IMG/VR virus record: IMGVR_UViG_3300032242_002454 | Location: 140,626 to 204,625 of that record | Direction: 5' to 3' (one strand) | DNA: 64,000 nt | Part shown: in pieces, positions 1 through 64,000 of the stretch | Position numbering within the stretch: the stretch's first letter is position 1 | Layout: every line of letters begins with the position of its first letter | Translations under genes and position numbers: made by a program | Notes under the pieces: generated by a model | Seen by the model: only the letters and a program-made list of their open reading frames with translations | What the model was told of the DNA's origin: nothing | Databases searched by the model: none

Positions 1-177
1 CCAGAAGAATTTGAAAGAGCTATCCAGTTTTATCTGCCTCAAATTACCACTGCTCTTTATGAGGATAAAAAGTGGCTAAGTAGAGGCGAGTATAGTTTGC
101 AGAACACTATTGACAATCTGATAGAGCGGTGTAAAACGATAGACAGTGGCGACAAGAATATCAATAAGTATCTCTAA
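1..177 (+). CDS. 3' end of hypothetical protein (partial)
   Basis: Frame 1 open from window start (PEEFERAIQF...NKYL*) to TAA at 175-177. Confidence 0.6.
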   Translation, partial: PEEFERAIQFYLPQITTALYEDKKWLSRGEYSLQNTIDNLIERCKTIDSGDKNINKYL

Positions 178-192
178 TTTGGAAAGACTATT

Positions 193-564
193 ATGGAAAC
201 CTATAGTATTATTGATCTTGAGGGATATGCTAAGGCTATGAGAGATGGTGCCGCATCTTCTTTTGAAAAAGACTACACAGAAAATCTTGATGATTTCATC
301 ACTATTGAGCAAGTAATCAATCTTATCAAGAAAAATAATCTTGGTTTGGATGAGGACGGGAACTACATTATTAACTCTAATATTTTTGATGAAATGTTTG
401 GGGAGATTAGGGACTGGCTTTATGGTGTTGGACTTTCTAAGTTGGCAGCAAAAGGCTTTGTAGATTGTGCATGGGATGATGAAGCTAATGAGATGGTATT
501 CTGGTTAGCTAATAAAGACAAGACTAATATTCCAGCAAAACCATCAGTAGATAATGATGACTGA
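193..564 (+). CDS. hypothetical protein, paralog family A
   Basis: C-term LSKLAAKGFVDCAWDD..EMVFW shared with 554..928 and 19193..19627. Confidence 0.8.
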   Translation: METYSIIDLEGYAKAMRDGAASSFEKDYTENLDDFITIEQVINLIKKNNLGLDEDGNYIINSNIFDEMFGEIRDWLYGVGLSKLAAKGFVDCAWDDEANEMVFWLANKDKTNIPAKPSVDNDD

Positions 565-928
565 ATACTACAAAGTTAAAAACATCAAATTGTTTGCTAA
601 AAGTATCAGAAAGAATGTTGCCCTTTGTTTCCCCAAATCTTATTCTGCTCAAATAGATGAGTTGATTTCAGTTGGTCAAACAGAAAATCTAATAAGACAG
701 TATGCTGAAATTTCTTCTAATGATGAATTTTTAATGAGTGAAGATAATTATAATCTGATATTTGACAATATTAAAGCTTGGCTATATAATAGTAGTCTAA
801 GTAAGCTTGCATCTTCTGGAGAGATAGAGTGTGCATGGGATGATGAAATAAATGAAATGATCTTTTGGCACACAAAATCTTCAGAAAAATTCCATATTGC
901 CTCTTGTTCTAGAAATAATTATGAGTAA
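554..928 (+). CDS. hypothetical protein, paralog family A
   Basis: LSKLASSGEIECAWDDEINEMIFW. Confidence 0.8.
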   Translation: MMTEYYKVKNIKLFAKSIRKNVALCFPKSYSAQIDELISVGQTENLIRQYAEISSNDEFLMSEDNYNLIFDNIKAWLYNSSLSKLASSGEIECAWDDEINEMIFWHTKSSEKFHIASCSRNNYE

Positions 929-1079
929 TCAAAACGAAATAAATGAACTAAAAAATCAAATACATGATTTAAAAGAATATCTATATTCTGATTTATGTAA
1001 GGCTTGTGGAGAGGCAGCATTATCTCTGGAGAAAATTAGCGAAAGATTAAATGAACTAGAGTCTCAACAAAATTCCTAA
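921..1079 (+). CDS. small coiled-coil protein with CxxC
   Basis: ORF coupled to upstream stop; heptad pattern. Confidence 0.6.
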   Translation: MSNQNEINELKNQIHDLKEYLYSDLCKACGEAALSLEKISERLNELESQQNS

Positions 1080-1084
1080 AGGTC

Positions 1085-1113
1085 TTGACAGTGGTTGGTC
1101 GATAGGATACAAT
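1085..1113 (+). promoter_or_regulatory. sigma70-type promoter for tRNA/tmRNA block
   Basis: TTGACA-N17-TACAAT, CGAT in spacer. Confidence 0.85.
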
Positions 1114-1126
1114 AGAAAGACAATAC

Positions 1127-1199
1127 GGGGCGTTCGTCTAATGGTCTAAGACGCTAGTCTTATTAACTAGCTAAGGGAGTTCGATTCTCTCACGCCCTA
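1127..1199 (+). tRNA. tRNA-Ile(UAU), atypical U37
   Basis: Acceptor GGGGCGT/ACGCCCT, D stem GTCT/AGAC, anticodon stem CTAGT/ACTAG with loop CTTATTA, T arm GGGAG-TTCGATT-CTCTC, A73; no encoded CCA. Confidence 0.8.
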
Positions 1200-1239
1200 C
1201 TTTTGCTTTAAGTATTCGATTCTTGATTGAAAGCAAGTA

Positions 1240-1440
1240 ATGAAACTACAGCCACTAACAGTAATTTTTGCTGGATTATTTCTAGTATCACTAGGATTTA
1301 ATATTCTATTGACTATACAGGTAAAAAAACTAGCTAATAAGCCTCCCAGAATTATTATAGAAAGAACACCAGAAATTCATATCAAACCAAAAGTTTGGGG
1401 GTATACTAAAGAATGGGCTAGTAAAGGTATCGACAGGTAA
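1240..1440 (+). CDS. small single-TM membrane protein
   Basis: Hydrophobic N-terminus; last 26 nt overlap tmRNA 5' end. Confidence 0.55.
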   Translation: MKLQPLTVIFAGLFLVSLGFNILLTIQVKKLANKPPRIIIERTPEIHIKPKVWGYTKEWASKGIDR

Positions 1441-1764
1441 AATAGATATAGATGGCATCGACTGGTTAATCGACCGGCCAGTTTAAAAGTCGATTAAAAT
1501 TGTTAATTGGCGAAGTAACTCTCGCTCTCGCTGCCTAATTAATTAGGTAATGAGTGGGGCGGCATGAGCCTTATTACCAAATCATGCTGACTCCGATATT
1601 CGGATATGGTAGTCTTACCAGACATAAATAAGACTGATGATTGTACTCAATCTGACGCAGATAATTCTGATAGCTTTGTTGGTAGTGTGATAACAACCAA
1701 CTAACGATGTAGAAGTTTGTATTGATGTTTATTCTGGACGGCAGTTCGACTCTGCCCTAGTCCA
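1415..1764 (+). ncRNA. ssrA: tmRNA, tag (A)GEVTLALAA at 1509-1538
   Basis: Acceptor GGGCTAG/CTAGTCC-A with G3.U70, D-loop ending TCGAC, T arm GGCAG-TTCGACT-CTGCC, 350 nt, internal tag ending ALAA-TAA. Confidence 0.95.
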
Positions 1765-1771
1765 CTTAATT

Positions 1772-1819
1772 TAGCTCTTGTTCATATTTTGGTGTAAAGA
1801 TATGTACAGGAAATAACTA
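1772..1819 (+). promoter_or_regulatory. RBS-sequestering hairpin with GGTGTA in loop
   Basis: CTTGT.CATATTTT-[GGTGTA]-AAGATATG.ACAGG. Confidence 0.7.
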
Positions 1820-2352
1820 TGAAAACTAATACATCTGTTGATTGTGCATATTGTGGTAAAAAAGTAGTAAAATTAGCTTCAGAAGTAAAAAGACGAAGGA
1901 AAGTAGGAAAAGATAAGTTTTATTGTAATAATAATTGTTCTGGTAAGCATAAGGCTGTTTATGTTATGCCATATAAGGATAATTTCAAAAAAACAAAATA
2001 TACTAGACAACCAGATAAGTTTGCTAATTTTAGATGGTATATAAAAAATGTCATCAAAAATTCTAAAAAACGTAATCAGGAATATGATATAGATCTAGAA
2101 TATTTGAATCAATTATGGGAAAACCAACTTGGAGTCTGTCCATTTACTAAACAGAAATTAGAACTCAGAACTCACAGCTATAAAAATAAGAAACATCCAT
2201 ATTCAGCTTCTTTAGATAGAATAGATAATACAAAAGGCTATATCAAAGGGAATATAAGATTTGTTGCTTTGATATTCAATTACGCAAAGAACACATTTAA
2301 CGATCAACAAGTTTTAGATTTTTGTCAAAACACAGTTTTAAGTATATCATGA
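1819..2352 (+). CDS. free-standing HNH-type homing endonuclease with N-terminal Zn finger
   Basis: CxxC...CxxxC; CPFT...SLDRIDNTKGYIKGNIRFV. Confidence 0.8.
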   Translation: MKTNTSVDCAYCGKKVVKLASEVKRRRKVGKDKFYCNNNCSGKHKAVYVMPYKDNFKKTKYTRQPDKFANFRWYIKNVIKNSKKRNQEYDIDLEYLNQLWENQLGVCPFTKQKLELRTHSYKNKKHPYSASLDRIDNTKGYIKGNIRFVALIFNYAKNTFNDQQVLDFCQNTVLSIS

Positions 2353-2915
2353 TAAATCCTAATGACGTAATTTTACATACTATAGATGCAAAATTTACAC
2401 AACTTATAATCTCTAATGCTAAAAAAGCAGAGATTGGAGGAAAATCTCAAATTAGAAATTCTAGTAAAAGATTATCTAATTTAGCAGAAGATCAGTTGGT
2501 CGGTCAAATATCTACATATTGTGGATCAATGATACTAACTGGTTCTCCAGAAGGATATATTCAAGCAAGAGATAAAGCAAATGCTACTCCTTTGGCTGGA
2601 GATAATGGACTAGATATAGTTGGTCTACCTAATGTGGATATTAAAGGTAGTTTGATGAGGTATTCTAATAATCCCCTAAATTACAGACTATTAGTTAGAC
2701 CAAAAGAAAGACACGAAAACTGGATTTATGTATTAGCATTAGTTCCAAAAGAAAGACCGTATAAAACTTATCTTGTGGGATGGGCTAATGACAATGATCT
2801 TCCATCAGAACCATATAATGGAGAGATAATATCTTTACATGGTGCATATGTTATTGAGGCTAGAAACTTAAGAAAAATTGAAGAATTAATTTCTCTTCAA
2901 CATAATTATGTCTAG
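2349..2915 (+). CDS. hypothetical protein, possible PD-(D/E)xK fold
   Basis: DNGLD....VDIK motif; YLVGW. Confidence 0.55.
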   Translation: MINPNDVILHTIDAKFTQLIISNAKKAEIGGKSQIRNSSKRLSNLAEDQLVGQISTYCGSMILTGSPEGYIQARDKANATPLAGDNGLDIVGLPNVDIKGSLMRYSNNPLNYRLLVRPKERHENWIYVLALVPKERPYKTYLVGWANDNDLPSEPYNGEIISLHGAYVIEARNLRKIEELISLQHNYV

Positions 2916-3333
2916 AAAAATTTGCATTTACTGTGGTAAAAGGAAAAATGCCAAGTCTTTTGCTAGACATATTGGACATAAAGATAATCTGGACAGTAGA
3001 TGCAGAAAGTGCGTTAAACAACATACTAAGATTAGAAATAAACTAAGGAAAAAGGCTCCTCAAAAGCCAGATGGTTGTGAGTGTTGTTTTTGTAGTCCAG
3101 ATAAATGGCACCTAGATCATGACCATGTTTATCATACCTTTAGGGGATGGTTATGTGAAACTTGTAATATAGGGATAGGAAAATTAGGAGATAATTTAGA
3201 AGGTATTGTTGCTGCTTTGAAATATTTATCAGTAAGAAGTAAGGTTGAAGATCAAGCTGTGCTAAATCACATTATTCAAGGCGTGGTTTTTTCTTTAAAC
3301 CATTTGCTAGAGAAAAGACGAAATGATGCTTGA
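2908..3333 (+). CDS. recombination endonuclease VII-like nuclease
   Basis: CECC...HLDHDH...RGWLCETCNIGIG. Confidence 0.85.
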   Translation: MSRKICIYCGKRKNAKSFARHIGHKDNLDSRCRKCVKQHTKIRNKLRKKAPQKPDGCECCFCSPDKWHLDHDHVYHTFRGWLCETCNIGIGKLGDNLEGIVAALKYLSVRSKVEDQAVLNHIIQGVVFSLNHLLEKRRNDA

Positions 3334-3358
3334 CAACAGCATTACCGTATGCTATACT
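3330..3358 (+). promoter_or_regulatory. sigma70-type promoter
   Basis: TTGACA-N17-TATACT. Confidence 0.85.
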
Positions 3359-3383
3359 TGGGAAAACACAGGAGAAATTGGAA

Positions 3384-4682
3384 ATGTCATTTGAGCATCT
3401 TAATGGTTTTGTTCGTGATCTGAAAGCAACTAGTAGTACACTTGATAAAGTTGGAATTATTGAGGATTATACCTCTTCCAATCAGGCTGGAGCAGATTTT
3501 ATCAAAAAGATTTTGCTCTATACTTATCATCCTCTTTGGCAGTATAATGTGACCAGCGATAATCTCAAAAAGAAATCTTCACTCAGAGGACAATCTTTTA
3601 AGACTGTTTTTGATTTGCTAGATTCTTTGAAGAACAGAGAAATCACAGGTCACGATGCTATTGGAGCAGTTAATACTTTTATTGACAATAATGGATACGA
3701 AGAACTCATCCACTGTATTATTGATAAGGATTTGAAAACCCGTGCTGGAGATAAGTTAATCAATAAGGCTATTCCAGATCACATTCCAACATTTAGCGTT
3801 GCATTAGCGGACAAGTATGTTCCTAAAATTGTAGACTGGAAGGATGGATGGTATGTTAGCAGGAAGATCGACGGTGCTAGATGTATTGCTATTGTTGACA
3901 GTAATGGTAATACTACCTTTTATTCCCGCACGGGAAAAAACTTTGATACTCTTGACGTTGTTAGCGGTGGGATTAAAGCTTTGGGACTTACTAATGTAAT
4001 TCTTGATGGAGAACTTTGTCTTGTTGATGAAGATGGTAATGAGGATTTTCAAGGAGTAATGAAAGAACTTCGCAAGAAGGATCATACTATTCCTAATCCT
4101 TCATATAAGATTTTTGATATGATTACTCATGATGAATTTTATAGTCAGAAGGGAGAACATAATAGACCCTTTGGTATCAGACTCAAGAATCTTACAGAAG
4201 TTATGAAAAAGAATGAATGTCCATGCCTAACACTATTGGATCAGTCCTTGATTAAGGACGAAAACCATTTTCAAGAATTTGTCAAAGAATCTACTCAGAA
4301 TGGTTGGGAGGGACTTATGCTTCGTGCAGATACTCCTTATAAGGGTAAGCGATCAAAAGACCTTCTCAAATATAAATCATTCTTTGATGACGAATATGAA
4401 GTTCTAGATACTGAAATGGGGCCGTTCCGCTATGTTAAAGATGGTGCAGAGTGCGAGGAGATTATGTTGAGTTGTGTTATGATTCAACATAAGGGTCATA
4501 CTGTCAGGGTTGGTTCTGGTTTTAGTATTGATCAAAGACAAGAGTTTTATAAGAATCCTAAGAAGATTTTGGGCAAAATAATTACTGTCCAATACTTTGA
4601 AGAAACAGAAAATGAAAAGGGTGGTATTAGCCTAAGATTTCCGACATTTAAAATTTTGCATGGGGATGAGAGGGATATTTGA
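3384..4682 (+). CDS. ATP-dependent DNA ligase
   Basis: KIDGAR adenylation motif, LDGEL, EGLMLR, LLKYK, VGSG, SLRFP; start after GGAG. Confidence 0.95.
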   Translation: MSFEHLNGFVRDLKATSSTLDKVGIIEDYTSSNQAGADFIKKILLYTYHPLWQYNVTSDNLKKKSSLRGQSFKTVFDLLDSLKNREITGHDAIGAVNTFIDNNGYEELIHCIIDKDLKTRAGDKLINKAIPDHIPTFSVALADKYVPKIVDWKDGWYVSRKIDGARCIAIVDSNGNTTFYSRTGKNFDTLDVVSGGIKALGLTNVILDGELCLVDEDGNEDFQGVMKELRKKDHTIPNPSYKIFDMITHDEFYSQKGEHNRPFGIRLKNLTEVMKKNECPCLTLLDQSLIKDENHFQEFVKESTQNGWEGLMLRADTPYKGKRSKDLLKYKSFFDDEYEVLDTEMGPFRYVKDGAECEEIMLSCVMIQHKGHTVRVGSGFSIDQRQEFYKNPKKILGKIITVQYFEETENEKGGISLRFPTFKILHGDERDI

Positions 4683-4739
4683 TTATTGGTTCCAATTAAG
4701 AGCGGTGTATAAAAATGTCCCGCCTCAAAGGAGCCTACC

Positions 4740-5165
4740 ATGCACAAGATTGTTATACGGTCAATTTTTTATCACTGGCTATTTTTATTTGTCGGTGTTG
4801 CTATAGGATTTATCTGCAACTCAGAATATGTTGGAGAAAAAGCTGTTGTTATAGAAAGATCAATTAATAATATCTTTTTCCCTATAGAATATAATGAGCA
4901 GATAGAAAATTATGTTAAATGGATGGGTAAAAATAGGATACATTCTGAATTAGGATATCCGCATGATTTTCAAATTCTTGAAGATGTTGTAAAGGGCGAG
5001 GAATATTATTGGGCTATAGCGAAATATACAGATGTAAAAACTGGACAAGAAATTAAAACTATAGTTAGTACAAAAATAAGATGGCGACCTTGGGAATATA
5101 ATTATCATACCAAGAAATTTGATAGCATCGTGGAAGAAAAAAGGCTAAGTCAGGATAAAAACTAA
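4740..5165 (+). CDS. membrane-anchored hypothetical protein
   Basis: N-terminal TM; GGAG RBS; GGTGTA at 4704. Confidence 0.7.
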   Translation: MHKIVIRSIFYHWLFLFVGVAIGFICNSEYVGEKAVVIERSINNIFFPIEYNEQIENYVKWMGKNRIHSELGYPHDFQILEDVVKGEEYYWAIAKYTDVKTGQEIKTIVSTKIRWRPWEYNYHTKKFDSIVEEKRLSQDKN

Positions 5166-5176
5166 AGAGCAGTGGC

Positions 5177-5205
5177 TTGACAAGACGATAGGACTAGTGT
5201 ACAAT
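5177..5205 (+). promoter_or_regulatory. sigma70-type promoter
   Basis: TTGACA-N17-TACAAT, CGAT in spacer. Confidence 0.85.
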
Positions 5206-5241
5206 CACAGCATACACTTTGGAAACAAACTTGGAGTTGAA

Positions 5242-5952
5242 ATGTCTGACCTAATCCAGCAAGATCGAATTGAAAAAAAGCCTGTTGTTATGAGTACCAG
5301 CAAGGCCGATGAATTTTTTAAGAATTTTCCCAAGGACAAGGTTGTTGCTTATAAAGATTATTGGGAAACTGTTCGTCCCAAGACTGATGAAGATATTTTT
5401 CGTCGCTATCTTTTTGCTTATTGCTCAGTTCACACCACTTGGCAAGGTAATGTCAAAGGATATAATGCTATTAAGAATTTTAGCGAATGGGTAGATAGCA
5501 AAGAAATTCTTTTGGAAAAACTTCATAAGAGTGGCGTCGGTCTACACAATAATCGCACCACTTATATCTGGGATTTTAGTACCAAGTTTTGGGCTAATCC
5601 TAAAGACTTTTATTTGACTACCAAGAAGTATCATGTTAAGAAACGAGACAGTATCCTTAATAAGATTAGTGGGATTGGTCTGGCTAAAATTAGCTTTGCT
5701 CTTGAAATGATCCATCCTAATGAGGCAAGAGTATTGTGCGGAGATATTCACCAATTGAGACTTTACGATGTCGAGGCTCTTAAGTATAATAAAAGTAAGT
5801 CTGGCTCAGAGATTTATAAAAAGATGGAGCGTCACTGGATGGTGAATTGTGGAAAGCTTAAAGTTCCATCGTATGTTGCCCGATCAATCTATTGGGATGA
5901 TCTGCAAAAGAAAGAAGATAGTCGTTACTGGAGTTATGTTCTGGAGAACTAA
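5242..5952 (+). CDS. HhH-family N-glycosylase/AP lyase (Ogg2-like)
   Basis: HhH ISGIGLAKISFAL and downstream DIHQLR. Confidence 0.7.
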   Translation: MSDLIQQDRIEKKPVVMSTSKADEFFKNFPKDKVVAYKDYWETVRPKTDEDIFRRYLFAYCSVHTTWQGNVKGYNAIKNFSEWVDSKEILLEKLHKSGVGLHNNRTTYIWDFSTKFWANPKDFYLTTKKYHVKKRDSILNKISGIGLAKISFALEMIHPNEARVLCGDIHQLRLYDVEALKYNKSKSGSEIYKKMERHWMVNCGKLKVPSYVARSIYWDDLQKKEDSRYWSYVLEN

Positions 5953-5954
5953 TT

Positions 5955-6080
5955 ATGCAGAATGGTAAAGGTTCTAAAAGACGAGTCAGTTTAGTTTCTC
6001 AAGAAACTTGGGATAAAAACTACGAAAGAATTTTTAGAAAGAAAAAAGATGGGAAGCGTAACGAATCTAAAAGAAAATAA
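5955..6080 (+). CDS. small basic protein (MQNGKGSKRR...)
   Basis: 41-aa ORF with GGAG RBS, below ORF-track cutoff. Confidence 0.6.
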   Translation: MQNGKGSKRRVSLVSQETWDKNYERIFRKKKDGKRNESKRK

Positions 6081-6327
6081 AACAATTTTCATTCCGTGTT
6101 CTTGTAAGAGTGAAATTTTAATGATCGAATATGATCATGAAATAGATATGGCTGATCTGGCAATATTTGAACATTATACAAATTATAGCAATAAGATGTC
6201 ATTATGGCAGAGACTACGATATTGTTTTCAGGTTTTGGTATATAAAAAACCCTATTCTGATCAGATGGTGCTAGACAAAAAACAATTAAAAGATTTGCAA
6301 AAATTCCTGAGTGGACTTAGCCTTTAA
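6049..6327 (+). CDS. hypothetical protein
   Basis: ORF in operon. Confidence 0.7.
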   Translation: MGSVTNLKENKTIFIPCSCKSEILMIEYDHEIDMADLAIFEHYTNYSNKMSLWQRLRYCFQVLVYKKPYSDQMVLDKKQLKDLQKFLSGLSL

Positions 6328-6372
6328 GGTGTATATTATAAGGTTTCCTAACTTATAACAGGGAGGCTAATT

Positions 6373-6588
6373 ATGGTCGTTAGAACAGCAGTAGAATTCA
6401 TGAATGATCAATTAGCTGATAGAGTGAAGGTCTTACAAAAAGCTTTAAACCAAGCAGAAAATATTATAACCACTCTAGAAAAAGAAAACAACAATCTAAA
6501 AGACGTTCTTAATAATCTAACGTCAGAAAATAAGGAAGATTATATGCTTAATAGCGAGGCTTTTAATGAGCCAGTGTTTACGGTCTAA
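6373..6588 (+). CDS. coiled-coil protein
   Basis: GGAGG RBS, heptads, GGTGTA at 6328. Confidence 0.7.
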   Translation: MVVRTAVEFMNDQLADRVKVLQKALNQAENIITTLEKENNNLKDVLNNLTSENKEDYMLNSEAFNEPVFTV

Positions 6589-6844
6589 AAATAAAAGAGT
6601 AATAACACAAATTGGTGAGAATGAATATTTGGTTGAAGGCGAAAGTGATTGGGCTAGATTTGGTTGTCAATCAGATATATCAATAATAACTTCCGCTAAT
6701 TTAGAAGGTGGCCCATTTTTATTAGTGGGCGATTCTTTTTTGGGTAAAGGTAAAATCTCAGCAATACAAAATATTGACAGTGGCAGAGATGGCTATATAA
6801 TAATCAAAGTTACCTTATTCTCTAAAAAGGAAAAACATGATTAA
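6566..6844 (+). CDS. hypothetical protein
   Basis: ORF in operon. Confidence 0.65.
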   Translation: MSQCLRSKNKRVITQIGENEYLVEGESDWARFGCQSDISIITSANLEGGPFLLVGDSFLGKGKISAIQNIDSGRDGYIIIKVTLFSKKEKHD

Positions 6845-6936
6845 TGAATTGATTCCTATGATCGGATTTAATCAAGCTATGTTAATAGCTGGATATAATG
6901 AATATCAAACTCAACAAATAATTAAAGGGTCTACTT

Positions 6937-7122
6937 ATGAGCCAACTTCACAAGAGTAATAAGAATAGAGTTTTATTTGGTGTTTGTGGAGGACTAGCAG
7001 AAAATCTAGGAGTAGATGCCGCCGTACTAAGAATAGGATTTGTTCTTGGAGCAATTTTTACTGGAAGTATTTTGTTTTGGGTTTACTTACTTTTTGCTTT
7101 AGTATTACCTACACAGGATTGA
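6937..7122 (+). CDS. pspC: PspC-domain membrane protein
   Basis: NRVLFGVCGGLAENLGVD...LR, TM, Y..ALVLP. Confidence 0.9.
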   Translation: MSQLHKSNKNRVLFGVCGGLAENLGVDAAVLRIGFVLGAIFTGSILFWVYLLFALVLPTQD

Positions 7123-7126
7123 TTCA

Positions 7127-7693
7127 ATGGACAGGATAGAAGGTGGTCAGAAAATTTTCTTTATCTCTGATCTTCACCTTGGACATAAAAATATCATAGG
7201 ATATTGTAATCGTCCATTCTCCACTGGAGAAGAAATGGATTCTCAAATTCTTTCTTCCATAAACGAAAAAGTCTCCCAAAACGATATTCTTTATGTTCTA
7301 GGAGATTTTTGCCATAAAGGTGGAGTTGCTCAATCTTATAGAGAAAGAATAGCTTGTGAAAATATTCATATGATTCTAGGTAATCATGATGAACCAACTA
7401 AATTTTCCACAGGATTTTCTAGTGTTGGCTATCAGAAAATGATTCTATATAAAAATCAAAAAATATTTATGTGTCACTATCCCATGCGAAGCTGGCCTAG
7501 TAGTCACAAAAAAAGCTGGATGCTTTATGGTCATGTTCATAGCAGATTCCATCGTGAGGACGTTGTTTCTGGTAGCCTCACGCTTGATGTAGGCGTGGAT
7601 AATAAAAGAGATGGGGTGACATTCGGTACTCCTTGGAGTTTTAAAGACGTTCAACAACAATTTCTGGCGAGAGCGAAAAATTTTTCAAGGTAG
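7127..7693 (+). CDS. calcineurin-like metallophosphoesterase
   Basis: DLH, GD, GNHD, CHYP, GHVH, DVGVD. Confidence 0.92.
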   Translation: MDRIEGGQKIFFISDLHLGHKNIIGYCNRPFSTGEEMDSQILSSINEKVSQNDILYVLGDFCHKGGVAQSYRERIACENIHMILGNHDEPTKFSTGFSSVGYQKMILYKNQKIFMCHYPMRSWPSSHKKSWMLYGHVHSRFHREDVVSGSLTLDVGVDNKRDGVTFGTPWSFKDVQQQFLARAKNFSR

Positions 7694-7697
7694 CCTG

Positions 7698-7726
7698 TTG
7701 ACAATGCCGATACCATACTGTACAAT
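7698..7726 (+). promoter_or_regulatory. sigma70-type promoter
   Basis: TTGACA-N17-TACAAT, GCCGAT in spacer. Confidence 0.85.
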
Positions 7727-7805
7727 CAAAGGAACAACGAGGGTAAGATCAGTCGCCTGACTGAGCCTGTCGTTGAAAGATTGGTTAAGAATTTGGAGGT
7801 TGATT

Positions 7806-8090
7806 ATGGCTGAAGTTACTACTACTGATAAGCAGACCCGTGTTCGTTGCAGTGATGATCAGTTTCTTGAGGCGGTTTTTAACAGCAGGACTTATGCTGA
7901 GATTGCTACTAAGACAGGTCAGAAGGTTGCTAGTACGATGGCTCGTTATGCTCGTACAAAGGCTGCTCTGGCTAAGAAGGGAATTGAACTTCCTGCTATG
8001 GAACGAGCAAAGCCTATTAAGACTATTGATAATGTCGAAGCTATGGCTGAGACAGTTCGCCGTCTAAAGGCTGCTCATTCTAACGGCTGA
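7806..8090 (+). CDS. small basic HTH-like DNA-binding protein
   Basis: GGAGG RBS; TYAEIATKTGQKVAST. Confidence 0.65.
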   Translation: MAEVTTTDKQTRVRCSDDQFLEAVFNSRTYAEIATKTGQKVASTMARYARTKAALAKKGIELPAMERAKPIKTIDNVEAMAETVRRLKAAHSNG

Positions 8091-8108
8091 GTTTAGTTCA
8101 AACCAAAT

Positions 8109-8192
8109 GCTTCCAACTACATCCCTCATAAATATTGTTAGAGACAACATAGACAAAATCTAACCAATCGTTATGATATGTAGCTTGGAAGT
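8109..8192 (+). ncRNA. putative structured RNA
   Basis: GCTTCCAACTACAT pairs with ATGTAGCTTGGAAGT; TCATAA/TTATGA; inner TAGA/TCTA hairpin. Confidence 0.45.
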
Positions 8193-8197
8193 ATAAT

Positions 8198-8270
8198 GGC
8201 CCAGTAACCCAATGGCAGAGGTAGCGGACTTAAAATCCGTCAAGTATCAGTTCGAGTCTGATCTGGGCCA
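8198..8270 (+). tRNA. tRNA-Leu(UAA), short variable loop
   Basis: GGCCCAG/CTGGGCC-A; anticodon arm GCGGA-CTTAAAA-TCCGT; T arm ATCAG-TTCGAGT-CTGAT. Confidence 0.92.
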
Positions 8271-8304
8271 CTTTAATGTGGTGTAAAAAGTAGACAAAAT
8301 ATAT

Positions 8305-8345
8305 CTATCTTGGTGTATGTAATTGTGGCACATACAAGGAGATAG
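8305..8345 (+). promoter_or_regulatory. RBS-sequestering hairpin containing GGTGTA
   Basis: CTATCT/AGATAG and TGTATGT/ACATACA stems cover AAGGAG. Confidence 0.75.
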
Positions 8346-8347
8346 TT

Positions 8348-8818
8348 ATGAAAAAATGTTTGAAATGCTCCAAAGAATTTAAGAACAGGGTTGTGATTGA
8401 TGGTGTTGAAAGGAATATACATAAAAGAAGTTATTGTTTAGAATGTTCCCCATTTGGAAAACGTAATACTAAAAGACTACATATTCCACCAAGAGATACG
8501 AATAGCACAAAACACTGTACAAAATGCAGTCGTAAGTTTAAATGGACAAAAAACAATGTATGTTCCACATGTAGGACATTTAAAAGAAGAAATAATCAAA
8601 GAATAAAGTCAATAGAATATCTTGGTGGTAAATGTACTGGCTGTGGAAATAAAGATCATGATGTTTTGACTTTTCACCATAAGAACCCTAAAAATAAAAA
8701 ATTTACCTTATGCCAAAGTTGGCACAGAGCTTGGAAAATACTTTTGTCAGAGATTAAAAAGTGCGAGCTACTTTGTGCTAATTGTCACATGAAACATCAC
8801 AGAAAAGAAATGCTATGA
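8348..8818 (+). CDS. free-standing HNH homing endonuclease with Zn fingers
   Basis: Multiple CxxC; LGGKC..C...FHHKNP...CELLCANCH. Confidence 0.88.
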   Translation: MKKCLKCSKEFKNRVVIDGVERNIHKRSYCLECSPFGKRNTKRLHIPPRDTNSTKHCTKCSRKFKWTKNNVCSTCRTFKRRNNQRIKSIEYLGGKCTGCGNKDHDVLTFHHKNPKNKKFTLCQSWHRAWKILLSEIKKCELLCANCHMKHHRKEML

Positions 8819-9036
8819 CATTCGACCACTGGCTAAATGAAATTGAAGGATATAGCGTTAGACACGAAAGAGCTATGACCGACATAAGAAACTGTGTTGC
8901 AAAAGGAGAAACTGACGATATAATTAAGTGGCTGATGGCAGCTTATGCTATGGGCCATGAACAGGGTTATGATGTTGGTCATTATGATGGTAAGAAAAAC
9001 TGCAAACAACATTTTGATGAATATGGATGGGTATAA
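8815..9036 (+). CDS. hypothetical protein
   Basis: ATGA-coupled ORF. Confidence 0.65.
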   Translation: MTFDHWLNEIEGYSVRHERAMTDIRNCVAKGETDDIIKWLMAAYAMGHEQGYDVGHYDGKKNCKQHFDEYGWV

Positions 9037-9038
9037 TT

Positions 9039-9251
9039 ATGGAAATCCACAACAAAAAACATATCACAATGACTCCTGACGATGTTAAAAAAGCTATTGA
9101 GAGATATATTGATGATGAAATCGTTAGTACTGAAACTGGTTGTGATATTAAGTTTATTGTACATGATATTTATCAGAAAGATAGTTTGACCGGATATTAT
9201 AAGTCAGAATTTGTTGGTGCTGAAGTTGTGGTGCGTCCTAATGAGAGCTGA
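9039..9251 (+). CDS. hypothetical protein
   Basis: ORF in operon. Confidence 0.6.
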   Translation: MEIHNKKHITMTPDDVKKAIERYIDDEIVSTETGCDIKFIVHDIYQKDSLTGYYKSEFVGAEVVVRPNES

Positions 9252-9474
9252 ATTTTTAATGGGCAAAGCATCTAAAGATAGCCCATATATTCCAAAAAGA
9301 GGAGAAACTATCCAGTATGATAGACTGGGTGATGGAACTTGGCTAACTATTCATGTTGGTGATGGTAAAACTCCAGTTAAAGATCTCCCTGCAATAGCTG
9401 ATTATGATATTCGTGAACGAGTTAGGATCTTGGAAGAAAAAATAGCAAAATTAGAAAATGATCGAAGAATATGA
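9241..9474 (+). CDS. hypothetical protein with hyaluronidase/tail-like GDG motif
   Basis: PKRGE...IHVGDGKTPVKDLP. Confidence 0.55.
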   Translation: MRAEFLMGKASKDSPYIPKRGETIQYDRLGDGTWLTIHVGDGKTPVKDLPAIADYDIRERVRILEEKIAKLENDRRI

Positions 9475-9757
9475 AAACTGGGAAGATAGTATAAGAAGAA
9501 CTTTTATAGAATTGGCAAATTATATGGAACAACATTCTAATCCTATTGAATATTTAATTGAATTTGCTTGGGCAAATGGTGCTGATCGTTTTGTTGTAAA
9601 TAATGCCAAGGATGAATTGAAAAAACTTCAAGAAAATAATATTGCTAATCCTGTTGCTTGGGCTAGAATAAATAAACGTGGGGATTTGTTTGATCCTCGT
9701 TTATGTAATAATATTCATGTTGATCAAAGTTCTGTGGTTCCACTATACAGGAAGTAA
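9458..9757 (+). CDS. hypothetical protein
   Basis: PVAW...VVPLY motif typical of phage early proteins. Confidence 0.65.
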   Translation: MIEEYENWEDSIRRTFIELANYMEQHSNPIEYLIEFAWANGADRFVVNNAKDELKKLQENNIANPVAWARINKRGDLFDPRLCNNIHVDQSSVVPLYRK

Positions 9758-9759
9758 AA

Positions 9760-10086
9760 ATGAGACCAAGAGGAAATAGATTGTGTCGAGCAGAAGTAAA
9801 AAATCATAATCCAAAATCTCCAATAGATACTTTTGTTCTTGTTACAGTAAGAGAATGTAATGATTGCGATGGAGGTACATACATTGATGAGATCAACACT
9901 GCTGCTCAATTTTTAGCAACTGAAAATGAATCATGTGATGAGCCTTTCTATCAGATTTATGGAAGAAGATACATGGACGATATAATGTCTGGTCCGATGT
10001 TTCTTGCAGAGTTTTATGACTTGGATAAAGCTCTCAATTTTCTATATTATTTAACTGGTGAAGAAGCCAAAGTTGTTTCTTACTAA
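9760..10086 (+). CDS. hypothetical protein
   Basis: ORF in operon. Confidence 0.65.
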   Translation: MRPRGNRLCRAEVKNHNPKSPIDTFVLVTVRECNDCDGGTYIDEINTAAQFLATENESCDEPFYQIYGRRYMDDIMSGPMFLAEFYDLDKALNFLYYLTGEEAKVVSY

Positions 10087-10087
10087 T

Positions 10088-10609
10088 ATGATTAATAGTA
10101 AATACAAAATTGATTTATCTGATTTTTATAGTGATGACGGTGGGTATTGTACACTATTTAAATTGCTTAATGAGCCATCACTAGGATTCAAAGAATTCAT
10201 TTCCAAATCTAGAGCAAAATATGCTAGGAGAATTCAGATAAGACTAAGTAAACTTAATCTTGCACCAAAAGTATATTCTAGAGTATGCAAGATGACTTAT
10301 AATGGATTTTTTCCGGGCAAAAAAAGTGGTTGGGGATATGTCACAGAATTAGCTAAAACTGGAAATAAAAAAGTTAGATTATGCAATATACAGAGATTGG
10401 TTGATGTTATTTACGATAGAACAAAATTAAAATTTTGGGACTGTCATTGGGCTAATCTTGGATATATTATAAGAAAAGGCAAAAGAAAATTGGTTTGTAT
10501 TGATACTGGTAAAGAAACTTGGGATGGTTATGCTAATTATTTTGGAAATATTGATCCTGGCCCAAAGTGTTCGTATTGTTTAAAATATAAATGTAGGTGT
10601 GTAGAATAA
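10088..10609 (+). CDS. minimal protein-kinase-like protein
   Basis: GFK, LAPKVY, catalytic-loop-like DCHWANLG, DFG-like IDTG. Confidence 0.65.
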   Translation: MINSKYKIDLSDFYSDDGGYCTLFKLLNEPSLGFKEFISKSRAKYARRIQIRLSKLNLAPKVYSRVCKMTYNGFFPGKKSGWGYVTELAKTGNKKVRLCNIQRLVDVIYDRTKLKFWDCHWANLGYIIRKGKRKLVCIDTGKETWDGYANYFGNIDPGPKCSYCLKYKCRCVE

Positions 10610-11496
10610 TGAAATATCTTATAGCTGGTGGTGCTGGTTTTATAGGTAGTCATATTGCAGATACTCTTTTAGATATGGGTCATGATGTTATAATTATTGA
10701 TAATCTATCTACAGGAAAAAAAAGTAACATACCTAATAGAGCTACTTTTGTAGAATTAGATATAGCTAAATCTCCTATAGAAATTTTATCATCTTTTTTT
10801 GATGGAGTAACCGCAGTATTCCATTGTGCCGCATTACCCAATGTTCAGTTTTCTATAGAACAACCTTTGGATTCTAATAAAGCTAATGTAGATACTACTA
10901 TTAAAATTTTAGAGTCTATGAGAATCAAAAAAATTAAGAAGATTATATACAGCAGTTCTTGTTCTATATATGGAGATGCTATACAGATACCTACTACTGA
11001 AAATGAAACTATTAAACCATTAAGCCCATACGCTTTACAGAAATATATTGGAGAAGAATACTGTTCCCTTTATTATAGGCTTTACAATATAGAATATGTT
11101 GCTTTGCGTTATTTTAATGTATATGGTGAACGAATGACTGATACTGGAGCTTATGTTAGTGTATTGAGTCACTTTTTAAGAGCTTACAAAAATAATCAGC
11201 CGTTAAATATTACTAATACTGGAGAACAAAAAAGAGATTTTGTATATGTAAAAGACATAGCCAAAGCAAATGTTTTGGCTGCATTAAAAAATATTGGTGG
11301 TGAAACTATATTAAACTTAGGATCAGGTAATAACTATTCTATAAATTCTATTGCTAGTTGGTTTAATCATAATATTGTTTATGGAGAATCTAGAATAGAA
11401 CCATTTGAAACTTTAGCTGACATAAATAAAGCTAAAAATATATTGAATTGGTTACCAAAAGTAAATTTAAAATCATGGGTAATGCAAAATATTTAA
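10609..11496 (+). CDS. NAD-dependent epimerase/dehydratase (GalE-like)
   Basis: GGAGFIG, YALQK, RYFNVYG, RDFVYV. Confidence 0.95.
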   Translation: MKYLIAGGAGFIGSHIADTLLDMGHDVIIIDNLSTGKKSNIPNRATFVELDIAKSPIEILSSFFDGVTAVFHCAALPNVQFSIEQPLDSNKANVDTTIKILESMRIKKIKKIIYSSSCSIYGDAIQIPTTENETIKPLSPYALQKYIGEEYCSLYYRLYNIEYVALRYFNVYGERMTDTGAYVSVLSHFLRAYKNNQPLNITNTGEQKRDFVYVKDIAKANVLAALKNIGGETILNLGSGNNYSINSIASWFNHNIVYGESRIEPFETLADINKAKNILNWLPKVNLKSWVMQNI

Positions 11497-11506
11497 GGAA
11501 ATTATA

Positions 11507-11857
11507 ATGCCATATATTAAAGAAGAAAATAGACTTACTCTTGATGAATGTATTGATCATATGGTGGTTTGTTTGAAAAATAGTGCTTTCAGAGCATCAT
11601 TTGATCCAAATAAAAATAATTATATGAAGGAAGAACTAAGTAATGAAGATGTTTTAGCTATAGTTGGAGATATTAATTACTGTATTTCTCGTGTTGTTTC
11701 TAAGCTAATGGGCAAGGTATCGTATTCTAAAATAGCAATGATTACAGGAGTATTAGAAAATATAAAGCAAGAGTTTTATCGTAGAATTGGTGTATCTTTA
11801 GAAGATAAGAAAATTATAGAAAATGGAGATATACCAGAATACAAAAGGTTATGCTAA
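11507..11857 (+). CDS. conserved phage hypothetical protein
   Basis: MPYIK...GDINY...EFYRR...ENGD. Confidence 0.75.
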   Translation: MPYIKEENRLTLDECIDHMVVCLKNSAFRASFDPNKNNYMKEELSNEDVLAIVGDINYCISRVVSKLMGKVSYSKIAMITGVLENIKQEFYRRIGVSLEDKKIIENGDIPEYKRLC

Positions 11858-12570
11858 AAAACACAAAAAAGAATGATTATTCATTAATCTCAAAAAAAGA
11901 ACTAGAAAAATTATTAAATGAAGGATTGAATTTTACAGAAATAGGTTCTCTTTATGGTAGAAATCTGCACTATATTAGAACGATATGTAAAAAATACAAT
12001 CTTAAAATTAAATCAAAGGCGACTGTCTGTTTAAACTGTCAAAAAAAGTTTAAGCATAAAGCAACCATCCCAGCCAAATACTGTTCCACAAAATGTCGAT
12101 CTGCACATTGGCCAAAAATAAATAAAGAAAAGCATAAAGAATTAGTTAAAAAATCTAGATTTAAGTGTCATCCAGTAAAATGCAGAAAATGTAACAATAA
12201 TATATCAGATAATAATAGAAAATCTGGTTTGGTTTACTGTAGTGATTTATGTAGAAAACAGAATAAGACGATATCTGATAAACAAAGTCGAGATAAAAAA
12301 TATAAACAATTTGGTCTTTACAAAATATCTATAGGATGTCAAAATTGCGGATATAATAAATGTTCTGGTTCTTTAGATTTTCATCATGTCAATCCACAAA
12401 CAAAATCGACTAGAATAAGCTGTGGACTCTGGAAAGCTAATACTGAAGTATTTCAAAAAGAACTGTTAAAATGTATATTACTATGTAAAAATTGTCATTA
12501 TGAAGCACATAATCAGATTCTTATTATAGAAGGAAATGAAGGACAATGGAATTGTATATACCAAAATTAA
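11851..12570 (+). CDS. free-standing HNH homing endonuclease
   Basis: HTH-like N-term, CxxC/CSxxC, GCQNCG...DFHHVNP...CILLCKNCH; same family as 8348. Confidence 0.88.
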   Translation: MLKNTKKNDYSLISKKELEKLLNEGLNFTEIGSLYGRNLHYIRTICKKYNLKIKSKATVCLNCQKKFKHKATIPAKYCSTKCRSAHWPKINKEKHKELVKKSRFKCHPVKCRKCNNNISDNNRKSGLVYCSDLCRKQNKTISDKQSRDKKYKQFGLYKISIGCQNCGYNKCSGSLDFHHVNPQTKSTRISCGLWKANTEVFQKELLKCILLCKNCHYEAHNQILIIEGNEGQWNCIYQN

Positions 12571-12580
12571 AGGTGTATAA

Positions 12581-12625
12581 ATTATTAAGAATGGCGATAT
12601 TAAAGAGTATAAACGCCTAAAATAA
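12581..12625 (+). pseudogene. displaced duplicate 3' end of gene 11507..11857
   Basis: Encodes IIKNGDIKEYKRLK* vs IIENGDIPEYKRLC* at 11813-11857. Confidence 0.85.
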
Positions 12626-12635
12626 AGAGGCCAAA

Positions 12636-12947
12636 ATGTCTAAAAATATTGATGATGTAATTAAAGAGGTAATGAAAAGCAATAAGGAGATTCATACTAT
12701 GGACGCTCATATCTCTAAAGACATTACCGATCTAAAAAAGAGCATCAAAAATATTGAGAATAAGATCAAAATGATAGATAATAAAATGGATCAAACCATA
12801 GATCTATTAAATACTTTCATTACTCTTATTACTGAACAGGATGATATAGATCTTGATGATGAAGAAGAGAATGAGGATTGGACTCCTTATGATCAACAAG
12901 AAGATTATCAAGCTGATGATGAAGATGAGGAAGAAGAACAATACTAA
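12636..12947 (+). CDS. coiled-coil protein with acidic tail
   Basis: GAGG RBS; GGTGTA at 12572. Confidence 0.75.
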   Translation: MSKNIDDVIKEVMKSNKEIHTMDAHISKDITDLKKSIKNIENKIKMIDNKMDQTIDLLNTFITLITEQDDIDLDDEEENEDWTPYDQQEDYQADDEDEEEEQY

Positions 12948-13198
12948 TGGCTAGTTTAGCTCTACTAGTAACAATAATTTTTTTATCTGTGCTAATAATA
13001 GGTCCAATTAGTTATATTCTATCATTATTTTCTTGGATGCCAAATTTAATCAAATGGATAATGGCAATAGTTTGTATTTTTGTTGGGGGTTGGGTTTGTT
13101 TTCTACCTATACCCTTTTTAAGAGCTTTGGGATTAATTGATATAGCAATAGGATTAAAGATCATATCGGATAGCACACAAAAGAAAAGTGATGCTTGA
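12947..13198 (+). CDS. multi-TM membrane protein
   Basis: Three hydrophobic segments. Confidence 0.7.
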   Translation: MASLALLVTIIFLSVLIIGPISYILSLFSWMPNLIKWIMAIVCIFVGGWVCFLPIPFLRALGLIDIAIGLKIISDSTQKKSDA

Positions 13199-13223
13199 CA
13201 AGACCGTATGCCGATGGTATACT
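13195..13223 (+). promoter_or_regulatory. sigma70-type promoter for rIIA
   Basis: TTGACA-N17-TATACT, GCCGAT in spacer. Confidence 0.88.
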
Positions 13224-13263
13224 TGAGCCATCACAGGAACGATAACACTTTTGGAGAATAAAG

Positions 13264-15954
13264 ATGAAGTTGGCAGATAGGACGATTGAGACTCACAGCG
13301 TTGGTGTTGCAAGTAGGAACCAATTCAATATCGCTCAGACGAGCAAGATGTTTAAAATCCTTTCAGACTCTCTTTATTCTGATAAGGTAATGGCAGCAAT
13401 TCGTGAGCTTTCTACTAATGCTTATGATAGTCATATCTCTGCTGGGAATAGGAATCCTTTTAAGGTTACTCTGCCCACCGCTGCTAATCCTACCTTTATG
13501 GTGAGAGATTATGGTACTGGTCTTAGTCAGGCCGATATGGAGGACTTGTATACAACTTATGGTGCCTCAAACAAAAATGATAGCAATGATTTTGTTGGTT
13601 GTCTTGGTCTAGGGTCTAAGAGTCCGTTTGCCTACACCAAGAGCTTCACCACTGCATCATATTACAATGGTAAGAAATATACCTATATTGCAGCAATTGA
13701 TGAGAGTGGTGTTCCTACTCTGAATCTTTTTAATACTGCCGAAACATCTGAGCCTAATGGTCTTGAGATTAGTTTTGCTGTTAAGCAGCATGACTTTCAA
13801 GAGTTCACCGATAAGGCTAAGAGAATTTTCCACTACTTCCGAATGAAACCCATCATTGAGGGTGGTGTTGGTGGTAATCTTATGGATCATAAGTATAGCA
13901 ATACCAATATCGTTATTAGTGGTGAGGGTTGGAGAGTTTGCCGACTCAATAATGATAACAGTTATTTTCCCAGCAATTATCATCGAATTGATAGTGGTAT
14001 CATCGCTATCATGGGAAATATTGCGTATCCTGTTCAAACCGCACAGATTGTTGGTCAAGAAAAGGAAGAAATGCCCGACCATATTCAGAAGTGGAATAGG
14101 GCTTTCCAGAAAGCAGATATTGATTCTTGGAAGAGTTTTGTGGGAGAGATTCTTAACTCTGGTCTTTATCTTGAACTGGATTTTGGTATCGGTGAACTTG
14201 AGATGGACGTTAGCCGCGAAGGTTTGCAGTATACCAAGGATGTAATTAAGGCTCTTCGTAAAAAGACCCAAGAAATTTACATGGAGATGAAGGAAGAATT
14301 CTCCAAGAAAATTCAAGCATCCAAGACCAAGGTAGAAGCAATTACTTCATATTATACTATGAATGAATTGGCTGGCGGCTGGGGTGTTGGTGCCACTTGG
14401 ACTGATCCCAAGGGTAAAGATCATCCGATCAATTCTGGAAATGATTTGGAATATAAAATTCCGGCTGGCAAGAGTCTGTATGTTTTTAACTATAAGACTG
14501 CTGGCTATCGTTCTCGTCGTCAAGTTGCTTTGACAGATAAGATTCATCACGAAACTCTTACTGGTAAAGGTTCTTACTATTGGAATAACCAGAGGAAGAA
14601 AGGCACGATGGCTTTCTTTATCTGTGACGTTAAGGGTGAAGAAACAGCAAAGAAGATCATCACAAAGTATTGCAATAGTAATGATTGTTTTGCCTACTTG
14701 ATGCTTGATACTAAGGACTATACCAAGAGTGGAGAAGGTTTTGATAAGCTGATCGAAGATGTTGGATCTGAAAATCTGCTCAAGGTTTCAGACTACAAAC
14801 ATCTTACTCAAAGTTCTGGCCCAAGAAAGTCTTACAATAGAAATTCTAATGGTAGTGTTAGTGATCAAGACGTATTCTTTATTCATGGCTATGATGATGA
14901 TAGTAAGCAGATTACTAATCCTTATAACGATGCTACTTGTCTAAGAATTCTTTCAGAAGAACAACTGGAAGATTTTCTAGAGCAGGATGAGATAGTGTAC
15001 GTTCCTATGCTTCGATATAAGACTGAGGCTGAATCCGGTCATCCTGAGATTAGTGATATTACCACTACTCTTGGTGATGATAGCTTGAAGTTTATAGTCA
15101 AGGATTTGCTGGGAGATAGTAAGATTTATGCTATCAAAAACGCTTTTGTTAAAAAGCTTCAAAATGATGGGTATAATCTTGTCAGTTTTAATGAATTCTT
15201 TAAGCGTCAGTTGAAGATTGTTGCTCAGAAACATTTTTCAAGTTTGGCTTCTTTCAATGATCTTGTTGAGTTCTGTAAGAAAGAATATGCAAGCGAAGAA
15301 CATAAGAACAACCAATATAGATATTATAATCATGGAACTATGGATAAACAGTTCATGTTTCATATGTTGAATATCTTTGGGTTGAATTATGAAAAGTTTA
15401 TTGGTAGTAAGACTCTGGTTGAGTGCATAGACACTACTATGCTTATGGAATTCTTTGCTAATACTGTTCATGATAATAACTTTAGGATTGAAAGATTTTC
15501 TCAATCAGATTATTTCTCTCATATCTCAAGGTTAATGGACAAGGTTAATATCCGATCAGTAGACAGTAAAGATATTCGTAAGGCTAGTTTGGCTTACAAT
15601 GTCTTGACTAGTCTGATTAGTGGATCACTTTATACTGGATCTAATTCTCATAAAGCTGAAACTTATCTGAAAATTATTAAGGGTGAGTCTAAGGAAAACT
15701 TTAAACTACCAGCAATCTCTAAGATTAGAGAGAGTGTCAGAACTGAACTTGATAAGAACCCTATGCTAAAGTATATTCTTGGTAGTCATCAAGTTACTGG
15801 AACTCTTACTGATCTAAGAGCTAAGAAGAATCCTATTAATCAGCTTGATGAACGTCATTCCTATTATAATAATGATGGTAAGGATTGGATCATGCAGATG
15901 AGCCAAGAGAATATTGACCTATTTAGAATTCAGTTGAGTAGTTTAGTCAAGTAG
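13264..15954 (+). CDS. rIIA: rIIA-like protein (N-terminal GHKL ATPase)
   Basis: LYSDK..AIRELSTNAYDSH, VRDYGTG, GLGSKSPFAY, SREGL; followed by rIIB. Confidence 0.92.
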   Translation: MKLADRTIETHSVGVASRNQFNIAQTSKMFKILSDSLYSDKVMAAIRELSTNAYDSHISAGNRNPFKVTLPTAANPTFMVRDYGTGLSQADMEDLYTTYGASNKNDSNDFVGCLGLGSKSPFAYTKSFTTASYYNGKKYTYIAAIDESGVPTLNLFNTAETSEPNGLEISFAVKQHDFQEFTDKAKRIFHYFRMKPIIEGGVGGNLMDHKYSNTNIVISGEGWRVCRLNNDNSYFPSNYHRIDSGIIAIMGNIAYPVQTAQIVGQEKEEMPDHIQKWNRAFQKADIDSWKSFVGEILNSGLYLELDFGIGELEMDVSREGLQYTKDVIKALRKKTQEIYMEMKEEFSKKIQASKTKVEAITSYYTMNELAGGWGVGATWTDPKGKDHPINSGNDLEYKIPAGKSLYVFNYKTAGYRSRRQVALTDKIHHETLTGKGSYYWNNQRKKGTMAFFICDVKGEETAKKIITKYCNSNDCFAYLMLDTKDYTKSGEGFDKLIEDVGSENLLKVSDYKHLTQSSGPRKSYNRNSNGSVSDQDVFFIHGYDDDSKQITNPYNDATCLRILSEEQLEDFLEQDEIVYVPMLRYKTEAESGHPEISDITTTLGDDSLKFIVKDLLGDSKIYAIKNAFVKKLQNDGYNLVSFNEFFKRQLKIVAQKHFSSLASFNDLVEFCKKEYASEEHKNNQYRYYNHGTMDKQFMFHMLNIFGLNYEKFIGSKTLVECIDTTMLMEFFANTVHDNNFRIERFSQSDYFSHISRLMDKVNIRSVDSKDIRKASLAYNVLTSLISGSLYTGSNSHKAETYLKIIKGESKENFKLPAISKIRESVRTELDKNPMLKYILGSHQVTGTLTDLRAKKNPINQLDERHSYYNNDGKDWIMQMSQENIDLFRIQLSSLVK

Positions 15955-15975
15955 TCAGAAATTTCTCAAGACCCC

Positions 15976-16003
15976 TTGACAAGCTTGCCGATTAGTGTAA
16001 AAT
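15976..16003 (+). promoter_or_regulatory. sigma70-type promoter for rIIB
   Basis: TTGACA-N16-TAAAAT, GCCGAT in spacer. Confidence 0.8.
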
Positions 16004-16047
16004 GAGAGTATCACAGGTATCGTAACTAAAAACTAGGAGTTTGGATT

Positions 16048-16941
16048 ATGGCTGTTCCGTTTATGTTTGTGGATGGTAATTTGACGCTGGTTCTTAATAA
16101 TCAGAGTTATCAGGTGTTGCCAGATCATATCAACTATAAGTTGATTCTGGAAAGACTTCCATCTGCTACGGCAGATGAACTACTGGAAGTTGTTGATGTT
16201 CAAAAGGCTGTTGCTACTTTTAGCGATGGTCTTGTGGAGATCAAGAATGGACAGGTTCTCTACGAGGGTGAGGAAGTTCATGGTAGTATCAGTAAGCGTA
16301 TTCTGGAGTTTATGAGTAAGGGATTGCCTTTTCAACCCCTTGTTAATTTCCTGAATAATCTCATGGAAAATCCAAGTATGCAGAGTCAAAAGGAGTTGTA
16401 TGACTTCTTGGAACATGAACATCTTCCCATTACTGAGGATGGTTTCTTCCTCGCTTATAAGGCTGTTCGTTCAGACTTTAAGGATAAGTATAGGGGAGTT
16501 TTTGACAATAGAGTTGGTAAGGTCTGTGAAATGCAAAGAGCAAAGGTTGATGATGATCGTGGTCGTGGTTGCTCTAATGGACTTCATGCTGGTGCATTGA
16601 ATTATGTTGCCAACTATGGAAGTCTTGAGTCTGGAGACAAGATTGTTATTGTCAAGATTAATCCCAAGGATGTTGTGAGCGTTCCTAGTGACTGCAATTA
16701 TGAAAAGCTTCGCACTTGTCGCTATGAAGTAGTTGGACAGTATGAGGGTGAATTGCTCAAGCCTCTCTACAAGGCCGATTTTAGTCAGGATGATTACGAG
16801 GACGATGAGGATGATTATCTGAATGACTATGATGAGAGCTATTGGGATCAGTTTGATGATGAAGATGAAGATGAGGACGATGATCTTGTTGGTGATGAAG
16901 ATGATTCAGATTTTGATAATGGACTCTACGGAACTCATTGA
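16048..16941 (+). CDS. rIIB: rIIB-like protein with acidic tail
   Basis: LYDFL..LPITEDG.FLAYKAV, CSNGLH, VKINPKDVVSVP, RTCRYEV. Confidence 0.92.
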   Translation: MAVPFMFVDGNLTLVLNNQSYQVLPDHINYKLILERLPSATADELLEVVDVQKAVATFSDGLVEIKNGQVLYEGEEVHGSISKRILEFMSKGLPFQPLVNFLNNLMENPSMQSQKELYDFLEHEHLPITEDGFFLAYKAVRSDFKDKYRGVFDNRVGKVCEMQRAKVDDDRGRGCSNGLHAGALNYVANYGSLESGDKIVIVKINPKDVVSVPSDCNYEKLRTCRYEVVGQYEGELLKPLYKADFSQDDYEDDEDDYLNDYDESYWDQFDDEDEDEDDDLVGDEDDSDFDNGLYGTH

Positions 16942-16954
16942 AATTAATTAGTTA

Positions 16955-17036
16955 AGGTGGTGTTTGGTAACTTGTAAGGTAGCACCTATATAGTTTCTGC
17001 TATCGTGCAATAACGGTTCGATTCCGTTACCATCTT
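16955..17036 (+). ncRNA. tRNA-like RNA with non-canonical anticodon arm
   Basis: AGGTGGT/ACCATCT stem, GTT-TGGT-AAC mini D arm, 12-bp arm with 13-nt loop, T arm AACGG-TTCGATT-CCGTT. Confidence 0.7.
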
Positions 17037-17114
17037 TTAGATATTGCTCTTGATAATGATGTTCATTATCCCAATATCAAAAATGTAGGTAGGAAGTTGG
17101 AAAAAGGAAAACAA

Positions 17115-18275
17115 ATGTTTAGTGATACTTTGGCTTTTAATCCATTCGATAAGACTCATAGTGCTATTGGAACAAGAGATCAAATTACTTTGAGGAATAA
17201 GTTTTTTGATTCTTTTGGTGGTCAGCAGATTTTCTGTTACAACGGTGATCCTCGTAAGAAGATCAGTAGTATGAATCATACGGATCATCTTACCACTGTT
17301 GCTATTGCTAATGATAGTCAAGGTGCTGATGCTTACTTCTATGTTAATGGTGGACGTAAACAATATGCTATTAGTAGAATTCGTGCTTGTTTTGTTGATA
17401 TGGATGCTGGGCGAGATGATCAGGGTAGCTATTTAAAGCCTAGCATTGTTATGCAAAAGAAGCGGGAGTTCTTAAATAAGATCAATAACTTTCCAGTAAA
17501 ACCAAGCTGGGTTGTTGATACTCGTAATGGCTATCAGTGCTATTGGATTCTAAACCAAAACAATATAAATCCTCACAAGACTTATTGGAATGGTATTCAA
17601 AAGAAACTTGTGAACCATTTTGGTGGTGATGCCAGAGCTATCAAAATCAATCAGATTTATAGAATCCCTTATACTTGGTGGAGGAAGGGTTGGGAAGGAA
17701 AGCAACCTTATTTTACCAGTATTTTGTCGGGATCGACTGGTGACTGGGTAAATATTGAACAACTTAAAGAAGCTCTTGATGGCGTTTCTGCTGTGGTCAA
17801 TGTTATTGCAAATAAGACTAGTGATGAATGGTTTAAGGAATATGCTAAGGCTTATAAGAGGTCTGATGTTACTGGAGTTCCAGTATCAGTCAATGTTGCT
17901 GCAACTATTGCTGATCAGATGAAGTCTCTTAACCTTAAGAACAGCACTGTATTCTGTAATACATATACCAATAGTACAGATGATATCAAGAATAAGTATG
18001 TATATTCTGGTCATGGTGTTTTCAATAAGGCTTATGGTGATCCTACTCCAGTATCTCCTGTGGTTGAGGACGATACAGATTCTCTTGAGACGCTTCCTGC
18101 TGACGCTGGGGGCGAGGATTTAGATCTTGACGGTTCCCAGACCAAGCTTTTAAAGACGGTTGTGGAGTTCCTTAATCAAGTCTCAACGCCGCTCTACTTT
18201 AGCAACAATAGATTCTTGTCTAACTCTGCTAAAGACCTTGCTTCTCAAATTAGTGACAAGTTTTGTATAGGGTGA
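17115..18275 (+). CDS. RepB'-type (AEP superfamily) primase-domain protein
   Basis: FVDMD, PSWVVDTRNGYQCYW, IYRIP. Confidence 0.75.
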   Translation: MFSDTLAFNPFDKTHSAIGTRDQITLRNKFFDSFGGQQIFCYNGDPRKKISSMNHTDHLTTVAIANDSQGADAYFYVNGGRKQYAISRIRACFVDMDAGRDDQGSYLKPSIVMQKKREFLNKINNFPVKPSWVVDTRNGYQCYWILNQNNINPHKTYWNGIQKKLVNHFGGDARAIKINQIYRIPYTWWRKGWEGKQPYFTSILSGSTGDWVNIEQLKEALDGVSAVVNVIANKTSDEWFKEYAKAYKRSDVTGVPVSVNVAATIADQMKSLNLKNSTVFCNTYTNSTDDIKNKYVYSGHGVFNKAYGDPTPVSPVVEDDTDSLETLPADAGGEDLDLDGSQTKLLKTVVEFLNQVSTPLYFSNNRFLSNSAKDLASQISDKFCIG

Positions 18276-18282
18276 GGGTTTT

Positions 18283-18696
18283 ATGGGACAACAAGATGAA
18301 GATTACAACTACGATGATGACTATGAAGATAGTCAGGATAATTTAGACAGTCAGCATAAAAATTATTTCAAGTTTGATCCTAGTGCATGGGATGCTTGGG
18401 GTAAAATGCTATACGAAGCTCTAAATGACATAGTTGAATATCCTTCTAATGTTTGGTATATTGGACATGGATTCGATAAAGGTTCGTTACCTGTGAATGA
18501 TTACTTCTCCAAATCAGGGAACTTTAAAAACTCCCTGTTTTTGGGGAACAATCATTATAAAGAACCAGTCTATAAAACCAAATACTTTATACATAACAAG
18601 TTAGATGTGGCGTATAGAAATCACTTAGTATCACACGCGGTTCATTTTCTTTCGCAACCAAACTATTATATGGGTATGTTCGACATACTTAATTAG
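18283..18696 (+). CDS. hypothetical protein
   Basis: GAGG RBS. Confidence 0.7.
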   Translation: MGQQDEDYNYDDDYEDSQDNLDSQHKNYFKFDPSAWDAWGKMLYEALNDIVEYPSNVWYIGHGFDKGSLPVNDYFSKSGNFKNSLFLGNNHYKEPVYKTKYFIHNKLDVAYRNHLVSHAVHFLSQPNYYMGMFDILN

Positions 18697-18705
18697 AGGA
18701 CAAGG

Positions 18706-18957
18706 ATGTTACCAGCAGCACTATTGTATGTGGCTATGTTCTTCAGTTCATTAACTGAAACTCCTTTTGTTGCATATGATCTAGCAACTCATATGAGCAA
18801 AGCACAAAGAGTAGAATGGACAAAAATGACAGATGATGATAATAATGTTAGGTTCACTATTACATTTTATAAGATGCCTATATTGGCAGAGCTAGGTTTT
18901 GAAAGAACTTTTGTGGATAAACACAATAACTGTCAAACGGAGCTTAATAAAAAATAA
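18706..18957 (+). CDS. hypothetical protein with signal-like N-terminus
   Basis: Hydrophobic N-term. Confidence 0.6.
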   Translation: MLPAALLYVAMFFSSLTETPFVAYDLATHMSKAQRVEWTKMTDDDNNVRFTITFYKMPILAELGFERTFVDKHNNCQTELNKK

Positions 18958-19193
18958 TGAACACATATTTTGAAATTTATTTTAATGAATCATCAGTCAG
19001 CAAAGTGTGCGACGCAATGGCTGAAGTTATAATCTTTATTGAAAATTGCACCAATCAAGATAGACGCATACCTGTCAAGATAGTAGAAAAAGATAAGAAA
19101 ACAGATAGGATCGTAGTGGTGTACAAACCCGTCCTGTCTGCTAAACTGGAATGGGTCAGCATCCCAAAGTACGAAGGGGAAACAATAGTATAA
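18957..19193 (+). CDS. hypothetical protein
   Basis: TAATG-coupled. Confidence 0.6.
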   Translation: MNTYFEIYFNESSVSKVCDAMAEVIIFIENCTNQDRRIPVKIVEKDKKTDRIVVVYKPVLSAKLEWVSIPKYEGETIV

Positions 19194-19627
19194 TGAAGAA
19201 CGAAAAATGGTTTTTTATAAGTAACTTTGAAGAATTTGTTGACCACTCAAGAGCTTTAGTTTTTAATTTATTTGGACAAGTTAATGAGATAGCCGCAGAT
19301 TCTTTAACTGCTTCTTTATCAACAATGAGTAAAGAAGAAATAGAAGAAATGGATACTACTCTTAGTCATGAAGAAGCGTCAGTTATAGTAAAGAATCATG
19401 CTAGAAAACAAATCAATAGAAATACTAAAGAAATTAGATATTCATTGACAGATAAAATTTTAGAAGAAATTATTGAAGATCTGAATGGAAGAATGGTTAG
19501 TAATATTTTGAATACCTTGGTTAACAAGGGAGTTTTGGATAGTGGATACGACAGTGAAAAAAACGATTTCATTTTTTGGGTGAAAGAAGATGCCAACAAT
19601 CAAAAAGAAACTCCTGAGACCGATTGA
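19193..19627 (+). CDS. hypothetical protein, paralog family A
   Basis: LNTLVNKGVLDSGYDSEKNDFIFW. Confidence 0.75.
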   Translation: MKNEKWFFISNFEEFVDHSRALVFNLFGQVNEIAADSLTASLSTMSKEEIEEMDTTLSHEEASVIVKNHARKQINRNTKEIRYSLTDKILEEIIEDLNGRMVSNILNTLVNKGVLDSGYDSEKNDFIFWVKEDANNQKETPETD

Positions 19628-20018
19628 TCAAGATATTCATTTCAAATATAGATGTTATGAATGTTCTTTAGATCATTGGTTATCAATTAGGGAAACTCAA
19701 ACAAAGGGTTTTAAAATAGTATGTGATTGTGGACAAATCCTAAAGGTAAAACTTATAGAAAAAATTGAGATAGTTTATCAGAAAGTTATCAAGAAAGAAA
19801 TTCCTCCTGAGCCAGATAAGCCAGAAGAATTACCAAAAAAATCAGAAACTATTCCAATAGATTTACTGTCACAATGTTGTACAATATTACTTGGTTATGG
19901 GTTTGATATTACTGAAGGTGAAGACTTAATAGTATCAACTTTTAATGAAAACCCTACTTATATTTGTGTAGATTTAATAAAACAAGCTTTGAAAAAATTT
20001 GGAGAAAAGAATGGCTAA
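19590..20018 (+). CDS. Zn-ribbon protein with RuvA C-terminal (domain III)-like domain
   Basis: CYEC...CDCG; Pro/Glu linker; ILLGYGF...DLIKQALKK; abuts ruvB. Confidence 0.65.
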   Translation: MPTIKKKLLRPIDQDIHFKYRCYECSLDHWLSIRETQTKGFKIVCDCGQILKVKLIEKIEIVYQKVIKKEIPPEPDKPEELPKKSETIPIDLLSQCCTILLGYGFDITEGEDLIVSTFNENPTYICVDLIKQALKKFGEKNG

Positions 20019-20928
20019 TGCAATCAGACCTACTCGTTTTAGTGAAATTATTGGACAATCAGAAGTTGTCACCAGACTCAACATCGTGGTTGCCGGTTGT
20101 AAAAACTCTGGTGGTGTGATGCCTCATCTTTTAATAGACGGCCCACCGGGGCTAGGAAAGACCACCATAGCGAGTGCTATAGCTACTGAGATGGGAGTGA
20201 ACCTATATACCATCAATGCGGCGACTATCCGTGGTATTAAAAATATTTTGCCATACATCATGGGTATGGAAAAAAAATCTGTTCTTTTTATTGATGAAAT
20301 TCATCGCCTGCCAAAAATTGTGGAAGAATTTCTCTATCCAGTAATGGAAGATTTTGTTCTTAATATTACTGTCAAAGATGAACAGGATAAAGAAAAGCCA
20401 GAAACCATTGAGTTGCCAATATTCACTTTAGTTGGAGCAACAACCAGCGGAGGATCTTTGAGTCAGCCATTTTATGATAGATTTCAAATCAAGGAACATT
20501 TGTCATTCTATAGTGAAAGTGATCTAGCTAAACTAGCAGGGTTAAATGCGCAAAAGCTCGGACTAATGATAAGCGATGATGATCTGGTTGAAATTGCCAA
20601 AAGAAGTAAAGGTACTCCAAGAATCTTAAATGGTAGGTTGCAATGGTATAAGAATTGTATAGCCTATTATACAGAGAAAAAAATGAGTGTGGATGAGATC
20701 TTTAATAGTCAGGGTATTGATAAGGACGGTTTGGATGTGTATGATAAGATGTATCTGAAGGTTCTTGCTAAGTCTAAGGGTGCTGGATTAGGTCTAAAGA
20801 GTATTTCTGCTTTAACTGGAATTGCTATGGATACTATTGAGAATAGCATTGAACCATATCTAGTACGAAAAGGTTTTGCCATAAGAACCCAAAAGGGACG
20901 AGTGATAGGCTCATATAAACATGAATGA
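20011..20928 (+). CDS. ruvB: Holliday junction branch migration ATPase RuvB
   Basis: RP..F..IGQ, GPPGLGKTT, FIDEIHR, LYPVMED, GATT, GTPR, EPYL, RTQKGR. Confidence 0.97.
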   Translation: MANAIRPTRFSEIIGQSEVVTRLNIVVAGCKNSGGVMPHLLIDGPPGLGKTTIASAIATEMGVNLYTINAATIRGIKNILPYIMGMEKKSVLFIDEIHRLPKIVEEFLYPVMEDFVLNITVKDEQDKEKPETIELPIFTLVGATTSGGSLSQPFYDRFQIKEHLSFYSESDLAKLAGLNAQKLGLMISDDDLVEIAKRSKGTPRILNGRLQWYKNCIAYYTEKKMSVDEIFNSQGIDKDGLDVYDKMYLKVLAKSKGAGLGLKSISALTGIAMDTIENSIEPYLVRKGFAIRTQKGRVIGSYKHE

Positions 20929-21253
20929 AATATCAGTATCAATAAACTTACCCACCATTATTTTCTTCTCAAGCACACTCCTAATCTTAGGGGTGTGTTT
21001 GTTTTTAATCGGCTATTTTGTTGGTAAGCAGTCTAGTGCTGGTGTATGTAATACTGTTGGTTATACAAAACCCACGAGCTTTTTTCAAGAACAGAAAAAG
21101 GATAAAACAGTTGTCTCTATTGATGACACTAAATATGTGGTTGATATTAAGACATCTGAAATGGAAAAAAAATATGAATCTTTGGGCGAAATAAAAGAAT
21201 CTGAAGAAGATATAATCAGTTCTATAAATAAACTTAAAAATATGAAAAGGTGA
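20921..21253 (+). CDS. single-TM membrane protein upstream of actin
   Basis: N-terminal TM, charged C-term helix. Confidence 0.7.
   Translation: MNEISVSINLPTIIFFSSTLLILGVCLFLIGYFVGKQSSAGVCNTVGYTKPTSFFQEQKKDKTVVSIDDTKYVVDIKTSEMEKKYESLGEIKESEEDIISSINKLKNMKR
20971..21006 (+). terminator. intrinsic terminator after ruvB (inside next ORF)
   Basis: AAGCACACTCCTA/TAGGGGTGTGTTT stem then GTTTTT. Confidence 0.7.
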
Positions 21254-21256
21254 AAT

Positions 21257-22258
21257 ATGGCAGCTGGATTAGACGTTGGCACAAGTTATATAGTGTTGTC
21301 AAAAGAAAACAAAAATAGTATCATCTATAAAGATTTTAGAGATGCTTTTTATGTTATCAAACCAACCACACCAGTCGCCACAAAGATGATAGAGAAAGGA
21401 TTAGCGGGGAAAGTTTTTATTAAAGATGCTGATGGATCATTTATTCTATTAGGTAAAGATGCTATTGAAAAAGCTATAGAAAGAAATGATACTGCAAAAA
21501 GACCAATGTATAAAGGCGTAGTATCTGCAAAAGAAAAAGATGCTAAGAAGATATTGGCTTTTATCTTGAAAGAAGTAGCTGGTAAGGCTAAGGAAGAAAA
21601 TGAAAAACTAGTATTCTGCGTTCCTGCTCAACCAGTAGATCAAGAAGATGAAGATTTCGATGTTGGATACCATGAAGATGTGGTAAAGACTATTCTAGCT
21701 GAATGTGGATATAGTGCCAAAGCTATTAATGAAGCAGAGGCGCTTTGTTATGCCGAACTGGAAGTTGAAGATTATACTGGTATCGCAGTTAGCTGTGGTG
21801 CTGGAATGACCAATGTTTGCGTGATGTTAAATGGTGAACCCACTGTAGTATTCAGTACAACTAAAAGCGGAGACTGGATTGATCGTATGAGTGCTGTTGC
21901 TACAGGAGAACCAGACAGTGTTGTACAGGCAGAGAAGGAGGCTGGTGGTTTTACTATAGGTGAACCAAATGATAATCCAGTTTTAGGTGCAGTGTCAGCA
22001 TATTATGAGAGACTAATAGACTATACTACAAAACAATTAGCTCATGCTTTATCAAATCATAAATCATTACCAAAATTTAAAAATCCTTTAGTTATTGTCG
22101 TAGCTGGTGGTACTTCTCAGGCTAATGGATATATCAAGGAGTTTGCTAAAAAACTAGAAGAAAATGGATTTCCATTACAAATTAAAGAAGTCAGACATGC
22201 GGCAGACCCCTTACATTCTGTCGCCAAAGGATGTTTGATTGCTGCAAAGGTATTATAA
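21257..22258 (+). CDS. actin-like ATPase (MreB/MamK/ParM superfamily)
   Basis: GLDVGTS, RPM..G, VP, INEAEA, SCGAGMTN, GD.ID, VAGGTS, A.G. Confidence 0.88.
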   Translation: MAAGLDVGTSYIVLSKENKNSIIYKDFRDAFYVIKPTTPVATKMIEKGLAGKVFIKDADGSFILLGKDAIEKAIERNDTAKRPMYKGVVSAKEKDAKKILAFILKEVAGKAKEENEKLVFCVPAQPVDQEDEDFDVGYHEDVVKTILAECGYSAKAINEAEALCYAELEVEDYTGIAVSCGAGMTNVCVMLNGEPTVVFSTTKSGDWIDRMSAVATGEPDSVVQAEKEAGGFTIGEPNDNPVLGAVSAYYERLIDYTTKQLAHALSNHKSLPKFKNPLVIVVAGGTSQANGYIKEFAKKLEENGFPLQIKEVRHAADPLHSVAKGCLIAAKVL

Positions 22259-22563
22259 TGTTTAATTTTCTGAATAAAATCAGGTTTGCAGTAAGATCTC
22301 CAAAATGGAGTACTGTAAGAAAACAACATCTAAAAGAAAATCCATTTTGTATAGCCTGTGGTAGAAATAAAAAATTAGAAGTTCACCATAAAACTCCAGT
22401 ACATATTAGTCCAGAACTTGAATTAGATCCTTCAAATCTTGTTACTTTATGTGCTGATCCGTGTCATATTTTGTTTGGTCATTTGATGAATTTTAAGAGT
22501 TATAATAAATCGGTCATAGAAGATTGTTCGGTGTATTTAAGTAAGGTAAAAAATAGACCCTAA
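22258..22563 (+). CDS. small HNH endonuclease
   Basis: CIACG..LEVHH...NLVTLC..CH...H. Confidence 0.88.
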   Translation: MFNFLNKIRFAVRSPKWSTVRKQHLKENPFCIACGRNKKLEVHHKTPVHISPELELDPSNLVTLCADPCHILFGHLMNFKSYNKSVIEDCSVYLSKVKNRP

Positions 22564-22591
22564 TTTTACATATCCGTCAAAGGAATGACCC

Positions 22592-23332
22592 ATGAAAAGC
22601 TTAATTTTTCTTCTGGGTATCTTTTTATTTTTTTCAAATTCTCTTGCTGGGACAATTGATCCCAATGTTGAAGATTCTAAGTATGTGGAGTATGGAAACA
22701 AATTTAAACATACTGTCAGGATAATTTGTTATGACGATAATGGACAGGCGGCAGGTTCTGCTGTGATAGTTGATAATAATTGGATAATAACAGCAGCTCA
22801 TGTTGTAAAAAATATGAAAGATCATCACATTATTGTTGATGGTAAACAATATAATTTAGATTTTATTGTGTGTCATGAAAAATATAGCGATAATGTTTTT
22901 GGATATTATGATATTGCAATAGGTCATATAGCTGAACAGGTGGATATGTCTCCTTATCCAGATCTTTATGAAGAAGAGGACGAAGTAGGAAAAGTGGCAG
23001 CTATTGCTGGTGTTGGGCTTACTGGAAATTTTAATACTGGAGTGACCATTTCTGATGGTAAAAAAAGAGCTGGTTCAAACTATATTAAAAAAATAGAAAG
23101 AGGAACACTAGTATGCGATGCTTCCAGGCCCAGTCAAAAAATAACAGAACTTGAGTATCTTATTTGTAGTGGAGATAGTGGTGGAGGTCTTTTTATAGAT
23201 GGAAAACTTGCTGGAATAAATTCTTCTGTATTGGGGTATGATGGTAAGCCAGACTCAACGTATGGAGATGAAAGTTGTCATACAAGAATTAGTATGTATA
23301 TTCCATGGATTAGAAACATTATTAAGAAATAA
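22592..23332 (+). CDS. secreted trypsin-like (S1) serine protease
   Basis: Signal peptide, TAAH, DIA, GDSGG. Confidence 0.93.
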   Translation: MKSLIFLLGIFLFFSNSLAGTIDPNVEDSKYVEYGNKFKHTVRIICYDDNGQAAGSAVIVDNNWIITAAHVVKNMKDHHIIVDGKQYNLDFIVCHEKYSDNVFGYYDIAIGHIAEQVDMSPYPDLYEEEDEVGKVAAIAGVGLTGNFNTGVTISDGKKRAGSNYIKKIERGTLVCDASRPSQKITELEYLICSGDSGGGLFIDGKLAGINSSVLGYDGKPDSTYGDESCHTRISMYIPWIRNIIKK

Positions 23333-23334
23333 TT

Positions 23335-24264
23335 ATGTTAAAAAAGAAACAATGCAAGCTTTTACCGCACACAAGAAAAGATATTTATGGTTTATCGGTA
23401 GGATCTAGTCAGTTCCATAGCTGGCCCATTGATAAATTCTCAGTTCCTCAACAATGGAGACATTCTCAAGGAGAAGGTGTAACTGTAGCAGTAATAGATA
23501 CTGGATGCGATTTAAATCACGAAGATATTAAAGACAATATTGTAGATGGTTATAATTTCATAAATCCAGATCAACCCCCACAAGATGATAATGGTCACGG
23601 AACTCACGTTGCTGGTACAATAGCTGCCGTGAACAATGGTGTAGGCATGGTAGGAGTCGCTCCACAAGCCAAGATCATGCCTATTAAAGCACTTGGAGCC
23701 GATGGGTCAGGAATTAATAAAAACGTCGCTGAAGCGATTGTGTGGGCTGCTGACCACGGAGCAGATTTGATAACTATGTCTCTAGGTTCAGAATATCCAT
23801 CCATTCAGATAGAAAAAGCTATAGAGTATGCTAAATATAAAAATGTAATTATATTTTGTGCGGCAGGCAATAGTGGAATAGAGTCTGGCATCCAATATCC
23901 TGCTAAGTATAATAATACTATTAGTGTTGGAGCAATAGATGAAAAATTAAATATTTGTACATTTAGTTGTTGTGGAGAAGAGCTTGACTTTTTAGCTCCG
24001 GGAGCAGATATTATTAGTGCTGTACCTGGAAATGCTTATGCTTCTATGTCTGGAACAAGCATGGCAACACCATTTGCCGTAGGTTGTGCTGCGTTGTTTC
24101 TATCTTTTGCCAAAAAAATTAAGTTCGCTATGCTAGAGAATATGCTTAAATCATCAGACGACTATGTGTCTGTTTTTGCTAAAAAAGCCATGAAGCTACA
24201 TCAGCAAAATTATACAGGAATAAAGAAATATGAAGGCTATGGTATCATTAGACCCATACTCTAA
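23335..24264 (+). CDS. subtilisin-like (S8) protease
   Basis: IDTG, HGTHVAG, AAGN, GTSMATP. Confidence 0.96.
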   Translation: MLKKKQCKLLPHTRKDIYGLSVGSSQFHSWPIDKFSVPQQWRHSQGEGVTVAVIDTGCDLNHEDIKDNIVDGYNFINPDQPPQDDNGHGTHVAGTIAAVNNGVGMVGVAPQAKIMPIKALGADGSGINKNVAEAIVWAADHGADLITMSLGSEYPSIQIEKAIEYAKYKNVIIFCAAGNSGIESGIQYPAKYNNTISVGAIDEKLNICTFSCCGEELDFLAPGADIISAVPGNAYASMSGTSMATPFAVGCAALFLSFAKKIKFAMLENMLKSSDDYVSVFAKKAMKLHQQNYTGIKKYEGYGIIRPIL

Positions 24265-24340
24265 CTTAATCACCCTCTGCATAAGATATAGTTTTTTCTG
24301 GGTGTTGTGTCAAGCAGAAAAACTTTTTATCCGTAACCAC

Positions 24341-24369
24341 TTGACTTGTTTCACGTTGTCTCGTATCAT
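24341..24369 (+). promoter_or_regulatory. sigma70-type promoter
   Basis: TTGACT-N17-TATCAT. Confidence 0.7.
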
Positions 24370-24394
24370 AAACTCTGAAAGGTGAGCAAAAGAA

Positions 24395-24583
24395 ATGAAC
24401 GATTTTGATTTTGAAAAGCGAAAAGTAAATAGACGACAGAATATTGAGAAGAAAACTACTGATAAAAAATCTGATCAATATCAAAATAGAGATTTGAATA
24501 AGGTTAAAAAGGAATTCAAGAAAGCCAAAGAAGAAATCAGACAGGATGAACTTTGGGATTATTGGGAAGATGAAATATCTTGA
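24395..24583 (+). CDS. small basic/acidic protein
   Basis: First ORF after promoter. Confidence 0.7.
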   Translation: MNDFDFEKRKVNRRQNIEKKTTDKKSDQYQNRDLNKVKKEFKKAKEEIRQDELWDYWEDEIS

Positions 24584-24821
24584 AGAAATAAAACCTGGTC
24601 AATTATTTTCATATAAAGAGAATAGGTTTATTTTAACCTCTGACTTTACAAAGTCCAATAAGAGATCTTGTATAAGTTTGAATAATGGTTTTGTTAGCTG
24701 GTTGCCCGATAATACTGTGGTAGATCTTTTAGATCTCTACTATAGAGATCACGATGGAAATATTGTCGCGGTAAAGGAATATAAAAATGAGTATACTGAA
24801 AAAACTGAAAAATTTCATTAA
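24570..24821 (+). CDS. hypothetical protein
   Basis: ORF in operon. Confidence 0.65.
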   Translation: MKYLEEIKPGQLFSYKENRFILTSDFTKSNKRSCISLNNGFVSWLPDNTVVDLLDLYYRDHDGNIVAVKEYKNEYTEKTEKFH

Positions 24822-25026
24822 GGCTTTATGGTTCCATATCGGTGCTGGATTACCAAAGTCATCTCAAGAAGAAATCAATAAAAGATTTGCCATTTGCCAA
24901 AAGTGTGATTTGTTTGATAATAAGTCTAGTCAATGTCTAGCTTGTGGTTGCAATCTGAGTCAGAAAAGTATTTTTTTAAATAAGCTAGCATGGGCAGACC
25001 AGAAATGTCCAATTAATAAATGGTAA
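24787..25026 (+). CDS. small Cys-rich protein
   Basis: R..ICxxC...CxxCGC...CP..KW. Confidence 0.75.
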   Translation: MSILKKLKNFIKALWFHIGAGLPKSSQEEINKRFAICQKCDLFDNKSSQCLACGCNLSQKSIFLNKLAWADQKCPINKW

Positions 25027-25030
25027 AATA

Positions 25031-25579
25031 ATGACAATCAAAACACACATTAATACCACATCTAATTTATATACCTTAGTTAAAAGACATAACCTCTTTG
25101 ATGTTATCGACGAGAGAATTATGGCTGGGGTTAATGGTGGTACAGTTATTGTTCCACACGTTTGTAATAATGTTAATGCTTTTGGCGCTGGGTTTGCAGG
25201 TCAAGTAGCAGATATTTATCCACAAGTAAAAGCTAACTTTCATATGCTTGGTCAGCAAGCTAAATTAGGACACACCCAGTTCATTAATGTTAAATCAGAC
25301 CAGAAATATCGTCATAGCATCATCTTTGGAAATATGATCGCTCAAAACAAACTGATCAATACAAATAATAAAAGACCATTAAATTATGGAGCTTTAGTTT
25401 ATTGTATGAATCAAGTCAGATCTTATGTAAAAGAATTGCAGAAAAATTCAGAAAACTCTAGAGTAGAAATACATGCTCCTAAATTTGGGAGTGGTTTAGC
25501 TGGGGGTAACTGGAATTTTATTGAAGAACTAATTAGAGATATTTGGTACGATTGCGAGGTCTTTGTTTATTCAAAGTGA
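25031..25579 (+). CDS. macrodomain (ADP-ribose processing) protein
   Basis: HVCN..FGAGFA, NMIAQ, APKFGSGLAGGNW. Confidence 0.9.
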   Translation: MTIKTHINTTSNLYTLVKRHNLFDVIDERIMAGVNGGTVIVPHVCNNVNAFGAGFAGQVADIYPQVKANFHMLGQQAKLGHTQFINVKSDQKYRHSIIFGNMIAQNKLINTNNKRPLNYGALVYCMNQVRSYVKELQKNSENSRVEIHAPKFGSGLAGGNWNFIEELIRDIWYDCEVFVYSK

Positions 25580-25583
25580 AACT

Positions 25584-25733
25584 ATGGACAATAATCAATA
25601 TTTGTATTTTTTATATCTAGCATGTGGAATCTATGGATTATGTCAGGGTCTATTTACCCCTGACCGTTCTTCATCAGGTTCTAAACCAGATAATATACTT
25701 GAGTACTTATTTCCACCCGGTTCAAAAAAGTAA
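25584..25733 (+). CDS. small membrane protein
   Basis: 49-aa ORF filling gap, hydrophobic N-term. Confidence 0.5.
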   Translation: MDNNQYLYFLYLACGIYGLCQGLFTPDRSSSGSKPDNILEYLFPPGSKK

Positions 25734-25738
25734 TATTT

Positions 25739-26278
25739 ATGTCTTCTTTTGGCAGATTAAATGGACAAAGAGTTTATCTGGCTGGTGCTATGGATAGAGT
25801 ACCAGATAGAGGTGCAACTTGGAGAGATAATATAACTCCATTTTTACAAAATCTAGGAATAGAAGTCTTTAATCCTATTAGTAAGCCATCTAATATAGGA
25901 TTAGAAGATTGTGATGTTCATCAAATTAAGACTAAACTAAAAGAAAAAGAAAATTATGATGAACTATCATCTATGATGAAAACTATTAGGGCAGTTGATT
26001 TACGTCTAGTAGACATCAGTGATTTTTTAGTAGTTAATATGAATTTAGATATTCATCCTTGTGGAACATATGAAGAAATATTCTGGGCTAATAGACAAAA
26101 GAAACCCATACTTATTCATATGGAACAGGGGAAAAAATATTCTCCTGACTGGTTGTTTGGAACCATTCCACATCAAATGATTTTCTCTGCATGGGATGAA
26201 ATAAAATCTTATCTATTGCATATTAATGTATCAGAAAATATAGATACTCATAAAAGATGGTATTTCTTTAACACATAG
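25739..26278 (+). CDS. nucleoside 2-deoxyribosyltransferase/NMP glycosidase-like
   Basis: VYLAGAM, WR, FNP, DL..VD.SD, GTYEE..A...KKP. Confidence 0.85.
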   Translation: MSSFGRLNGQRVYLAGAMDRVPDRGATWRDNITPFLQNLGIEVFNPISKPSNIGLEDCDVHQIKTKLKEKENYDELSSMMKTIRAVDLRLVDISDFLVVNMNLDIHPCGTYEEIFWANRQKKPILIHMEQGKKYSPDWLFGTIPHQMIFSAWDEIKSYLLHINVSENIDTHKRWYFFNT

Positions 26279-26285
26279 GCTAACA

Positions 26286-26492
26286 ATGCCAAAATATTAT
26301 GTGCAAACTGGACAAATGAAATATGTTGTTGATAAGCCAAACTCTGATGAGGCAATAATATGTACGTTGAAACACTTTAAAGGTAAAGGACTAGTTACTC
26401 ACTCAAAAATATGCATTAGTGAATTTGGGTGGGGAAAAAGATTAAAGTGTTATGATACCGATGAATTTTTGAAAGAAATCAATAATGAATAA
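26286..26492 (+). CDS. hypothetical protein
   Basis: ORF in operon. Confidence 0.65.
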   Translation: MPKYYVQTGQMKYVVDKPNSDEAIICTLKHFKGKGLVTHSKICISEFGWGKRLKCYDTDEFLKEINNE

Positions 26493-26949
26493 ACATACTA
26501 TTAGACCAGATGATCCAGAAAAACTAAACTACTTACCTCCTACTAAAATTATAGTCGGAGATTCGCTTGTTCATGGTAGGGGAGTTTTCGCTACCAGCAA
26601 AATCTATAAAGGAGAAATAATTGAACGATGTCCTTTGATAGAAATGGAATATAGATCTAAATACCAATTAGATCCTATTATTTTTGGTTATATGTATGCA
26701 CAACCACCATGTAATTGTGAAGATTGTGAAAAACATGGATTCGTTTTCCACATGGTTCTTGGTTATGGTATGATATATAATCATCAAGACCAACCTAATG
26801 CCTTGTGGAAATTTAATTATTCTCAATTACTATCAGATGTTATTGCTACAAAAGATATTAATAAAGATGATGAAATTTTTGTAAGTTATGGTAATTGTTA
26901 TTTTGATTCAGAAGGTATAGAGACAGGAAAAACTAAGGTTATCAAATGA
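26485..26949 (+). CDS. SET-domain lysine methyltransferase 1
   Basis: GRGVFA, YNHQDQPNA, DEIFVSYG. Confidence 0.9.
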   Translation: MNKHTIRPDDPEKLNYLPPTKIIVGDSLVHGRGVFATSKIYKGEIIERCPLIEMEYRSKYQLDPIIFGYMYAQPPCNCEDCEKHGFVFHMVLGYGMIYNHQDQPNALWKFNYSQLLSDVIATKDINKDDEIFVSYGNCYFDSEGIETGKTKVIK

Positions 26950-27380
26950 GTATAGATTTTTTACAAGATTTTCCTATTAAAGTAGGACTATCTGCCATAG
27001 AGGGTAGAGGTATCTTTTCTACTAAAGAAATTAAAGAAGGAGATCTTATAGAAAGATGCCCTATGGTTCCTTTGGCTTTTAGATCTAGATATCATTCAGA
27101 TCCTCAAATATATAAGTATTTGTATTCTCAACCAACTTGTCCATGTAATGAATGCAAGGTTCATGGTTTTAAATTTTATATGGTATTAGGATATGGAATG
27201 CTTTATAATCATCAAGATGATCCTAACACAGAATGGCAATTTGATTTTCCTAATCTAGTAGCAGACATTATGGCTATAAAAAATATTCCAGCAGGAAATG
27301 AAATTTTTGTAGATTATGGCACCAAATATTTTAATGATCAACCAAAAATAGAAAATAAAGATAATGCAAAAAATAATTAA
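26946..27380 (+). CDS. SET-domain lysine methyltransferase 2
   Basis: GRGIFS, YNHQDDPN, GNEIFVDYG. Confidence 0.9.
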   Translation: MSIDFLQDFPIKVGLSAIEGRGIFSTKEIKEGDLIERCPMVPLAFRSRYHSDPQIYKYLYSQPTCPCNECKVHGFKFYMVLGYGMLYNHQDDPNTEWQFDFPNLVADIMAIKNIPAGNEIFVDYGTKYFNDQPKIENKDNAKNN

Positions 27381-28488
27381 TGAAATTAAGCTTGATTTTG
27401 ATGATGTTCTTATCAAACCCAAAAGATCAGCTTTAAATAGTAGATCTGAGGTAACTTTAGTTAGAGAATTTAATTTTTCTAATTCAACAAGAAAATTGTC
27501 TTGTGTGCCAATTATGGTGGCTAATATGGATACTACTGGAACTTTTAGTATGACTGATCCAGTCTGTTCAGCACAGAGCATAGTGTGTTTACACAAGCAT
27601 TATTCTATAGAACAGTTGACATCTTTTTATTCTACTGATACTAATATAGATAAAGATCTTGTTTTTTATTCTACGGGAACGTCTGCAAAAGATCTTGAAA
27701 AACTAAAAGAGGTTTTTAACTCATTACTTTATATAGGCAAAAAAGTTCCTAATGTTTGTATTGATGTTGCAAATGGTTATAGTGAAAAATTTGTAAAAAT
27801 AACCAGTCATATTCGTGGACTATATCCAGATATTGTAATTATGGCTGGCAATGTAGTAACCCCAGAAATGGTTGAAGAATTAATACTCCATGGCAGAGTG
27901 GATATTGTTAAAGTAGGAATAGGATCAGGCTCAGTCTGCACTACTAGACTAAAAACTGGAATAGGCTATCCTCAATTGGCAGCAGTAATGGAATGTACCG
28001 ATGCTGCTCATGGATTAGGTGGTCATATTTGTTCTGATGGTGGATGCAAGATAGTTGGAGATGTTTGTAAAGCATTTGGTGCTAATGCAGATTTTGTAAT
28101 GCTAGGTAGTATGTTTGCTGGTACTGATGAATGTGAAGGAGAATGGGAATATGAGTTTAAATGTAAAAGAGCTGGCTTAACATCTGAATTTTGGCAACCA
28201 TTTAACCCCGGTTATGAAACAGAAAAGAAAAAAACTAAACTTAAGTTCTATGGTATGAGTTCTAAAAACGCTATGGATAAATATCATAATGGGATTGCAA
28301 ACTATAGAACTAGCGAGGGAAAATGCGTTACTATTCCTTACAAAGACAAAGCAGAAGTAATCCTACAAGATATTCTTGGTGGTATTAGAAGCGCTTGCAC
28401 TTACGTAGGAGCTTCTAAAATTAAGGATTTTGGCAAAAAAACTACTTTTATTCAGGTTAACAATACTCATAATAGGATTTTTGAATGA
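27364..28488 (+). CDS. guaC: GMP reductase
   Basis: LDFDDVLIKPKRS, ANMD, DVANGYSE, KVGIGSGSVCTTR, FYGMSS, YRTSEGK, SACTY. Confidence 0.95.
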   Translation: MQKIINEIKLDFDDVLIKPKRSALNSRSEVTLVREFNFSNSTRKLSCVPIMVANMDTTGTFSMTDPVCSAQSIVCLHKHYSIEQLTSFYSTDTNIDKDLVFYSTGTSAKDLEKLKEVFNSLLYIGKKVPNVCIDVANGYSEKFVKITSHIRGLYPDIVIMAGNVVTPEMVEELILHGRVDIVKVGIGSGSVCTTRLKTGIGYPQLAAVMECTDAAHGLGGHICSDGGCKIVGDVCKAFGANADFVMLGSMFAGTDECEGEWEYEFKCKRAGLTSEFWQPFNPGYETEKKKTKLKFYGMSSKNAMDKYHNGIANYRTSEGKCVTIPYKDKAEVILQDILGGIRSACTYVGASKIKDFGKKTTFIQVNNTHNRIFE

Positions 28489-29549
28489 ATATTAATTTAT
28501 ATGCTCCAATAGGAGTAACAGGCTATGGTAATGTGGCCTTTAATTTACTGAAACAGCTTGTTAAACAAGATCATAATGTTTGCTTAACTCCAATGGGCAA
28601 TCCAAAAGTAGAATCAGAGGAAGATTTAAATTTAATCCACCACGCTGTTGGTTTGGGCTCAAGTATTGATTATAATGCTGCTTGTATTAAAATTTGGCAT
28701 CAATTCGATTTACTAACTAGATCTGGTAATGGAAAATATTTAGCATATCCTTTTTTTGAAATAGACACTTTTAATACTCTAGAAAAGCATCATTTAGGAT
28801 TTCCAGATCAATTAATAGCTAGTAGTGAATGGGCTAAGAATGTTTTATTAGATAATGGCATTAAACAAGAAATTGGTATTGTACATTTGGGTGTTGATAA
28901 TACTATTTTTTATCCTAGAGAATTGACAACAAAAAGACCTCAAAATTTTATTTTTATCACAATAGGAAAGTGGGAAGTTCGCAAGTCGCACGATGTTATT
29001 ATAGAATGTTTTAATAAAGCATTTTCTAATCAAGATAATGTTGAGCTTTGGATGGTCACACATAATCCATTTTTGAATGAAACACAAGAAAAAGAATGGT
29101 TATCATTAGTTAATATCTCAAATCTTAAAAACAAAATTAAAGTTTTCCCAAGATTACCTAGTCAAGAAAATTTAGCAGAAGTTTTGTCCTACGCTGACTG
29201 TGGATTATATGTTTCCAGAGCGGAAGGATGGAATTTAGAAATACTTGAAACTATGGCAATGAATAAACCAGTTATAGTAACAAATTATTCTGCCCATACA
29301 GAATATTGTAATTCAAAAAATTCTTATTTGGTCGATATATCAGATAAAGAATTAGCTAATGATGGTAAATGGTTTCATGGAGAGGGTAATTGGGCTAAGA
29401 TTGGCGAAAAAGAAAAAGATCAAATTATTGAACACATGAGATATGTGTATTCCAATAAAATTAACACCAATCCAGAAGGTATACAAACAGCACAAAATTT
29501 TACTTGGGAAAATTCGGCCAAGCAATTAGTTAGGTGTATAGAAAAATAA
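28485..29549 (+). CDS. GT-B (GT4) glycosyltransferase
   Basis: GKWEVRK, SRAEGWNLEILE, FTWE. Confidence 0.9.
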   Translation: MNINLYAPIGVTGYGNVAFNLLKQLVKQDHNVCLTPMGNPKVESEEDLNLIHHAVGLGSSIDYNAACIKIWHQFDLLTRSGNGKYLAYPFFEIDTFNTLEKHHLGFPDQLIASSEWAKNVLLDNGIKQEIGIVHLGVDNTIFYPRELTTKRPQNFIFITIGKWEVRKSHDVIIECFNKAFSNQDNVELWMVTHNPFLNETQEKEWLSLVNISNLKNKIKVFPRLPSQENLAEVLSYADCGLYVSRAEGWNLEILETMAMNKPVIVTNYSAHTEYCNSKNSYLVDISDKELANDGKWFHGEGNWAKIGEKEKDQIIEHMRYVYSNKINTNPEGIQTAQNFTWENSAKQLVRCIEK

Positions 29550-29560
29550 GGAGAAATACT

Positions 29561-30127
29561 ATGCCAATTCCTGATCCACATCAAAATGAAGATAAAGATA
29601 AATTTGTATCTCGCTGTATGTCTAGTGAGATAATGAAAAAAGAGTATCCTGATAGCAAGCAAAGAGTTGCTATTTGTTTATCTCAAACTAAAAAAGATAA
29701 ACATGCTAAAAATCAATTACTAGAAGATGTTCAAGACAATTTAGCTTATCTAAGAGCTGAATATGATAATGAATGGGATGAATTTACTCAAGAAATTGTT
29801 CCAGAAATAATCTATGAAGATAATGATGAACAGATCATAGCTAAAGAAAATAATAAAAACAATAAAAACAATAAAAAAGTAACATTGAATAAACCTTTTC
29901 GCACCCCAAGTGGTCCCAAAAAGTTTTCTGTGTATGTTAAAAATGAAAAAGGTAATGTTGTAAAAGTAAACTTCGGTGATCCAAATATGGAAATTAAAAG
30001 AGACGATCCAGAAAGAAGGAAGTCTTATAGAGCAAGGCATAACTGTGATAATCCTGGACCAAAATGGAAAGCAGAATATTGGTCTTGTAAAATGTGGTCA
30101 AAAACTAATGTCTCAGATTTAACATAA
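29561..30127 (+). CDS. conserved large-phage basic protein
   Basis: FVSRCM...KQRVAIC and VNFGDPNM...RARHNC...YWSC modules; GGTGTA at 29533. Confidence 0.8.
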   Translation: MPIPDPHQNEDKDKFVSRCMSSEIMKKEYPDSKQRVAICLSQTKKDKHAKNQLLEDVQDNLAYLRAEYDNEWDEFTQEIVPEIIYEDNDEQIIAKENNKNNKNNKKVTLNKPFRTPSGPKKFSVYVKNEKGNVVKVNFGDPNMEIKRDDPERRKSYRARHNCDNPGPKWKAEYWSCKMWSKTNVSDLT

Positions 30128-30136
30128 GGAATCAAT

Positions 30137-30727
30137 ATGTCAAAAGATCATCATAGTATTTCAGAACTATTAAAAGAACAAGAATCTAAGTTATCCATCA
30201 AAGAAAAGGCAAAAATTATGGCAGATCATATAGAATTATTATCCGATAAAGATGCACAAAATTATATCAATGATAATGTAGTAGATCTACTAAAAAAGTC
30301 TTTAAATATTCATTGGCAACAGACTACCGCTTTATCCGCACAAGCTGTTCATCTTGAAAGATGGGGATATGCTAAATTAGCCGAAGTTGTTAAAGCAGAT
30401 GCTTTACAAGAACATCAACACGCCATGATTAATCTTACAAGATTAGAATTTTTTGATGCAGACTATCAACCGCTCATTGTTCAACCAAAGACATGGAAAA
30501 GACACGATATGATAGATATGATAAAATATAATCTAGAGTCTGTCCAAGAGGCATCAAAAGCTGAACGAGCAACTATTTCTGCTGCTAGAGCAGTTGGTGA
30601 TGAAATTACTGCTAATATAATGATACCTCTACTTCAAGGCAGCGAAGATGGCATTATACTATATAGTGGTTTCTTAAAACTTATTGAACAAATGGGGCTA
30701 GACAACTTCCTCTCTATTCAAGCATAA
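30137..30727 (+). CDS. bacterioferritin-like protein, degenerate ferroxidase centre
   Basis: RWGYAKLA...EHQHA...RLEF; IEQMGLDNFL aligns with Bfr. Confidence 0.75.
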   Translation: MSKDHHSISELLKEQESKLSIKEKAKIMADHIELLSDKDAQNYINDNVVDLLKKSLNIHWQQTTALSAQAVHLERWGYAKLAEVVKADALQEHQHAMINLTRLEFFDADYQPLIVQPKTWKRHDMIDMIKYNLESVQEASKAERATISAARAVGDEITANIMIPLLQGSEDGIILYSGFLKLIEQMGLDNFLSIQA

Positions 30728-30736
30728 AGATTAATA

Positions 30737-31663
30737 ATGAATAATTTTCATAAAATATTACTAAATATAGAGCAAGCAATAGCTGCACAAAAAACATATG
30801 ATGGCAAAAAAAGAAGTGATCTGAAAGACAGTGATTTCCTTTTTCCAGAAACACAATCATTTCCAATCGTATCTCCAACAGATGTAAAAGATGCTATTAG
30901 TAATTATGGAAGAATGAGTGAAAAAATAACTTATGATGCTTTTTTAAGGAAACTTTATAATTTTTGTAAGAAAAAAGGTTCAGAATTTGTAGCAGCACTA
31001 CCTGATGCTAGTAAAGAAAAATTAGGCATTAAAAGTAATGCTGATGATGTTTTTGATTTAATAACATCTCCACCAGAAAATTTATCTGAGGATGAAGAAA
31101 ATTCTTCTATAGTAGAAAATGAAGAAACTATAAAAGAATTATATGATATGTCTCTTTCTTCCATAAAGTCCATCAATGTACATGTACAGGGAATTTTAAA
31201 TGCTATTGACAATAACAACATGGACGTAAAAGACAATTTGACAGAAGCTTGGCTTCAGGGTAAAATCGCCATAGTTGCTGACTATGTTAGACAAATACAT
31301 GATTTTCTCATGTTTTCTCAGGATTCTGACGATATTGAAAATAGCGATACTACAGCGAATAAAGCTATTAAGAAAAAAAAGAAAATCCAACCATCATTTT
31401 TACATAATTTTCCATTTTTACATTTTAGCGCACCCATTACAACTAATGAAGAATCTCAAGAAAATGAGAATAATGAAACAGAAGAAATGCCTGAAACCTC
31501 AGAACCATCCACCATTTCTAAAACAGGACTATGGGATAATATTCGTAAAAAGAAAGAAAGAGAAGGCAAGAATTATAAACCAGCTAAACCTGGAGATAAA
31601 GATAGACCAGATCCAAAAACTTGGAAAAAGTTAATCGACGAAGAAAATAAGAAGAAGAACTAA
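30737..31663 (+). CDS. multi-module large-phage protein (possible virion/head-associated)
   Basis: SFPI...DA, EAWLQGKI, GLWDNIRKK...KPGDKDRP modules. Confidence 0.7.
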   Translation: MNNFHKILLNIEQAIAAQKTYDGKKRSDLKDSDFLFPETQSFPIVSPTDVKDAISNYGRMSEKITYDAFLRKLYNFCKKKGSEFVAALPDASKEKLGIKSNADDVFDLITSPPENLSEDEENSSIVENEETIKELYDMSLSSIKSINVHVQGILNAIDNNNMDVKDNLTEAWLQGKIAIVADYVRQIHDFLMFSQDSDDIENSDTTANKAIKKKKKIQPSFLHNFPFLHFSAPITTNEESQENENNETEEMPETSEPSTISKTGLWDNIRKKKEREGKNYKPAKPGDKDRPDPKTWKKLIDEENKKKN

Positions 31664-31708
31664 TTAAATAGTTCGGATATTAGGAATCTAACTTAAAGGA
31701 AATAAATA

Positions 31709-32290
31709 ATGGAAAAAGAATTCGACAGTCTGTCTGCGTATATTACTTTAGCTAAAAAAATTATATCCAAGTTTGCTCCAACATTTTATAGTAATCTTCG
31801 TCAAGAATTACTATCTAATGAGGATGCTATAGCAGATATAGCTTCTGCTATTATGATTGGAGATTGGAGATGGGATGAAAATAGATCAGGCTTTAATGGC
31901 AAGTCCAAGACTAAATATTCCTATAGAAATCAATGTGGTATTTGGGCGATTAAAACCTATCTTTCTAATAAATATAGAAAGTGCAATACTCATTATTCTA
32001 TAGATGCCACAGATGTCAATGATGTTAATTTTTCAGATAATATTAGTGATAAAGAAGAGTATGATCCTTCTCTTTTGGCTGAGAAAGAAGAATACAATGA
32101 TGCTCTAAAATCTAATATAAATAACATTCTTAGTTGTGGTATTATTTCTGATAAGCAAAGAGATCAGATTAAACAGTATTATTTTGAAGAAAAAACACTG
32201 TCAGAGATCGGTAGAGATTTTGGAGTAACAAGAGAAGCAGTTAGACAAAATATTCAGAAGGGTCTTTCTAAAATCAGAGAATATGTATAA
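31709..32290 (+). CDS. phage sigma-factor-like protein
   Basis: Region-4 HTH TLSEIGRDFGVTREAVRQ; region-2-like RWDENR...YSY. Confidence 0.8.
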   Translation: MEKEFDSLSAYITLAKKIISKFAPTFYSNLRQELLSNEDAIADIASAIMIGDWRWDENRSGFNGKSKTKYSYRNQCGIWAIKTYLSNKYRKCNTHYSIDATDVNDVNFSDNISDKEEYDPSLLAEKEEYNDALKSNINNILSCGIISDKQRDQIKQYYFEEKTLSEIGRDFGVTREAVRQNIQKGLSKIREYV

Positions 32291-32630
32291 AACTAATGTC
32301 TGTTTATTTATTAGTTCTTTTGATCTAGAGAAAAATGAAAGATTTATTCTTTCAACTACAGAAGAAAAATATATTCCTTTGTCAATTGAACTTCAGGATT
32401 ATCATAAAACAGTTCGTGATGCTTTGAGAGAATTATTTGAATCCACAGTTGTGATAGATTTTGAATGGATTAATCCTCTTTTGGTTGATGTTCTTAAAGA
32501 AGATGATTCCGTTAATATTCACTATGCTTGTACTATTCCTCCAGAAACAGAAATTAAACAGGGTTCTCGTATAAGTGTGCATTTGGCCATTATAAATAAA
32601 ATTGCTAGAAAGTCATTATCATATGTTTAG
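32283..32630 (+). CDS. hypothetical protein (possible degenerate Nudix fold)
   Basis: TVRDALRELFE. Confidence 0.55.
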   Translation: MYKTNVCLFISSFDLEKNERFILSTTEEKYIPLSIELQDYHKTVRDALRELFESTVVIDFEWINPLLVDVLKEDDSVNIHYACTIPPETEIKQGSRISVHLAIINKIARKSLSYV

Positions 32631-33015
32631 TTTTTTAAAATCCATATTTCATTCTCGTAAGAAAGAAGAGACAAAAGAAAACTATTTATGTAGTATAAAA
32701 ATAGAATTAAACCATGATAGTTCTATTAATATAGTGTGTTATTGGCCTGATTTAACAAATTTAGATGAAGATGTTATTGATAATGTTGCCAATCCCTATG
32801 CTGGTTTATTATATCTATTAAATGGGGGCTCATTAAATCAAGATATTATTAAGGCTTTGTCTAATTTTCAAGAAAATAATATTGAAGATTCTTATTTTGT
32901 AAATAAAGTTTTAACCAAATGGCTAGAATTAGCCACTCCTAAAATTGATTCAAAAAAATATAATATAGATCCGATGATCAGACCATCTAGTGTATTTAAA
33001 AACTATACTAAGTAG
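32623..33015 (+). CDS. hypothetical protein
   Basis: C-term PMIRPSSVF. Confidence 0.7.
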   Translation: MFSFLKSIFHSRKKEETKENYLCSIKIELNHDSSINIVCYWPDLTNLDEDVIDNVANPYAGLLYLLNGGSLNQDIIKALSNFQENNIEDSYFVNKVLTKWLELATPKIDSKKYNIDPMIRPSSVFKNYTK

Positions 33016-33041
33016 ATATTCTCGTATTTAAATAGGACAAT

Positions 33042-33464
33042 ATGAAAAACGTATATAATGAGGATAATCTAGTAGTTTGGCAAAAATGGTTTGATCCTTT
33101 TGGAGATGACGATACTCCAGAGCTAGGGCTTCATCGCACTAATGATGAAGAGTCCGATGATGTAGAAGGTAATTACGAAGAAGTTAGAGAGATACAAAAA
33201 CCTATGAGAGCTATTGCTACTCCTATGGGTTTGATACCTTATACAGAAAATACTGCATCTGGTAAGATTTTTAATTTTTGGGTAGGCCATACCAACTTCA
33301 ATGTTAATAATGATATTGTGGATATAATTGAAAATACTGATGGAGTAGAAACACTAGATGTTTTTACTAGATATAGGTTTCGTATTGCTATTGGCAAAGT
33401 ATTTGATGACGCTAAGGTTATGAAAGAAATTAATGATCAAGTATATTATCACCTAGGTAATTAA
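33042..33464 (+). CDS. conserved hypothetical phage protein
   Basis: WQKWFDP...FWVGHTNF...GVE...TRYRFRIAIGK. Confidence 0.8.
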   Translation: MKNVYNEDNLVVWQKWFDPFGDDDTPELGLHRTNDEESDDVEGNYEEVREIQKPMRAIATPMGLIPYTENTASGKIFNFWVGHTNFNVNNDIVDIIENTDGVETLDVFTRYRFRIAIGKVFDDAKVMKEINDQVYYHLGN

Positions 33465-33465
33465 T

Positions 33466-34143
33466 ATGGTAATAGCCTCTCCTAATGATAGTGAAATCAA
33501 TGATATCCATAATTTTAATATAGATATCAAAAATAGAGAGGTATATCTACACTCATATATAGATGGTGCAGATGAAGGTGGTGTTGATTATAGGTCAGCT
33601 GTTGTATTTGAAAAAAATATCAGATATCTAAATACACTATCTTCCGAACCCATATTAGTTCATATGCACTTGCCGGGAGGAGAATGGCAAGACTGCTTAG
33701 GAATATATGATACTATTAGATTTTCTAAATCTAGAATTGTTGTACTAGCTTATGCAAAAGTAGAGTCCTCAAGTAGCGTCATATTCCAAGCTGCACCACT
33801 AAGGATTCTAACTCCAAATGCTACTATGCTAATTCATTATGGTTCATTTAGTATGGATAGTGAACACTCTAAGGCTGCTGCTAGTTCTATCAAATGGAAT
33901 GAACAAGAGTGTGATAAGATGATTGAAATTTTTACCGACAGATGTATGGAAAGTGAACTAGCTAAACAAAAGAATTGGAAGAAAATGATGGCCAGAAAAC
34001 ACATCACTTCCCAATTGGCTAATAAGTGTGATTGGATTTTAACTTCTAACGAAGCAGTAGAGTATGGGTTTGCAGACGGTGTATTAGGTAGTAAGAAATA
34101 CCCCAGTATTGAACTACTTAAAACACACAGAATTAAAAAATGA
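33466..34143 (+). CDS. clpP: ClpP-like (S14) protease
   Basis: PGG, IYD, Ser in VESSSS, LIH, DWILTSNEAVEYGFAD. Confidence 0.85.
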   Translation: MVIASPNDSEINDIHNFNIDIKNREVYLHSYIDGADEGGVDYRSAVVFEKNIRYLNTLSSEPILVHMHLPGGEWQDCLGIYDTIRFSKSRIVVLAYAKVESSSSVIFQAAPLRILTPNATMLIHYGSFSMDSEHSKAAASSIKWNEQECDKMIEIFTDRCMESELAKQKNWKKMMARKHITSQLANKCDWILTSNEAVEYGFADGVLGSKKYPSIELLKTHRIKK

Positions 34144-34784
34144 TAATTGAATATTCAATATATGATATTTCTTTATCTGATGAAGAAATAAAAAAACTAT
34201 TAGCTGAAGCAGTTCAGTATAAACCAAATACAATTTCTGTATTATTACCACACATTAAAGTAGCTAAAAACATTTTAGCCAGTACTGGTATTAGTATTTC
34301 TACTCCAATAGATTATCCATTTGGTATCTTAGATACTAAAAATAGAGCAACTATTGTGGAGACAGCTATTAAATCTGGTGCTAACATCGTAAGCCTAGTT
34401 GCTCAACCATCTTTTTTTTGTAATCGTAAATACGATAAATTTAGAGAAGATATTAAAATCAATTTAGAAATATGCACCCAAGCCTCTGTAGAACTAAGAT
34501 ACATGTTAGAGTATAGAGTATTCACATATGAGTTATTATACAAAGTTTCTCAAATCTTGATGGATTTTGGAATAGATACCATATATCCTTCAACAGGACA
34601 TTCTTTAGATGATATTAATGACAATATCCTCGCTGCTGCTCTAATCAATAAAAAAGTGCCAATTAATATCATTTGTAATGGTAATGTTTGGAATATTGGC
34701 CACATTAATAATATCAAGAAGATCGATCTTTATGGTATTAAGGTCAACTCTATTAATGCTTTACAACTATTATCACAAAAATAA
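34140..34784 (+). CDS. DeoC-like TIM barrel lacking catalytic lysines
   Basis: IDYPFG, AIKSGA, IYPSTG in place of VKTSTG. Confidence 0.7.
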   Translation: MIIEYSIYDISLSDEEIKKLLAEAVQYKPNTISVLLPHIKVAKNILASTGISISTPIDYPFGILDTKNRATIVETAIKSGANIVSLVAQPSFFCNRKYDKFREDIKINLEICTQASVELRYMLEYRVFTYELLYKVSQILMDFGIDTIYPSTGHSLDDINDNILAAALINKKVPINIICNGNVWNIGHINNIKKIDLYGIKVNSINALQLLSQK

Positions 34785-34848
34785 TAGACCTTCTTTTAGT
34801 TTTAGGGTATAGTATAATTAGCATTTCCGTCAACCATGGGAGAATAAA

Positions 34849-35403
34849 ATGGCTATAGCAAAAACATCTGGTTCTGATTATACAGTACCTCCAAACGTAA
34901 AGTCCAGTGGCTCAGTTAATAACAGAGGCACAGTAGCTCGTGGTGGCTCAGTTGCTTCTGGTAAGCTCACAAACGTAGGCGTTAGTAGATATAACACAAC
35001 AGTATTTGCTTCAACAGTTCTTGATAATAGTTGGGCTGATAAAGCTCTAAGTGCTGGCACTTTTGCTTATAATGATAAGAATGGTGTTGCTATGAGAACC
35101 ACATCAGATATAGCTGGTGTTGCTAATACTTCATTGTTAACTGGAGCTAATGTTCCAGGTATCACTCGTAGTATCCACAAACTTGAAACCCTTAGAACTC
35201 GTAGATTCACAACAGCTATCAGAGCTAACAAGTACAACCTTTATACAGGAACATTCGATAATGGTTATCCTGTTGTAGCTGTTGATACATTAGCCACAGA
35301 TAATGCTGCAAATCCAACTCGTTCTGCTCCTGGTCAGCTTACTTATAAGCTTGGTGGCGTAGTACCAGTTATAAATAATGATTACAAGGCTAAGACTGGC
35401 TGA
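34849..35403 (+). CDS. probable virion structural protein
   Basis: S/T/G/A-rich, strong RBS, own promoter-like site and terminator. Confidence 0.65.
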   Translation: MAIAKTSGSDYTVPPNVKSSGSVNNRGTVARGGSVASGKLTNVGVSRYNTTVFASTVLDNSWADKALSAGTFAYNDKNGVAMRTTSDIAGVANTSLLTGANVPGITRSIHKLETLRTRRFTTAIRANKYNLYTGTFDNGYPVVAVDTLATDNAANPTRSAPGQLTYKLGGVVPVINNDYKAKTG

Positions 35404-35432
35404 GTATAACTAATCAATTTTACTATACAACT

Positions 35433-35466
35433 AAAGCCAGCGATGCCTTGAGTGTCGTTGGCTTTT
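35433..35466 (+). terminator. intrinsic terminator
   Basis: AAGCCAGCGATGC-cttga-GTGTCGTTGGCTT-TT. Confidence 0.8.
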
Positions 35467-35491
35467 AGTTATTACTTAGAAGGTAAATTTC

Positions 35492-35809
35492 ATGAGCGAA
35501 ACAATTATTCATTTCTGGGAAAATATTGCTACAACCAGTATTGGCATTATTGTTACTATGGTAGGGTTTTGGGTGGCTATAGGACGAAATATGGCTACTA
35601 AATCAGAAGTTTTAGTAATGATTGAGACACAATCTCCATATGTACATGATCGTCAATTTATTATGGAAAGATTAAATACTAATAAAGAAACCCAAGCGGC
35701 TTTTGCTAATGCTTTACAAAGAAACACTGAAGTTATGACAGAATTAAAAATTCAAATAGCAACACTTGGTAAAACTCTAGAGGCTCTAGAAGACCGCATC
35801 GAAAAATAG
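35492..35809 (+). CDS. single-TM coiled-coil protein (holin/XhlA-like architecture)
   Basis: N-term TM then heptads. Confidence 0.65.
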   Translation: MSETIIHFWENIATTSIGIIVTMVGFWVAIGRNMATKSEVLVMIETQSPYVHDRQFIMERLNTNKETQAAFANALQRNTEVMTELKIQIATLGKTLEALEDRIEK

Positions 35810-35848
35810 TGTATATAATTACAACCCCTTATTCTGGAGAATCAAACA

Positions 35849-36058
35849 ATGGCTAGACCATATACAGACGTTCAAGCTGCAATCAGTGGTAATGTGGTTA
35901 AAAATGGCACAGCAGTCGTATCAACAACATTTACTGGTAAATATTCAACAAATAACAATTACGTCAAGAACACACCAGCAATCAGTACCATTTACAATAA
36001 ATATGGCAATAAGTTCTATAATGGTATATTTGTTAAAGTATTACCTAGCGGCACATGA
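35849..36058 (+). CDS. small hypothetical protein
   Basis: GGAG RBS; AGTGTA at 35808. Confidence 0.7.
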   Translation: MARPYTDVQAAISGNVVKNGTAVVSTTFTGKYSTNNNYVKNTPAISTIYNKYGNKFYNGIFVKVLPSGT

Positions 36059-36094
36059 TATTTTTTGGCAATTTAAAATGGGAGTTTAACATTC

Positions 36095-36439
36095 ATGGTC
36101 AAACCCGGCTATAGAACTAGCGAATTTTGGTTCACTATGGTCAGCTTTGTTTTTAGTGGACTATATTTAATGGGAATCATTGGAGAGAATAGTCAGAAAG
36201 AAGATTTGATTCAAGAAACAAGTAGAGGTCTAGAAGCTACAATACTTATTATAGGACAATTAACAGTTCTATTTAAGTATGTATCAAGTAGAGCTGAACT
36301 AAAGAAAACTTGGTGGAGCACAGCTAATCCAGAAGAAAGAAAAGTAGCAAATAGAGCTAATAGTAGAAAAAAGAAAAAACCCAAAAACACCACAGGAAAA
36401 ACCAATGCCAAATCCGATAGTCCTATTACAGATCAATAA
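36095..36439 (+). CDS. holin-like 2-TM protein
   Basis: KPGYRTSEFW, two TMs, basic C-tail. Confidence 0.65.
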   Translation: MVKPGYRTSEFWFTMVSFVFSGLYLMGIIGENSQKEDLIQETSRGLEATILIIGQLTVLFKYVSSRAELKKTWWSTANPEERKVANRANSRKKKKPKNTTGKTNAKSDSPITDQ

Positions 36440-36821
36440 CATCGTTGACTCTGCTAAAGCTATGCTTAAACAAGCAGAATCAGTAGCAGTTCCTCAAGCA
36501 TGGAATTTATTACAGTTAGCAATAGCAGATATAGTCCAACAAATTCAATTAACTCATCCAGAACTAAAAGGATCTAATAAAAAAGAAATAGCTATGAATG
36601 CCGTTTCTAGTTTTTATGATCAGGTTTTTTTAGTAGTAGAATTTCCCTTTCTACCACACTTGCTACAACCTATTATACAAAAGTACGTTAAACAGCTGTT
36701 AATGATTTTAGTTGGCGCTTCTATAGATGCTATGGTTACTACCTTTAAAAATACTGGTGTTTTCAGTACTCCAACAGTTGATAATACAGTCGATAATACC
36801 CCTAAAGTTTCAGATAAATGA
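36405..36821 (+). CDS. hypothetical helical protein
   Basis: LKGSNKKEIA motif. Confidence 0.7.
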   Translation: MPNPIVLLQINNIVDSAKAMLKQAESVAVPQAWNLLQLAIADIVQQIQLTHPELKGSNKKEIAMNAVSSFYDQVFLVVEFPFLPHLLQPIIQKYVKQLLMILVGASIDAMVTTFKNTGVFSTPTVDNTVDNTPKVSDK

Positions 36822-36836
36822 GAAAGAGAGATTCCA

Positions 36837-37226
36837 ATGAATTTCACAGAAAGTTTCCAAGAGTTTAGTAGTCGTTTGAGCACAATGGATTTGGCTCTTT
36901 ATGCTGGTGCTGGTCTTGTACTATGGGTTTTATTTAAGGATAAGTTGAGTCCCGTACAAACATTCTTGGGTGGTCTATTAGCTAAAATGAAAGGCTCCAC
37001 TCCTTCTTCTGTTGTACCAATTGTTGTACCATCAGTTGATGCTGTTGTTGTTCCAAAGTTAGCAGCTAATCAACCAGATGATACTTTTTTTAAGCTAGTT
37101 GTATCATGGAAGCAAACCAGAGATTTGGCTGTTCAAAGCGGTTGCGGCGAAGCAGTTAAGGTTGCTGACCAAATGTTTCCTTTCCTAAGTCCCAATGTTT
37201 GCAAAAAAGAGGATAAAGTATCATGA
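36837..37226 (+). CDS. single-TM membrane protein
   Basis: TM LALYAGAGLVLWVLF. Confidence 0.75.
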   Translation: MNFTESFQEFSSRLSTMDLALYAGAGLVLWVLFKDKLSPVQTFLGGLLAKMKGSTPSSVVPIVVPSVDAVVVPKLAANQPDDTFFKLVVSWKQTRDLAVQSGCGEAVKVADQMFPFLSPNVCKKEDKVS

Positions 37227-37714
37227 GCATGGATAAAAAAGTATTATTAGCACTAGGTGGTTTACTCATTTTAGTAGGTCTACTTAAGCCAGAGTTTTCT
37301 GATATGTTTAAGCCTAGACCAACTGTAGTAGATGTTCTTGAATTATCAGTACCAACAGATGAAGCTGTAAAAAAAGAAGCTGATGATGTTGTAATAGTTC
37401 TAAAAGAAGCTGGTATCAAGTCAGAAGCTAGGAAGCTAAGAGATTTATATATTGATTTAGCAAAGCTAGTTGAACTTGACGGTGAAGACGAAGTAATTAA
37501 AAGTACTGAAGAAATTCGTCAAGCTAATAGTCTAGCTGGTATTATGCTCAGATTGGATATGAAAGGTAAATATCCAAATCTAGCTAAAGAAGCAAAAGAA
37601 GTAGTAGTTGCTTCTATTGGTGATGATCAAATTCTTTTATCAAAAGAGCTAAGAGTTAAAGCTGTAGAAGGTCTTAATGCTTTAGCTTGGGCTTGCAATG
37701 AAGGGTCAAAATAA
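37223..37714 (+). CDS. membrane-anchored protein
   Basis: N-terminal signal anchor. Confidence 0.75.
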   Translation: MSMDKKVLLALGGLLILVGLLKPEFSDMFKPRPTVVDVLELSVPTDEAVKKEADDVVIVLKEAGIKSEARKLRDLYIDLAKLVELDGEDEVIKSTEEIRQANSLAGIMLRLDMKGKYPNLAKEAKEVVVASIGDDQILLSKELRVKAVEGLNALAWACNEGSK

Positions 37715-38640
37715 TGCCACGTTATTCTCCAAAAGAGCTTTACGATAACTATCGTCAAGGATTTAGTGGTTGCATATGGGAGCAACACGTATACGACCAT
37801 TTTATGGAGAATGCAAAATATCCATTGTTTGGTGATGCTAGTAAAAAAATTAAAAATTCTGGTAAAGGGAAACTTTCAACACCGTATAAGAGTGTGTTAA
37901 GGTTTGAGAAGAATCCTTATAATGAAAGACAAACTGTCGGAGATTGTGTCAGTCATGGAACACGAAATGCTTGTGATGTTACTAGAGCGGTAGAAATAGA
38001 TGTAAATCACGAAAGAGAAGATTGGGTAACAAAAGGTGCAACGGAAGCTATTTATGGTGCTAGGGGTTTTTCTGGTGAAGGCATGAGTTGTGCTAGAGCC
38101 GCTGAATTTGTTAGTAAGATTGGTGGTATAGTTCTTAGAAAGAATTATCCCGGCATTGCTGACTTTAGTAAATACAATGGCAATCTAGGTGCTGGCTGGG
38201 GAGGTCGAGGACTTCCAGATAAAGTATTAGACTTAGCCAATGATCATCAGATCAAAACTGCTTCATTAATTAGAACAGTAGAAGAGGCTCGTGATGCTCT
38301 ATCTAATGGCTATGGTATAGCAGTATGTTCTAATTATGGTTTTAGTAATACAAGAGATAAAAGGGGATTTGCTAAACAATCTGGTAGCTGGGGGCATTGT
38401 ATGGCTTGGATAGCATGTGATGATACTGGTAGTGAGCCAGCCTTTTTAGTCCAAAATAGCTGGGGAAAGTGGAATGATGGTGGACATCCCGAATGGGGTC
38501 CAATTCCAGATGGTTCATTTTTAATTCATGTTGATGTAGCTGCTGGTATGCTTGCTATGAATGGCTCATATACATTTAGCAGTTTTGACGGTTTTCCTCT
38601 CCAAAAGCTACCAAGCTACGGGTTTGAAGACTATCTCTAA
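37714..38640 (+). CDS. papain-like (C1A) cysteine protease
   Basis: Q..GDC, GHCM, QNSWG catalytic motifs. Confidence 0.9.
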   Translation: MPRYSPKELYDNYRQGFSGCIWEQHVYDHFMENAKYPLFGDASKKIKNSGKGKLSTPYKSVLRFEKNPYNERQTVGDCVSHGTRNACDVTRAVEIDVNHEREDWVTKGATEAIYGARGFSGEGMSCARAAEFVSKIGGIVLRKNYPGIADFSKYNGNLGAGWGGRGLPDKVLDLANDHQIKTASLIRTVEEARDALSNGYGIAVCSNYGFSNTRDKRGFAKQSGSWGHCMAWIACDDTGSEPAFLVQNSWGKWNDGGHPEWGPIPDGSFLIHVDVAAGMLAMNGSYTFSSFDGFPLQKLPSYGFEDYL

Positions 38641-38718
38641 AATTCGCAATTAGCTATTTTAAACCATCATCTCTATTAGGTGTATATATTTATATATCTA
38701 AATTCCTAGGAATATTTT

Positions 38719-38946
38719 ATGAACCTAAGAGAAAGATTAGAACTCCGCGCTGTCATTAACATGATCATTGGCATGATTGAAACTTTGGCAAAACTATTTA
38801 CCAAAGCTCAAAAAAAGTTTGGACCAAAACCTAAAATTGATAATCCAGACTCTCCAGTGAAACCCAATAGGCCACGACCCTTGAAAAGAGTTGTGGATAC
38901 TATTGATAATATTATACCTCTTCCATGGAGAGATAAAAATGAATAA
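38719..38946 (+). CDS. small hypothetical protein
   Basis: GGTGTA at 38679; Pro/Arg-rich. Confidence 0.65.
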   Translation: MNLRERLELRAVINMIIGMIETLAKLFTKAQKKFGPKPKIDNPDSPVKPNRPRPLKRVVDTIDNIIPLPWRDKNE

Positions 38947-39295
38947 ATTATTCGTTGGTTTATTTTGCGTTAGTTTGTTATTTACTCAGTCTCATTACTA
39001 TGGCTCAACAACGGCCCCGGTGACTCTTGCTGGAGGCATTATTAAAGCCAAGCATGTACAGGAAGTATCACAAAAGTATAAAAGAAAAGATTGTCCCGTT
39101 TGCAAGGGTAAGGGTTGGTATATGAGTGGTGATGGTATTCTTAAAATTGATTGCACATACTGTGAAGCAGATAAAGGATCGATTTCTGTAGGTCCAATTC
39201 AATCATTTAATCCAAAAGCCCCAACTCCAAAAGTATATTCAACATCACCAAATTGTCCTGATGGCAGTTGTCCTCTTAAATCCGTCAAAAAATAA
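38939..39295 (+). CDS. exported protein with DnaJ-type CxxCxGxG finger
   Basis: Signal-like N-term, CPVCKGKG...GDG...CTYC, CPDGSCP. Confidence 0.75.
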   Translation: MNKLFVGLFCVSLLFTQSHYYGSTTAPVTLAGGIIKAKHVQEVSQKYKRKDCPVCKGKGWYMSGDGILKIDCTYCEADKGSISVGPIQSFNPKAPTPKVYSTSPNCPDGSCPLKSVKK

Positions 39296-39313
39296 TCAAG
39301 GTGGTTGAATCAT

Positions 39314-41545
39314 ATGTCTGATCCAAATACACCACCACCATTTAAGATAGTAGATGATGATTTAATTTATGTTATTACTGGATACAATAAAATCAATTGT
39401 TTGCCAGACTCTAGAGAATCATCAATAGCTAATCTCAGAAAATATATCATAGATATGATTGGTGTTTCCGGAGTAGGCTTTTCCAGAGAAGGACCAGCAA
39501 CAGTATTCTCTACTGCACAAGAAGATAATTTAATAGATATCAATTATTCTAGTTCCTATCCATATACTCAGAAAATAGCAACTACTGGATTAAATAGTAA
39601 AACAGAAAATTTAATAGTAAAAGACTATGATACTATTTGGCCATATAGTGGAATACTCTATAATACTGGATTAAATGCTGTTGTTGGAAATAATGTAGAA
39701 ATACAATTTTCCACAGGAACACCGGCAGCAAATAAGTATGGTGGGGTTGGAGGAAAATATTTTAGTGGAATTATCTCTACAACAGGACTTAATTCTCGTA
39801 CAGAGAATTTAATTGTTAGAGATTTTGAAACTTCCTGGCCTTATAGTGGTATTATCTACAATACTGGATTGAATGCCAGAATTGGAAATAATATGGAGAT
39901 TCAATTCTCAACATCAACTCCGGCTGCTAATAAATACGGTGGTGTTGGAGGAAAATATACTAGCGGTATTATTTCTACTACTGGACTTAATTCTCGCACA
40001 GAAAATCTAATAGTAAGAGATTTTGAAACCGATTGGCCCTATAGCGGTGTTATCTATAATACTGGTTTGAATGCTGTTGTTGGAAATAATATGGAAATCC
40101 AATTTTCAACATCCACACCAGCAGCTAACAAATATGGTAGAGTTGGAGGTAAATATACTAGTGGCATAGTTTCAACTACAGGATTAAATGCAAGAAGTGA
40201 AAATTTAATAGTAAGAGATTTTGAAAGAGCTTGGCCTTATAGTGGAGTAATTTACAATACTGGTTTGAATGCTAGAGTTGGTAATAATATGGAAATTCAA
40301 TTTTCCACAGATACTCCCGCAGATGATAAATATGGTGGAGTTGGAGGTAAATATACCAGCGGTATTATTTCCACTACTGGATTAAATTCCAGAACGGAAA
40401 ACCTAATAGTCCGAGACTTTGAAACTGATTGGCCATATAGTGGTGTGATATATAATACAGGATTAAATGCTAGAGCTGGTAATTTAATACAAATTCAATA
40501 TCAATCATCTTCTCCGGCTGGTGGTATTTATGGTGGAACCGAAGGAAAATATAAATCAGGTATTATTTCTACAACCGGTTTAAATATGATAGATGGATCT
40601 AATATAGGTTATACTATAGGAACTTCTTTTCCTCATAAATATACTATTTTTACAGTTGACCAAGCTAGAACATCTACTGACCCAATAACATTTATTAATA
40701 ATAGCGCTAATACTATCAGTACTACATCTGGATATATAGATCCAGCAATGGTTATAGATTATAGTCCATTATATACTTCAAAACCTGGTGAAAATATTAA
40801 TTTGATTTCTTCTTTTAAATTTTTGACAGATGATAGTGGAGATAATGATTGGTATGTCTCATTTACTATGCCATTAGCTTCTACAATGAAAATAAAAGAA
40901 TTGATCCCAGTATCAGGAGTATCATATTCAACTACTGCTAACTCATGTTATATGACAACAAGAAGCGTATATAATCCAGAAACTGATGATTATATTAATG
41001 TTCCTTATTGTCAAACAACATTTAAAACTATTACAGACCCTAATCCTTCGGACTTAAGTGGTTGGACACCAGTATCAGCAGCTATAACAGCAAAATCATT
41101 CTATTTTTCTATTCTATGTAGTGGAGGATCATCGTCTGAATTTGCAAAAGGAACATTAACATTTACTAATCCTAGTGGTGCGGCTTGTTATACTGCAAAT
41201 GGTGGAGAGACATATAATTTTGGCGCAAGTTTTATTAAAGAAGCATATAGACCAAGTGGTTATGAGCTTGATCGTTTAAATCCTATGGAGATAGAATTTT
41301 TCCAACAATTATCAATTAATAGCAACACAATAAATAACTACAATGCTACCTCTCCTAAATTTAATATTTCTAATTTTGGATATACTAGAACATACAGAAA
41401 ACTTATAGGATATGGTGATTTATGTATTGGAGATGCTTGTACCTATAATGCAACACCCGTATATAGGTATTATACAGCAACTGCATATGGCCCAGCTTCA
41501 TTCACAATAGGTAAAAGATCCTTTAGAACAACAAATGTATCATAA
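39314..41545 (+). CDS. 66-aa tandem-repeat protein (likely virion appendage)
   Basis: Five 66-aa repeats plus unique C-term domain. Confidence 0.8.
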   Translation: MSDPNTPPPFKIVDDDLIYVITGYNKINCLPDSRESSIANLRKYIIDMIGVSGVGFSREGPATVFSTAQEDNLIDINYSSSYPYTQKIATTGLNSKTENLIVKDYDTIWPYSGILYNTGLNAVVGNNVEIQFSTGTPAANKYGGVGGKYFSGIISTTGLNSRTENLIVRDFETSWPYSGIIYNTGLNARIGNNMEIQFSTSTPAANKYGGVGGKYTSGIISTTGLNSRTENLIVRDFETDWPYSGVIYNTGLNAVVGNNMEIQFSTSTPAANKYGRVGGKYTSGIVSTTGLNARSENLIVRDFERAWPYSGVIYNTGLNARVGNNMEIQFSTDTPADDKYGGVGGKYTSGIISTTGLNSRTENLIVRDFETDWPYSGVIYNTGLNARAGNLIQIQYQSSSPAGGIYGGTEGKYKSGIISTTGLNMIDGSNIGYTIGTSFPHKYTIFTVDQARTSTDPITFINNSANTISTTSGYIDPAMVIDYSPLYTSKPGENINLISSFKFLTDDSGDNDWYVSFTMPLASTMKIKELIPVSGVSYSTTANSCYMTTRSVYNPETDDYINVPYCQTTFKTITDPNPSDLSGWTPVSAAITAKSFYFSILCSGGSSSEFAKGTLTFTNPSGAACYTANGGETYNFGASFIKEAYRPSGYELDRLNPMEIEFFQQLSINSNTINNYNATSPKFNISNFGYTRTYRKLIGYGDLCIGDACTYNATPVYRYYTATAYGPASFTIGKRSFRTTNVS
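39581..40585 (+). repeat. 198-bp coding tandem repeat x5 plus start of 6th
   Basis: TTGLN units start at 39581, 39779, 39977, 40175, 40373, 40571. Confidence 0.92.
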
Positions 41546-41589
41546 GGTGTATCAAATTAAGATTCAATCATTTTAATAAGGTGATAATT

Positions 41590-41994
41590 ATGACAACTCC
41601 AGATAATGCAAAACTCAAAGCTATAGCTATTAAAATTTTAGAAAAATCTAATGTTAAAAAAGACGAAGTATATGGATTTGCTATTGTTACTATCCTAATG
41701 ATCATTAGTATCATTCTCACCTGTGTAAGAATTTTACAAGAATGCAATAAAAATAAACTATCAGCTAGTTCTACAACAGAAGATAAATATGCTATGTATG
41801 GTGAGCAGTTACATACTTTTAGTGAGCGTAGAGGCTGGTTTACAAAAATGAGAATTAAGAAAATTTTACGAAGAGAAATGAATAGAGAAGATTATGAAAA
41901 ATATTCATTAAGTATTTTGAATGCTTTGTTAGAGACAGGAGAAGTTCTCACGGATGATGAGATTCAAACCCTAGTGGAGAATGCCAATGTTTAA
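41590..41994 (+). CDS. single-TM membrane protein
   Basis: TM FAIVTILMIISIILTCV; GGTGTA at 41546. Confidence 0.75.
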   Translation: MTTPDNAKLKAIAIKILEKSNVKKDEVYGFAIVTILMIISIILTCVRILQECNKNKLSASSTTEDKYAMYGEQLHTFSERRGWFTKMRIKKILRREMNREDYEKYSLSILNALLETGEVLTDDEIQTLVENANV

Positions 41995-42238
41995 TATTTT
42001 AGTATGGTGTGTTTATGGTCTATTTGTGGGGTCTATTGCCAAAAGTTTAGTTCCCGGCGAAGAAAATTTTGGCTTTGTTAAAACCGTTGCTCTTGGAGTA
42101 GCTGGTTCTTATTTAGGTGGAGCTATAATGTATTTAATGGGACAATATAGTAGCATGAGTCCAGCGGGTATATTTATGGGTGTTGCCGGTGGCACTCTTG
42201 CTCTTGTGCTTTATAATAAGGTTAATCAAATTAAGTGA
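41987..42238 (+). CDS. GlsB/YeaQ/YmgE (transglycosylase-associated) membrane protein
   Basis: W..GL.VG.IAK.LVPG...TVALGVAGS..GG. Confidence 0.88.
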   Translation: MFNILVWCVYGLFVGSIAKSLVPGEENFGFVKTVALGVAGSYLGGAIMYLMGQYSSMSPAGIFMGVAGGTLALVLYNKVNQIK

Positions 42239-42273
42239 TTTTGATCTTATTACTTTAAAGTGACTGTGATACT

Positions 42274-43854
42274 ATGCTTACTCCTAGAGAATTATACAAC
42301 CAATATACCTCTCAGATATATAATGATATTCATGGAAAAGGAACGCCATATGATCTAGTAAGATTAGTATATTTTCTGAAACATCTTAAAACACCTTGTT
42401 ACAGAAGAACTCTCAATTCTATTGTAACTAATCCAAATGGGACAACATCTGAACAAAAAGATACTTGGAATACTATTACTGATACTGGATTAGGAAAGCT
42501 TGGTATACCATTTAAATTTTTAACCAGAATAGATGCCGAAGCTTTTGAAGAAATTCAACCATCTATGGATAGTGGAACAGCTTTTGCTGTTAGAAATTCT
42601 TGTGATCTTACTAGAGCTTGTGATACAGAAATCAAAAAAGCTTATGATTTATGGGAAGCTAGGATGGCAACAGAGTATTTACAGCGTTTTGCTGGTAATT
42701 CTTTACCTGATTGTTTATTAATGCTGGGGCCTGATTTAGTATCAGAAGATACTGCTCTTAATAGATCAACAGGTTGTGGAGACCTATCCTGCATAACTAA
42801 TACTAAGTTTGAAGACGAAGTAGTGGGTGCTATTGGTGCTCCTCATTCGTGTATGCGAAATAAAACTGGCAAAAGATATTGTGGTAGCTGTGGTACTTGT
42901 GATATAGACCCAGAAGAAGATCCAGTAGGATTTGCTAATAATCCTTGCTGTACCTCACCAACTTGCGAAGATAAAATTAATAAATGTTGTCATGGACCAT
43001 TAACTTTAAGGTTTGATTTTACATATTTGCAGAGATCTGATGATAGCTTATTTGGTGGTACAGTTAATGCTGGATGGGTGGATTCAATATTTAAACATAT
43101 TGGTATTATTAAAAGAAAAAGTTATGGTGGTTATGCTAATTTCATAGATAGCAGTGGATCTAATTTTTATGCTAGTCCTGATAATGTATTTTTAAGATAT
43201 ATGCAATCTCAAAATGGATATGATTATACTAAAGATACGTCAACTTCTGGAACTATTGACAGAATCAAAACTATTTGTGGATTATTTGGTGATACAGAGA
43301 CAATTGTTAAGAATATTAAAGATTTATTATTTAATGGATATGGGGTAGTACTATTTACTAATGTCGGTTTTCCTGATATTAGAGATTCTACTGGATTAAG
43401 TTATCCAGATCGTAATTGGTATCATACCTACTCTATCATAGCTTACGATGATAGAAAAACTGAATTTAAAGAATGTGTATTTTTATTAGCAAACAGTTGG
43501 GGAGAATGGAATTCTGGAGGTAATCCTACTTGGGGACCAATACCTCCCGGAAGTTTTTTGGTAACTGAAAGTCATTTAAAATGTATGTTAGATTTCAATA
43601 GAGCCCCAGACTATAAGGGTTGTAAATCTCAATTTTGTCCACCTCCATGTCCTACACCAGAAGATTTTGCTGCTTGCACAGATGAAGGGACATGTGTTCC
43701 TTTTGAGTGTACCGATAAACAAAAGGCTTTTGGTTTAGCTTTTGCTCTTTCTATGAAAGAAGGATTTCTTCTTCAAAAGTTAGATTATGATCAATTTACT
43801 AAGCCTATTTTACCAGTGCTCGACGGATCTATAGTTTACTTTAATCCAAATTAA
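42274..43854 (+). CDS. papain-like paralog lacking catalytic Cys, Cys-rich inserts
   Basis: Colinear with 37714 gene; QPSMDSGTAF replaces QTVGDCVSH. Confidence 0.8.
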   Translation: MLTPRELYNQYTSQIYNDIHGKGTPYDLVRLVYFLKHLKTPCYRRTLNSIVTNPNGTTSEQKDTWNTITDTGLGKLGIPFKFLTRIDAEAFEEIQPSMDSGTAFAVRNSCDLTRACDTEIKKAYDLWEARMATEYLQRFAGNSLPDCLLMLGPDLVSEDTALNRSTGCGDLSCITNTKFEDEVVGAIGAPHSCMRNKTGKRYCGSCGTCDIDPEEDPVGFANNPCCTSPTCEDKINKCCHGPLTLRFDFTYLQRSDDSLFGGTVNAGWVDSIFKHIGIIKRKSYGGYANFIDSSGSNFYASPDNVFLRYMQSQNGYDYTKDTSTSGTIDRIKTICGLFGDTETIVKNIKDLLFNGYGVVLFTNVGFPDIRDSTGLSYPDRNWYHTYSIIAYDDRKTEFKECVFLLANSWGEWNSGGNPTWGPIPPGSFLVTESHLKCMLDFNRAPDYKGCKSQFCPPPCPTPEDFAACTDEGTCVPFECTDKQKAFGLAFALSMKEGFLLQKLDYDQFTKPILPVLDGSIVYFNPN

Positions 43855-43865
43855 TAAAGGCTATT

Positions 43866-46800
43866 ATGTCTCCATCAACATGGTGCGATAAAGATCATTG
43901 GTATTCTGATCAAAATTTAACAGAAAAAAATAATAGTATACCTAAAAATGAAATAGATGACGTTGAAATAGAAGGAACTGGATATACTTATTCTATCATA
44001 GATAGTACATGTTTTGGAAGAATGCCATTTTTAAAATGTCATAATCTTAATGTTGTGATAGCAACAGGTGTTATTATAGGTGAAGGAGGTTTACAATTTT
44101 CTTGTGCTAATTTAGCAGCAGACACAGTTTTCCTAGGTCCACAGAATATTACATGTCAACATTGGAATATTAATGAGTTTTGCAATTGGGATATTTCTAC
44201 ATTAATTACTTATCCTGGTCATAAATCTACTTTTTTAAATCAAATTATTTTTAGTAATCTGAATTCAGGATCTTTAGATCATACTTATATCAATGAATGC
44301 TATGTCAAATCTAATATATTAAATTTAGACCATTGTTATTTTCATGGAACCGATGATATAACAACATACATATCTTGTTCTAGTGGATTATTAATAAATT
44401 CACAAGCAAATAATAATAAAATATATTGGGAGGGTAATTTTTGGATTTCAGGTACCACGATTGATGACCAGTCAGGATTCAATAATGAATCTAAATTAAG
44501 AGGTAGTGGTCAGGGAACTTTTGATTTTACTCGATCTACTAATTTTGCGGCACTAGATGGTGATATTAAATTTGGGCATAACTCTAAGAATTATGGTAAT
44601 CTGTATGGAAATCCTATTTTTTCTGGTGGTTCTCGTAACTATGGAATAATAGTTGGTGATTGTATTTTTAGTGGAGAAAATAGTGCTAATTACGGAACTA
44701 TTTCTGGAACTAGCATTTTTGTTAGCGGAGCTTTAAATAGTGGAATTATTACTCAACCTTGTATTTTTTATTCTGGTACAAATAATTTTGGAACTTTAAA
44801 AGATTTTTCTCTTTTTTATTATGCTTATAATGGTGGATCATTAAATAATGGTTCTAAATTTATTTGTTCGGAAAATATGAGTATTGGCTTGATTCCTAGT
44901 GGTGATGTTATTTTTATAAGCGGAATAAATCGGGGTAACCTAGCTACATCTGGTAAGATTTCTTTTAGTAGTGGATGTCAAAATTTTGGTAATCTAACGT
45001 CACCTTCTGCCGAAATTAGTTTTGATTTTTATTCAAATAACATGGATCAATCAGAGATTAAAACTAGTGGTTTTGTTACATTCGGTACAGGGTGTGCTAA
45101 CTTAGGCTTAATAAAAAATGGTATTTTTAATAGTTCATCTCAAAACTATGGAACTATTTCAAATACTGGTATTTTTAAAGATTTTTCAATTAATACCGGA
45201 ATAATAACAACTGGAATTTTCTATAATTTATCTGTGAACGGAGGAAAGATTATAGATTTGGGTCAGTTTTATGGTTCATCTACGAATACCTATTATGATA
45301 TTACAGTTAACACAACAGGCATCTTCAATGATTCCTCCATAAATAATGGATTTTTAAAAAATGGATCTTTCTATAATAACAGTATAAATAATTCAGGATC
45401 AACTGCAAGAATTAAAACTTCTGGTATGTTTTATAATTCTTCAAAAAATTATGGATCTGGTTCAAATATTTTCTTTTATGATAATAGTCGTAATGGAGTT
45501 AGTGGTATTGTAGAGAGTGGTAGGTTTTTATCTCATTCTATTAACTCTAGTGGGGCTATAATTCAAAGTTTGGCTTATTTTAGTGGTAACAGTATCAATT
45601 GTGGAAATATTTTTCTTAGTGGTAATTGTGATATAGTTTTTAATGAAAATTCTATTAATAGCGGTATTATTAATAAAGATTTGGTTGTTCTTTTTTCTGG
45701 TTACTCTTCCAACAATAATTATGTAAAAAATGCTGAATTTTATAATTCTGGACAAAACGCTGTTATGGGTACTGGATATAAATTGAGTTTTTTTAATGAA
45801 TCATTCAATAAAGGATATATTGATCCTACTGGATTATTTTATGATAAATCTATGAATTTAAATAATGGAATTATAATTAATGCTATTTTTTATGATAAGT
45901 CTAGTAATAGTAGTTCCATGAGACGACCTTTGGTATCCGGCTATGAGTTTTTAACATCTGGTAATCGTATATTAAAAATAACAGATACAGCAATAAATTT
46001 TGGAGAACTAAATAATGTTGATGTTAGTTTTTCTGGTGCTAGTATTAATCAAGGGACTATAACATGGAAATTCAATCCATTATTTATTTATACTTCATCA
46101 GGTATATTTAACACTGGCACCACTCCCTATAGTTTTGTTGCGACAGGAATATTTTTACAAAATTATAGTGGAGCAAGTATTCCTACAGTTAATTTTAATG
46201 AATATTCAACTAATCAAGCAAATATAGTTGGATACAGAGATGTTTTATTCAATGGTACTACCATAATAGATTATAGTGGGGGTGTTACAAACTACGGATC
46301 TATTTCGACATATCCTCCAGTGCCTAAGGATAGTTTTTGTGTTAGTTTTATAAATGGAACTAATTATGGGCCAATTCAAAATTTGTCTATTTTCTATAAG
46401 TCCATTAATTATGATGTTTTATTTATAGCTGAATTTGATCAAAGTATTAATTCTGGAACAATTATTGATTATGGGTCGTTTTATAAATCCATAAATTATG
46501 GTAATGTTAATTATGGATTTTTTCAATCAAAAAGTATTAATAGTGGAATTGTTAATATTGGTAATTTTCAACAATCATATAATTTTAATCGTATAAATAT
46601 TGGAGATTTTTATCAAGGTTCAATAAATACTCTTTCTGGAATTATTTCAAATTCAGGAAGCTTTTTTTCAAATAATCCTCCATCTATCAATTATAGTACA
46701 ATTATAACTCCTATAATATGTTTTTCTGGCGATTCAAAAAATATGGGAAGGGTAATGGAAGCATATTTTTCTGGTACAGCTATTAATGATGTATCTGGGA

Positions 46801-47873
46801 ATATACTAGGACATGGAATTTTTACAGATAAATCTACTAACAATAGTAATCAAGTGTCTTTATTAGACTTTTATGATTCCTCTGCTAATCAAGCTAACTC
46901 AACAGGAATTTTTCAATTTCATGATCGGTCTCAAAATAGTGGAATTTTAACAGGTCAAACAATATTTTTGAATGATAGTAAAATCTATGGGGAATGTTTT
47001 GGAAAAATATTTCTATATGATTCATCAATCAATAGTGGACTATTGTCAGGGACAATACTTCTCCAAGGATCAGGATCTAATCCTCCTTCTAATCGTTCTT
47101 TAATAATAGGAGATAGTGATACTGTATTAGTATTAGCTGAAAACAATGGACAAATAGTAGGAAATAGTATATTTACTTCTGGTATTAATAAGGGATTTAT
47201 TGAAAAAGGATCATTTTTTAATAGTACTAATGATAGTAATGGAATAGTTTCTGGTGAAGGTAAATTTTATGATAGCGCAAATCTTGGAAATGTTAAAACA
47301 ACCGCTCTTTTTTATGGAAGTGGTTATAATCTAGGTAGTGGGTCTGTGGGTATATTTAATAATCAATCAACTAATAGTGGTACAATACTTGATGGGACTT
47401 TCTACAATAACTCAAAAAATGCTTCAACGGTATATTTCAGTAGATTTTATAACTCTTCTTACAACGCCAGCAATGCACAGAGCACACCCTTTGCATTATT
47501 CTATGACACATCTATTAATTATGGATCTATTGATAGTGCATATTTTGATAATCAATCTACTAATGATTTTGTTGGTATAGTAGTGGACTCAGGAACTTTT
47601 ACTAATGGAGCAATAAATAGTGGTCAAATAAAAGGAATTGGTGTTTTTAATAATAGCAGTATAAATAAAGGTTCCATAGATGGTTATGCTATATTCAATG
47701 GTTCAAACTGTATAGAAGGCACTCTTAAATCTGATGCTTTATTTACAAATTATAGTTTTTGTTCAAATACTACAATATATGGATCAGCTATTTTTAATAG
47801 TGGATCATGTTATAATAAAAATACTACCATTATAAAAGGATCTATCACAAAACCACCAGACTGCAATCCATAG
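43866..47873 (+). CDS. large beta-solenoid repeat protein (possible fibre/surface protein)
   Basis: Many ~15-16 aa FxxxSxNxGxI repeats. Confidence 0.8.
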   Translation: MSPSTWCDKDHWYSDQNLTEKNNSIPKNEIDDVEIEGTGYTYSIIDSTCFGRMPFLKCHNLNVVIATGVIIGEGGLQFSCANLAADTVFLGPQNITCQHWNINEFCNWDISTLITYPGHKSTFLNQIIFSNLNSGSLDHTYINECYVKSNILNLDHCYFHGTDDITTYISCSSGLLINSQANNNKIYWEGNFWISGTTIDDQSGFNNESKLRGSGQGTFDFTRSTNFAALDGDIKFGHNSKNYGNLYGNPIFSGGSRNYGIIVGDCIFSGENSANYGTISGTSIFVSGALNSGIITQPCIFYSGTNNFGTLKDFSLFYYAYNGGSLNNGSKFICSENMSIGLIPSGDVIFISGINRGNLATSGKISFSSGCQNFGNLTSPSAEISFDFYSNNMDQSEIKTSGFVTFGTGCANLGLIKNGIFNSSSQNYGTISNTGIFKDFSINTGIITTGIFYNLSVNGGKIIDLGQFYGSSTNTYYDITVNTTGIFNDSSINNGFLKNGSFYNNSINNSGSTARIKTSGMFYNSSKNYGSGSNIFFYDNSRNGVSGIVESGRFLSHSINSSGAIIQSLAYFSGNSINCGNIFLSGNCDIVFNENSINSGIINKDLVVLFSGYSSNNNYVKNAEFYNSGQNAVMGTGYKLSFFNESFNKGYIDPTGLFYDKSMNLNNGIIINAIFYDKSSNSSSMRRPLVSGYEFLTSGNRILKITDTAINFGELNNVDVSFSGASINQGTITWKFNPLFIYTSSGIFNTGTTPYSFVATGIFLQNYSGASIPTVNFNEYSTNQANIVGYRDVLFNGTTIIDYSGGVTNYGSISTYPPVPKDSFCVSFINGTNYGPIQNLSIFYKSINYDVLFIAEFDQSINSGTIIDYGSFYKSINYGNVNYGFFQSKSINSGIVNIGNFQQSYNFNRINIGDFYQGSINTLSGIISNSGSFFSNNPPSINYSTIITPIICFSGDSKNMGRVMEAYFSGTAINDVSGNILGHGIFTDKSTNNSNQVSLLDFYDSSANQANSTGIFQFHDRSQNSGILTGQTIFLNDSKIYGECFGKIFLYDSSINSGLLSGTILLQGSGSNPPSNRSLIIGDSDTVLVLAENNGQIVGNSIFTSGINKGFIEKGSFFNSTNDSNGIVSGEGKFYDSANLGNVKTTALFYGSGYNLGSGSVGIFNNQSTNSGTILDGTFYNNSKNASTVYFSRFYNSSYNASNAQSTPFALFYDTSINYGSIDSAYFDNQSTNDFVGIVVDSGTFTNGAINSGQIKGIGVFNNSSINKGSIDGYAIFNGSNCIEGTLKSDALFTNYSFCSNTTIYGSAIFNSGSCYNKNTTIIKGSITKPPDCNP

Positions 47874-47927
47874 TTTCTTTAAAAAATAATGGACTTGTCT
47901 TACTCTCTCTAGAAAGTATAATGTTCT

Positions 47928-48395
47928 ATGAGACCAAACTGGCAAGAATACTTCATAGGGCTGGCACATGCTGTGGCTGCTCGTAGTCACGACATTCAAA
48001 CTCAACATGGCTGTATTATTACTGACCATAATAACAGGATTTTAGGATTAGGATATAATGGATTCCCCAAAGGACTTGATGATACTAAACTTCCCAATAC
48101 TAGACCAGATAAATATCCTTGGATGATACATGCAGAGCGTAACGCCCTCTCAAACTGCACCATTCGACCTGATAATGGAATAGCATATGTAACTGGCCAA
48201 TCTTGTAATGATTGTATAATGGCTCTTTGGCAAGAGGGAATTACTAAAGTATATATGAGAAAAAATCACGGAACCCATTTATTTGATGAAGAACAACAAA
48301 AAAGATTTGATTTGTTTATAGGAATGAGTGGTCTTAGTGTAGAATATATAAGTCCCGATTTATCCTGGCTAGAAGGATTGGTGAAACATGCTTAG
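47928..48395 (+). CDS. dCMP deaminase
   Basis: GYNG, HAERNA, CxxC. Confidence 0.92.
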   Translation: MRPNWQEYFIGLAHAVAARSHDIQTQHGCIITDHNNRILGLGYNGFPKGLDDTKLPNTRPDKYPWMIHAERNALSNCTIRPDNGIAYVTGQSCNDCIMALWQEGITKVYMRKNHGTHLFDEEQQKRFDLFIGMSGLSVEYISPDLSWLEGLVKHA

Positions 48396-48984
48396 ATATG
48401 ATATTATCAACTCTCTCATTAAAAAATATAATTTGACTAAATATTTAGAGATTGGTATTTTTAATGGACATAACTTTAAAGAAATTAAGGCTCCTCTAAA
48501 ACATGGTGTTGATCCAGGAGCAGAAGGAATAATAGCTGCTGAAGTTACTCATCCATTTACATCAGATAGATTTTTTGAGTCCATAGATCAAGGCTATTTA
48601 TATGATATTATCTTTATAGATGGATTGCATTATGCTGATCAAGTAGCTAAAGATATTAAAAATTCACTAAATCATGTAACTCCTAATGGATTTATTTTAT
48701 TGCATGATTGCCTACCACCAGATTATGACCATCAAGTTGTTCCTAGAAAACAGGCTGGTTGGACTGGAGATGTATGGAGAGCTTTTGTTGGATTTAAACA
48801 AACTAACTCTTTATTCTCTTGTGTGGTTGATACAGATTTAGGTGTGGGAATTATAAAAAATAGTCCAGAAATAGAGCATAAAGATTTTTCTCCTGTTGAT
48901 ATGACATATGAAGAATTTGCCAATAATTCTAAACAGTTATTGAATTTAATTTCTTGTCAGGAATTTTTGGATAGTGATATATGA
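48388..48984 (+). CDS. class I SAM methyltransferase
   Basis: YLEIG, GVDP, IFIDGLH, LHD, WTGDVW. Confidence 0.88.
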   Translation: MLRYDIINSLIKKYNLTKYLEIGIFNGHNFKEIKAPLKHGVDPGAEGIIAAEVTHPFTSDRFFESIDQGYLYDIIFIDGLHYADQVAKDIKNSLNHVTPNGFILLHDCLPPDYDHQVVPRKQAGWTGDVWRAFVGFKQTNSLFSCVVDTDLGVGIIKNSPEIEHKDFSPVDMTYEEFANNSKQLLNLISCQEFLDSDI

Positions 48985-49625
48985 TTTCATATTGTACTAT
49001 AGTTTATCAAGAAAATGATGAAGTCATTCGTCTATTAAATCAGCTTAAAACTATTTCTACAGCAGATGATGAGATTATTGTGGTCCAATCTTATAGAAAT
49101 AAAGAAGAAAAACAGACAGAATGGTATCAATCTATCAAGCGATCTATTTTAGAATTCACCAATATTATTTATGGAGATTTTCATTTTGATACCAATTTTT
49201 CAAAAATGAAAAATTATATGACCTCCCTAGCTACGAAAGACTATATATTTAATCTTGATGCAGATGAGTACATGCTTGATGAATCGTATTCTATTATTAG
49301 AACTATTTTATTAGAAAATCCTCAAGTTGATTTGTACTATTTACCTAGGATCAATACTGTTGCCAATATTACTCAAGAAGATATTGATAACTGGGGTTGG
49401 AGCCTTAATGAATTTGGGTGGGTAAACTGGCCAGATTATCAAACACGAATCTATAAAAATAACAAATCTATCCAATGGCTAGGAGTGGTACATGAGCACT
49501 TGTCTGGACAAAAAAATTATGCCACTATACCCCCAGACCCAAAATTGGCTATTATTCATCATAAAGATATAGTAAAACAAAGAGGACAAAATTTGTTTTA
49601 TAATCAAATATCCTCCACTTCTTAA
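48981..49625 (+). CDS. GT2 glycosyltransferase
   Basis: LDADE, PRIN, WPDYQTR, VHE. Confidence 0.9.
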   Translation: MISYCTIVYQENDEVIRLLNQLKTISTADDEIIVVQSYRNKEEKQTEWYQSIKRSILEFTNIIYGDFHFDTNFSKMKNYMTSLATKDYIFNLDADEYMLDESYSIIRTILLENPQVDLYYLPRINTVANITQEDIDNWGWSLNEFGWVNWPDYQTRIYKNNKSIQWLGVVHEHLSGQKNYATIPPDPKLAIIHHKDIVKQRGQNLFYNQISSTS

Positions 49626-49651
49626 TCGTAATTTAACCTAAATAACACTTT

Positions 49652-50224
49652 ATGTATTACTTCAATAATGCTATTGATGGCCCGTGTGATTTTTACGATT
49701 TATATGATCTTATCATTCGTAAAATGCCTTACAACTTCAAGTTTGCAGAAGTGGGTGTGGGTAAAGGTAAAAGTTTGGCATTTTTTGTAGCACACTCGCT
49801 TAATCTACAACAACGAGGACAAATATTTGCAGTAGATAGCTGGGAAGGTTTTAAAGAGAATATGGATCAAACTAGTTCTTTTTTTGAACCTATACTACAG
49901 AACAATCCCAATGGTTTATATGAGCTATTTCTAAAAAATATTTCTCCCGGTAAAACTCTTGTTACTATAATCAAAAAAAATATAATCAATGCTGCTAAAA
50001 CTTTTGATAATAATTCTTTAAATGGTATTTTTATCAAGACTAGTCATGATTATGAAGAGGTATTAAAAGATTTGATAGCATGGTATCCAAAAAAAATTGA
50101 AGATGGTGTTTTTTGTGGACATGATTATATTTCACCAGGAATAAGAAAAGCAGTAGATGAATTTGCTACATTAAAGAATCTCAAAATTAGTCCTATAGGA
50201 GCAACAAGCTGGATTATCCAATGA
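49652..50224 (+). CDS. class I SAM methyltransferase
   Basis: EVG..GKS, AVDSW, HDYE, GHDY. Confidence 0.85.
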   Translation: MYYFNNAIDGPCDFYDLYDLIIRKMPYNFKFAEVGVGKGKSLAFFVAHSLNLQQRGQIFAVDSWEGFKENMDQTSSFFEPILQNNPNGLYELFLKNISPGKTLVTIIKKNIINAAKTFDNNSLNGIFIKTSHDYEEVLKDLIAWYPKKIEDGVFCGHDYISPGIRKAVDEFATLKNLKISPIGATSWIIQ

Positions 50225-50976
50225 ATAATTTACTATTTCATTTTTATTGTAAAAAACACCCAATGACAACCTATGCTATAGAGCAATTGTCTAAACACCT
50301 ATACATATTTGATGAATATAAGCATATTAGTATATCAATACCATTGAACTATACAGAAGAAGATTATGAAGTGTTACTATCTATACTTGAGAAGTTTGAA
50401 AAAACCTGTTTAATTACCATTTGTCTGAATGATCCAAAAATAAGAGAAGGTAAAACATTCTATACTTCTCATCTTCCGCTATTGTCTAAACATATTGAAA
50501 ATAAGATATTATCAGATGATAATTATACTTTCTATGGACATAGCAAAGGAAATAGTCATGAGACTGGAAATTTTGGAATAAATTGTTGGGTTAAATATCT
50601 TTGGAAATACAATATAGAACTATTTTATAGCAAAGTTAAACCACATTTTGGCAATTACAAATTTATTGGTGTTAATAAAACCAAAGTACAGGCTAGTTTG
50701 CCATTAGCGTGGTTTCCGCCATTTCATTACCAAGGTACTTTTTATTGGTTTCAAACAAAAATACTACAAGAAAATAATTGGAATAAACAAACTGGACATA
50801 TATTAGATGTAGAGCTATGGCCTGGTTATATGGTGCATCCAAAAGAAGCTTTAGATGTTTATGTTCCAACCAAAGAAGATGGTACGGAGATAGACTGTAT
50901 TCATTTTTATAAGACTAATGATGAACTTAAAAAAATATGTGAAAAAATATTAAATGACAATGAAAATCTTTTATAG
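50221..50976 (+). CDS. putative glycan-synthesis protein, paralog of 51652
   Basis: YTFYGHSKG, FHYQGTFYW, ELWPG. Confidence 0.65.
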   Translation: MNNLLFHFYCKKHPMTTYAIEQLSKHLYIFDEYKHISISIPLNYTEEDYEVLLSILEKFEKTCLITICLNDPKIREGKTFYTSHLPLLSKHIENKILSDDNYTFYGHSKGNSHETGNFGINCWVKYLWKYNIELFYSKVKPHFGNYKFIGVNKTKVQASLPLAWFPPFHYQGTFYWFQTKILQENNWNKQTGHILDVELWPGYMVHPKEALDVYVPTKEDGTEIDCIHFYKTNDELKKICEKILNDNENLL

Positions 50977-51655
50977 AATATCTGATCAAGGATATAATAA
51001 AATTAAACCTTCATATATTAACAATGAAAATTGTTTAAAAAACTTTTGTCATATTTTTTATGATTATTTAGATAATATATTTATTATAGCAGATAATATT
51101 TCTTATGATACAACAAATATGGTTAAAAAGTATATTAAAAATGATATCATGCATACATCCATTGGTCATGGAGCAGGAACTTTTAATCTGGCTTTAGATA
51201 AAGCTCTATCATTGCCTGATGACGAAATAGTTTACTTTGTAGAAAACGACTATCTTCACAAACCAATAGCTCCACAAATTTTATTAGAAGGTTTATCTTT
51301 AGATCCTGCTTTTGTGACGTTATATGATCATCCAGATAAATACATGGATCCGGCTAGTGGAGGTAATCCATTTTGTCAAGGTAATGCAGAAAATACTAGA
51401 GTTTATCTTACAAATTCATGTCATTGGAAAATCACAAACTCAACTACTATGACTTTTGCTAGCAAAGTAGACACACTCAAAAAATATGAAAAAATTATTA
51501 GGGAATGGACAAAAGACCGTCATCCTAATGATTTTCAAATGTTTATAGAATTAGCTAAACAACAGGCTTTTTTAATTTCTTCTATTCCGGGATATTCAAC
51601 TCATGGAGAAACCGCTTGGTTGGCTCCTCTAATTAACTGGAGCGATATATTATGA
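50960..51655 (+). CDS. GT-A-like glycosyltransferase
   Basis: YFVENDYLH, LYDHPDKY, STTMTFA, STHGE. Confidence 0.7.
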   Translation: MKIFYRISDQGYNKIKPSYINNENCLKNFCHIFYDYLDNIFIIADNISYDTTNMVKKYIKNDIMHTSIGHGAGTFNLALDKALSLPDDEIVYFVENDYLHKPIAPQILLEGLSLDPAFVTLYDHPDKYMDPASGGNPFCQGNAENTRVYLTNSCHWKITNSTTMTFASKVDTLKKYEKIIREWTKDRHPNDFQMFIELAKQQAFLISSIPGYSTHGETAWLAPLINWSDIL

Positions 51656-52494
51656 ATTTATGGAATTGGTTTTTTCCAACAAAAGAAACAGACACCACTG
51701 TAACACAAGAGCCTATCTCTGATGTTGCTATAGATGGAGAAATAAAAGATGATCCAGTATTTAATTTGATTTTTCATTTTCATTGTGTCAGACATGAAAA
51801 AGTTTGCTATTCAATTGCAAAAATAGAACAACACCTAGATATTTTTAACGGACATAAAATTTTTACTGTTTCATCTCCAGACAATACATTTCATAATAAT
51901 CCTATTTTTGAATTAATAGTTAAAAAATTTGCTAAAAAAAATGTTTATATTATTCCTGTTATTAATGATAGTGAAGTTAGAGAGACTTTACATTTTTTTG
52001 ATAAAGCTTGTCCATTACTAAATAATTTATTAAAAGCTCATAAACAAGAAAATAGTTATACCTTTTACGGACACAGTAAAGGCTGTACACATGCAGAAAA
52101 AACTTATTCTATTACTTGCTGGGTTAATACATTATTTAAATATAACCTAGATTTATTTTACAATAAAATTAAACCAGAACTCTTAACTAATAAGTATAAA
52201 TTTGTTGGTTGTTTAAAAAGAAATGGTAGTTCATTTGGTGCAGCTTTTCATTATTGTGGAACATTTTTTTGGTTTAGTTCAAATCTAACAGAAAATACTT
52301 ATAGAACACATGAACATAAATTAGGGTTGGAGATGTGGCCAGGATATGTTGCCAATGACTCTGAATGTTTATCAGTATTTGATCTTGAAATTACAGATCC
52401 ATATAAATATGATTTTTGGTATAATTTAGTTTATGGCAGAGTAATAGAGAGACCCATCACCTGCTCTTGTGCATCAATAGGAGACCAGATATGA
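51652..52494 (+). CDS. putative glycan-synthesis protein, paralog of 50221
   Basis: YTFYGHSKG, FHYCGTFFW, EMWPG. Confidence 0.65.
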   Translation: MNLWNWFFPTKETDTTVTQEPISDVAIDGEIKDDPVFNLIFHFHCVRHEKVCYSIAKIEQHLDIFNGHKIFTVSSPDNTFHNNPIFELIVKKFAKKNVYIIPVINDSEVRETLHFFDKACPLLNNLLKAHKQENSYTFYGHSKGCTHAEKTYSITCWVNTLFKYNLDLFYNKIKPELLTNKYKFVGCLKRNGSSFGAAFHYCGTFFWFSSNLTENTYRTHEHKLGLEMWPGYVANDSECLSVFDLEITDPYKYDFWYNLVYGRVIERPITCSCASIGDQI

Positions 52495-53309
52495 TTTCAG
52501 CAATTATTCCATCTTTCAAAAATCCTAAATGTTTAGAAATTTGTATTAAATCTTTTCTTGATACACAAACAACAAACAGCGAACTAATATGTGTCATTGA
52601 TGGTTTTGTTGATATGTATGAAGAAATGGCTACTAAATATATAGATAATCCTTTAGTGAAATTCGCGGTTAATGAAACAAATAAAGGTATGCCATTTTCT
52701 ATCAATTTAGGAGCATATTATTCTATTAATCCATGGTTATTAATATTGAATGATGATAATGTATTTCCTAAAAATTGGGATACTATTTTACTAAGTCAGA
52801 TGAATAAAAATATAGTCATATCTCCTAATCAAATAGAAAGAAATGATAGTATCTTTAATTTTATCAAATATGATTTTGGTACAATAGACAACTTTAAATA
52901 CGAGGATTTTCTAGAGATAGAACCCACATTAAGAGAAAATAGTGGTCTTACAAATGACGGAGAAATATTCCCATTTTGTATTAGTAAAAAACTGTTTATG
53001 GCAGTTGGAGGTTTTGACCTTGTATATCCTTCTCCATTTGTTTGCGACTGGGATTTTTTCTTAAAATTGGAATTATTGGGTATACAATTTCGTAGAACAC
53101 GACAATTAAATTTTTATCATTTTGGAAGTATGGCTACAAAAAAATCTTCTAATATAGAGGATGCTGATTACTTTAGGAATAGTGAAAATATTGCATCCGA
53201 AGTATTTTCTCAAAAATGGGGATTTGAGCCGATTATTCAAAGGCCATCCAATTCACATAAACCAGATACCACAGAAATTATTAGAGGAATTAATTATTAT
53301 GAAGAATAA
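52491..53309 (+). CDS. GT2 glycosyltransferase
   Basis: IIP, IDG, LNDD, VGGFD, DWDF, YHFG. Confidence 0.9.
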   Translation: MISAIIPSFKNPKCLEICIKSFLDTQTTNSELICVIDGFVDMYEEMATKYIDNPLVKFAVNETNKGMPFSINLGAYYSINPWLLILNDDNVFPKNWDTILLSQMNKNIVISPNQIERNDSIFNFIKYDFGTIDNFKYEDFLEIEPTLRENSGLTNDGEIFPFCISKKLFMAVGGFDLVYPSPFVCDWDFFLKLELLGIQFRRTRQLNFYHFGSMATKKSSNIEDADYFRNSENIASEVFSQKWGFEPIIQRPSNSHKPDTTEIIRGINYYEE

Positions 53310-54300
53310 AATTCTTATTACTGGCAATGCAGGATTATTAGGTTCTAATTTAGCCGATTACATTATACAAAACTATCCAAAATATAGTGTCTATGGAATA
53401 GATGACCTTAGTGGTGGATATAAAGATAATATTAATCCTAATGTTCATTTTTATCAGATGAATATTTTGGATCCAGAGTTCGATAATATTTTTAACGCCA
53501 TTAAACCTGATTATGTATTTCATTTAGCTGCTTATGCAGCAGAGGGTCTAAGTCCTTTTATAAGACAGTTTAATTACAACAATAATTTACTTTCAACTGC
53601 TCGCGTAATAAATAATTGCATCAAGTATAATATAACCAGATTAGTTTTTACATCCAGTATGGCAGTTTATGGAGATAATCCTACTCCATTTGATGAATCC
53701 ATGAGACAGAAACCAATAGATCCTTATGGAATAGCAAAGTATGCTTGTGAAATGGATATACAAGTAGCTGGAGAACAACATGGATTAGATTGGTGCATTA
53801 TTAGACCACATAATGTATATGGTAGAAAACAAAACATTTGGGACAAATATCGTAATGTTCTTGGTATATGGATGTATCAACACCTAGAAGGTCGGCCTAT
53901 TACTATTTTTGGTGATGGCGAACAAAAGAGGGCCTTTAGTCACATTAATGACAGTGTGGGACCATTGTTTAAAGCAGCTATAGAACCACAAGCCTCCAAG
54001 CAGATTATAAATCTAGGAGGTATCTACGAGTGTTCTATTAATGAAGCAGCAGACGCTCTATTGTCTGTGGTTGGTGGGCAAGCAGATAAGATTTATCTGG
54101 AAGGTAGACACGAAGTTAAATATGCCTATCCAACTTATCAAAAGTCTGTTGACATTTTAGGATTTGAGCATATAACATCTCTATCAGATGGCTTAAGCGA
54201 CATGTGGACATGGGCAAGAACTCAACCACGACGTTCAAGGTTTGTCTGGAGCCACTACGAAATAGATAAAGGAATATATTCATTTTGGAAAACCGCATAA
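53299..54300 (+). CDS. NAD-dependent epimerase/dehydratase
   Basis: TGNAGLLG, YGIAK, RPHNVYG. Confidence 0.95.
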   Translation: MKNKILITGNAGLLGSNLADYIIQNYPKYSVYGIDDLSGGYKDNINPNVHFYQMNILDPEFDNIFNAIKPDYVFHLAAYAAEGLSPFIRQFNYNNNLLSTARVINNCIKYNITRLVFTSSMAVYGDNPTPFDESMRQKPIDPYGIAKYACEMDIQVAGEQHGLDWCIIRPHNVYGRKQNIWDKYRNVLGIWMYQHLEGRPITIFGDGEQKRAFSHINDSVGPLFKAAIEPQASKQIINLGGIYECSINEAADALLSVVGGQADKIYLEGRHEVKYAYPTYQKSVDILGFEHITSLSDGLSDMWTWARTQPRRSRFVWSHYEIDKGIYSFWKTA

Positions 54301-55112
54301 AACTTAAGGATATCGTTTCTCGTTCTTTATTTGGTTCTCTGGGAACTATAATAAATGAAGAGCACTTATCTATGTTTTTATCTTTTTCCAAATATAATGC
54401 TGATTTTCTAAACTCTTTCCCTAAAGTTGTTTATTGTCTCAATGGAAATAAAGAATTAATAGAAGCCTCTCAGAATTTTTTGAGGGAGTTTTTAACTACA
54501 GATCTTAGCATTATTGCTGTAGAGAATTTAGGACACACATTTGGAACATTTTTTAATGATGGAAAAATCTTTTCTTTTGCTGACTCTTTTGATTATGACT
54601 ATCTTTGGAAATTTTCCAACGACGTAGTTGTGACTAAAGATATTTTCAATAAATATGTTACTGCAAATAAAGGGTTCTATTACATAAACAATATTGGTTA
54701 TAATGTTTTTAATACATATGATAAGACTAAATTGGTTGAAGTTTTAATGGATCAATCTTTTTATTATCCACAAACCAATTATTACATCATTAAAAATCAT
54801 ACCAAATTTTATCCTGATGAAGACCTAATCTATCGGCTAAAAGCAGAACATGAGAATATTAAGAAAGAAAACCCCACTATTCAACCGTGGCACTCTATTG
54901 AGGGTTGTGATTCTGAGCATATGTTGGCCAAAACAGTAGAGAATAATAATCTATCCAAAGAGCATTTATTGTCGGAATCTTCAGTAAGAGCAGTAATAGA
55001 TTTTATTGATCAACATAAAATACATGATGGCAGTCATAAAAATATTGCCTATTCTGAACTTGGAGGACTTTGCCATCTTCATTATCCCAACCATAATTCA
55101 TACCTGATCTAG
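54285..55112 (+). CDS. hypothetical protein in glycosylation island (possible GT)
   Basis: NLGH, WKFSND; TTG start. Confidence 0.6.
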   Translation: MENRIKLKDIVSRSLFGSLGTIINEEHLSMFLSFSKYNADFLNSFPKVVYCLNGNKELIEASQNFLREFLTTDLSIIAVENLGHTFGTFFNDGKIFSFADSFDYDYLWKFSNDVVVTKDIFNKYVTANKGFYYINNIGYNVFNTYDKTKLVEVLMDQSFYYPQTNYYIIKNHTKFYPDEDLIYRLKAEHENIKKENPTIQPWHSIEGCDSEHMLAKTVENNNLSKEHLLSESSVRAVIDFIDQHKIHDGSHKNIAYSELGGLCHLHYPNHNSYLI

Positions 55113-55159
55113 TGGTGTACTAACTAGTCTACATCATAATTAATTTTTAAGGAGTATCC

Positions 55160-57352
55160 ATGTCTGCTATTCAAGAATTACAAAATTATACCTTCGTTAG
55201 TAAGTATGCTCGTTGGCTAGAAGATAAGAATCGCAGAGAAACATGGAAAGAGGCTGTGGACAGGGTGAGGCAGATGATGCACTCTAAATATGATGAGTTT
55301 GGAGTAGCAGAAGAAATTGATTGGGCATATGATATGATGTACAAGAAGAAAGTTCTTGGTAGTCAAAGAGCGCTACAGTTTGGTGGAGATCCTATTCTAA
55401 AACGTCATGCTAAAATTTATAATTGCACCGCTAGTTACTGTGATCGTTTAAGGTTTTTTCAGGAATGTTTTTGGTTGCTATTGTGTGGTTCTGGTACTGG
55501 CTTTAGTGTTCAGAAGCACCATGTTTCCAAACTACCATCACTAGAGCATGATGTTGCTCAAGATCAAGCTATTAAATATGTAATCGAAGATAGTATTGAA
55601 GGATGGGCCAATGCTTTGGGTGTCTTATTAAGTTCTTATTTTAGTAAGCCAGTAGAAGAATTCAAGCAGTACAAGAATACTCATGTAACATTTGACTACT
55701 CAAATATCAGACCAAAAGGTTCTCCATTAGGATCTGGAGTAGGTAAGGCTCCAGGATATGAACCATTAGCTAATGGTCTAGAAAAAATTCGTACTCTATT
55801 AGATAAGTGTGTTGCTAATGGACAGAAGAAACTTCGCCCTATTGATGCTTATGATATTGTAATGCATAGTAGCGATGCTGTATTATCTGGAGGTGTTCGT
55901 AGAAGTGCTTCGTTAGCATTATTTAGTCATGACGATGAAGAAATGGCTAAGGCTAAGACAGGTAATTGGTATATGGAAAATCCACAAAGAGCCAGAAGTA
56001 ATAACTCTGCCCTACTTCTAAAAAGTGAAACCACTTTTGAAGAATTTGCTGGTTTGATGCAGTCGGTAAAAGAGTTTGGCGAACCCGGCTTTATTTGGAG
56101 TGAATCAACAGAGATGATTTTTAATCCTTGTGTTGAAATTGGAATGTGGCCTATTGATGAGAGTACAGGTAAGAGTGGATGGCAGGGTTGTAATCTTTCT
56201 ACTATCAATTGTTCTAGTGTCGTTGATGAAGAAGATTTTTATGAAAGATGTAAAGCTGCTACTATAATAGGTACTTTACAAGCTGGTTTTACTAAAATAG
56301 ACTATCTTGGTAAAACTAGCGAAAACATCTTTGAAAGAGAAGCTTTGCTAGGAGTATCTTTAACTGGTACTATGGAAAAGCATGATCTTGTGCTTACAGA
56401 ACAGACACTAACTAAGGGAGCCAAGATTGCTGTTGATACAAATAAACAAATTTCTAAGAAAATTAATATTAATCAAGCAGCTAGAGTTACATGTCTAAAG
56501 CCAGAAGGAACATCATCAAGTATGCTTGGCACTAGCTCTGGTATTCATCCACACCATGCCAAACGCTATATACGCCACGTACAGGCGAATGTTTTAGAAG
56601 CACCATATCAACACTTTAAGAAAGTAAACCCACAAGCCTGCGAGAAATCATCGTGGTCTGCAAACAATACTGATGAAGTAGTTAAGTTTCCAATAGAAGT
56701 TCCAGATGGTTCTAAGTTGAGAAATCAATTACCAGCAGTAGAAATGTTATCTGTTGTAAAAGAGACACAAAAGAACTGGGTGCATTCTGGAAAGAATAGA
56801 TCATTATGCACACAAGAGTATTTGAGTCATAATGTTAGTAATACTGTAACAGTAAAACCAGATGAATGGGATTCTGTAACAAAGTATATCTATGACAATA
56901 GAAAATATTTTGCTGGCATATCTTTAATTCCTCAAAGTGGAGACAAAGATTATCCACAAGCTCCATTCACTACTGTTTATACTAGTAGAGAAATTGTTAA
57001 GGAGTACGGAGACGCTGCTTTATGGTGTTCTGGATTGATTGAACTAGGCTTAAATGCTTTTAATAATAATCTATGGGCAGCCTGTGACTATGTTAGTTTA
57101 AATCAAGCTAAAGAAGGTGATGATGAAAACAAACAAAAGTTTATTACAAAGATGAAAAATTTCGCTGGTAAATATTTTGACGGAGATACCAGAAGACTAA
57201 CCTATTGTATGAAAGATGTATACAATTGGAAAATCTATTGTGATCTCTATAATAGTTTTCAAAAGGTAGATTATACTCAGCTACTAGAAACAGAAGACAA
57301 TACCGCTGGCATAGAAGAAATTAGTTGCGCCGGTGGAGCTTGTTTACTGTAA
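55160..57352 (+). CDS. nrdJ: class II (B12-dependent) ribonucleotide reductase
   Basis: YNC, GGVRRSA, NPCVEI, CNL, KPEGTSS, C-term CAGGAC. Confidence 0.93.
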   Translation: MSAIQELQNYTFVSKYARWLEDKNRRETWKEAVDRVRQMMHSKYDEFGVAEEIDWAYDMMYKKKVLGSQRALQFGGDPILKRHAKIYNCTASYCDRLRFFQECFWLLLCGSGTGFSVQKHHVSKLPSLEHDVAQDQAIKYVIEDSIEGWANALGVLLSSYFSKPVEEFKQYKNTHVTFDYSNIRPKGSPLGSGVGKAPGYEPLANGLEKIRTLLDKCVANGQKKLRPIDAYDIVMHSSDAVLSGGVRRSASLALFSHDDEEMAKAKTGNWYMENPQRARSNNSALLLKSETTFEEFAGLMQSVKEFGEPGFIWSESTEMIFNPCVEIGMWPIDESTGKSGWQGCNLSTINCSSVVDEEDFYERCKAATIIGTLQAGFTKIDYLGKTSENIFEREALLGVSLTGTMEKHDLVLTEQTLTKGAKIAVDTNKQISKKININQAARVTCLKPEGTSSSMLGTSSGIHPHHAKRYIRHVQANVLEAPYQHFKKVNPQACEKSSWSANNTDEVVKFPIEVPDGSKLRNQLPAVEMLSVVKETQKNWVHSGKNRSLCTQEYLSHNVSNTVTVKPDEWDSVTKYIYDNRKYFAGISLIPQSGDKDYPQAPFTTVYTSREIVKEYGDAALWCSGLIELGLNAFNNNLWAACDYVSLNQAKEGDDENKQKFITKMKNFAGKYFDGDTRRLTYCMKDVYNWKIYCDLYNSFQKVDYTQLLETEDNTAGIEEISCAGGACLL

Positions 57353-57470
57353 ATCTTTAACGGTCAATTAATAAGTATCTACTAATTGTTTACTATAATA
57401 ATAGTTGCTATATGGTGTATTATTAGATAACTTGGGATCTCTATTCCATATAATAGCTAAAGGGTAAGCC

Positions 57471-58199
57471 TTGAGAAAAAATAAAACCACCAAGAAAAGG
57501 TCCAAGGTCATAGATGCTACTAAAGAACTCCCTATCCCAGAAATTTACAGAAATAGGCTAAAACCCAGATCAGAAAATCAAAAACAATACATCAGAGATA
57601 TAGCAGAAAATGTTATTACATTCTGTCAAGGTGTTGCTGGTAGTGGCAAAACCCATATTGCTGTAGGCATGGCTTTAGAATATCTACTGGACGATAAAGT
57701 AAAAAAAATTATTATCACTAGACCAGTAGTTGAATCAGGAGAAAAGATTGGATATTTGCCCGGAACAGCAGAAGAAAAATTACATCCTTATCTATTACCA
57801 TTGTTAGATGAAGTTAATCATTTCATACCTAGTGCTAAATATGCTAGTCTAAAAACTAATAATAAAATAGAGATTGTTCCTCTTGGACTAATGAGAGGTC
57901 GTAATTTTCATAATGCTTTTATTGTTGCTGATGAGTGTCAGAATGCTTCTTATGATCAACTTAAAATGTTATTAACAAGAATAGGCACTAATAGTAAGAT
58001 GGTTTTAACTGGTGACGTTAGTCAATCAGATTTACACAGACATATGCAGGGTGGCTTTTGGTCAATGACAAATGCCCTAGCTGATATTGAAGGTATTGCT
58101 GTAGCTAGACTAGAAGCATCAGACATTGTGAGAAATCCAATTATCGGGAAAATTATCGGAAGACTAGATAACTACGAAAAAGATGCAACCTCAAAATAG
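57471..58199 (+). CDS. phoH: PhoH-like ATPase
   Basis: GVAGSGKT, RPVVE, GYLPG, MRGR, DECQN, LTRIG, GD..QSD. Confidence 0.96.
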   Translation: MRKNKTTKKRSKVIDATKELPIPEIYRNRLKPRSENQKQYIRDIAENVITFCQGVAGSGKTHIAVGMALEYLLDDKVKKIIITRPVVESGEKIGYLPGTAEEKLHPYLLPLLDEVNHFIPSAKYASLKTNNKIEIVPLGLMRGRNFHNAFIVADECQNASYDQLKMLLTRIGTNSKMVLTGDVSQSDLHRHMQGGFWSMTNALADIEGIAVARLEASDIVRNPIIGKIIGRLDNYEKDATSK

Positions 58200-58764
58200 T
58201 AGATGTTTAATTTTAAATGCTGATTATACTCCACTCGGTATTATCTCTTGGAAAAGAGCATTAGTGTGGTCGTATAGACACGATGAGAATTCTCATGTTG
58301 GAGTAGAAATTATAGATTTCTATAAAAACGACTATATTTGTGGAGCTAATAATAAAAAGATACCAATACCAGCAGTGGTTAAGACTGCAAAATATTTTCG
58401 CTTAAACCATCAGAATGTTAATTTTTCTAGGAAGAATCTATTCATTAGAGATAATTATAGCTGCCAATATTGCGGATGTGAAAAAGAAGCTAATCAATTA
58501 ACTTACGATCATGTTATTCCTAAGTCTGTATGGAAAAATAAAATAGGTTCTCCAACCTGTTGGACTAATATTGTAACAGCTTGCGTAGAGTGTAATCGCA
58601 GAAAGGGAAATAGAACACCAAAAGAGGCTAACATGCCTCTTAGAAATTTGCCTATAGTACCAAATAAAAGCGCAAAGTACTTGCCAGTAAGAGGACTACT
58701 TCTTAAGATAAGATCAGATATTCCAGACGAGTGGACTGTATATTTACCAGAGTCATATTTATAA
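58183..58764 (+). CDS. HNH endonuclease
   Basis: LNADY.P, RDNYSCQYCG, DHVIP, WTN.VTAC..CN.RK. Confidence 0.92.
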   Translation: MQPQNSRCLILNADYTPLGIISWKRALVWSYRHDENSHVGVEIIDFYKNDYICGANNKKIPIPAVVKTAKYFRLNHQNVNFSRKNLFIRDNYSCQYCGCEKEANQLTYDHVIPKSVWKNKIGSPTCWTNIVTACVECNRRKGNRTPKEANMPLRNLPIVPNKSAKYLPVRGLLLKIRSDIPDEWTVYLPESYL

Positions 58765-59117
58765 TGCCTTGCTATACATATTTTTGCGATAATTGTGAAA
58801 CCAAATTTGAACTTGTTTCTAGTATAAAAGACTATACAGAACACCCTAAGTGTACAAGTTGCAATAAACCTCACGCCCATAGATTATATCAAGAAGATTT
58901 AAGTACGCTTAATACTTCTGTTAAAAAGAATGATAATGAATTAAAAACTATAGGAGATATCGCTAATCGTAATAGAGATAGACTTAGCGAAGATCACAAA
59001 GCTCATCTAAATGCTCAACATAATTCTTACAAAGAAGAAACTTCTCAAAAAGAATTACCATCTGGCATGAGTAGAATTAAAAAACCAAAAGTTAAATATC
59101 GCTGGACAAAAGACTAA
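58764..59117 (+). CDS. FmdB-like zinc-ribbon protein
   Basis: MP.Y.Y.CxxC..FE...CxxC. Confidence 0.8.
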   Translation: MPCYTYFCDNCETKFELVSSIKDYTEHPKCTSCNKPHAHRLYQEDLSTLNTSVKKNDNELKTIGDIANRNRDRLSEDHKAHLNAQHNSYKEETSQKELPSGMSRIKKPKVKYRWTKD

Positions 59118-59132
59118 TTAAAGGAAATCTTA

Positions 59133-59528
59133 ATGGATAATTTTATTTTTAATCCTACAAGTAAATTCACCGAAGAAACAATACAACAAGAAACATCGGC
59201 AGAACTTTTTACTGTCCTTGGTAAGGAAGACTTTCTAGATGAAGAACGTAACCCACAACTCAAGTCAGAGTCTGAGGAAGTTTTTGCTAGAAGAGTTCTT
59301 AGAAAAGATGGTTCTATCAAATATAGTATTAGACTTAGCAATGCAGGCAAACTATTTAATCCACTATCCATTTATGGTCAAGAACAAAATCATAGTTTCT
59401 TGAATAGGGTTTGTAGATCAAATAGTAAATTTAAAGAAGTCAATGAAAAAACTTTTAGTTGGTATGTCAAATTTCTAAAAACAAAAAATGTAGCATGGTT
59501 AAACAATGCTGAAAGGGAGAATGAATAA
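59133..59528 (+). CDS. conserved hypothetical protein
   Basis: ORF with RBS. Confidence 0.75.
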   Translation: MDNFIFNPTSKFTEETIQQETSAELFTVLGKEDFLDEERNPQLKSESEEVFARRVLRKDGSIKYSIRLSNAGKLFNPLSIYGQEQNHSFLNRVCRSNSKFKEVNEKTFSWYVKFLKTKNVAWLNNAERENE

Positions 59529-59872
59529 TGGCAAGAATTAATAAAATGCAAAAGTATGCTGCTCTATGGCTTAATAGTCAGGGGTGGGATTTAACTAAAA
59601 TTGCAAATGAGTTATCTCTTACAAATAGTCAAGTTAAAAATGTGGTTGATAATCCAGAAGTAACAGCAGCCGCAGCTATTAAAACTGTTTCTTCTCCTAT
59701 GGGCCAATCTCCTTCCAAGAACCTAATGATAAATGAAAGTCCAGGGAAAAGAAGTGTATCTATTATGACAAAAGAAGCATCTTCTCTAAATGATGAGCTT
59801 AAAAAGAAAGCTCCTCCAGCAATTTCTTCTAAGATTCAACAAGGTATTTTTAGACCATCAGAAAATAAGTAA
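59528..59872 (+). CDS. HTH-like hypothetical protein
   Basis: LTKIANELSLTNSQV; IMTKEAS. Confidence 0.7.
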   Translation: MARINKMQKYAALWLNSQGWDLTKIANELSLTNSQVKNVVDNPEVTAAAAIKTVSSPMGQSPSKNLMINESPGKRSVSIMTKEASSLNDELKKKAPPAISSKIQQGIFRPSENK

Positions 59873-59876
59873 AAAC

Positions 59877-60323
59877 ATGAGCACAGAAGAAACTAAACAG
59901 ACAGAAGAAAATGTTTCACCAATTGATCAGATATTTGAAACTCTCACTTCTGAAGAAAAAACATTCCTAGAAAAAATTAATAAAAAAGTAATCGAACAAT
60001 TAGACAAAATTAGAGAAGCTCAACTTAAACATCTAGATGACCAACCAGATGCTCCAATAGACTTTTCCGATAAACATCCAGAAGTTATACACAAAAAACA
60101 CTTATCTTCTTTCCCTCATGAGATTACTATATATGTTAAGGCCGAAGTGACTGAAATAGATGATAAGGGCTATATAAAGGAATTAAAAGATTTATTTGAA
60201 AAATATTATCACATCCCTGTTAAAGCCAAAGAAGACTATAACATACATATAGAGAAATTCTTTGAAAAATTTCATGGTGCTCTAGAAACTTCCTGTCAGG
60301 AAATTCAAAAAGAAAAACAATAG
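59877..60323 (+). CDS. hypothetical protein
   Basis: ORF in operon. Confidence 0.7.
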   Translation: MSTEETKQTEENVSPIDQIFETLTSEEKTFLEKINKKVIEQLDKIREAQLKHLDDQPDAPIDFSDKHPEVIHKKHLSSFPHEITIYVKAEVTEIDDKGYIKELKDLFEKYYHIPVKAKEDYNIHIEKFFEKFHGALETSCQEIQKEKQ

Positions 60324-60328
60324 TAATA

Positions 60329-60748
60329 TTGATGATAGAAAAATATCCATCAAAGTATTCTAATGGCAAAGAAGTGTCCGCCGCCCAGTTCATTACAGAG
60401 ATTATCTGTGAACGAAAAGCCCAAAAAGATAAAGAAGATCTACATTATAGATTTTGGGTACATCAAAAATGGGCTTCTTTTTATAGAAACCAAATAGGGT
60501 CTGCTCATAAATTATTGAAGCAGTATGATCCAAAAGCTATCGTAAGAGCATTGAATACTGATCAGGGGAAAAAGATCTATTCTTTGCGAGCCCCCCATCT
60601 TGGGGCTATGATAGAACAACAAGATAAATTGATTCAACAGGAAAATGTTGTTTTAACAAAACCTATTGAAAGAAAAGATACAGTAGTATTCGGCAATAGT
60701 CAACCAGTAGCAAAAAATATAATTTCAAAATTAAAGGATTTAGACTAA
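60329..60748 (+). CDS. conserved hypothetical protein upstream of recA
   Basis: ORF abutting recA. Confidence 0.75.
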   Translation: MMIEKYPSKYSNGKEVSAAQFITEIICERKAQKDKEDLHYRFWVHQKWASFYRNQIGSAHKLLKQYDPKAIVRALNTDQGKKIYSLRAPHLGAMIEQQDKLIQQENVVLTKPIERKDTVVFGNSQPVAKNIISKLKDLD

Positions 60749-61773
60749 TGAGCTTAAAAGAAGATGTCATTAAAAATTTTGGTAATGAAATCATGCTCAC
60801 GGCGAGTGCCGTTGTGGATAAGAAACTTATTACGATTCCTGTGAGTCCTTCTCTCGACATTATTTTAAATGGTGGTGTCCCAGAAGGAAGTTTTATGATA
60901 TTCACCGGACAACCCAAATGTGGCAAGACCACGACCTCTTTAGACTTTGCAGCCACAGCACAAAGGCCAGAGTATGCTTACAATGGATTCAAAGAAGGTA
61001 GAGAAGTGTACTACCTTAATATTGAAGGTAGATTAAAGAAAAGAGACCTAGAAGGAATTCCAGGGTTAAATCTAGATAGATTTCATGTCATAGGCTCTCA
61101 ACAAGGTAAAATTCTCCACGCAGAAGAATATCTTCAAATCGGAGAAAGAATTATCAATGAGATTCCTGGATGTATTCTTATCATAGACTCCTACTCTGCT
61201 CTATGTACCGAAACAGAAATTACATCCGATATGAATAAGATGCAAAGAGCTGATGGAGCTAAACTATTAGCCAAGTTTTGCAGAAAGGTAGCGAATGTTA
61301 TTCCTGTAAATAGAAATATTGTTATCGGTATTACTCATCTTATGGGTAATCCAGGCACCGGTCATGTTGAGTGGAAAGAAAAGAGCGGTCAAGCTATTGC
61401 TTACCAGACAGATATTAAACTAAGAGCTCAATTTCATAGAGCTTGGAAAATTGGTTCAGCAGAAGATGGTCAGCAAATTGGTCAAGAAATCCAATGGCAA
61501 GTAGTATGCTCTGCGTTAGGTGCTCCAGGTGGAACTATTACTAGCTATCTGAGATATGGTCAAGGTATTGATAAACAGATGGAATTACTCATGTTAGCTG
61601 TTGATATTGGTCTTATCCAAAAGGGTGGAGCTTGGTACACTTTAACATCTGTAACCGATAAACCTAAATTTCAAGGCACAGAGAAGGTTAGACAATATCT
61701 AGTTGATCACCCTGATGTATATGTTAGCTTATTAGAACAAGTTAAGGAAACGATGGGTATTAAATGCAAATAA
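60748..61773 (+). CDS. recA: RecA/UvsX-like recombinase
   Basis: LD..L.GGVP.G, GQPKCGKTT, IIDS, YGQGID, KGGAWY, QG.E. Confidence 0.92.
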   Translation: MSLKEDVIKNFGNEIMLTASAVVDKKLITIPVSPSLDIILNGGVPEGSFMIFTGQPKCGKTTTSLDFAATAQRPEYAYNGFKEGREVYYLNIEGRLKKRDLEGIPGLNLDRFHVIGSQQGKILHAEEYLQIGERIINEIPGCILIIDSYSALCTETEITSDMNKMQRADGAKLLAKFCRKVANVIPVNRNIVIGITHLMGNPGTGHVEWKEKSGQAIAYQTDIKLRAQFHRAWKIGSAEDGQQIGQEIQWQVVCSALGAPGGTITSYLRYGQGIDKQMELLMLAVDIGLIQKGGAWYTLTSVTDKPKFQGTEKVRQYLVDHPDVYVSLLEQVKETMGIKCK

Positions 61774-62174
61774 AAGATCTGGACGGTAATCTATGTCATT
61801 GGCAACTTATTGGAGGTATAGCTCATGGTAAGGCTAAAAACAAATCGGCCTTGCATCTGCTTGCCAGAGACTTAGTACATAAGTGCTTCCCAACGATGCA
61901 GATTCTTGAGGAAGTACCAATTCCTCTAAGAAGGTCGGAGACTTTATATTTAGATTTCTATATACCTCTTTTAAAAAGAACCATAGAGGTTCATGGAGAA
62001 CAGCACTATAAATTTGTGCCTTTTTATCATAATACTTTATTGGGATTTGTTAAGCATAAAAAAAGAGATCAAGAAAAGCAGGAATGGTGTGAGACAAATG
62101 GTATAACTTATATAGAGTTACCATTTAATGAGGATGAAGAAGCATGGTCCAATAGGATTAAAAATGAGCAATAA
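61764..62174 (+). CDS. PD-(D/E)xK (Vsr/DUF559-like) endonuclease
   Basis: LDFY....IEVHGEQH...RD..K..WC. Confidence 0.85.
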   Translation: MQIKDLDGNLCHWQLIGGIAHGKAKNKSALHLLARDLVHKCFPTMQILEEVPIPLRRSETLYLDFYIPLLKRTIEVHGEQHYKFVPFYHNTLLGFVKHKKRDQEKQEWCETNGITYIELPFNEDEEAWSNRIKNEQ

Positions 62175-62658
62175 AACAGCTAAAGAAGAATTACAAGATT
62201 GGGATAATCTATTAGATGAATATGAAAATCATCTAGGATTGCCAAGATATACTGCTGGGGGTTTGCCAGAAGCAGAACTAAATAGTTATCTCTCTATGAA
62301 TAGAGATGAACTAGAAAAGTTAACACCGGAAGATTGTGGACAGATTTCTTATAGACTAGCACAGTTTTCTTTTCATGTTCAACGAACCATCAATAGAGAG
62401 ATAGCCCGATATAACTGGGCAGATGAGACTACAAAAATAGTGATAGCAGATGATATTAATAATTATAAGGGTTATGGATACGTTGAAAAATCTAATCAAG
62501 CGATCAAGCATAATGATAAAGCACAGTCTCTAAACAAGATTAAAATTTATGCAAAACAAAGAACTGATCGTTTGTCATATATAGCTAATTCAATCAAGAA
62601 CCTATCGGATATTTTAATTGCTATTCAAAGAATGAAGGTAACCAAACATGGACAATAA
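62164..62658 (+). CDS. helical protein, possible recombination mediator (UvsY-like)
   Basis: All-helical; located between recA and dnaB. Confidence 0.45.
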   Translation: MSNKTAKEELQDWDNLLDEYENHLGLPRYTAGGLPEAELNSYLSMNRDELEKLTPEDCGQISYRLAQFSFHVQRTINREIARYNWADETTKIVIADDINNYKGYGYVEKSNQAIKHNDKAQSLNKIKIYAKQRTDRLSYIANSIKNLSDILIAIQRMKVTKHGQ

Positions 62659-63043
62659 TACTAATTTAGATCCTCAACAAATACAGCAAATGATTATGAT
62701 GCTCCAAGCTATGTTGCCAAAACAAGATAGTCAGGAATCATCTAATCAAAGTGACACAAAGAGTAAAAAGAAAGCCCCTCGTTCAAACAATAAAAATAAG
62801 CCATCAATAACAAAGGCTTCTACTAATAAGTTTGATTTTATGCCAGAAAAAAGACTACATCAAGAAGATATAGAAATAGATAAAAAATTAATAGTCCAGC
62901 CTCCAGTACCAAGAGCCAGAGCATTTAATTTGGTTAATGTAGTGTGCAGAGTCTGTGGAAAAAGAGAAAGTGTTAATCCGGTATTAATTACTGATTCTAT
63001 TGATAGGTATAAGTGTAACAAATGTTCTGGAGCAGCAGGTTAA
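62648..63043 (+). CDS. protein with C-terminal Zn ribbon
   Basis: CRVCG...CNKC. Confidence 0.75.
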   Translation: MDNNTNLDPQQIQQMIMMLQAMLPKQDSQESSNQSDTKSKKKAPRSNNKNKPSITKASTNKFDFMPEKRLHQEDIEIDKKLIVQPPVPRARAFNLVNVVCRVCGKRESVNPVLITDSIDRYKCNKCSGAAG

Positions 63044-63044
63044 T

Positions 63045-64000
63045 ATGATTTTATCTGATGTCGCCGCAGAAAGAGCGGTATTGTCTGGTATTTGTAACTA
63101 TGGTGAGGATGCTTACCTAGATGTTGCAGACATTGTTCAAGATTCGTCATTTACTATTGATAGTAATTCTATTATTTTTAAATGTCTAAAGGTAGTTTGT
63201 GAAAGAGAACAGAAGCCCAATATTGATGTAGCTAGTATCTTTTCTGTTGCAGAAGAACTTGGGTATGCTCATATTCTATCTAAAAAAGAAGAGGTTCAGC
63301 ATTTAAGAGCTATTATTGATTTCCCGGTAGCTTTAGATAATGTTCGTAAGTTCGCTGCAAAAATTCGCAAATTAGAAATTGCTAGACTTTTGCGTAAACA
63401 GCTGGAACTGGCTCAAGAAAAAATTCTAGATGTTAATGGTACAGAGCCGATTGGATCCATCCTTGGTATTGCAGAAGAAACTATATTTAATTTCACATCT
63501 TTACTTAACGATAGTGATAATAATCCTGTAGTTATAGGTAAAGATCTAGATGACTATATTCGTAATCTTGAGTTAAATAAAACTGATCAGATTGGTATCC
63601 CTACGGGCTTTCCTGCATATGATCAAGCTATTGGCGGAGGTTTAAGAAAGGGAACCGTTAATGTAATAGCTGCTCGTCCTAAAACCGGTAAAACTCTACT
63701 ATCTGATAATATTGGTCGTAATGTAGCCAAATTAAATATTCCCGTATTGAATATGGATACGGAAATGAATAAGGAAGATCATATTAATAGAATTTTAGCC
63801 ATGATGACTGAAATTGAAATTAATGCAATTGAAACAGGTAAGTTTGCAGAATCACCAGACAAAAAGACCAAGTTACTACAAGCGGTAGAAGAAATCAAAA
63901 AGACTCCATTTTTTCACAAAAGCATAGCTGGAAAACCTTTTGAAGATCAATTGGCTATTATGAGAAGATGGGTCTTGAAAGAAGTTGGTCTTAATGATGA
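63045..64000 (+). CDS. dnaB: replicative DNA helicase DnaB (5' part, runs off window)
   Basis: AERAVL, GIPTGF..D...GGL..G, AARPKTGKT, DTEM. Confidence 0.93.
   Translation, partial: MILSDVAAERAVLSGICNYGEDAYLDVADIVQDSSFTIDSNSIIFKCLKVVCEREQKPNIDVASIFSVAEELGYAHILSKKEEVQHLRAIIDFPVALDNVRKFAAKIRKLEIARLLRKQLELAQEKILDVNGTEPIGSILGIAEETIFNFTSLLNDSDNNPVVIGKDLDDYIRNLELNKTDQIGIPTGFPAYDQAIGGGLRKGTVNVIAARPKTGKTLLSDNIGRNVAKLNIPVLNMDTEMNKEDHINRILAMMTEIEINAIETGKFAESPDKKTKLLQAVEEIKKTPFFHKSIAGKPFEDQLAIMRRWVLKEVGLND

What the first reader, a model, noticed from the sequence alone, without database searches (positions are those of the whole stretch)
1772..11851. Three homing endonucleases each preceded by a hairpin that embeds the GGTGTA motif and covers an SD-like sequence
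Seen: 1777-1810 is a stem with GGTGTA exactly as the loop and AGG of the RBS in the 3' arm. At 8305-8345 the CTATCT..TGTATGT/ACATACA..AGATAG stem covers AAGGAG. 11788-11800/11824-11836 is a 13-bp stem TGGTGTATCTTTA/TGGAGATATACCA; here the GGAG is ~22 nt from the ATG, so this case is weaker. Known: T4 I-TevI-type endonucleases are silenced on early read-through mRNA by an RBS hairpin, which is lost when a late promoter inside it fires. Inference: the same logic arose here with a different promoter, which also implies GGTGTA is a late promoter.
Basis: partly seen in the sequence, partly recalled or inferred. Interest (0 to 1): 0.7.

Follow-up and report, generated by a model that had tools for sequence, protein, structure and literature searches.

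The report
Hairpin-plus-promoter switches on phage homing endonucleases
In an uncultured 205-kb freshwater phage, the mobile HNH endonuclease genes each carry a small control module, an RNA hairpin that hides the ribosome-binding site and has a phage-specific promoter-like motif (GGTGTAT) inside it, which matches the logic known from phage T4 but uses a different signal.

Summary
All three hairpins fold as described (dG -13 to -18 kcal/mol, z -3.3 to -4.9), and all three ORFs are HNH endonucleases.

They behave as mobile genes. They are present only sporadically among 80 related phage contigs, and the cassette boundaries are exact. The hairpin and GGTGTA lie inside the inserted cassette.

Two further HNH genes elsewhere in the same genome carry the same module.

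GGTGTAT is a genuine expression signal:
- 13 of its 24 coding-strand copies lie in the 7% of the genome that is intergenic (P about 1e-9).
- It precedes structural operons.
- It forms a back-to-back divergent pair at a strand switch.
- Reverse-oriented endonuclease genes in relatives carry their own copy.
- The phage encodes a sigma-like protein.

Orthologous leaders keep the order anti-SD, GGTGTA, SD while the stem sequences differ. Hairpins that hide the SD are stronger in endonuclease genes co-oriented with their neighbours than in reverse-oriented ones.

The mechanism is therefore most likely the T4 I-TevI/segB/mobE type of switch. No transcription start has been mapped. "Late" timing is inferred only. 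Case 3 is atypical, because its hairpin lies inside a translated ORF and its start codon overlaps that ORF's stop.

Verdict: a new member of a known kind, with moderate interest.

The parts
1085..1113 (+). Sigma-70-type early promoter (TTGACA-17-TACAAT). It feeds tRNA-Ile, a 66-aa ORF, the tmRNA and, by read-through, HNH1.
   Evidence: no terminator-like site between it and 1819
1415..1767 (+). Phage-encoded tmRNA. Its 3' end is the left border of the HNH1 cassette.
   Evidence: Rfam RF00023, 88.6 bits, E 1e-33
1773..2344 (+). HNH1 mobile cassette: hairpin, GGTGTA, SD and the ORF. It is absent as a block from relatives L015, L016 and L047. Borders are good to a few nt.
1776..1811 (+). Hairpin 1. 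The loop is GGUGUA (1791-1796) and the 3' arm holds the SD AGGA (1808-1811).
   Evidence: dG -13.2, z -3.25. P(SD paired) falls from 0.70 to 0.07 when the RNA starts 13 nt after the first G.
1819..2352 (+). HNH1 endonuclease (177 aa). Its stop overlaps the ATG of the next ORF (ATGA).
   Evidence: phrog_3322 at E 1e-22; present in 7 of the related loci
7698..7726 (+). Sigma-70-type early promoter that feeds ORF 7773-8090, tRNA-Leu and, by read-through, HNH2.
8198..8271 (+). tRNA-Leu(UAA); left border of the HNH2 cassette.
8272..8814 (+). HNH2 mobile cassette. L020 has a 29-nt spacer here instead. L018, L055 and L058 have other, reverse-oriented HNH genes at the same site.
8280..8285 (+). Distal GGTGTA(A) copy, also kept in the L047/L048 orthologues.
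8300..8350 (+). Hairpin 2. GGTGTAT (8312-8318) lies in the 5' arm. AAGGAG (8336-8341) and part of the ATG lie in the 3' arm.
   Evidence: dG -15.4, z -3.41. P(SD paired) falls from 0.82 to 0.14.
8348..8818 (+). HNH2 endonuclease (156 aa). Its stop overlaps the ATG of ORF 8815.
   Evidence: phrog_2255 at E 9e-30; present in 3 related loci
11507..11857 (+). DUF6899 ORF. Its last ~25 codons are recoded in alleles that carry the endonuclease gene.
   Evidence: Pfam PF21840 at E 8e-23; comparison of alleles
11787..11837 (+). Hairpin 3 (14 bp), inside the DUF6899 ORF, with GGTGTAT at 11789-11795. A weaker extension (about 11762-11783 with 11840-11855) can cover the AAGG and ATG of HNH3.
   Evidence: Both arms exist only in the endonuclease-carrying alleles, the window and L020.
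11851..12570 (+). HNH3 endonuclease (239 aa). Its ATG overlaps the stop of DUF6899 (ATGCTAA).
   Evidence: phrog_2255 and phrog_3106 at E 1e-14; found in only one related locus, L020
12572..12578 (+). GGTGTAT directly after the HNH3 stop; the putative promoter of ORF 12636-12947.
12590..12625 (+). Leftover, now non-coding copy of the original DUF6899 3' end, displaced by the HNH3 cassette.
   Evidence: identical in sense to the 3' end of the endonuclease-free alleles L014, L015, L017 and L019
4704..4710 (+). GGTGTAT before the non-endonuclease ORF 4740-5165. Homology among relatives starts exactly at this motif.
6328..6334 (+). GGTGTAT before the non-endonuclease ORF 6373-6588, kept in 26 distinct orthologous leaders.

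Best explanation
The three ORFs are free-standing HNH homing endonuclease genes. They inserted just downstream of a tmRNA, just downstream of a tRNA, and at the end of a small gene, all inside early transcription units driven by host-type sigma-70 promoters.

Each cassette brings its own control module, in this order: an anti-Shine-Dalgarno 5' arm, the motif GGTGTA(T), and a 3' arm that holds the Shine-Dalgarno sequence.

On long read-through transcripts the arms pair, and the endonuclease is not translated. Later, RNA polymerase directed by a phage factor starts a few nucleotides downstream of GGTGTAT. That factor is most likely the sigma-like protein at genome 98950-99606. The resulting RNA lacks the 5' arm, the ribosome site is free, and the endonuclease is made.

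Shown by computation: the hairpins, their place inside the mobile cassette, the genome-wide behaviour of the motif, and conservation of the layout.

Inferred: that GGTGTAT is a promoter, where transcription starts, the timing, and the effect on translation.
For: 1. The hairpins are real, and removing the 5' part abolishes them.

2. The HNH genes are sporadic among 80 relatives with exact indels, and hairpin plus GGTGTA lie inside the inserted block.

3. In this genome, 5 of 6 HNH genes have GGTGTA within 65 nt upstream, against 19 of 254 other genes (Fisher P 2.5e-5). Two of the five lie outside the window, at genome 116282 and 113552.

4. Starting the RNA 13 nt after the first G lowers P(SD paired) by 0.42-0.68 for the five HNH genes. 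For 15 other genes preceded by GGTGTA the drop is at most 0.30.

5. HNH1 orthologues (58-94% aa identity) and HNH2 orthologues (78-85%) all keep the anti-SD, GGTGTA, SD layout while the stem sequences differ.

6. In relatives, 58 of 93 endonuclease-like ORFs from at least 8 families, including a GIY-YIG family, have GGTGTA within 100 nt upstream. The figure for other ORFs is 107 of 1160.

7. Co-oriented endonuclease leaders lose more SD pairing on truncation than reverse-oriented ones (0.41 against 0.17, n = 19 each, P 7e-4). This is expected if the hairpin guards against read-through.

8. Signs that GGTGTAT is a promoter:
- 13 of 24 coding-strand copies are intergenic, and single mismatches are not enriched.
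- It precedes the putative capsid operon. A copy follows the terminator-like hairpin after that operon, and a copy precedes a tail-fibre-like gene.
- Two copies sit back to back, 20 nt apart, at a divergent strand switch (genome 76384-76416).
- Reverse-oriented endonuclease genes carry their own copy.
- Homology blocks among relatives begin exactly at the motif.

9. The phage encodes a sigma-like protein. It gives weak Sigma70_r2 hits, some homologues are named sigma-24 by JGI, and the top 50 PDB fold matches are all sigma factors.

10. Strong sigma-70-type promoters lie upstream of HNH1 and HNH2 with no terminator in between.

11. [quoted passage not shown]
Against: - No transcription start site is known, and the metatranscriptome contigs did not reach any 5' end.
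- The purine-T signal seen 13-14 nt after the first G in this genome was not reproduced in relatives.
- The sigma assignment rests on weak scores (Pfam below cut-off, Foldseek E about 0.03, model pLDDT 68), and nothing links it to this motif.
- HNH3 does not fit cleanly. Its hairpin is inside a translated ORF, its start overlaps that ORF's stop, and its only orthologue (L020) keeps just 8 bp of the stem.
- One endonuclease-like family (22 copies after the ligase gene) and a sixth HNH gene in this genome lack the motif.
- Counts across relatives are not independent events.
- The motif also precedes non-structural genes, so 'late' is not established.
Confidence: 0.62

Rival explanations
1. GGUGUA(U) acts in the RNA rather than the DNA, as the site of a phage or host endoribonuclease. 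Cutting there would separate the anti-SD arm from the SD arm and so activate translation after processing.
For: Strand-specific enrichment in intergenic regions and the position between the anti-SD and SD arms fit this reading equally well. No start site has been mapped.
Against: - Reverse-oriented endonuclease genes, which have no obvious upstream transcript, carry their own copy.
- Two copies sit back to back at a divergent strand switch, where no upstream RNA exists to be cut.
- A copy follows a terminator-like site.
- Homology blocks begin at the motif.
Confidence: 0.13
2. The hairpins serve the neighbouring stable RNAs (tmRNA and tRNA-Leu), as terminators, 3'-processing signals or RNase III sites. 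They cover the endonuclease SD only by accident.
For: HNH1, HNH2 and HNH4 start 40-80 nt after a tmRNA or tRNA gene, and HNH5 abuts a tRNA.
Against: - Relatives without the endonuclease gene lack the hairpins, although they have the same tmRNA or tRNA.
- No U-tract follows any of the hairpins, and the terminator scan does not list them.
- This reading does not explain the invariant GGTGTA or the SD complementarity kept across diverged orthologues.
Confidence: 0.07
3. GGTGTA and the stems are a DNA-level feature of the mobile elements, such as a recognition or operator site for the endonucleases or an N4-style hairpin promoter, rather than an RNA switch.
For: The association with endonuclease genes is very strong. 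In T4, I-TevI binds an operator that overlaps its own late promoter (PMC2988022).
Against: - The motif is shared by at least 8 unrelated endonuclease families, which should have different specificities.
- It also precedes about 15 ordinary genes that have no hairpin.
- The stems vary in length, and the motif sits in different places within them (loop, or 5' arm).
Confidence: 0.06
4. Chance: AT-rich phage leaders fold easily, and a 6-mer recurs by accident.
For: The plain count of GGTGTA in the window is not above expectation.
Against: - Fold z-scores are -3.3 to -4.9.
- Intergenic enrichment has P about 1e-9.
- 5 of 6 HNH genes carry the motif.
- The layout is conserved across orthologues.
Confidence: 0.02

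Closest known systems
T4-type control of homing endonuclease genes by an RBS-sequestering hairpin with an embedded late or middle promoter (I-TevI, I-TevII, I-TevIII, T4 segB, Aeromonas phage Aeh1 mobE; review PMC2988022)
   Same: - The endonuclease gene lies inside an earlier polycistronic unit.
- A stable hairpin pairs the SD.
- A promoter-like element is placed so that its transcript lacks the 5' arm.
- segB, like HNH2 and HNH4 here, sits among tRNA genes.
- A promoter for the downstream host gene is supplied at the end of the cassette (12572), as described for seg and mob genes.
   Different: - The element is GGTGTAT, not the T4 late TATAAATA box.
- The phage is only distantly related to T4-like phages (rIIA at most 37% identical).
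- The presumed reader is a sigma-70-family protein with a Cys-rich insert, not shown to be gp55/gp33-like.
- Nothing here has been tested experimentally.
- HNH3 has its hairpin inside a translated ORF.
Single-element promoters read by a phage-encoded sigma factor (phiEco32 gp36, consensus tAATGTAtA, start 6-8 bp downstream; PMC8948821)
   Same: - One short conserved element with no -35 box.
- The two motifs share the core TGTAT.
- The motif stands before late genes.
- The phage has its own sigma-like gene.
   Different: - The upstream half differs (GGTG against tAAT).
- No homology between the two sigma proteins has been shown.
- Start sites and sigma dependence are not tested here.
T4 late genes silenced on early mRNA by RBS hairpins (soc, e, 49 and others; PMC2988022)
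   Same: The same read-through versus late-start logic.
   Different: In this genome the effect is specific to the endonuclease genes. The 15 other genes preceded by GGTGTA show little change in SD pairing.

Membership tests
Free-standing HNH homing endonuclease gene | Protein belongs to the HNH / His-Me finger nuclease family | tested here: met
   PHROG HNH/endonuclease families at E 1e-14 to 1e-30 for all three. HNH-type motifs are visible in the translations. Pfam itself gave no hit for the three.
Free-standing HNH homing endonuclease gene | Presence/absence polymorphism among close relatives, with precise borders at a conserved site | tested here: met
   HNH1 is in 7, HNH2 in 3 and HNH3 in 1 of the related loci. 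Exact indels lie next to the tmRNA, the tRNA-Leu and the DUF6899 3' end.
Free-standing HNH homing endonuclease gene | Cleaves the endonuclease-free allele and spreads by gene conversion | not testable with these tools
   Only indirect signs are available. These are a more diverged tract flanking HNH3 (74-80% identity against at least 86% in the flanking DNA just downstream) and a recoded target end.
T4-type hairpin plus internal late promoter switch | The gene lies on a longer transcript from an upstream early or middle promoter | tested here: inconclusive
   Near-consensus sigma-70-type promoters at 1085 and 7698, with no terminator-like site before the endonuclease genes. No RNA data.
T4-type hairpin plus internal late promoter switch | A stable RNA structure pairs the Shine-Dalgarno sequence | tested here: met
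   Predicted only. P(SD paired) is 0.70-0.82 for HNH1 and HNH2, with z -3.3 and -3.4. For HNH3 the main stem misses the start region, and only a weak extension covers it.
T4-type hairpin plus internal late promoter switch | A promoter is placed so that its transcript lacks the 5' arm | tested here: inconclusive
   GGTGTA(T) always lies between the anti-SD and SD arms. Several independent features point to a promoter. No start site has been mapped.
T4-type hairpin plus internal late promoter switch | Translation occurs only from the short, late transcript | not testable with these tools
   Needs reporters or infection time courses.
Single-element phage-sigma promoter (phiEco32 gp36 type) | A short conserved element without a -35 box, upstream of middle or late genes | tested here: met
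   GGTGTAT is invariant and there is no upstream conservation in 24 sites. It precedes the capsid operon and a tail-fibre-like gene.
Single-element phage-sigma promoter (phiEco32 gp36 type) | The phage encodes the sigma factor that reads it | tested here: inconclusive
   A sigma-like protein exists. Its link to the motif has not been tested.
Intrinsic terminator | GC-rich stem followed by a U-tract | tested here: not met
   None of the three hairpins is followed by a T-run, and none is listed by the scan.

The most novel reading that the evidence does not exclude
GGTGTAT is the middle/late promoter of a large, widespread lineage of uncultured freshwater jumbo phages, read by their own Cys-rich sigma factor. 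Homing endonuclease genes of at least eight families have each acquired it. They add an anti-SD arm only when they land co-oriented with early transcription. That would make promoter plus hairpin a portable, orientation-tuned regulatory module of mobile genes.
Probability: 0.45. Interest if true: 0.55.

Novelty: new member of a known kind. Interest (0 to 1): 0.45.

Why it matters
The hairpin-plus-late-promoter control of homing endonucleases was worked out in T4 and a few relatives. It appears here again, in several copies and several endonuclease families, in a distant uncultured phage lineage with a different promoter signal. That argues the control is a general, repeatedly selected way for selfish nucleases to live inside early phage operons.

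The work also yields a candidate promoter motif, a candidate sigma factor and a two-class promoter map for a common freshwater jumbo-phage group that has no cultured member. Finally, the difference between co-oriented and reverse-oriented endonuclease genes gives a testable prediction.

Tried and rejected
- **Close phage relatives.** Megablast of 12 kb against the INPHARED phage records gave no match.
- **Pfam on the three endonucleases.** No hit. PHROGs was needed.
- **Consensus RNA fold of six HNH1 leaders.** RNAalifold gave no consensus structure, because MAFFT misaligned the shifting stems. I used per-sequence folds instead.
- **Metatranscriptomes.** Four lake RNA runs hold contigs over the capsid operon (L009 9026-11835). 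None reaches the 5' end near the motif at L009 12186, and contigs have no direction, so there is no start-site information.
- **Downstream start signal.** A purine-T pair 13-14 nt after the first G looked significant in this genome but was not reproduced in 125 leaders from relatives. I dropped it.
- **Sigma-like protein against the PDB by sequence.** A profile of the family gave no hit. Only the fold search pointed to sigma factors, and weakly.
- **Single-subunit RNA polymerase (PF00940).** None found, but the control genomes did not ring either, so this says nothing.
- **Terminator reading of the hairpins.** Rejected, because no T-run follows them.
- **N4-like hairpin promoter.** Rejected, because GGTGTAT sites before ordinary genes and before reverse-oriented endonuclease genes lack hairpins.


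Full report
**What the window is.** It is the right-hand 64 kb of a complete 204,625-bp virus record with direct terminal repeats (34.5% GC), assembled from lake metagenomes. No close relative exists among deposited phage genomes. Its rIIA protein is at most about 37% identical to those of T4-like and other enterobacterial phages. Genes run rightwards from about 113.7 kb to the end, which includes the whole window. A leftward block at 17-99.6 kb holds the structural genes: terminase, a putative major head protein, head-decoration and tail-fibre-like proteins, and several giant ORFs.

**Checking the observation.** The three hairpins fold as described. Hairpin 1 (1776-1811) has dG -13.2 and z -3.25. 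Hairpin 2 (8300-8350) has dG -15.4 and z -3.41. Hairpin 3 (11787-11837) has dG -17.9 and z -4.86. At most 2 of 200 shuffles fold as well as any of them. RNAs that start just after GGTGTA have essentially no structure.
- In hairpin 1, GGUGUA is exactly the loop and AGGA (1808-1811) is in the 3' arm.
- In hairpin 2, GGAG (8338-8341) and part of the start codon are paired.

The three ORFs match PHROG HNH/endonuclease families. Pfam alone did not recognise them.

**They are mobile, and the control module travels with them.** A search with the neighbouring DNA ligase returned 80 related contigs with 74-98% ligase identity. HNH1 homologues occur in seven of them, HNH2 in three and HNH3 in one. The borders are exact.
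- **HNH1.** In L015, L016 and L047 the tmRNA 3' end is followed after 9 nt by the ATG of the next ORF. In the window about 570 bp (1773-2344) are inserted there, and the insert begins with the hairpin.
- **HNH2.** The cassette fills 8272-8814, between the tRNA-Leu 3' end and the ATG of ORF 8815. L020 has a 29-nt spacer instead. L018, L055 and L058 carry other HNH genes in reverse orientation at the same spot.
- **HNH3.** The cassette replaced the 3' end of the DUF6899 gene with a recoded version. Both arms of hairpin 3 and its GGTGTA exist only in the endonuclease-carrying alleles (the window and L020). The cassette supplies a new GGTGTAT (12572) just after its stop, and it left a now non-coding copy of the original gene end at 12590-12625.

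So the hairpins belong to the endonuclease cassettes, not to the tmRNA or tRNA.

**More instances in the same genome.** Profile searches found two more HNH genes outside the window. One lies at genome 116282-116809, between tRNA-Thr and tRNA-Gln. The other lies at 113055-113552 on the minus strand, abutting tRNA-Arg. Both have GGTGTAT 26-30 nt upstream and an anti-SD segment 5' of it. A sixth HNH-like gene (14373-15164) lacks the motif. Five of six HNH genes, against 19 of 254 other genes, gives Fisher P = 2.5e-5.

**Is GGTGTA(T) a promoter?**
- *Count and position.* The plain count is unremarkable, but 13 of 24 coding-strand GGTGTAT copies lie in the 6.9% of the genome that is intergenic (P about 1e-9). 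No single-mismatch variant reaches P < 1e-3 (AGTGTAT 3 of 9, P 0.02).
- *No -35 box.* No conservation is seen upstream of the motif.
- *A separate early class.* The genome has a quite different and very clear class of sigma-70-type promoters: TTGACA, a conserved GCCGATA in the spacer, then TAnAnT. They are dense between about 100 and 157 kb and stand before rIIA, rIIB, tRNAs and many small ORFs.
- *Placement.* GGTGTAT instead precedes the operon that ends in the putative capsid gene. A copy follows a terminator-like hairpin right after that operon, and another precedes a tail-fibre-like gene. Others precede ribonucleotide reductase, PhoH, a trypsin-like protease and several small ORFs.
- *Strand switch.* At the one internal strand switch of the structural block, two copies stand back to back 20 nt apart, each 30-33 nt from its own SD and ATG. 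No upstream RNA exists there to be processed.
- *Relatives.* Reverse-oriented endonuclease genes carry their own copy. Before ORF 4740, homology between genomes begins exactly at the motif.
- *A candidate reader.* The phage encodes a 218-aa protein at the head of the structural block. It gives weak Sigma70_r2 matches. It has 1534 homologues, some named sigma-24 by JGI. Its predicted fold (mean pLDDT 68) has sigma factors as all of its top 50 PDB matches (probability about 0.9, E about 0.03).

Together these points make a promoter the best reading. Single-element promoters of this sort are known for the phiEco32 sigma gp36 (tAATGTAtA, start 6-8 bp downstream; PMC8948821). No start site is mapped here. 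Lake metatranscriptome contigs cover part of the capsid operon but not its 5' end.

**Does the hairpin behave like a read-through guard?**
- *Truncation test.* I compared the probability that the SD region is paired in a leader that includes 45 nt upstream of the motif with the same leader starting 13 nt after the first G. The five HNH genes drop by 0.42-0.68. Fifteen ordinary GGTGTA-preceded genes drop by at most 0.30, so the two sets separate completely.
- *Orthologues.* Orthologous HNH1 leaders from genomes with 58-94% protein identity all keep an anti-SD arm, then GGTGTA, then an SD arm. The arms have different sequences, and the motif sits in the loop in some and in the 5' arm in others. 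HNH2 orthologues behave alike.
- *Relatives as a whole.* 58 of 93 endonuclease-like ORFs, including a GIY-YIG family, have the motif within 100 nt upstream, against 107 of 1160 other ORFs. One family of 22 copies directly after the ligase gene never has it.
- *Orientation.* Among motif-bearing endonuclease leaders, those co-oriented with the surrounding genes lose 0.41 of SD pairing on truncation and reverse-oriented ones lose 0.17 (19 distinct leaders each, P = 7e-4). The same trend holds within families. A hairpin that exists to silence read-through transcripts should behave this way. These leaders are related, so the P values overstate independence.

**Case 3.** Its main stem lies within the last 25 codons of a translated gene, and the HNH3 ATG overlaps that gene's stop. 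Ribosomes finishing DUF6899 could therefore open the stem and reinitiate. A weaker extension of the helix can pair the AAGG and ATG of HNH3 (P 0.71 against 0.10), but the only orthologue keeps just 8 bp. I rate this case as a likely promoter inside a cassette-borne recoded gene end, with an uncertain role for the hairpin.

[quoted passage not shown] There a hairpin hides the RBS on early or middle read-through RNA, and a late promoter inside the hairpin gives a transcript without the 5' arm (PMC2988022). Supplying a promoter for the displaced downstream gene at the end of the cassette is also described there. What is new is the lineage, the motif, the presumed sigma, the number of independent endonuclease families that share the module, and the orientation effect. 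I therefore file it as a new member of a known kind. Membership is supported for the structural features and untested for the functional ones.

**Rivals.** The main rival is an RNA-level cleavage site at GGUGUA, which would give the same release of the SD. The divergent motif pair, the reverse-oriented genes and the copy after a terminator argue against it, but only the chemistry of the 5' ends can exclude it. A role for the hairpins in tmRNA or tRNA maturation or termination is contradicted, because relatives without the endonuclease gene lack them and no U-tract follows them. A DNA-level recognition site for the endonucleases is unlikely given eight unrelated families and about 15 ordinary genes with the motif. 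An added autorepression layer, as in I-TevI, cannot be excluded.

Noticed in passing
window 1415-1767 (+): A phage-encoded tmRNA (Rfam RF00023, 88.6 bits, E 1e-33) that ARAGORN did not report. It sits behind a tRNA-Ile(UAU) and a 66-aa ORF under an early promoter.
   Followed up: partly
L014:11142-11335 (also L017, L018, L020, L047, L055, L058); window 8198-8271: In many relatives the tRNA-Leu(UAA) gene is interrupted in the anticodon loop by a group I intron (RF00028, 62.4 bits in L014). The window's copy and that of L015 have no intron.
   Followed up: partly
window 762-790, 1085-1113, 3330-3358, 5177-5205, 6774-6801, 7698-7726, 13195-13223; many more at genome 100-157 kb: The early promoters are near-consensus sigma-70 type. 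Many share a conserved GCCGATA 2-3 nt after the -35 box, which resembles the -10 element of sigma-28 (FliA) promoters. Its meaning is unknown.
   Followed up: no
window 8272-8814 and the same site in L018, L055, L058, L047, L071: The spacer after tRNA-Leu is an insertion hot spot. At least three different HNH families occupy it in different relatives, in either orientation.
   Followed up: partly
window 4683-4703 and relatives (e.g. L017:11347-12650, L019:11358-12959): The gap between the ligase gene and GGTGTAT 4704 is a second variable spot. In relatives it holds 0.4-1.6 kb of unrelated genes, including HNH genes.
   Followed up: partly
genome 76384-76416 (L008:16384-16416): Two GGTGTAT motifs stand back to back, 20 nt apart, at a divergent strand switch inside the structural block.
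   Followed up: yes
genome 98950-99606 (-) (L009:18950-19606): Sigma-like protein with four invariant cysteines (C97, C100, C114, C123) between the sigma-2-like and C-terminal helical parts. It has 1534 metagenomic homologues.
   Followed up: partly
genome 3437-5311 and 6201-7832 (+): The DNA polymerase is encoded in two separate ORFs. Between them lie a 65-aa ORF and an exonuclease-like ORF.
   Followed up: no
genome about 100-120 kb: A repeated element with CTTACG/CGTAAG arms around a GC-rich core (GGCCGCCCG-like) recurs before many early promoters. ORF calling in this higher-GC stretch is unreliable.
   Followed up: no
window 2908-3333 (+): An endonuclease VII-like ORF (phrog_2633), conserved in relatives, with a structured leader (10th of 259 for SD pairing) but no GGTGTA. 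T4 gene 49 is regulated by an RBS hairpin.
   Followed up: no
relatives L014, L015, L017, L019 at the position matching window about 11745: Alleles without the endonuclease gene have a GGTGTAT inside the DUF6899 coding sequence (codons T-G-V). In the window it is removed by synonymous changes (ACA GGA GTA). The HNH3 cassette may have replaced an internal promoter with its own two copies.
   Followed up: partly
genome 14373-15164 (+): A sixth HNH-like gene (phrog_559) in the replication block. It overlaps the preceding ORF and has no GGTGTA or hairpin.
   Followed up: partly

What the first reader, a model, noticed from the sequence alone, without database searches (positions are those of the whole stretch)
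11789..12625. Homing endonuclease insertion replaced a host gene's 3' end and left the old end behind
Seen: gene 11507..11857 ends IIENGDIPEYKRLC* (11813-11857). Just after the HNH gene, 12581-12625 encodes IIKNGDIKEYKRLK*, the same length but diverged in DNA. Both copies are preceded by GGTGTA. The codon differences in the upstream copy (GGA GAT ATA CCA vs GGC GAT ATT AAA) are what create the regulatory hairpin. Inference: the element carries a recoded gene end that restores the target, confers cleavage immunity and supplies its own control. This predicts the cut site lies near this segment.
Basis: partly seen in the sequence, partly recalled or inferred. Interest (0 to 1): 0.65.

Follow-up and report, generated by a model that had tools for sequence, protein, structure and literature searches.

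The report
Phage homing endonuclease carrying spare gene end
A selfish HNH nuclease gene sits inside the 3' end of a small phage gene (DUF6899), brings its own replacement end for that gene and leaves the old end as an untranslated stub; this layout was known from fungal mitochondria, and I found no description of it in phages.

Summary
Gene 11507-11857 (DUF6899) ends IIENGDIPEYKRLC*, and 12581-12625 reads IIKNGDIKEYKRLK*. The two copies share 30 of 45 bases. The downstream copy matches the true gene end of HNH-less relatives at 39-41 of 45 bases and then continues into their downstream sequence.

In about 100 related loci, every allele with the variant end (GV.L...C*, or ...EYG.LQ*) is followed by this HNH gene, intact or decayed. 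None of 76 HNH-less loci has the variant end or a second copy.

The cassette, about 11717/11780 to 12611, is about 94% identical between genomes whose DUF6899 proteins are only 58% identical. One close pair, L017 and L052, shows a clean replacement of the last 26 codons.

The stub and its junction (GGTGTAT + TTATTGAG) recur in several HNH lineages. The 3' part of the stub follows the local background. In distant relatives the HNH reading frame itself ends with a copy of the DUF6899 end.

This is an old, site-specific family of homing endonuclease genes that replaces a gene end. The predicted hairpin is real but shows no covariation and does not cover the ribosome-binding site. Cleavage immunity and the cut site remain untested. 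The downstream GGTGTA belongs to a recurrent intergenic motif.

The parts
11507..11857 (+). Host gene: DUF6899 protein, 116 aa. A small three-helix protein of unknown function, lying upstream of rIIA.
   Evidence: Pfam PF21840, E 8e-23. 677 homologs found. AF2 model with pLDDT 79, three helices, no PDB match.
11717..11779 (+). Tract co-inherited with the cassette. It codes the conserved SYSKIAMITGVLENIKQEFY segment and carries synonymous variants shared by HNH+ alleles.
   Evidence: Identity to L082 and L097 rises from about 20-60% to over 80% per 30 nt from 11717 onward.
11780..11857 (+). Replacement gene end carried by the element: the last 26 codons, RRIGVSLEDKKIIENGDIPEYKRLC*.
   Evidence: In the L017/L052 pair, identity breaks exactly after the EFY codons. 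Every allele with this type of end is followed by the HNH gene.
11787..11837 (+). Predicted RNA hairpin. Its arms, 11787-11800 and 11824-11837, are the two recoded blocks (GVSL and GDIP).
   Evidence: -18.2 kcal/mol, z = -5.3. A four-codon swap gives -6.1. 85.7% of cells pair in 10 HNH+ alleles, but there are no compensatory changes.
11851..11857 (+). ATGCTAA: the HNH start codon overlaps the last Cys codon and the stop of DUF6899.
   Evidence: Variants elsewhere are CGATGTTAA (L020), TCATGA (L157) and a 17-nt overlap in the EYG.LQ class.
11851..12570 (+). HNH homing endonuclease gene, 239 aa: N-terminal helix-turn-helix, two CxxC...YCSxxC zinc modules, and a C-terminal HNH domain.
   Evidence: PHROG HNH families, E 4e-14. 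Invariant C163, C166, D176, H178, H179, C212, N214, C215 and H216. AF2 model with pLDDT 90; weak fold matches to HTH domains (Z 5-6) and to the TagI/VcaM4I HNH domain (Z 4.2).
12572..12582 (+). GGTGTATAAAT: a copy of a recurrent intergenic, promoter-like motif, lying between the HNH stop and the stub.
   Evidence: GGTGTATA occurs 7 times on the + strand and once on the - strand of the genome. Six of the seven lie 20-65 nt upstream of an ATG. HNH-less L009 and L068 have it directly after the DUF6899 stop.
12579..12625 (+). Displaced original end of DUF6899: (K)IIKNGDIKEYKRLK*. It is untranslated and preceded by an in-frame TAA.
   Evidence: 39-41 of 45 nt match the ends of HNH-less relatives. 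BLAST homology to L002 and L010 begins here. The same junction is seen in L082, L093, L096-98, L099, L102-104, L106 and L109.
12636..12947 (+). Next gene (103 aa). It is not part of the element. In HNH-less genomes it follows the DUF6899 stop by about 10 nt.

Best explanation
A free-standing HNH homing endonuclease gene is lodged inside the 3' end of the phage gene DUF6899. It has no intron or intein.

Layout. The mobile unit runs from the Arg-Arg codons at about 11780 to the junction at about 12578. It contains three things:
- its own copy of the last 26 codons of DUF6899, so the host protein is completed and terminated;
- the HNH gene, whose ATG is built into the last codons of that copy, giving coupled or re-initiated translation;
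- a promoter-like GGTGTATAAAT motif for the next gene.

The old gene end, 12579-12625, stays downstream as an untranslated stub.

Inferred mechanism. In a mixed infection the enzyme cuts HNH-less alleles in or next to the roughly 33-nt stretch (codons RRVAxPYEDKK) that no HNH+ genome retains. The break is then repaired from the HNH+ genome. The left end pairs in the conserved body of the gene. The right end pairs with the stub, which therefore acts as the downstream homology arm and is renewed from each recipient.

The recoded blocks (Gly-Val-x-Leu and Ile-Pro) probably spoil the recognition site in the resident copy. They also pair with each other as an RNA hairpin of unknown role.

Shown: the architecture, the linkage, the mosaic distribution and the decay stages.
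Inferred: cleavage, its position, immunity and any function of the hairpin.
For: Linkage. All alleles with GV.L...C* or ...EYG.LQ* ends are followed by this HNH gene or its wreck: the window, L017/18, L020-24, L082, L093, L096-98, L099-104, L106-109 and L157. 76 HNH-less loci have ordinary ends and a single copy.

Mobility. HNH is 94% identical between the window and L082 while their DUF6899 proteins are 58% identical, and identity per 30 nt jumps at about 11717. On a tree of the 5' part of DUF6899, the HNH+ label needs 10 changes, at least 6 of them forced by well-supported branches.

Before-and-after pair. L017 and L052 have flanks 92% and 95% identical. Only the last 26 codons plus the HNH gene differ, and identity resumes at the ATG of the next gene.

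Stub. It matches HNH-less ends at 39-41 of 45 nt. The same junction occurs in several HNH lineages, while the stub's 3' part follows the local background: KKNS*GGTGTATAT in L093 as in L009, and KRLKA* in L097.

Decay cycle. The HNH gene is frameshifted in L096 and broken several times in L102-104, and their stubs are decaying.

Deep conservation. HNH relatives at 36-48% identity also sit behind DUF6899 genes that are 30-38% identical. In 6 of 9 of these the HNH reading frame ends with a significant copy of the DUF6899 end.

No intron. Rfam finds nothing in this region.
Against:
- The adjacency is conserved so deeply that a functional partnership between HNH and DUF6899 cannot be excluded.
- The resident copy differs from naive alleles only at a few diagnostic positions. 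Some HNH-less alleles already carry ATA CCA (L019, L036, L039) or Leu (L023), so immunity may not rest on these changes.
- Some HNH+ lineages (L017, L020-24, L157) have no stub, so the stub is not required for the element to persist.
- Pfam's HNH model scores only E = 1.9, and the fold matches are weak.
Confidence: 0.8

Rival explanations
1. An ordinary intergenic homing endonuclease gene with hitch-hiking flanks. The HNH gene first sat between the DUF6899 stop and a GGTGTATA promoter in one lineage. Its variant gene end is simply that lineage's natural allele, dragged along by co-conversion. The stub comes from a single illegitimate joint. On this view the enzyme's target may lie elsewhere, and neither recoding nor the stub has a role.
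For: HNH-less L009 and L068 have GGTGTATA directly after the stop. L068's end...DIREYKRLQ, resembles the HNH-linked ...DIREYGRLQ. The junction GGTGTAT + TTATTGAG is the same in all stub-bearing loci, as one event would give. The hairpin shows no covariation.
Against: The GV.L block stays linked to the HNH gene across lineages whose HNH proteins are only 58-62% identical, although crossovers occur right beside it. Distant relatives independently carry a copy of the DUF6899 end fused to the HNH C-terminus. The L017/L052 break falls exactly at the start of the variant end.
Confidence: 0.15
2. The HNH protein is a domesticated partner of DUF6899, for example a two-gene module, rather than a mobile element. 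On this view the duplicated ends are remnants of old gene shuffling.
For: The HNH-DUF6899 adjacency is kept down to 30-38% DUF6899 identity. The start codon overlaps the upstream gene, which suggests coupled expression.
Against: Presence and absence vary between genomes with 92-95% identical flanks. Most relatives lack the HNH gene (76 loci). Some copies are frameshifted or shattered. The distribution on the gene tree is mosaic.
Confidence: 0.04
3. The similarity of the two 45-nt stretches is chance, or an assembly artefact.
For: The two copies share only 30 of 45 nt, in an AT-rich genome.
Against: The stub is 39-41 of 45 nt identical to real gene ends in other assemblies, and it is contiguous with their downstream sequence. 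The same arrangement appears in independent assemblies from JGI, ENA and Logan.
Confidence: 0.01

Closest known systems
Mobile endonuclease ORFs (mORFs) that make 'gene hybrids' in fungal mitochondria: Allomyces macrogynus atp6; Glomus atp6, atp9, cox2 and nad3 (Beaudet et al. 2013, PMC3630166, which cites Paquin et al. 1994)
   Same: An endonuclease ORF is inserted in the 3' part of a gene and brings a foreign C-terminal copy that completes the gene. The native C-terminus stays downstream. That native copy is closer to endonuclease-free relatives than the inserted copy is. Here the figures are 39-41 of 45 versus 31-33 of 45.
   Different: The host is a phage, not a mitochondrion. The enzyme is HNH, not LAGLIDADG or GIY-YIG. 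In the window the endonuclease ORF is not in phase with the host gene: it overlaps the stop by 7 nt in another frame. The stub is only 15 codons. In distant relatives the old end is in phase with the endonuclease itself.
Free-standing homing endonucleases of T4-like phages and 'intronless homing' (SegF, SegG, MobE; review by Edgell et al. 2010, PMC2988022)
   Same: Both involve a T4-like genome, an HNH or zinc-finger endonuclease between conserved genes, and presence/absence polymorphism with co-conversion of flanks. In both, the start codon overlaps the upstream ORF (mobE UAAUGA; segC, segF, mobA and mobC overlap by 11-24 nt). Promoters for the downstream gene are carried by the cassette, and RNA hairpins lie near the endonuclease start. 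The seg43(25) hairpin lies just upstream of the ribosome-binding site without covering it.
   Different: The T4 cassettes lie between intact genes or split a gene into two working pieces. That review does not use the word 'duplicat' at all, so it describes no duplicated gene end. Here the insertion point lies inside the coding sequence, and function is kept by substitution.
Intron- or intein-borne homing endonucleases
   Same: The element sits inside a coding sequence at the presumed target site, and the host gene stays functional.
   Different: There is no splicing. No Rfam group I or group II intron is found. The HNH gene is not in frame with the host protein, so it is not an intein.

Membership tests
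HNH (His-Me finger) homing endonuclease, free-standing | HNH catalytic core with zinc-binding CxxC pairs | tested here: met
   PHROG HNH families 2255 and 3106, E about 1e-14. Invariant C163, C166, D176, H178, H179, C212, N214, C215 and H216 in 24 homologs. Fold match of residues 154-239 to the TagI/VcaM4I HNH domain is weak, Z 4.2. Pfam HNH scores only E 1.9.
HNH (His-Me finger) homing endonuclease, free-standing | Present or absent at one fixed site among otherwise collinear relatives | tested here: met
   76 loci lack it and about 25 loci have it, always directly after DUF6899. The L017/L052 flanks are 92-95% identical.
HNH (His-Me finger) homing endonuclease, free-standing | Horizontal spread: the element's phylogeny disagrees with that of the host gene | tested here: met
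   HNH is 94% identical where DUF6899 is 58% identical, window versus L082. The HNH+ label needs 10 changes on the tree of the 5' part.
HNH (His-Me finger) homing endonuclease, free-standing | Degeneration stage of the homing cycle | tested here: met
   L096 is frameshifted and L102-104 are broken several times, yet all keep the variant gene end.
HNH (His-Me finger) homing endonuclease, free-standing | Site-specific cleavage of the allele that lacks the endonuclease, and resistance of the allele that carries it | not testable with these tools
   Only diagnostic substitutions can be listed: GCN..TAY becomes GGT GTA ..YTA, and ATT AAA becomes ATA CCA.
mORF-type gene hybrid (C-terminal replacement), as in fungal mitochondria | The element-borne C-terminal copy completes the host gene in frame | tested here: met
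   The ORF 11507-11857 is full length, 116 aa like its relatives, and covers the whole Pfam model.
mORF-type gene hybrid (C-terminal replacement), as in fungal mitochondria | The native C-terminus is retained downstream and is closer to endonuclease-free relatives than the inserted copy is | tested here: met
   39-41 of 45 versus 31-33 of 45 nt. Not all lineages keep it: it is absent in L017, L020-24 and L157.
mORF-type gene hybrid (C-terminal replacement), as in fungal mitochondria | Endonuclease ORF in phase with the upstream host gene (Allomyces and Glomus atp6) | tested here: not met
   The HNH gene is in another frame and overlaps by 7 nt. In distant relatives the HNH gene is in phase with the old end downstream instead.
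Group I/II intron or intein carrying the endonuclease | Ribozyme structure, or an in-frame intein with splicing blocks | tested here: not met
   No Rfam family reaches threshold in 11000-13300. A stop codon separates the host gene from the HNH gene.

The most novel reading that the evidence does not exclude
The stub is not a fossil but a working part. On this reading, this HNH family invades a coding sequence without an intron or intein by carrying a spare gene end on its left and keeping the displaced end on its right as the homology arm that abuts the cut. The two recoded blocks serve twice: they spoil the target in the resident copy, and they form a hairpin that tunes endonuclease expression. 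This would be a third general way, besides introns and inteins, for homing endonuclease genes to live inside phage genes.
Probability: 0.35. Interest if true: 0.7.

Novelty: new variant of a known kind. Interest (0 to 1): 0.58.

Why it matters
The element shows how a homing endonuclease gene can occupy a target inside a protein-coding gene in a phage without a self-splicing carrier: it brings a substitute gene end. This links the 'intronless homing' of T4-like phages with the mitochondrial mORF gene hybrids.

It also gives a natural series of stages: naive alleles, fresh insertions, decaying stubs, dead endonucleases and in-frame fusions. From these the recognition site can be narrowed to about 33 nt and tested directly.

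There is a practical warning for annotation. Short gene-end duplicates next to HNH genes are footprints of such elements. The C-terminal variation of small phage proteins may be driven by the parasite rather than by the protein's function.

Tried and rejected
- The HNH C-terminus (…IIEGNEGQWNCIYQN) as an older fused copy of the DUF6899 end. Local alignment scores are no better than shuffles in 6 of 7 proteins; P0130 is marginal at 0.07. Rejected for this clade, though it holds for distant relatives.
- GGTGTAT as a target-site duplication. Rejected: the two copies lie at different distances from the repeats, and the downstream one belongs to a motif found upstream of other genes.
- The 12-nt direct repeat ATATACCARAAT flanking the HNH gene. 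Other 12-mers at 92% identity occur in the same 1.4 kb, so this is at chance level.
- Covariation support for the hairpin. None: no pair has changes on both sides.
- Intrinsic terminator or sigma-70 promoter signals. No terminator was found, and promoter-like hits are at the shuffle level.
- Intron or other known RNA. None found.
- Function of DUF6899 by fold. No PDB match at E <= 0.001. No paper mentions DUF6899.
- Close relatives among deposited phage genomes. None found: only remote hits in RsoM2USA, CRP-7 and an uncultured phage.
It was rerun from stored references.
- Literature searches found no phage case of a duplicated gene end carried by an endonuclease. The library is incomplete, so this is not proof of absence.

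Full report
**Setting.** The window lies in a 204,625-bp virus record with direct terminal repeats. The phage is T4-like: rIIA is at 13264-15954, and the genome is 34% G+C. No close relative exists among deposited phage genomes. Many related contigs exist in IMG/VR and in metagenome assemblies.

**The observation.**
- Gene 11507-11857 encodes a 116-aa DUF6899 protein (Pfam PF21840, E 8e-23) that ends IIENGDIPEYKRLC*.
- The next gene, 11851-12570, is an HNH endonuclease (PHROG HNH families, E about 1e-14). Its ATG overlaps the DUF6899 stop (ATGCTAA).
- Ten bases after the HNH stop, 12581-12625 reads IIKNGDIKEYKRLK*, preceded by an in-frame TAA.
- The two 45-nt stretches share 30 bases.
- The downstream copy matches the true gene end of HNH-less relatives (L002, L010, L004, L062, L058) at 39-41 of 45 bases. 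It runs on into the same downstream sequence, AGAGGCCAAAATG, and the next gene, with 87-95 of the next 100 bases identical.

The duplication is therefore real, and the downstream copy is the ancestral end.

**Linkage with the endonuclease.** I examined 80 viral loci and 120 proteins related to DUF6899. The gene ends fall into classes.
- The common class...RRVAxxYEDKKIxENGDIKEYKRLK*, is never followed by the HNH gene. The next gene starts about 10 nt after the stop.
- The class ...RR[IV]GV[SCN]LE...ENGDIPEYK..C* is always followed by a homolog of this HNH gene at 58-97% identity.
- A third class...GVNLE...DIREYG[RK]LQ*, is followed by a 232-aa HNH protein 62% identical to this one. Its ATG lies inside the Tyr-Gly codons, giving a 17-nt overlap.
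- The terminal Cys of the second class exists because TGY supplies the TG of the HNH start codon. Variants are TTATGCTAA, CGATGTTAA and, in L157, TCATGA.
- None of the 76 HNH-less loci has a second copy of the end.

**Mobility.**
- The window and L082 have HNH proteins 94% identical but DUF6899 proteins only 58% identical.
- Per 30 nt, identity is 20-60% over 11537-11716 and 80-100% from 11717 to about 12611.
- On a maximum-likelihood tree of the 5' part of DUF6899 (58 distinct rows), the 15 HNH+ rows need 10 changes of state, at least 6 of them forced by well-supported branches. Several HNH+ alleles sit next to nearly identical HNH-less ones.
- The cleanest pair is L017 (HNH+) and L052 (HNH-). 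Their flanks are 92.4% identical over 1096 nt and 95.5% over 3284 nt. The sequences are identical for 60 nt up to the EFY codons, differ through the last 26 codons plus the HNH gene, and become identical again exactly at the ATG of the next gene.
- Decay stages exist. The HNH gene is frameshifted in L096 and broken several times in L102-104, and all four keep the variant end.

Together this is the usual signature of a homing endonuclease gene: fixed site, patchy presence, mosaic flanks and degeneration.

**The stub is part of the architecture.**
- The junction GGT(G/A)TATAA(A)T followed by (T)TATTGAGAATGG recurs in L082, L093, L096-98 and L102-104. It is also found, more decayed, in the 62% HNH lineage (L099, L106) and the 60% lineage (L109).
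- The 3' part of the stub follows the local background. L093 has ...KKNS* followed by GGTGTATAT..., exactly like the real end of HNH-less L009. L097 has ...KRLKA*. The window has ...KRLK*AGAGGCC, like L002 and L010.
- BLAST homology to HNH-less relatives starts 46-55 nt before their stop.
- Other lineages (L017/L108, L020-24, L157) have no stub.

I read this as one old joint that has since served as the right-hand region of exchange, so the stub is refreshed from recipients. It decays where the element has been resident for long, and it can be deleted.

**Deep conservation.** More distant HNH relatives (36-48% identity), found in metagenome contigs, also lie directly behind distant DUF6899 genes (30-38% identity). 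In 6 of 9 of these loci the HNH reading frame itself ends with a significant copy of the DUF6899 end. For example, in L112 the gene ends ...DRKIVENGDVFS* and the HNH protein ends ...EKILEDGDVFA*, with shuffle fractions of 0.017 or less. L125 has three copies. Insertion into the end of this gene, with duplication of that end, is thus a trait of the whole HNH family.

**GGTGTA.** The downstream GGTGTA is the start of GGTGTATAAAT. In the whole genome GGTGTATA occurs 7 times on the + strand and once on the - strand. Six of the seven lie just after a stop codon and 20-65 nt before the next ATG. HNH-less L009 and L068 have the motif immediately after the DUF6899 stop. It is most simply a promoter-like signal for the next gene, carried by the cassette, as the T4 review describes for seg and mob cassettes (PMC2988022). 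The upstream GGTGTA encodes Gly-Val of the variant end. The shared hexamer is not a mark of the duplication, because the two copies lie 18 and 3 nt from the repeats.

**Hairpin.**
- 11787-11800 pairs with 11824-11837 at -18.2 kcal/mol, z = -5.3, with 0 of 200 shuffles as stable. The naive allele of L010 gives z = 0.2.
- The arms are exactly the two blocks in which HNH-linked ends differ from naive ones. Replacing the four codons 11825-11836 with the stub's version gives -6.1 kcal/mol.
- HNH-linked ends fold better than naive ends, mean -11.7 versus -7.4 kcal/mol, Mann-Whitney p = 0.001, not corrected for relatedness.
- Among 10 distinct HNH+ ends, 85.7% of cells pair, against 33-64% in slid controls. 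No pair shows a compensatory change. L017, L082 and the 62% lineage favour a different stem, UCUAGAA/UUCUAGA.
- The hairpin ends 6 nt before the AAAAGG and 13 nt before the ATG. It lies inside the translated DUF6899 frame.

The nearest precedent is the seg43(25) hairpin just upstream of, and not covering, the ribosome-binding site.

**Where the cut may be (inference).** The only naive sequence with no close counterpart in stub-bearing HNH+ loci is the roughly 33 nt between the left break (the RR codons) and the start of the stub (K|II). This is the stretch coding RRVAxPYEDKK. In the resident copy it is replaced by ...IGVSLEDKK. The most constant diagnostic changes are:
- Tyr (TAY) to Leu (YTA), in 12 of 12 distinct HNH+ ends, against 41 of 43 naive ends that keep TAY;
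- Ala to Gly-Val;
- Lys/Arg to Pro/Arg at ATA CCA.

Exceptions exist: naive L023 has Leu, and L019, L036 and L039 have Pro. No assay was possible.

**The proteins.**
- The HNH model has pLDDT 90. It shows an N-terminal three-helix DNA-binding domain, with weak matches to resolvase- and LuxR-type HTH domains (Z 5-6). It has two CxxC...YCSxxC zinc modules and a C-terminal HNH domain, matched to TagI/VcaM4I at Z 4.2. The catalytic and zinc residues are invariant in 24 homologs.
- The family is rare: 67 proteins at E < 1e-5 among 5.8 billion.
- DUF6899 folds as three long helices with a low-confidence tail and has no PDB match. Its function is unknown.

**Comparison with known systems.** The same layout (inserted C-terminus, endonuclease ORF, native C-terminus left downstream and closer to endonuclease-free relatives) is described for fungal mitochondrial mORFs: Allomyces atp6 and Glomus atp6, atp9, cox2 and nad3 (PMC3630166). 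In phages, free-standing endonucleases and intronless homing are well known (PMC2988022; PMC10448857). My searches found no phage case of a carried replacement gene end, though the library is incomplete. I file this as a new variant of a known kind.

**Limits.** All evidence is comparative. There are no reads, transcripts or enzymology. Metagenome contigs may be chimeric, but the arrangement recurs in independent assemblies from three sources.

Noticed in passing
window 4704, 6328, 12572, 29533, 38679 (+ strand): GGTGTATA recurs just after stop codons and 20-65 nt upstream of the next ATG. In the whole genome it occurs 7 times on the + strand and once on the - strand. It is probably a phage promoter element of unknown class.
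   Followed up: partly
window 8354-8833 (+): A second, weak relative of the HNH protein (30% identity, E 9e-5) with one in-frame TGA, about 2.7 kb upstream of DUF6899. Many related loci also have an HNH-like hit 1.6-2.5 kb upstream.
   Followed up: no
L063, L065, L067, about 4340-4840: Here DUF6899 has an ordinary end. It is followed by a tRNA-like sequence and then a different HNH gene (37% identity), so this is another endonuclease at the same intergenic position.
   Followed up: no
L125 658-1603: Three successive ORFs (DUF6899, HNH and a 79-aa ORF) each end with a copy of ...ENGDV(Y/W). This may reflect nested insertions at one site.
   Followed up: partly
L019 about 1880-1910: This HNH-less allele ends ...GAT ATA CCA GAA TAC AAA AGG, identical to the HNH-linked end up to that point, then AGA AGC TAATG, which runs into the next gene. 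It may be the footprint of a lost endonuclease.
   Followed up: no
window 10597-11496 versus related loci: The nucleotide-sugar epimerase gene upstream of DUF6899 is present in only a few relatives (L010, L069). Most have a 172-175-aa ORF there, so the neighbourhood is itself mosaic.
   Followed up: no
window 12555-12582: The last HNH codons (TATATACC) can pair with the GGTGTATA that follows the stop, giving an 8-bp stem with the stop codon in the loop. The fold of 12555-12645 has z = -3.1.
   Followed up: partly

What the first reader, a model, noticed from the sequence alone, without database searches (positions are those of the whole stretch)
16955..17036. Unannotated tRNA-shaped RNA with an intact elbow but a long non-anticodon arm
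Seen: between rIIB and the primase lie a 7-bp acceptor-like stem (AGGTGGT/ACCATCT, G3.U70 wobble), a tiny D arm GTT-TGGT-AAC carrying the GG, and a perfect T arm AACGG-TTCGATT-CCGTT. The anticodon arm is replaced by a 12-bp interrupted stem (TTGTA/TGCAA + GGTAGCA/TGCTATC) with a 13-nt loop. Known: G3.U70 is the AlaRS determinant, and the tmRNA tRNA-like domain also has a reduced D arm and a long helix in this position. Inference: a tRNA mimic (mini-TLD, or decoy for anticodon nucleases, tRNA sensors or SmpB), or an RNase P/Z processing signal. A1-U72 and U73 argue against efficient alanylation.
Basis: partly seen in the sequence, partly recalled or inferred. Interest (0 to 1): 0.75.

Follow-up and report, generated by a model that had tools for sequence, protein, structure and literature searches.

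The report
Conserved tRNA-shaped RNA after phage rIIB
Just after the rIIB gene, an abundant group of uncultured freshwater jumbo phages carries a conserved RNA that keeps the top half and elbow of a tRNA but has no anticodon; it belongs to no described family, and it is most likely a handle for the host's tRNA-processing enzymes rather than a decoder or a small tmRNA.

Summary
The element is found once per genome in 79 of 79 evaluable relatives, 7-13 nt after the stop codon of rIIB or of a gene inserted after it. All four helices covary.

It is not a decayed tRNA. No relative has a normal tRNA at this place. More distant rIIB phages have a plain hairpin, with a T-run in two of three cultured relatives, or nothing.

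The family has several classes. All share:
- a closing acceptor stem that starts with A's and is followed by a T-run;
- a 3-4 bp D hairpin with a UGGU-type loop;
- an invariant GGTTCGATTCC T-loop.

The "anticodon arm" is hypervariable (about 8 to 41 nt between D arm and T arm) and is missing in one class. That argues against an anticodon-nuclease decoy. The G.U pair depends on the register chosen and is not conserved, which argues against AlaRS or tmRNA-like charging. The phage also has a separate true tmRNA.

No promoter precedes the element. In some relatives the next gene's ATG lies 13-28 nt behind it, so the element is probably transcribed with rIIB.

My best reading, which is inferred, is a tRNA-like punctuation and 3'-end module read by RNase P and the 3'-end enzymes. 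It may release a stable tRNA mimic. It is a new family; Rfam and ARAGORN find nothing here.

The parts
16954..17037 (+). Whole tRNA-like structure (TLS) with its closing pairs; the covariance-model match runs 16952-17039
   Evidence: Model R1 scores 104.5 bits here, and this is the only strong match in the window. It is also the only one in the 204,625-bp genome judged by the T-loop motif.
16955..16961 (+). 5' strand of the acceptor-like closing stem (pairs with 17029-17035). A16954-T17036 adds a pair. T16961 may instead be a one-base linker.
   Evidence: Acceptor pairs covary: 6 of 8 pairs change on both sides family-wide. 91% of positions pair in 35 distinct cores, against a mean of 68% and a maximum of 78% in 1000 permutations.
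16962..16971 (+). Mini D arm: 3-bp stem GTT/AAC with loop TGGT carrying the GG
   Evidence: The stem covaries between classes: GTT/AAC, GTC/GAC and CCG/CGG. All 3 pairs change on both sides. The GG is invariant.
16972..17010 (+). Variable middle arm (5+7 bp, 13-nt loop 16985-16997, CCTATATAGTTTC) in the anticodon-arm position
   Evidence: It covaries within class A. Other classes have a different arm or none; the stretch between D arm and T arm is 8 to 41 nt. There is no consistent anticodon. A loose motif CT..TRG(T/C)T recurs.
17012..17028 (+). T arm: 5-bp stem and invariant loop TTCGATT. T17011-A17029 is a likely sixth pair.
   Evidence: GGTTCGAT(T)C is invariant across 38 sequences. Four of the 5 stem pairs change on both sides. 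The sixth pair covaries U-A/C-G.
17029..17038 (+). 3' strand of the closing stem, running into a T-run (TCTTTT)
   Evidence: A T-rich run follows the stem in every class. The 5' strand always starts with A's that can pair with it.
15976..16003 (+). Sigma-70-like promoter (TTGACA-16-TAAAAT) ahead of rIIB; the likely origin of the transcript that carries the TLS
   Evidence: Consensus scan, 11 of 12 matches. No such site lies between it and the TLS on the + strand. The real tRNA genes at 1127 and 8198 each have their own promoter.
16048..16941 (+). rIIB gene; its stop codon TGA lies 12-13 nt before the TLS
   Evidence: PHROG rIIB at E 1.5e-71. The spacing from stop codon to TLS is 7-13 nt in 45 of 49 distinct loci.

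Best explanation
The element is a structured RNA made as the tail of the early rIIB transcript. It mimics only the 'top half' of a tRNA: the acceptor/T-arm stack plus the D-loop/T-loop elbow.

Shown:
- The fold is conserved by covariation.
- The elbow nucleotides are invariant.
- The arm in the anticodon position is dispensable.
- There is one copy per genome, fixed behind rIIB.
- No promoter of its own was found, and a T-run follows it.

Inferred:
- The host enzymes that read exactly this top half treat it as a pre-tRNA. These are RNase P at the 5' side, and RNase E/Z or exonucleases in the U-rich trailer, perhaps followed by the CCA-adding enzyme.
- The element would then act as tRNA-type punctuation. 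It would cut the rIIB message free from the downstream cistron or define its 3' end.
- The closing stem plus U-tract may also act as a leaky terminator.
- Processing would release a stable 57-92-nt tRNA-like RNA whose own role, if any, is unknown.
For: 1. Real and selected. Covariation is seen in all four helices. The element is present in 79 of 79 evaluable loci of the clade and once per genome in 5 complete relatives; the weak extra hits checked there were ordinary tRNAs.
2. The conservation pattern matches what RNase P, RNase Z and CCA-adding enzymes recognise, by established knowledge of tRNA end-maturation. The T-loop, the D-loop GG and the acceptor/T stack of 12-14 bp are kept, while the middle arm varies from none to about 41 nt.
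3. Co-transcription. No sigma-70-like promoter lies before the TLS, whereas rIIA, rIIB and the true tRNAs each have one. The TLS starts 7-13 nt after the upstream stop codon. In classes B and C the next ATG lies only 13-28 nt after it, which leaves no room for a promoter. One lake metatranscriptome contig spans the rIIB 3' end and the whole TLS (16750-17048).
4. Position. More distant rIIB phages carry a simple hairpin, with or without a T-run, at this place (Xoo-sp13, PA5oct, LR756511, L315). It is therefore the transcript-end slot of the rII unit.
5. The A-rich start and U-rich end of the closing stem, unlike this phage's true tRNAs, fit a stem that doubles as a terminator base or trailer.
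Against: - There is no direct RNA evidence. The available data were assembled contigs at depth about 5 with no read ends, and DNA carry-over cannot be excluded. No cleavage site, discrete species or CCA tail has been seen.
- A plain punctuation or terminator role does not obviously require an invariant T-loop sequence.
- The stack length varies from 12 to 14 bp and many closing stems have a mismatch near the bottom, which may weaken RNase P recognition.
- The host is unknown.
- The recurring middle-part motif CT..TRG(T/C)T is not explained by this model.
Confidence: 0.42

Rival explanations
1. The processed RNA is the product that matters. It would be a trans-acting tRNA mimic that occupies or titrates a host factor reading the acceptor end or elbow. 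Candidates are a tRNA-targeting defence toxin acting on the acceptor/CCA end, a tRNA-modifying or processing enzyme, or a selenocysteine-pathway protein (given the Sec-like D arm). Its place in the rIIB 3' UTR would only give it early expression.
For: - The invariant elbow and one strictly kept copy per genome suggest selection on the RNA itself.
- The mini D arm with a 4-nt UGGU loop and the 13-bp stack resemble tRNA-Sec. The Rfam best hit is tRNA-Sec, and the class-B D-arm pattern pulls out bacterial tRNA-Sec genes.
- T4 makes a stable RNA, rnaC, of still unknown role (PMC3014915, PMC9697503). Its 3' part scores 19.8 bits on model R1, above the T4 tRNAs at 15.2 or less.
Against: - No partner has been identified.
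- The phage encodes no Ro60, SmpB, CCA-adding enzyme, SelA or SelB.
- Classes B and A2 give no tRNA-Sec hit, and there is no UCA loop or variable arm.
- Metatranscriptome contigs show no high abundance, although small RNAs are usually lost in such libraries.
- This reading is not exclusive of the best explanation.
Confidence: 0.25
2. It is only a branched intrinsic terminator or attenuator, or a 3'-end protector, for the rII early transcript. The closing stem and U-tract would do the work, and the tRNA shape would be a historical remnant of a captured tRNA.
For: - A GC-rich upper closing stem (GTGG/CCAC type) followed by a T-run occurs in every class, with an upstream A-run.
- Distant relatives have ordinary hairpins, with or without a T-run, at the same place.
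- Canonical terminators are not enriched in this early region: 9 found against 7.0 expected.
Against: - A remnant would not keep an invariant T-loop, the D-loop GG and a covarying 3-bp D stem across classes whose other parts have been replaced.
- Genes starting 13-28 nt downstream with no promoter space argue against efficient termination.
- The consensus terminator scan flags only the T arm, not a canonical terminator.
Confidence: 0.13
3. It is a mini tmRNA-like domain or alanine-accepting mimic. AlaRS would charge it through G3.U70, and it would enter stalled ribosomes with SmpB.
For: - The window copy has G.U at 3:70 in one register, G2-C71, a reduced D arm and a long helix where the tmRNA TLD has P2.
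- Non-Watson-Crick pairs are frequent at that position: G.U 7 and mismatches 8 of 35 cores.
Against: - 20 of 35 cores have A-U or G-C at that position.
- Within class A the pair drifts to A-U and G-C.
- The register is uncertain.
- There is no reading frame, no Rfam tmRNA match at the window TLS and no phage SmpB.
- The phage already has a full tmRNA with G3.U70.
Confidence: 0.04
4. It is a decoy for anticodon nucleases or other anticodon-loop sensors.
For: Phages are known to counter tRNA-cleaving defences with their own tRNAs (background literature retrieved). The 13-nt loop is well conserved within class A.
Against: The arm is the least conserved part of the family: different stems, loops of 5 to about 25 nt, or no arm at all. 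No consistent anticodon-like heptaloop exists.
Confidence: 0.03
5. It is a decaying tRNA pseudogene with no function.
For: tRNA detectors fail on it.
Against: Compensatory changes occur in all helices. It is present in 79 of 79 loci. No relative has an intact tRNA at the site.
Confidence: 0.02

Closest known systems
Phage T4 rnaC (species 1 RNA), a stable small RNA of unknown role
   Same: Both are phage-encoded and non-decoding. The 3' part of rnaC offers an 8-bp closing stem, a T arm with GGUUCGAAUCC and a long hairpin in the anticodon-arm position. It is the best match of model R1 in the T4 tRNA region: 19.8 bits, against 15.2 or less for the T4 tRNAs. Its role is still unknown (PMC3014915, PMC9697503).
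   Different: The similarity is weak and structural only. rnaC is 139 nt with a large 5' domain and lies in the tRNA cluster, not behind rIIB. Its MFE fold uses the closing-stem bases differently. Homology is not shown.
Bacterial tRNA-Sec (Rfam RF01852)
   Same: Both have a D arm with a 4-nt YGGU loop. The class-B stretch GAGTCTGGYGAC also occurs in the D arm of many bacterial tRNA-Sec genes. Class A has a 13-bp acceptor+T stack. tRNA-Sec is the best Rfam hit.
   Different: The score is 19.3 bits against a cut-off of 47. The D stem is 3-4 bp, not 6. There is no UCA anticodon loop and no long variable arm. Classes B and A2 give no hit. The phage has no Sec genes.
tRNA-like domain of tmRNA, including the reduced mitochondrial forms
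   Same: Both have an acceptor stem, a T arm, a reduced D region with GG, and a helix replacing the anticodon arm.
   Different: The G3.U70 pair is not conserved. There is no mRNA-like part. The TLS D region is a hairpin. The window TLS gives no significant Rfam tmRNA match; a 17-nt T-loop fragment of a class-B relative scores 14.5 bits. A true tmRNA lies elsewhere in the same phage.
tRNA punctuation and mascRNA-type processing signals (mitochondrial transcripts; MALAT1/NEAT1)
   Same: A tRNA-shaped element without decoding function sits at the end of, or between, messages, where RNase P/Z cleavage defines RNA ends. This is what the TLS most plausibly works like.
   Different: Those systems are eukaryotic or organellar. 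No cleavage has been shown here. I found no described case in a dsDNA phage early operon.
Recently described bacterial tRNA mimics (skipping-rope/RCd1, DUF2693-FD, salivarius-1) and YrlA Y RNAs
   Same: [quoted passage not shown]
   Different: Those families have different connectivity and sequence. Rfam 15 gives no such match here. YrlA needs Ro60, which this phage lacks.

Membership tests
Canonical tRNA (RF00005) | Recognised by tRNA detectors or the covariance model at the family threshold | tested here: not met
   ARAGORN finds none at this site. Rfam gathering finds none. In E-value mode the best clan hit is tRNA-Sec at 19.3 bits.
Canonical tRNA (RF00005) | 5-bp anticodon stem with a 7-nt loop carrying an anticodon | tested here: not met
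   The window copy has a 12-bp arm with a 13-nt loop. Other classes have loops of 5 to about 25 nt, or no arm.
Canonical tRNA (RF00005) | Acceptor stem, T arm with GTTCRANYC loop, and D-loop GG (elbow) | tested here: met
tmRNA tRNA-like domain | Conserved G3.U70 (alanine identity) | tested here: not met
   G.U occurs in only 7 of 35 distinct cores; A-U in 16, G-C in 4, mismatches in 8. The pair drifts within class A.
tmRNA tRNA-like domain | Linked mRNA-like domain with a tag reading frame, and a match to the tmRNA model | tested here: not met
   There is no room for a frame in 57-92 nt. The window TLS gives no significant Rfam tmRNA match; a 17-nt T-loop fragment of a class-B relative scores 14.5 bits. 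A true tmRNA lies at 1415-1767.
tmRNA tRNA-like domain | Charging by AlaRS and binding by SmpB | not testable with these tools
   The phage has no SmpB gene. Host factors are unknown.
tRNA-Sec (RF01852) | Score at or above the gathering cut-off (47 bits) | tested here: not met
   19.3 bits. Classes B and A2 give no hit.
tRNA-Sec (RF01852) | 6-bp D stem with 4-nt loop, UCA anticodon, long variable arm, 13-bp acceptor+T stack | tested here: not met
   Only the 4-nt D loop, and in class A the 13-bp stack, are present.
Intrinsic (rho-independent) terminator | GC-rich stem directly followed by a U-tract | tested here: inconclusive
   Closing stem plus T-run occurs in all classes. But the 'loop' is a 3- or 4-way junction, the scan flags only the T arm, and downstream genes start 13-28 nt later in some loci.
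RNase P/Z-processed tRNA-like punctuation element | Acceptor/T stack of about 12 bp with an intact elbow inside a longer transcript | tested here: met
   The stack is 12-14 bp. The elbow bases are invariant. No promoter of its own was found. One contig spans rIIB and the TLS.
RNase P/Z-processed tRNA-like punctuation element | Cleavage at the 5' and 3' borders, giving a discrete product | not testable with these tools
   Only assembled metatranscriptome contigs were available.
YrlA / Y RNA tRNA mimics | Partner Ro60 (TROVE) protein and a permuted tRNA-like module | tested here: not met
   The genome has no TROVE gene. The 5' and 3' ends lie in the acceptor stem. There is no Rfam hit.
RNase P-processed phage antisense RNAs (C4/CI type) | Loops complementary to a target in the phage's own transcripts | tested here: not met
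   The 204-kb genome holds no complement of the 13-nt loop beyond the element itself; the best others have 1-2 mismatches inside genes. There is no Rfam C4 hit.

The most novel reading that the evidence does not exclude
RNase P releases the element from the early rII transcript as a free 'top-half' tRNA mimic, which then works in trans. It would occupy a host protein that reads the tRNA acceptor end or elbow, for example an anti-phage toxin that modifies or cuts tRNA acceptor ends, or a protein that recognises the tRNA-Sec-type D arm. That would make it an RNA-based counter-defence or hijacking factor of a new kind, and possibly a functional cousin of the long-unexplained T4 rnaC.
Probability: 0.15. 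Interest if true: 0.85.

Novelty: new variant of a known kind. Interest (0 to 1): 0.62.

Why it matters
tRNA-shaped RNAs that do not decode are known from plant RNA viruses, tmRNA, Y RNAs, mascRNA and a few bacterial families. The roles of the stable small RNAs that T4 makes beside its tRNAs are still unknown decades after their discovery.

This element is a clean natural experiment. In a very abundant lake phage clade the acceptor/T stack and elbow are kept nucleotide for nucleotide, while everything below the elbow is swapped or deleted. The clade's size is shown by 355 IMG/VR contigs and thousands of rIIB relatives. That pattern shows which part of the tRNA is being read.

The element also gives a compact substrate of 57-92 nt for testing whether bacterial RNase P, RNase Z or CCA-adding enzymes are used to punctuate phage mRNAs, or whether phages deploy top-half tRNA mimics against the host. 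In addition, standard tRNA and Rfam annotation miss this class entirely.

Tried and rejected
- A nucleotide search of cultured phages with 16000-18300 found nothing. The closest cultured rIIB proteins are about 41% identical.
It was dropped in favour of rIIB-anchored loci and a class-B pattern.
- Antisense-target idea: the genome has no complement of the loop.
- Partner-protein ideas: no TROVE, SmpB, CCA-adding enzyme, SelA or SelB in the phage.
- Extra copies: the weak R1 hits checked in complete relatives are ordinary tRNAs.
- An anticodon reading of the loops (CUA or CUG in class B) is not consistent across classes, and the insert geometry is not a bulge-helix-bulge intron. Rejected.
- An in-frame TAG after the rIIB TGA appears in class C but not in the window. 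Judged a coincidence.
- The conserved downstream stretch 17040-17078 travels with the next gene, not with the TLS.
- Metatranscriptomes: only assembled contigs at low depth. The depth peak at 16854-16884 is a low-complexity acidic-repeat stretch, not the TLS.
- Literature searches found no description of such an element.
- My automated extraction mis-set the 5' end for many class-B variants. Only the correctly framed rows were used.

Full report
**What is there.**
The window is the last 64 kb of a complete 204,625-bp uncultured phage genome with direct terminal repeats. Lake-water RNA runs hold parts of the region. The + strand's minimum-energy fold is the proposed cloverleaf:
- a 7-bp closing stem, with an eighth possible pair A16954-T17036;
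- a 3-bp D hairpin with loop TGGT;
- an interrupted 12-bp arm with a 13-nt loop;
- a T arm with the canonical TTCGATT loop.

On its own the fold is only modestly better than shuffles (z -2.2), and the reverse strand is worse. ARAGORN finds tRNA-Ile and tRNA-Leu elsewhere in the window but nothing here. Rfam at gathering thresholds finds those two tRNAs and a full tmRNA at 1415-1767, and nothing here. The best sub-threshold match is tRNA-Sec at 19.3 bits.

**Neighbours.**
Upstream lie rIIA (13264-15954) and rIIB (16048-16941), both with strong PHROG matches. The downstream gene (ATG 17115 to 18275) has only a weak polymerase/primase-like hit, so 'primase' is unproven. The region is an early-type block, with many near-consensus sigma-70 promoters on the + strand. 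One sits directly ahead of rIIA (13195), one ahead of rIIB (15976), and one ahead of each true tRNA gene. None precedes the element.

**It is a family, not an accident.**
The rIIB protein retrieves 355 IMG/VR contigs, and the 80 kept are at least 85% identical. The exact T arm plus 3' strand occurs in 55 contigs. A covariance model built from 28 distinct class-A sequences (R1) finds the element in 79 of 80 rIIB loci. The eightieth locus ends 61 nt after rIIB.
- Five complete relatives have one strong hit each. The weak extra hits that were checked are ordinary tRNAs.
- The window's own genome has one copy.
- Within class A, 97.2% of cells pair and 11 of 28 pairs change on both sides. No shuffle of 500 reaches this, and slid controls collapse to 36-63%.
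- RNAalifold independently recovers the middle arm and a 6-bp T stem.
- On a model-fitted alignment of all classes, 98.2% pair and 22 of 28 pairs change on both sides. The fitting biases this figure upward.
- In my own anchor-based tabulation of 35 distinct cores, the acceptor pairs at 91%, against 68% (maximum 78%) for permuted partners. T-stem positions 1-3 show two to five pair types. The D stem switches between GTT/AAC, GTC/GAC and CCG/CGG.

**Classes.**
Relatives with nearly identical rIIB carry very different versions.
- Class A is the window type.
- Class A2 has a continuous 12-13-bp arm.
- Class B has a 4-bp D stem (AGTC/GACT), a 5-6-bp stem, an internal loop and a nested covarying hairpin. 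It also has deletion forms with 5-nt or 3-nt loops.
- Class D has a short irregular middle part.
- Class C has no middle arm at all, only a 13-nt linker, and totals about 57-62 nt.

All classes keep four things: the closing stem, which is A-rich at its 5' start; the mini D hairpin with GG; the invariant GGTTCGAT(T)C; and a T-run after the 3' strand. So selection acts on the top half and elbow, not on the anticodon side. A loose motif, CT..TRG(T/C)T, recurs in the middle part and remains unexplained.

**Origin and limits of the family.**
No relative has an ordinary tRNA at the site. rIIB relatives at 48-54% identity lack the element (L313-L315), and so do cultured relatives at about 41%. At the same place they carry:
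- a plain hairpin, with a T-run in Xoo-sp13 and PA5oct and without a clear one in LR756511 and L315;
- repeats (Mwe-JY26, L313);
- or an overlapping gene (L314).

The element is therefore an innovation of one abundant freshwater clade, sitting in the slot where the rII transcript normally ends.

**Context and transcription.**
The element starts 7-13 nt after the upstream stop codon in 45 of 49 distinct loci. The next ATG follows after 77-83 nt when the next gene is the MFSD... gene, which has its own conserved hairpin in between. It follows after only 13-28 nt when the next gene is MHED.../MHEP.../MSKK.... In the latter cases there is no room for a promoter, so transcription must pass through the element.

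In some genomes an extra gene lies between rIIB and the element. One example is an HNH-like gene whose stop codon falls inside the D arm (L301). Another is a 210-aa ORF in L072-L078.

Lake-water metatranscriptome assemblies contain the region at low depth, and one contig spans the rIIB 3' end and the whole element. These are contigs without read ends, and DNA carry-over cannot be excluded. This is weak evidence for co-transcription and gives no evidence on processing.

- *AlaRS/tmRNA-like.* The G.U pair is 3:70 only in one register. Covariation of T17011-A17029 suggests a 7+6 arrangement, which would make it 4:69. It drifts to A-U and G-C within class A. Family-wide it is G.U in 7 of 35 cores. 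The phage has a separate tmRNA with its own G3.U70 and no SmpB.
- *Anticodon-nuclease decoy.* This is contradicted by the hypervariable or absent arm.
- *RNase P/Z signal.* This fits the conservation pattern best but is untested.
- *Decayed tRNA.* This is excluded by the covariation.

**Other leads.**
- The class-B D arm plus T-loop pattern, searched in bacterial genomes, pulls out tRNA-Sec genes. Class A has a 13-bp stack like tRNA-Sec. However, there is no UCA loop, no variable arm, no Rfam support in other classes and no Sec genes in the phage. This remains a structural resemblance only.
- In T4, model R1 scores the 3' part of rnaC (species 1 RNA) above the T4 tRNAs (19.8 against 15.2 bits or less). 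The role of rnaC is still unknown (PMC3014915, PMC9697503). The resemblance is weak, and the rnaC MFE fold uses those bases differently.
- No complementary target of the loop exists in the phage genome.
- No paper describing such an element was found. [quoted passage not shown]

**Verdict.**
This is a new, strongly supported family of phage tRNA-like structures. Its mechanism is inferred, not shown. Most likely it is a tRNA-type punctuation and 3'-end module of the rII early transcript, read by host tRNA end-processing enzymes. Its closing stem and U-tract may act as a leaky terminator, and a released stable tRNA mimic may have a function of its own.

Noticed in passing
window 1415-1767 (+): The phage encodes a full-length tmRNA (Rfam 88.6 bits) with a G3.U70 acceptor and no encoded CCA. 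ARAGORN did not call it, and the genome has no SmpB gene.
   Followed up: partly
window 17040-17078 (+), and the same place in many loci: A conserved nested hairpin lies upstream of the next gene (outer GATATTG/CAATATC, inner GATAAT/ATTATC). It covaries between relatives (for example ATATCG/CGATAT, GACGGT/ACTGTC) and travels with the MFSD... gene, not with the TLS. It may be a 5'-UTR operator or promoter-region structure.
   Followed up: partly
window 1-20000, + strand (e.g. 762-790, 6774-6801, 13195-13223, 15976-16003): Perfect or near-perfect sigma-70 consensus promoters are dense here, all on the + strand, while canonical terminators are not enriched (9 found, 7.0 expected). This looks like an early gene block read by host polymerase.
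   Followed up: no
L301:610-1233 (also L285); L072:4881-5513 (L072-L078 group): Extra ORFs are inserted between rIIB and the TLS. One is an HNH/HTH-like probable homing endonuclease whose stop codon lies inside the TLS D arm. The other is a 210-aa ORF with no Pfam hit that ends 3 nt before the TLS.
   Followed up: partly
own genome G000:C1:116962-117048 (outside the window): ARAGORN calls a tRNA-Ser with anticodon ACT (A at the wobble position), which is unusual. It lies in a cluster of eight tRNA genes at 112982-117600.
   Followed up: no
window 16854-16884: Metatranscriptome depth peaks here (up to about 1600). It comes from many 31-33-nt contigs matching the GAT/GAA acidic-repeat tail of rIIB. 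This is a low-complexity artefact and not expression of the TLS.
   Followed up: yes
L426:1909-2047 (-), phage T4 rnaC: The 3' part of T4 species 1 RNA can be drawn with an 8-bp closing stem, a T arm and a long hairpin. It matches the TLS model better than the T4 tRNAs do. An alternative local hairpin competes for the same bases.
   Followed up: partly
L115:3901-3962: This class-C element (no middle arm) carries the class-A T arm and 3' strand (AACGG.., ACCATCT), with a matching 5' strand AGATGGT. That suggests recombination or modular exchange between classes.
   Followed up: no
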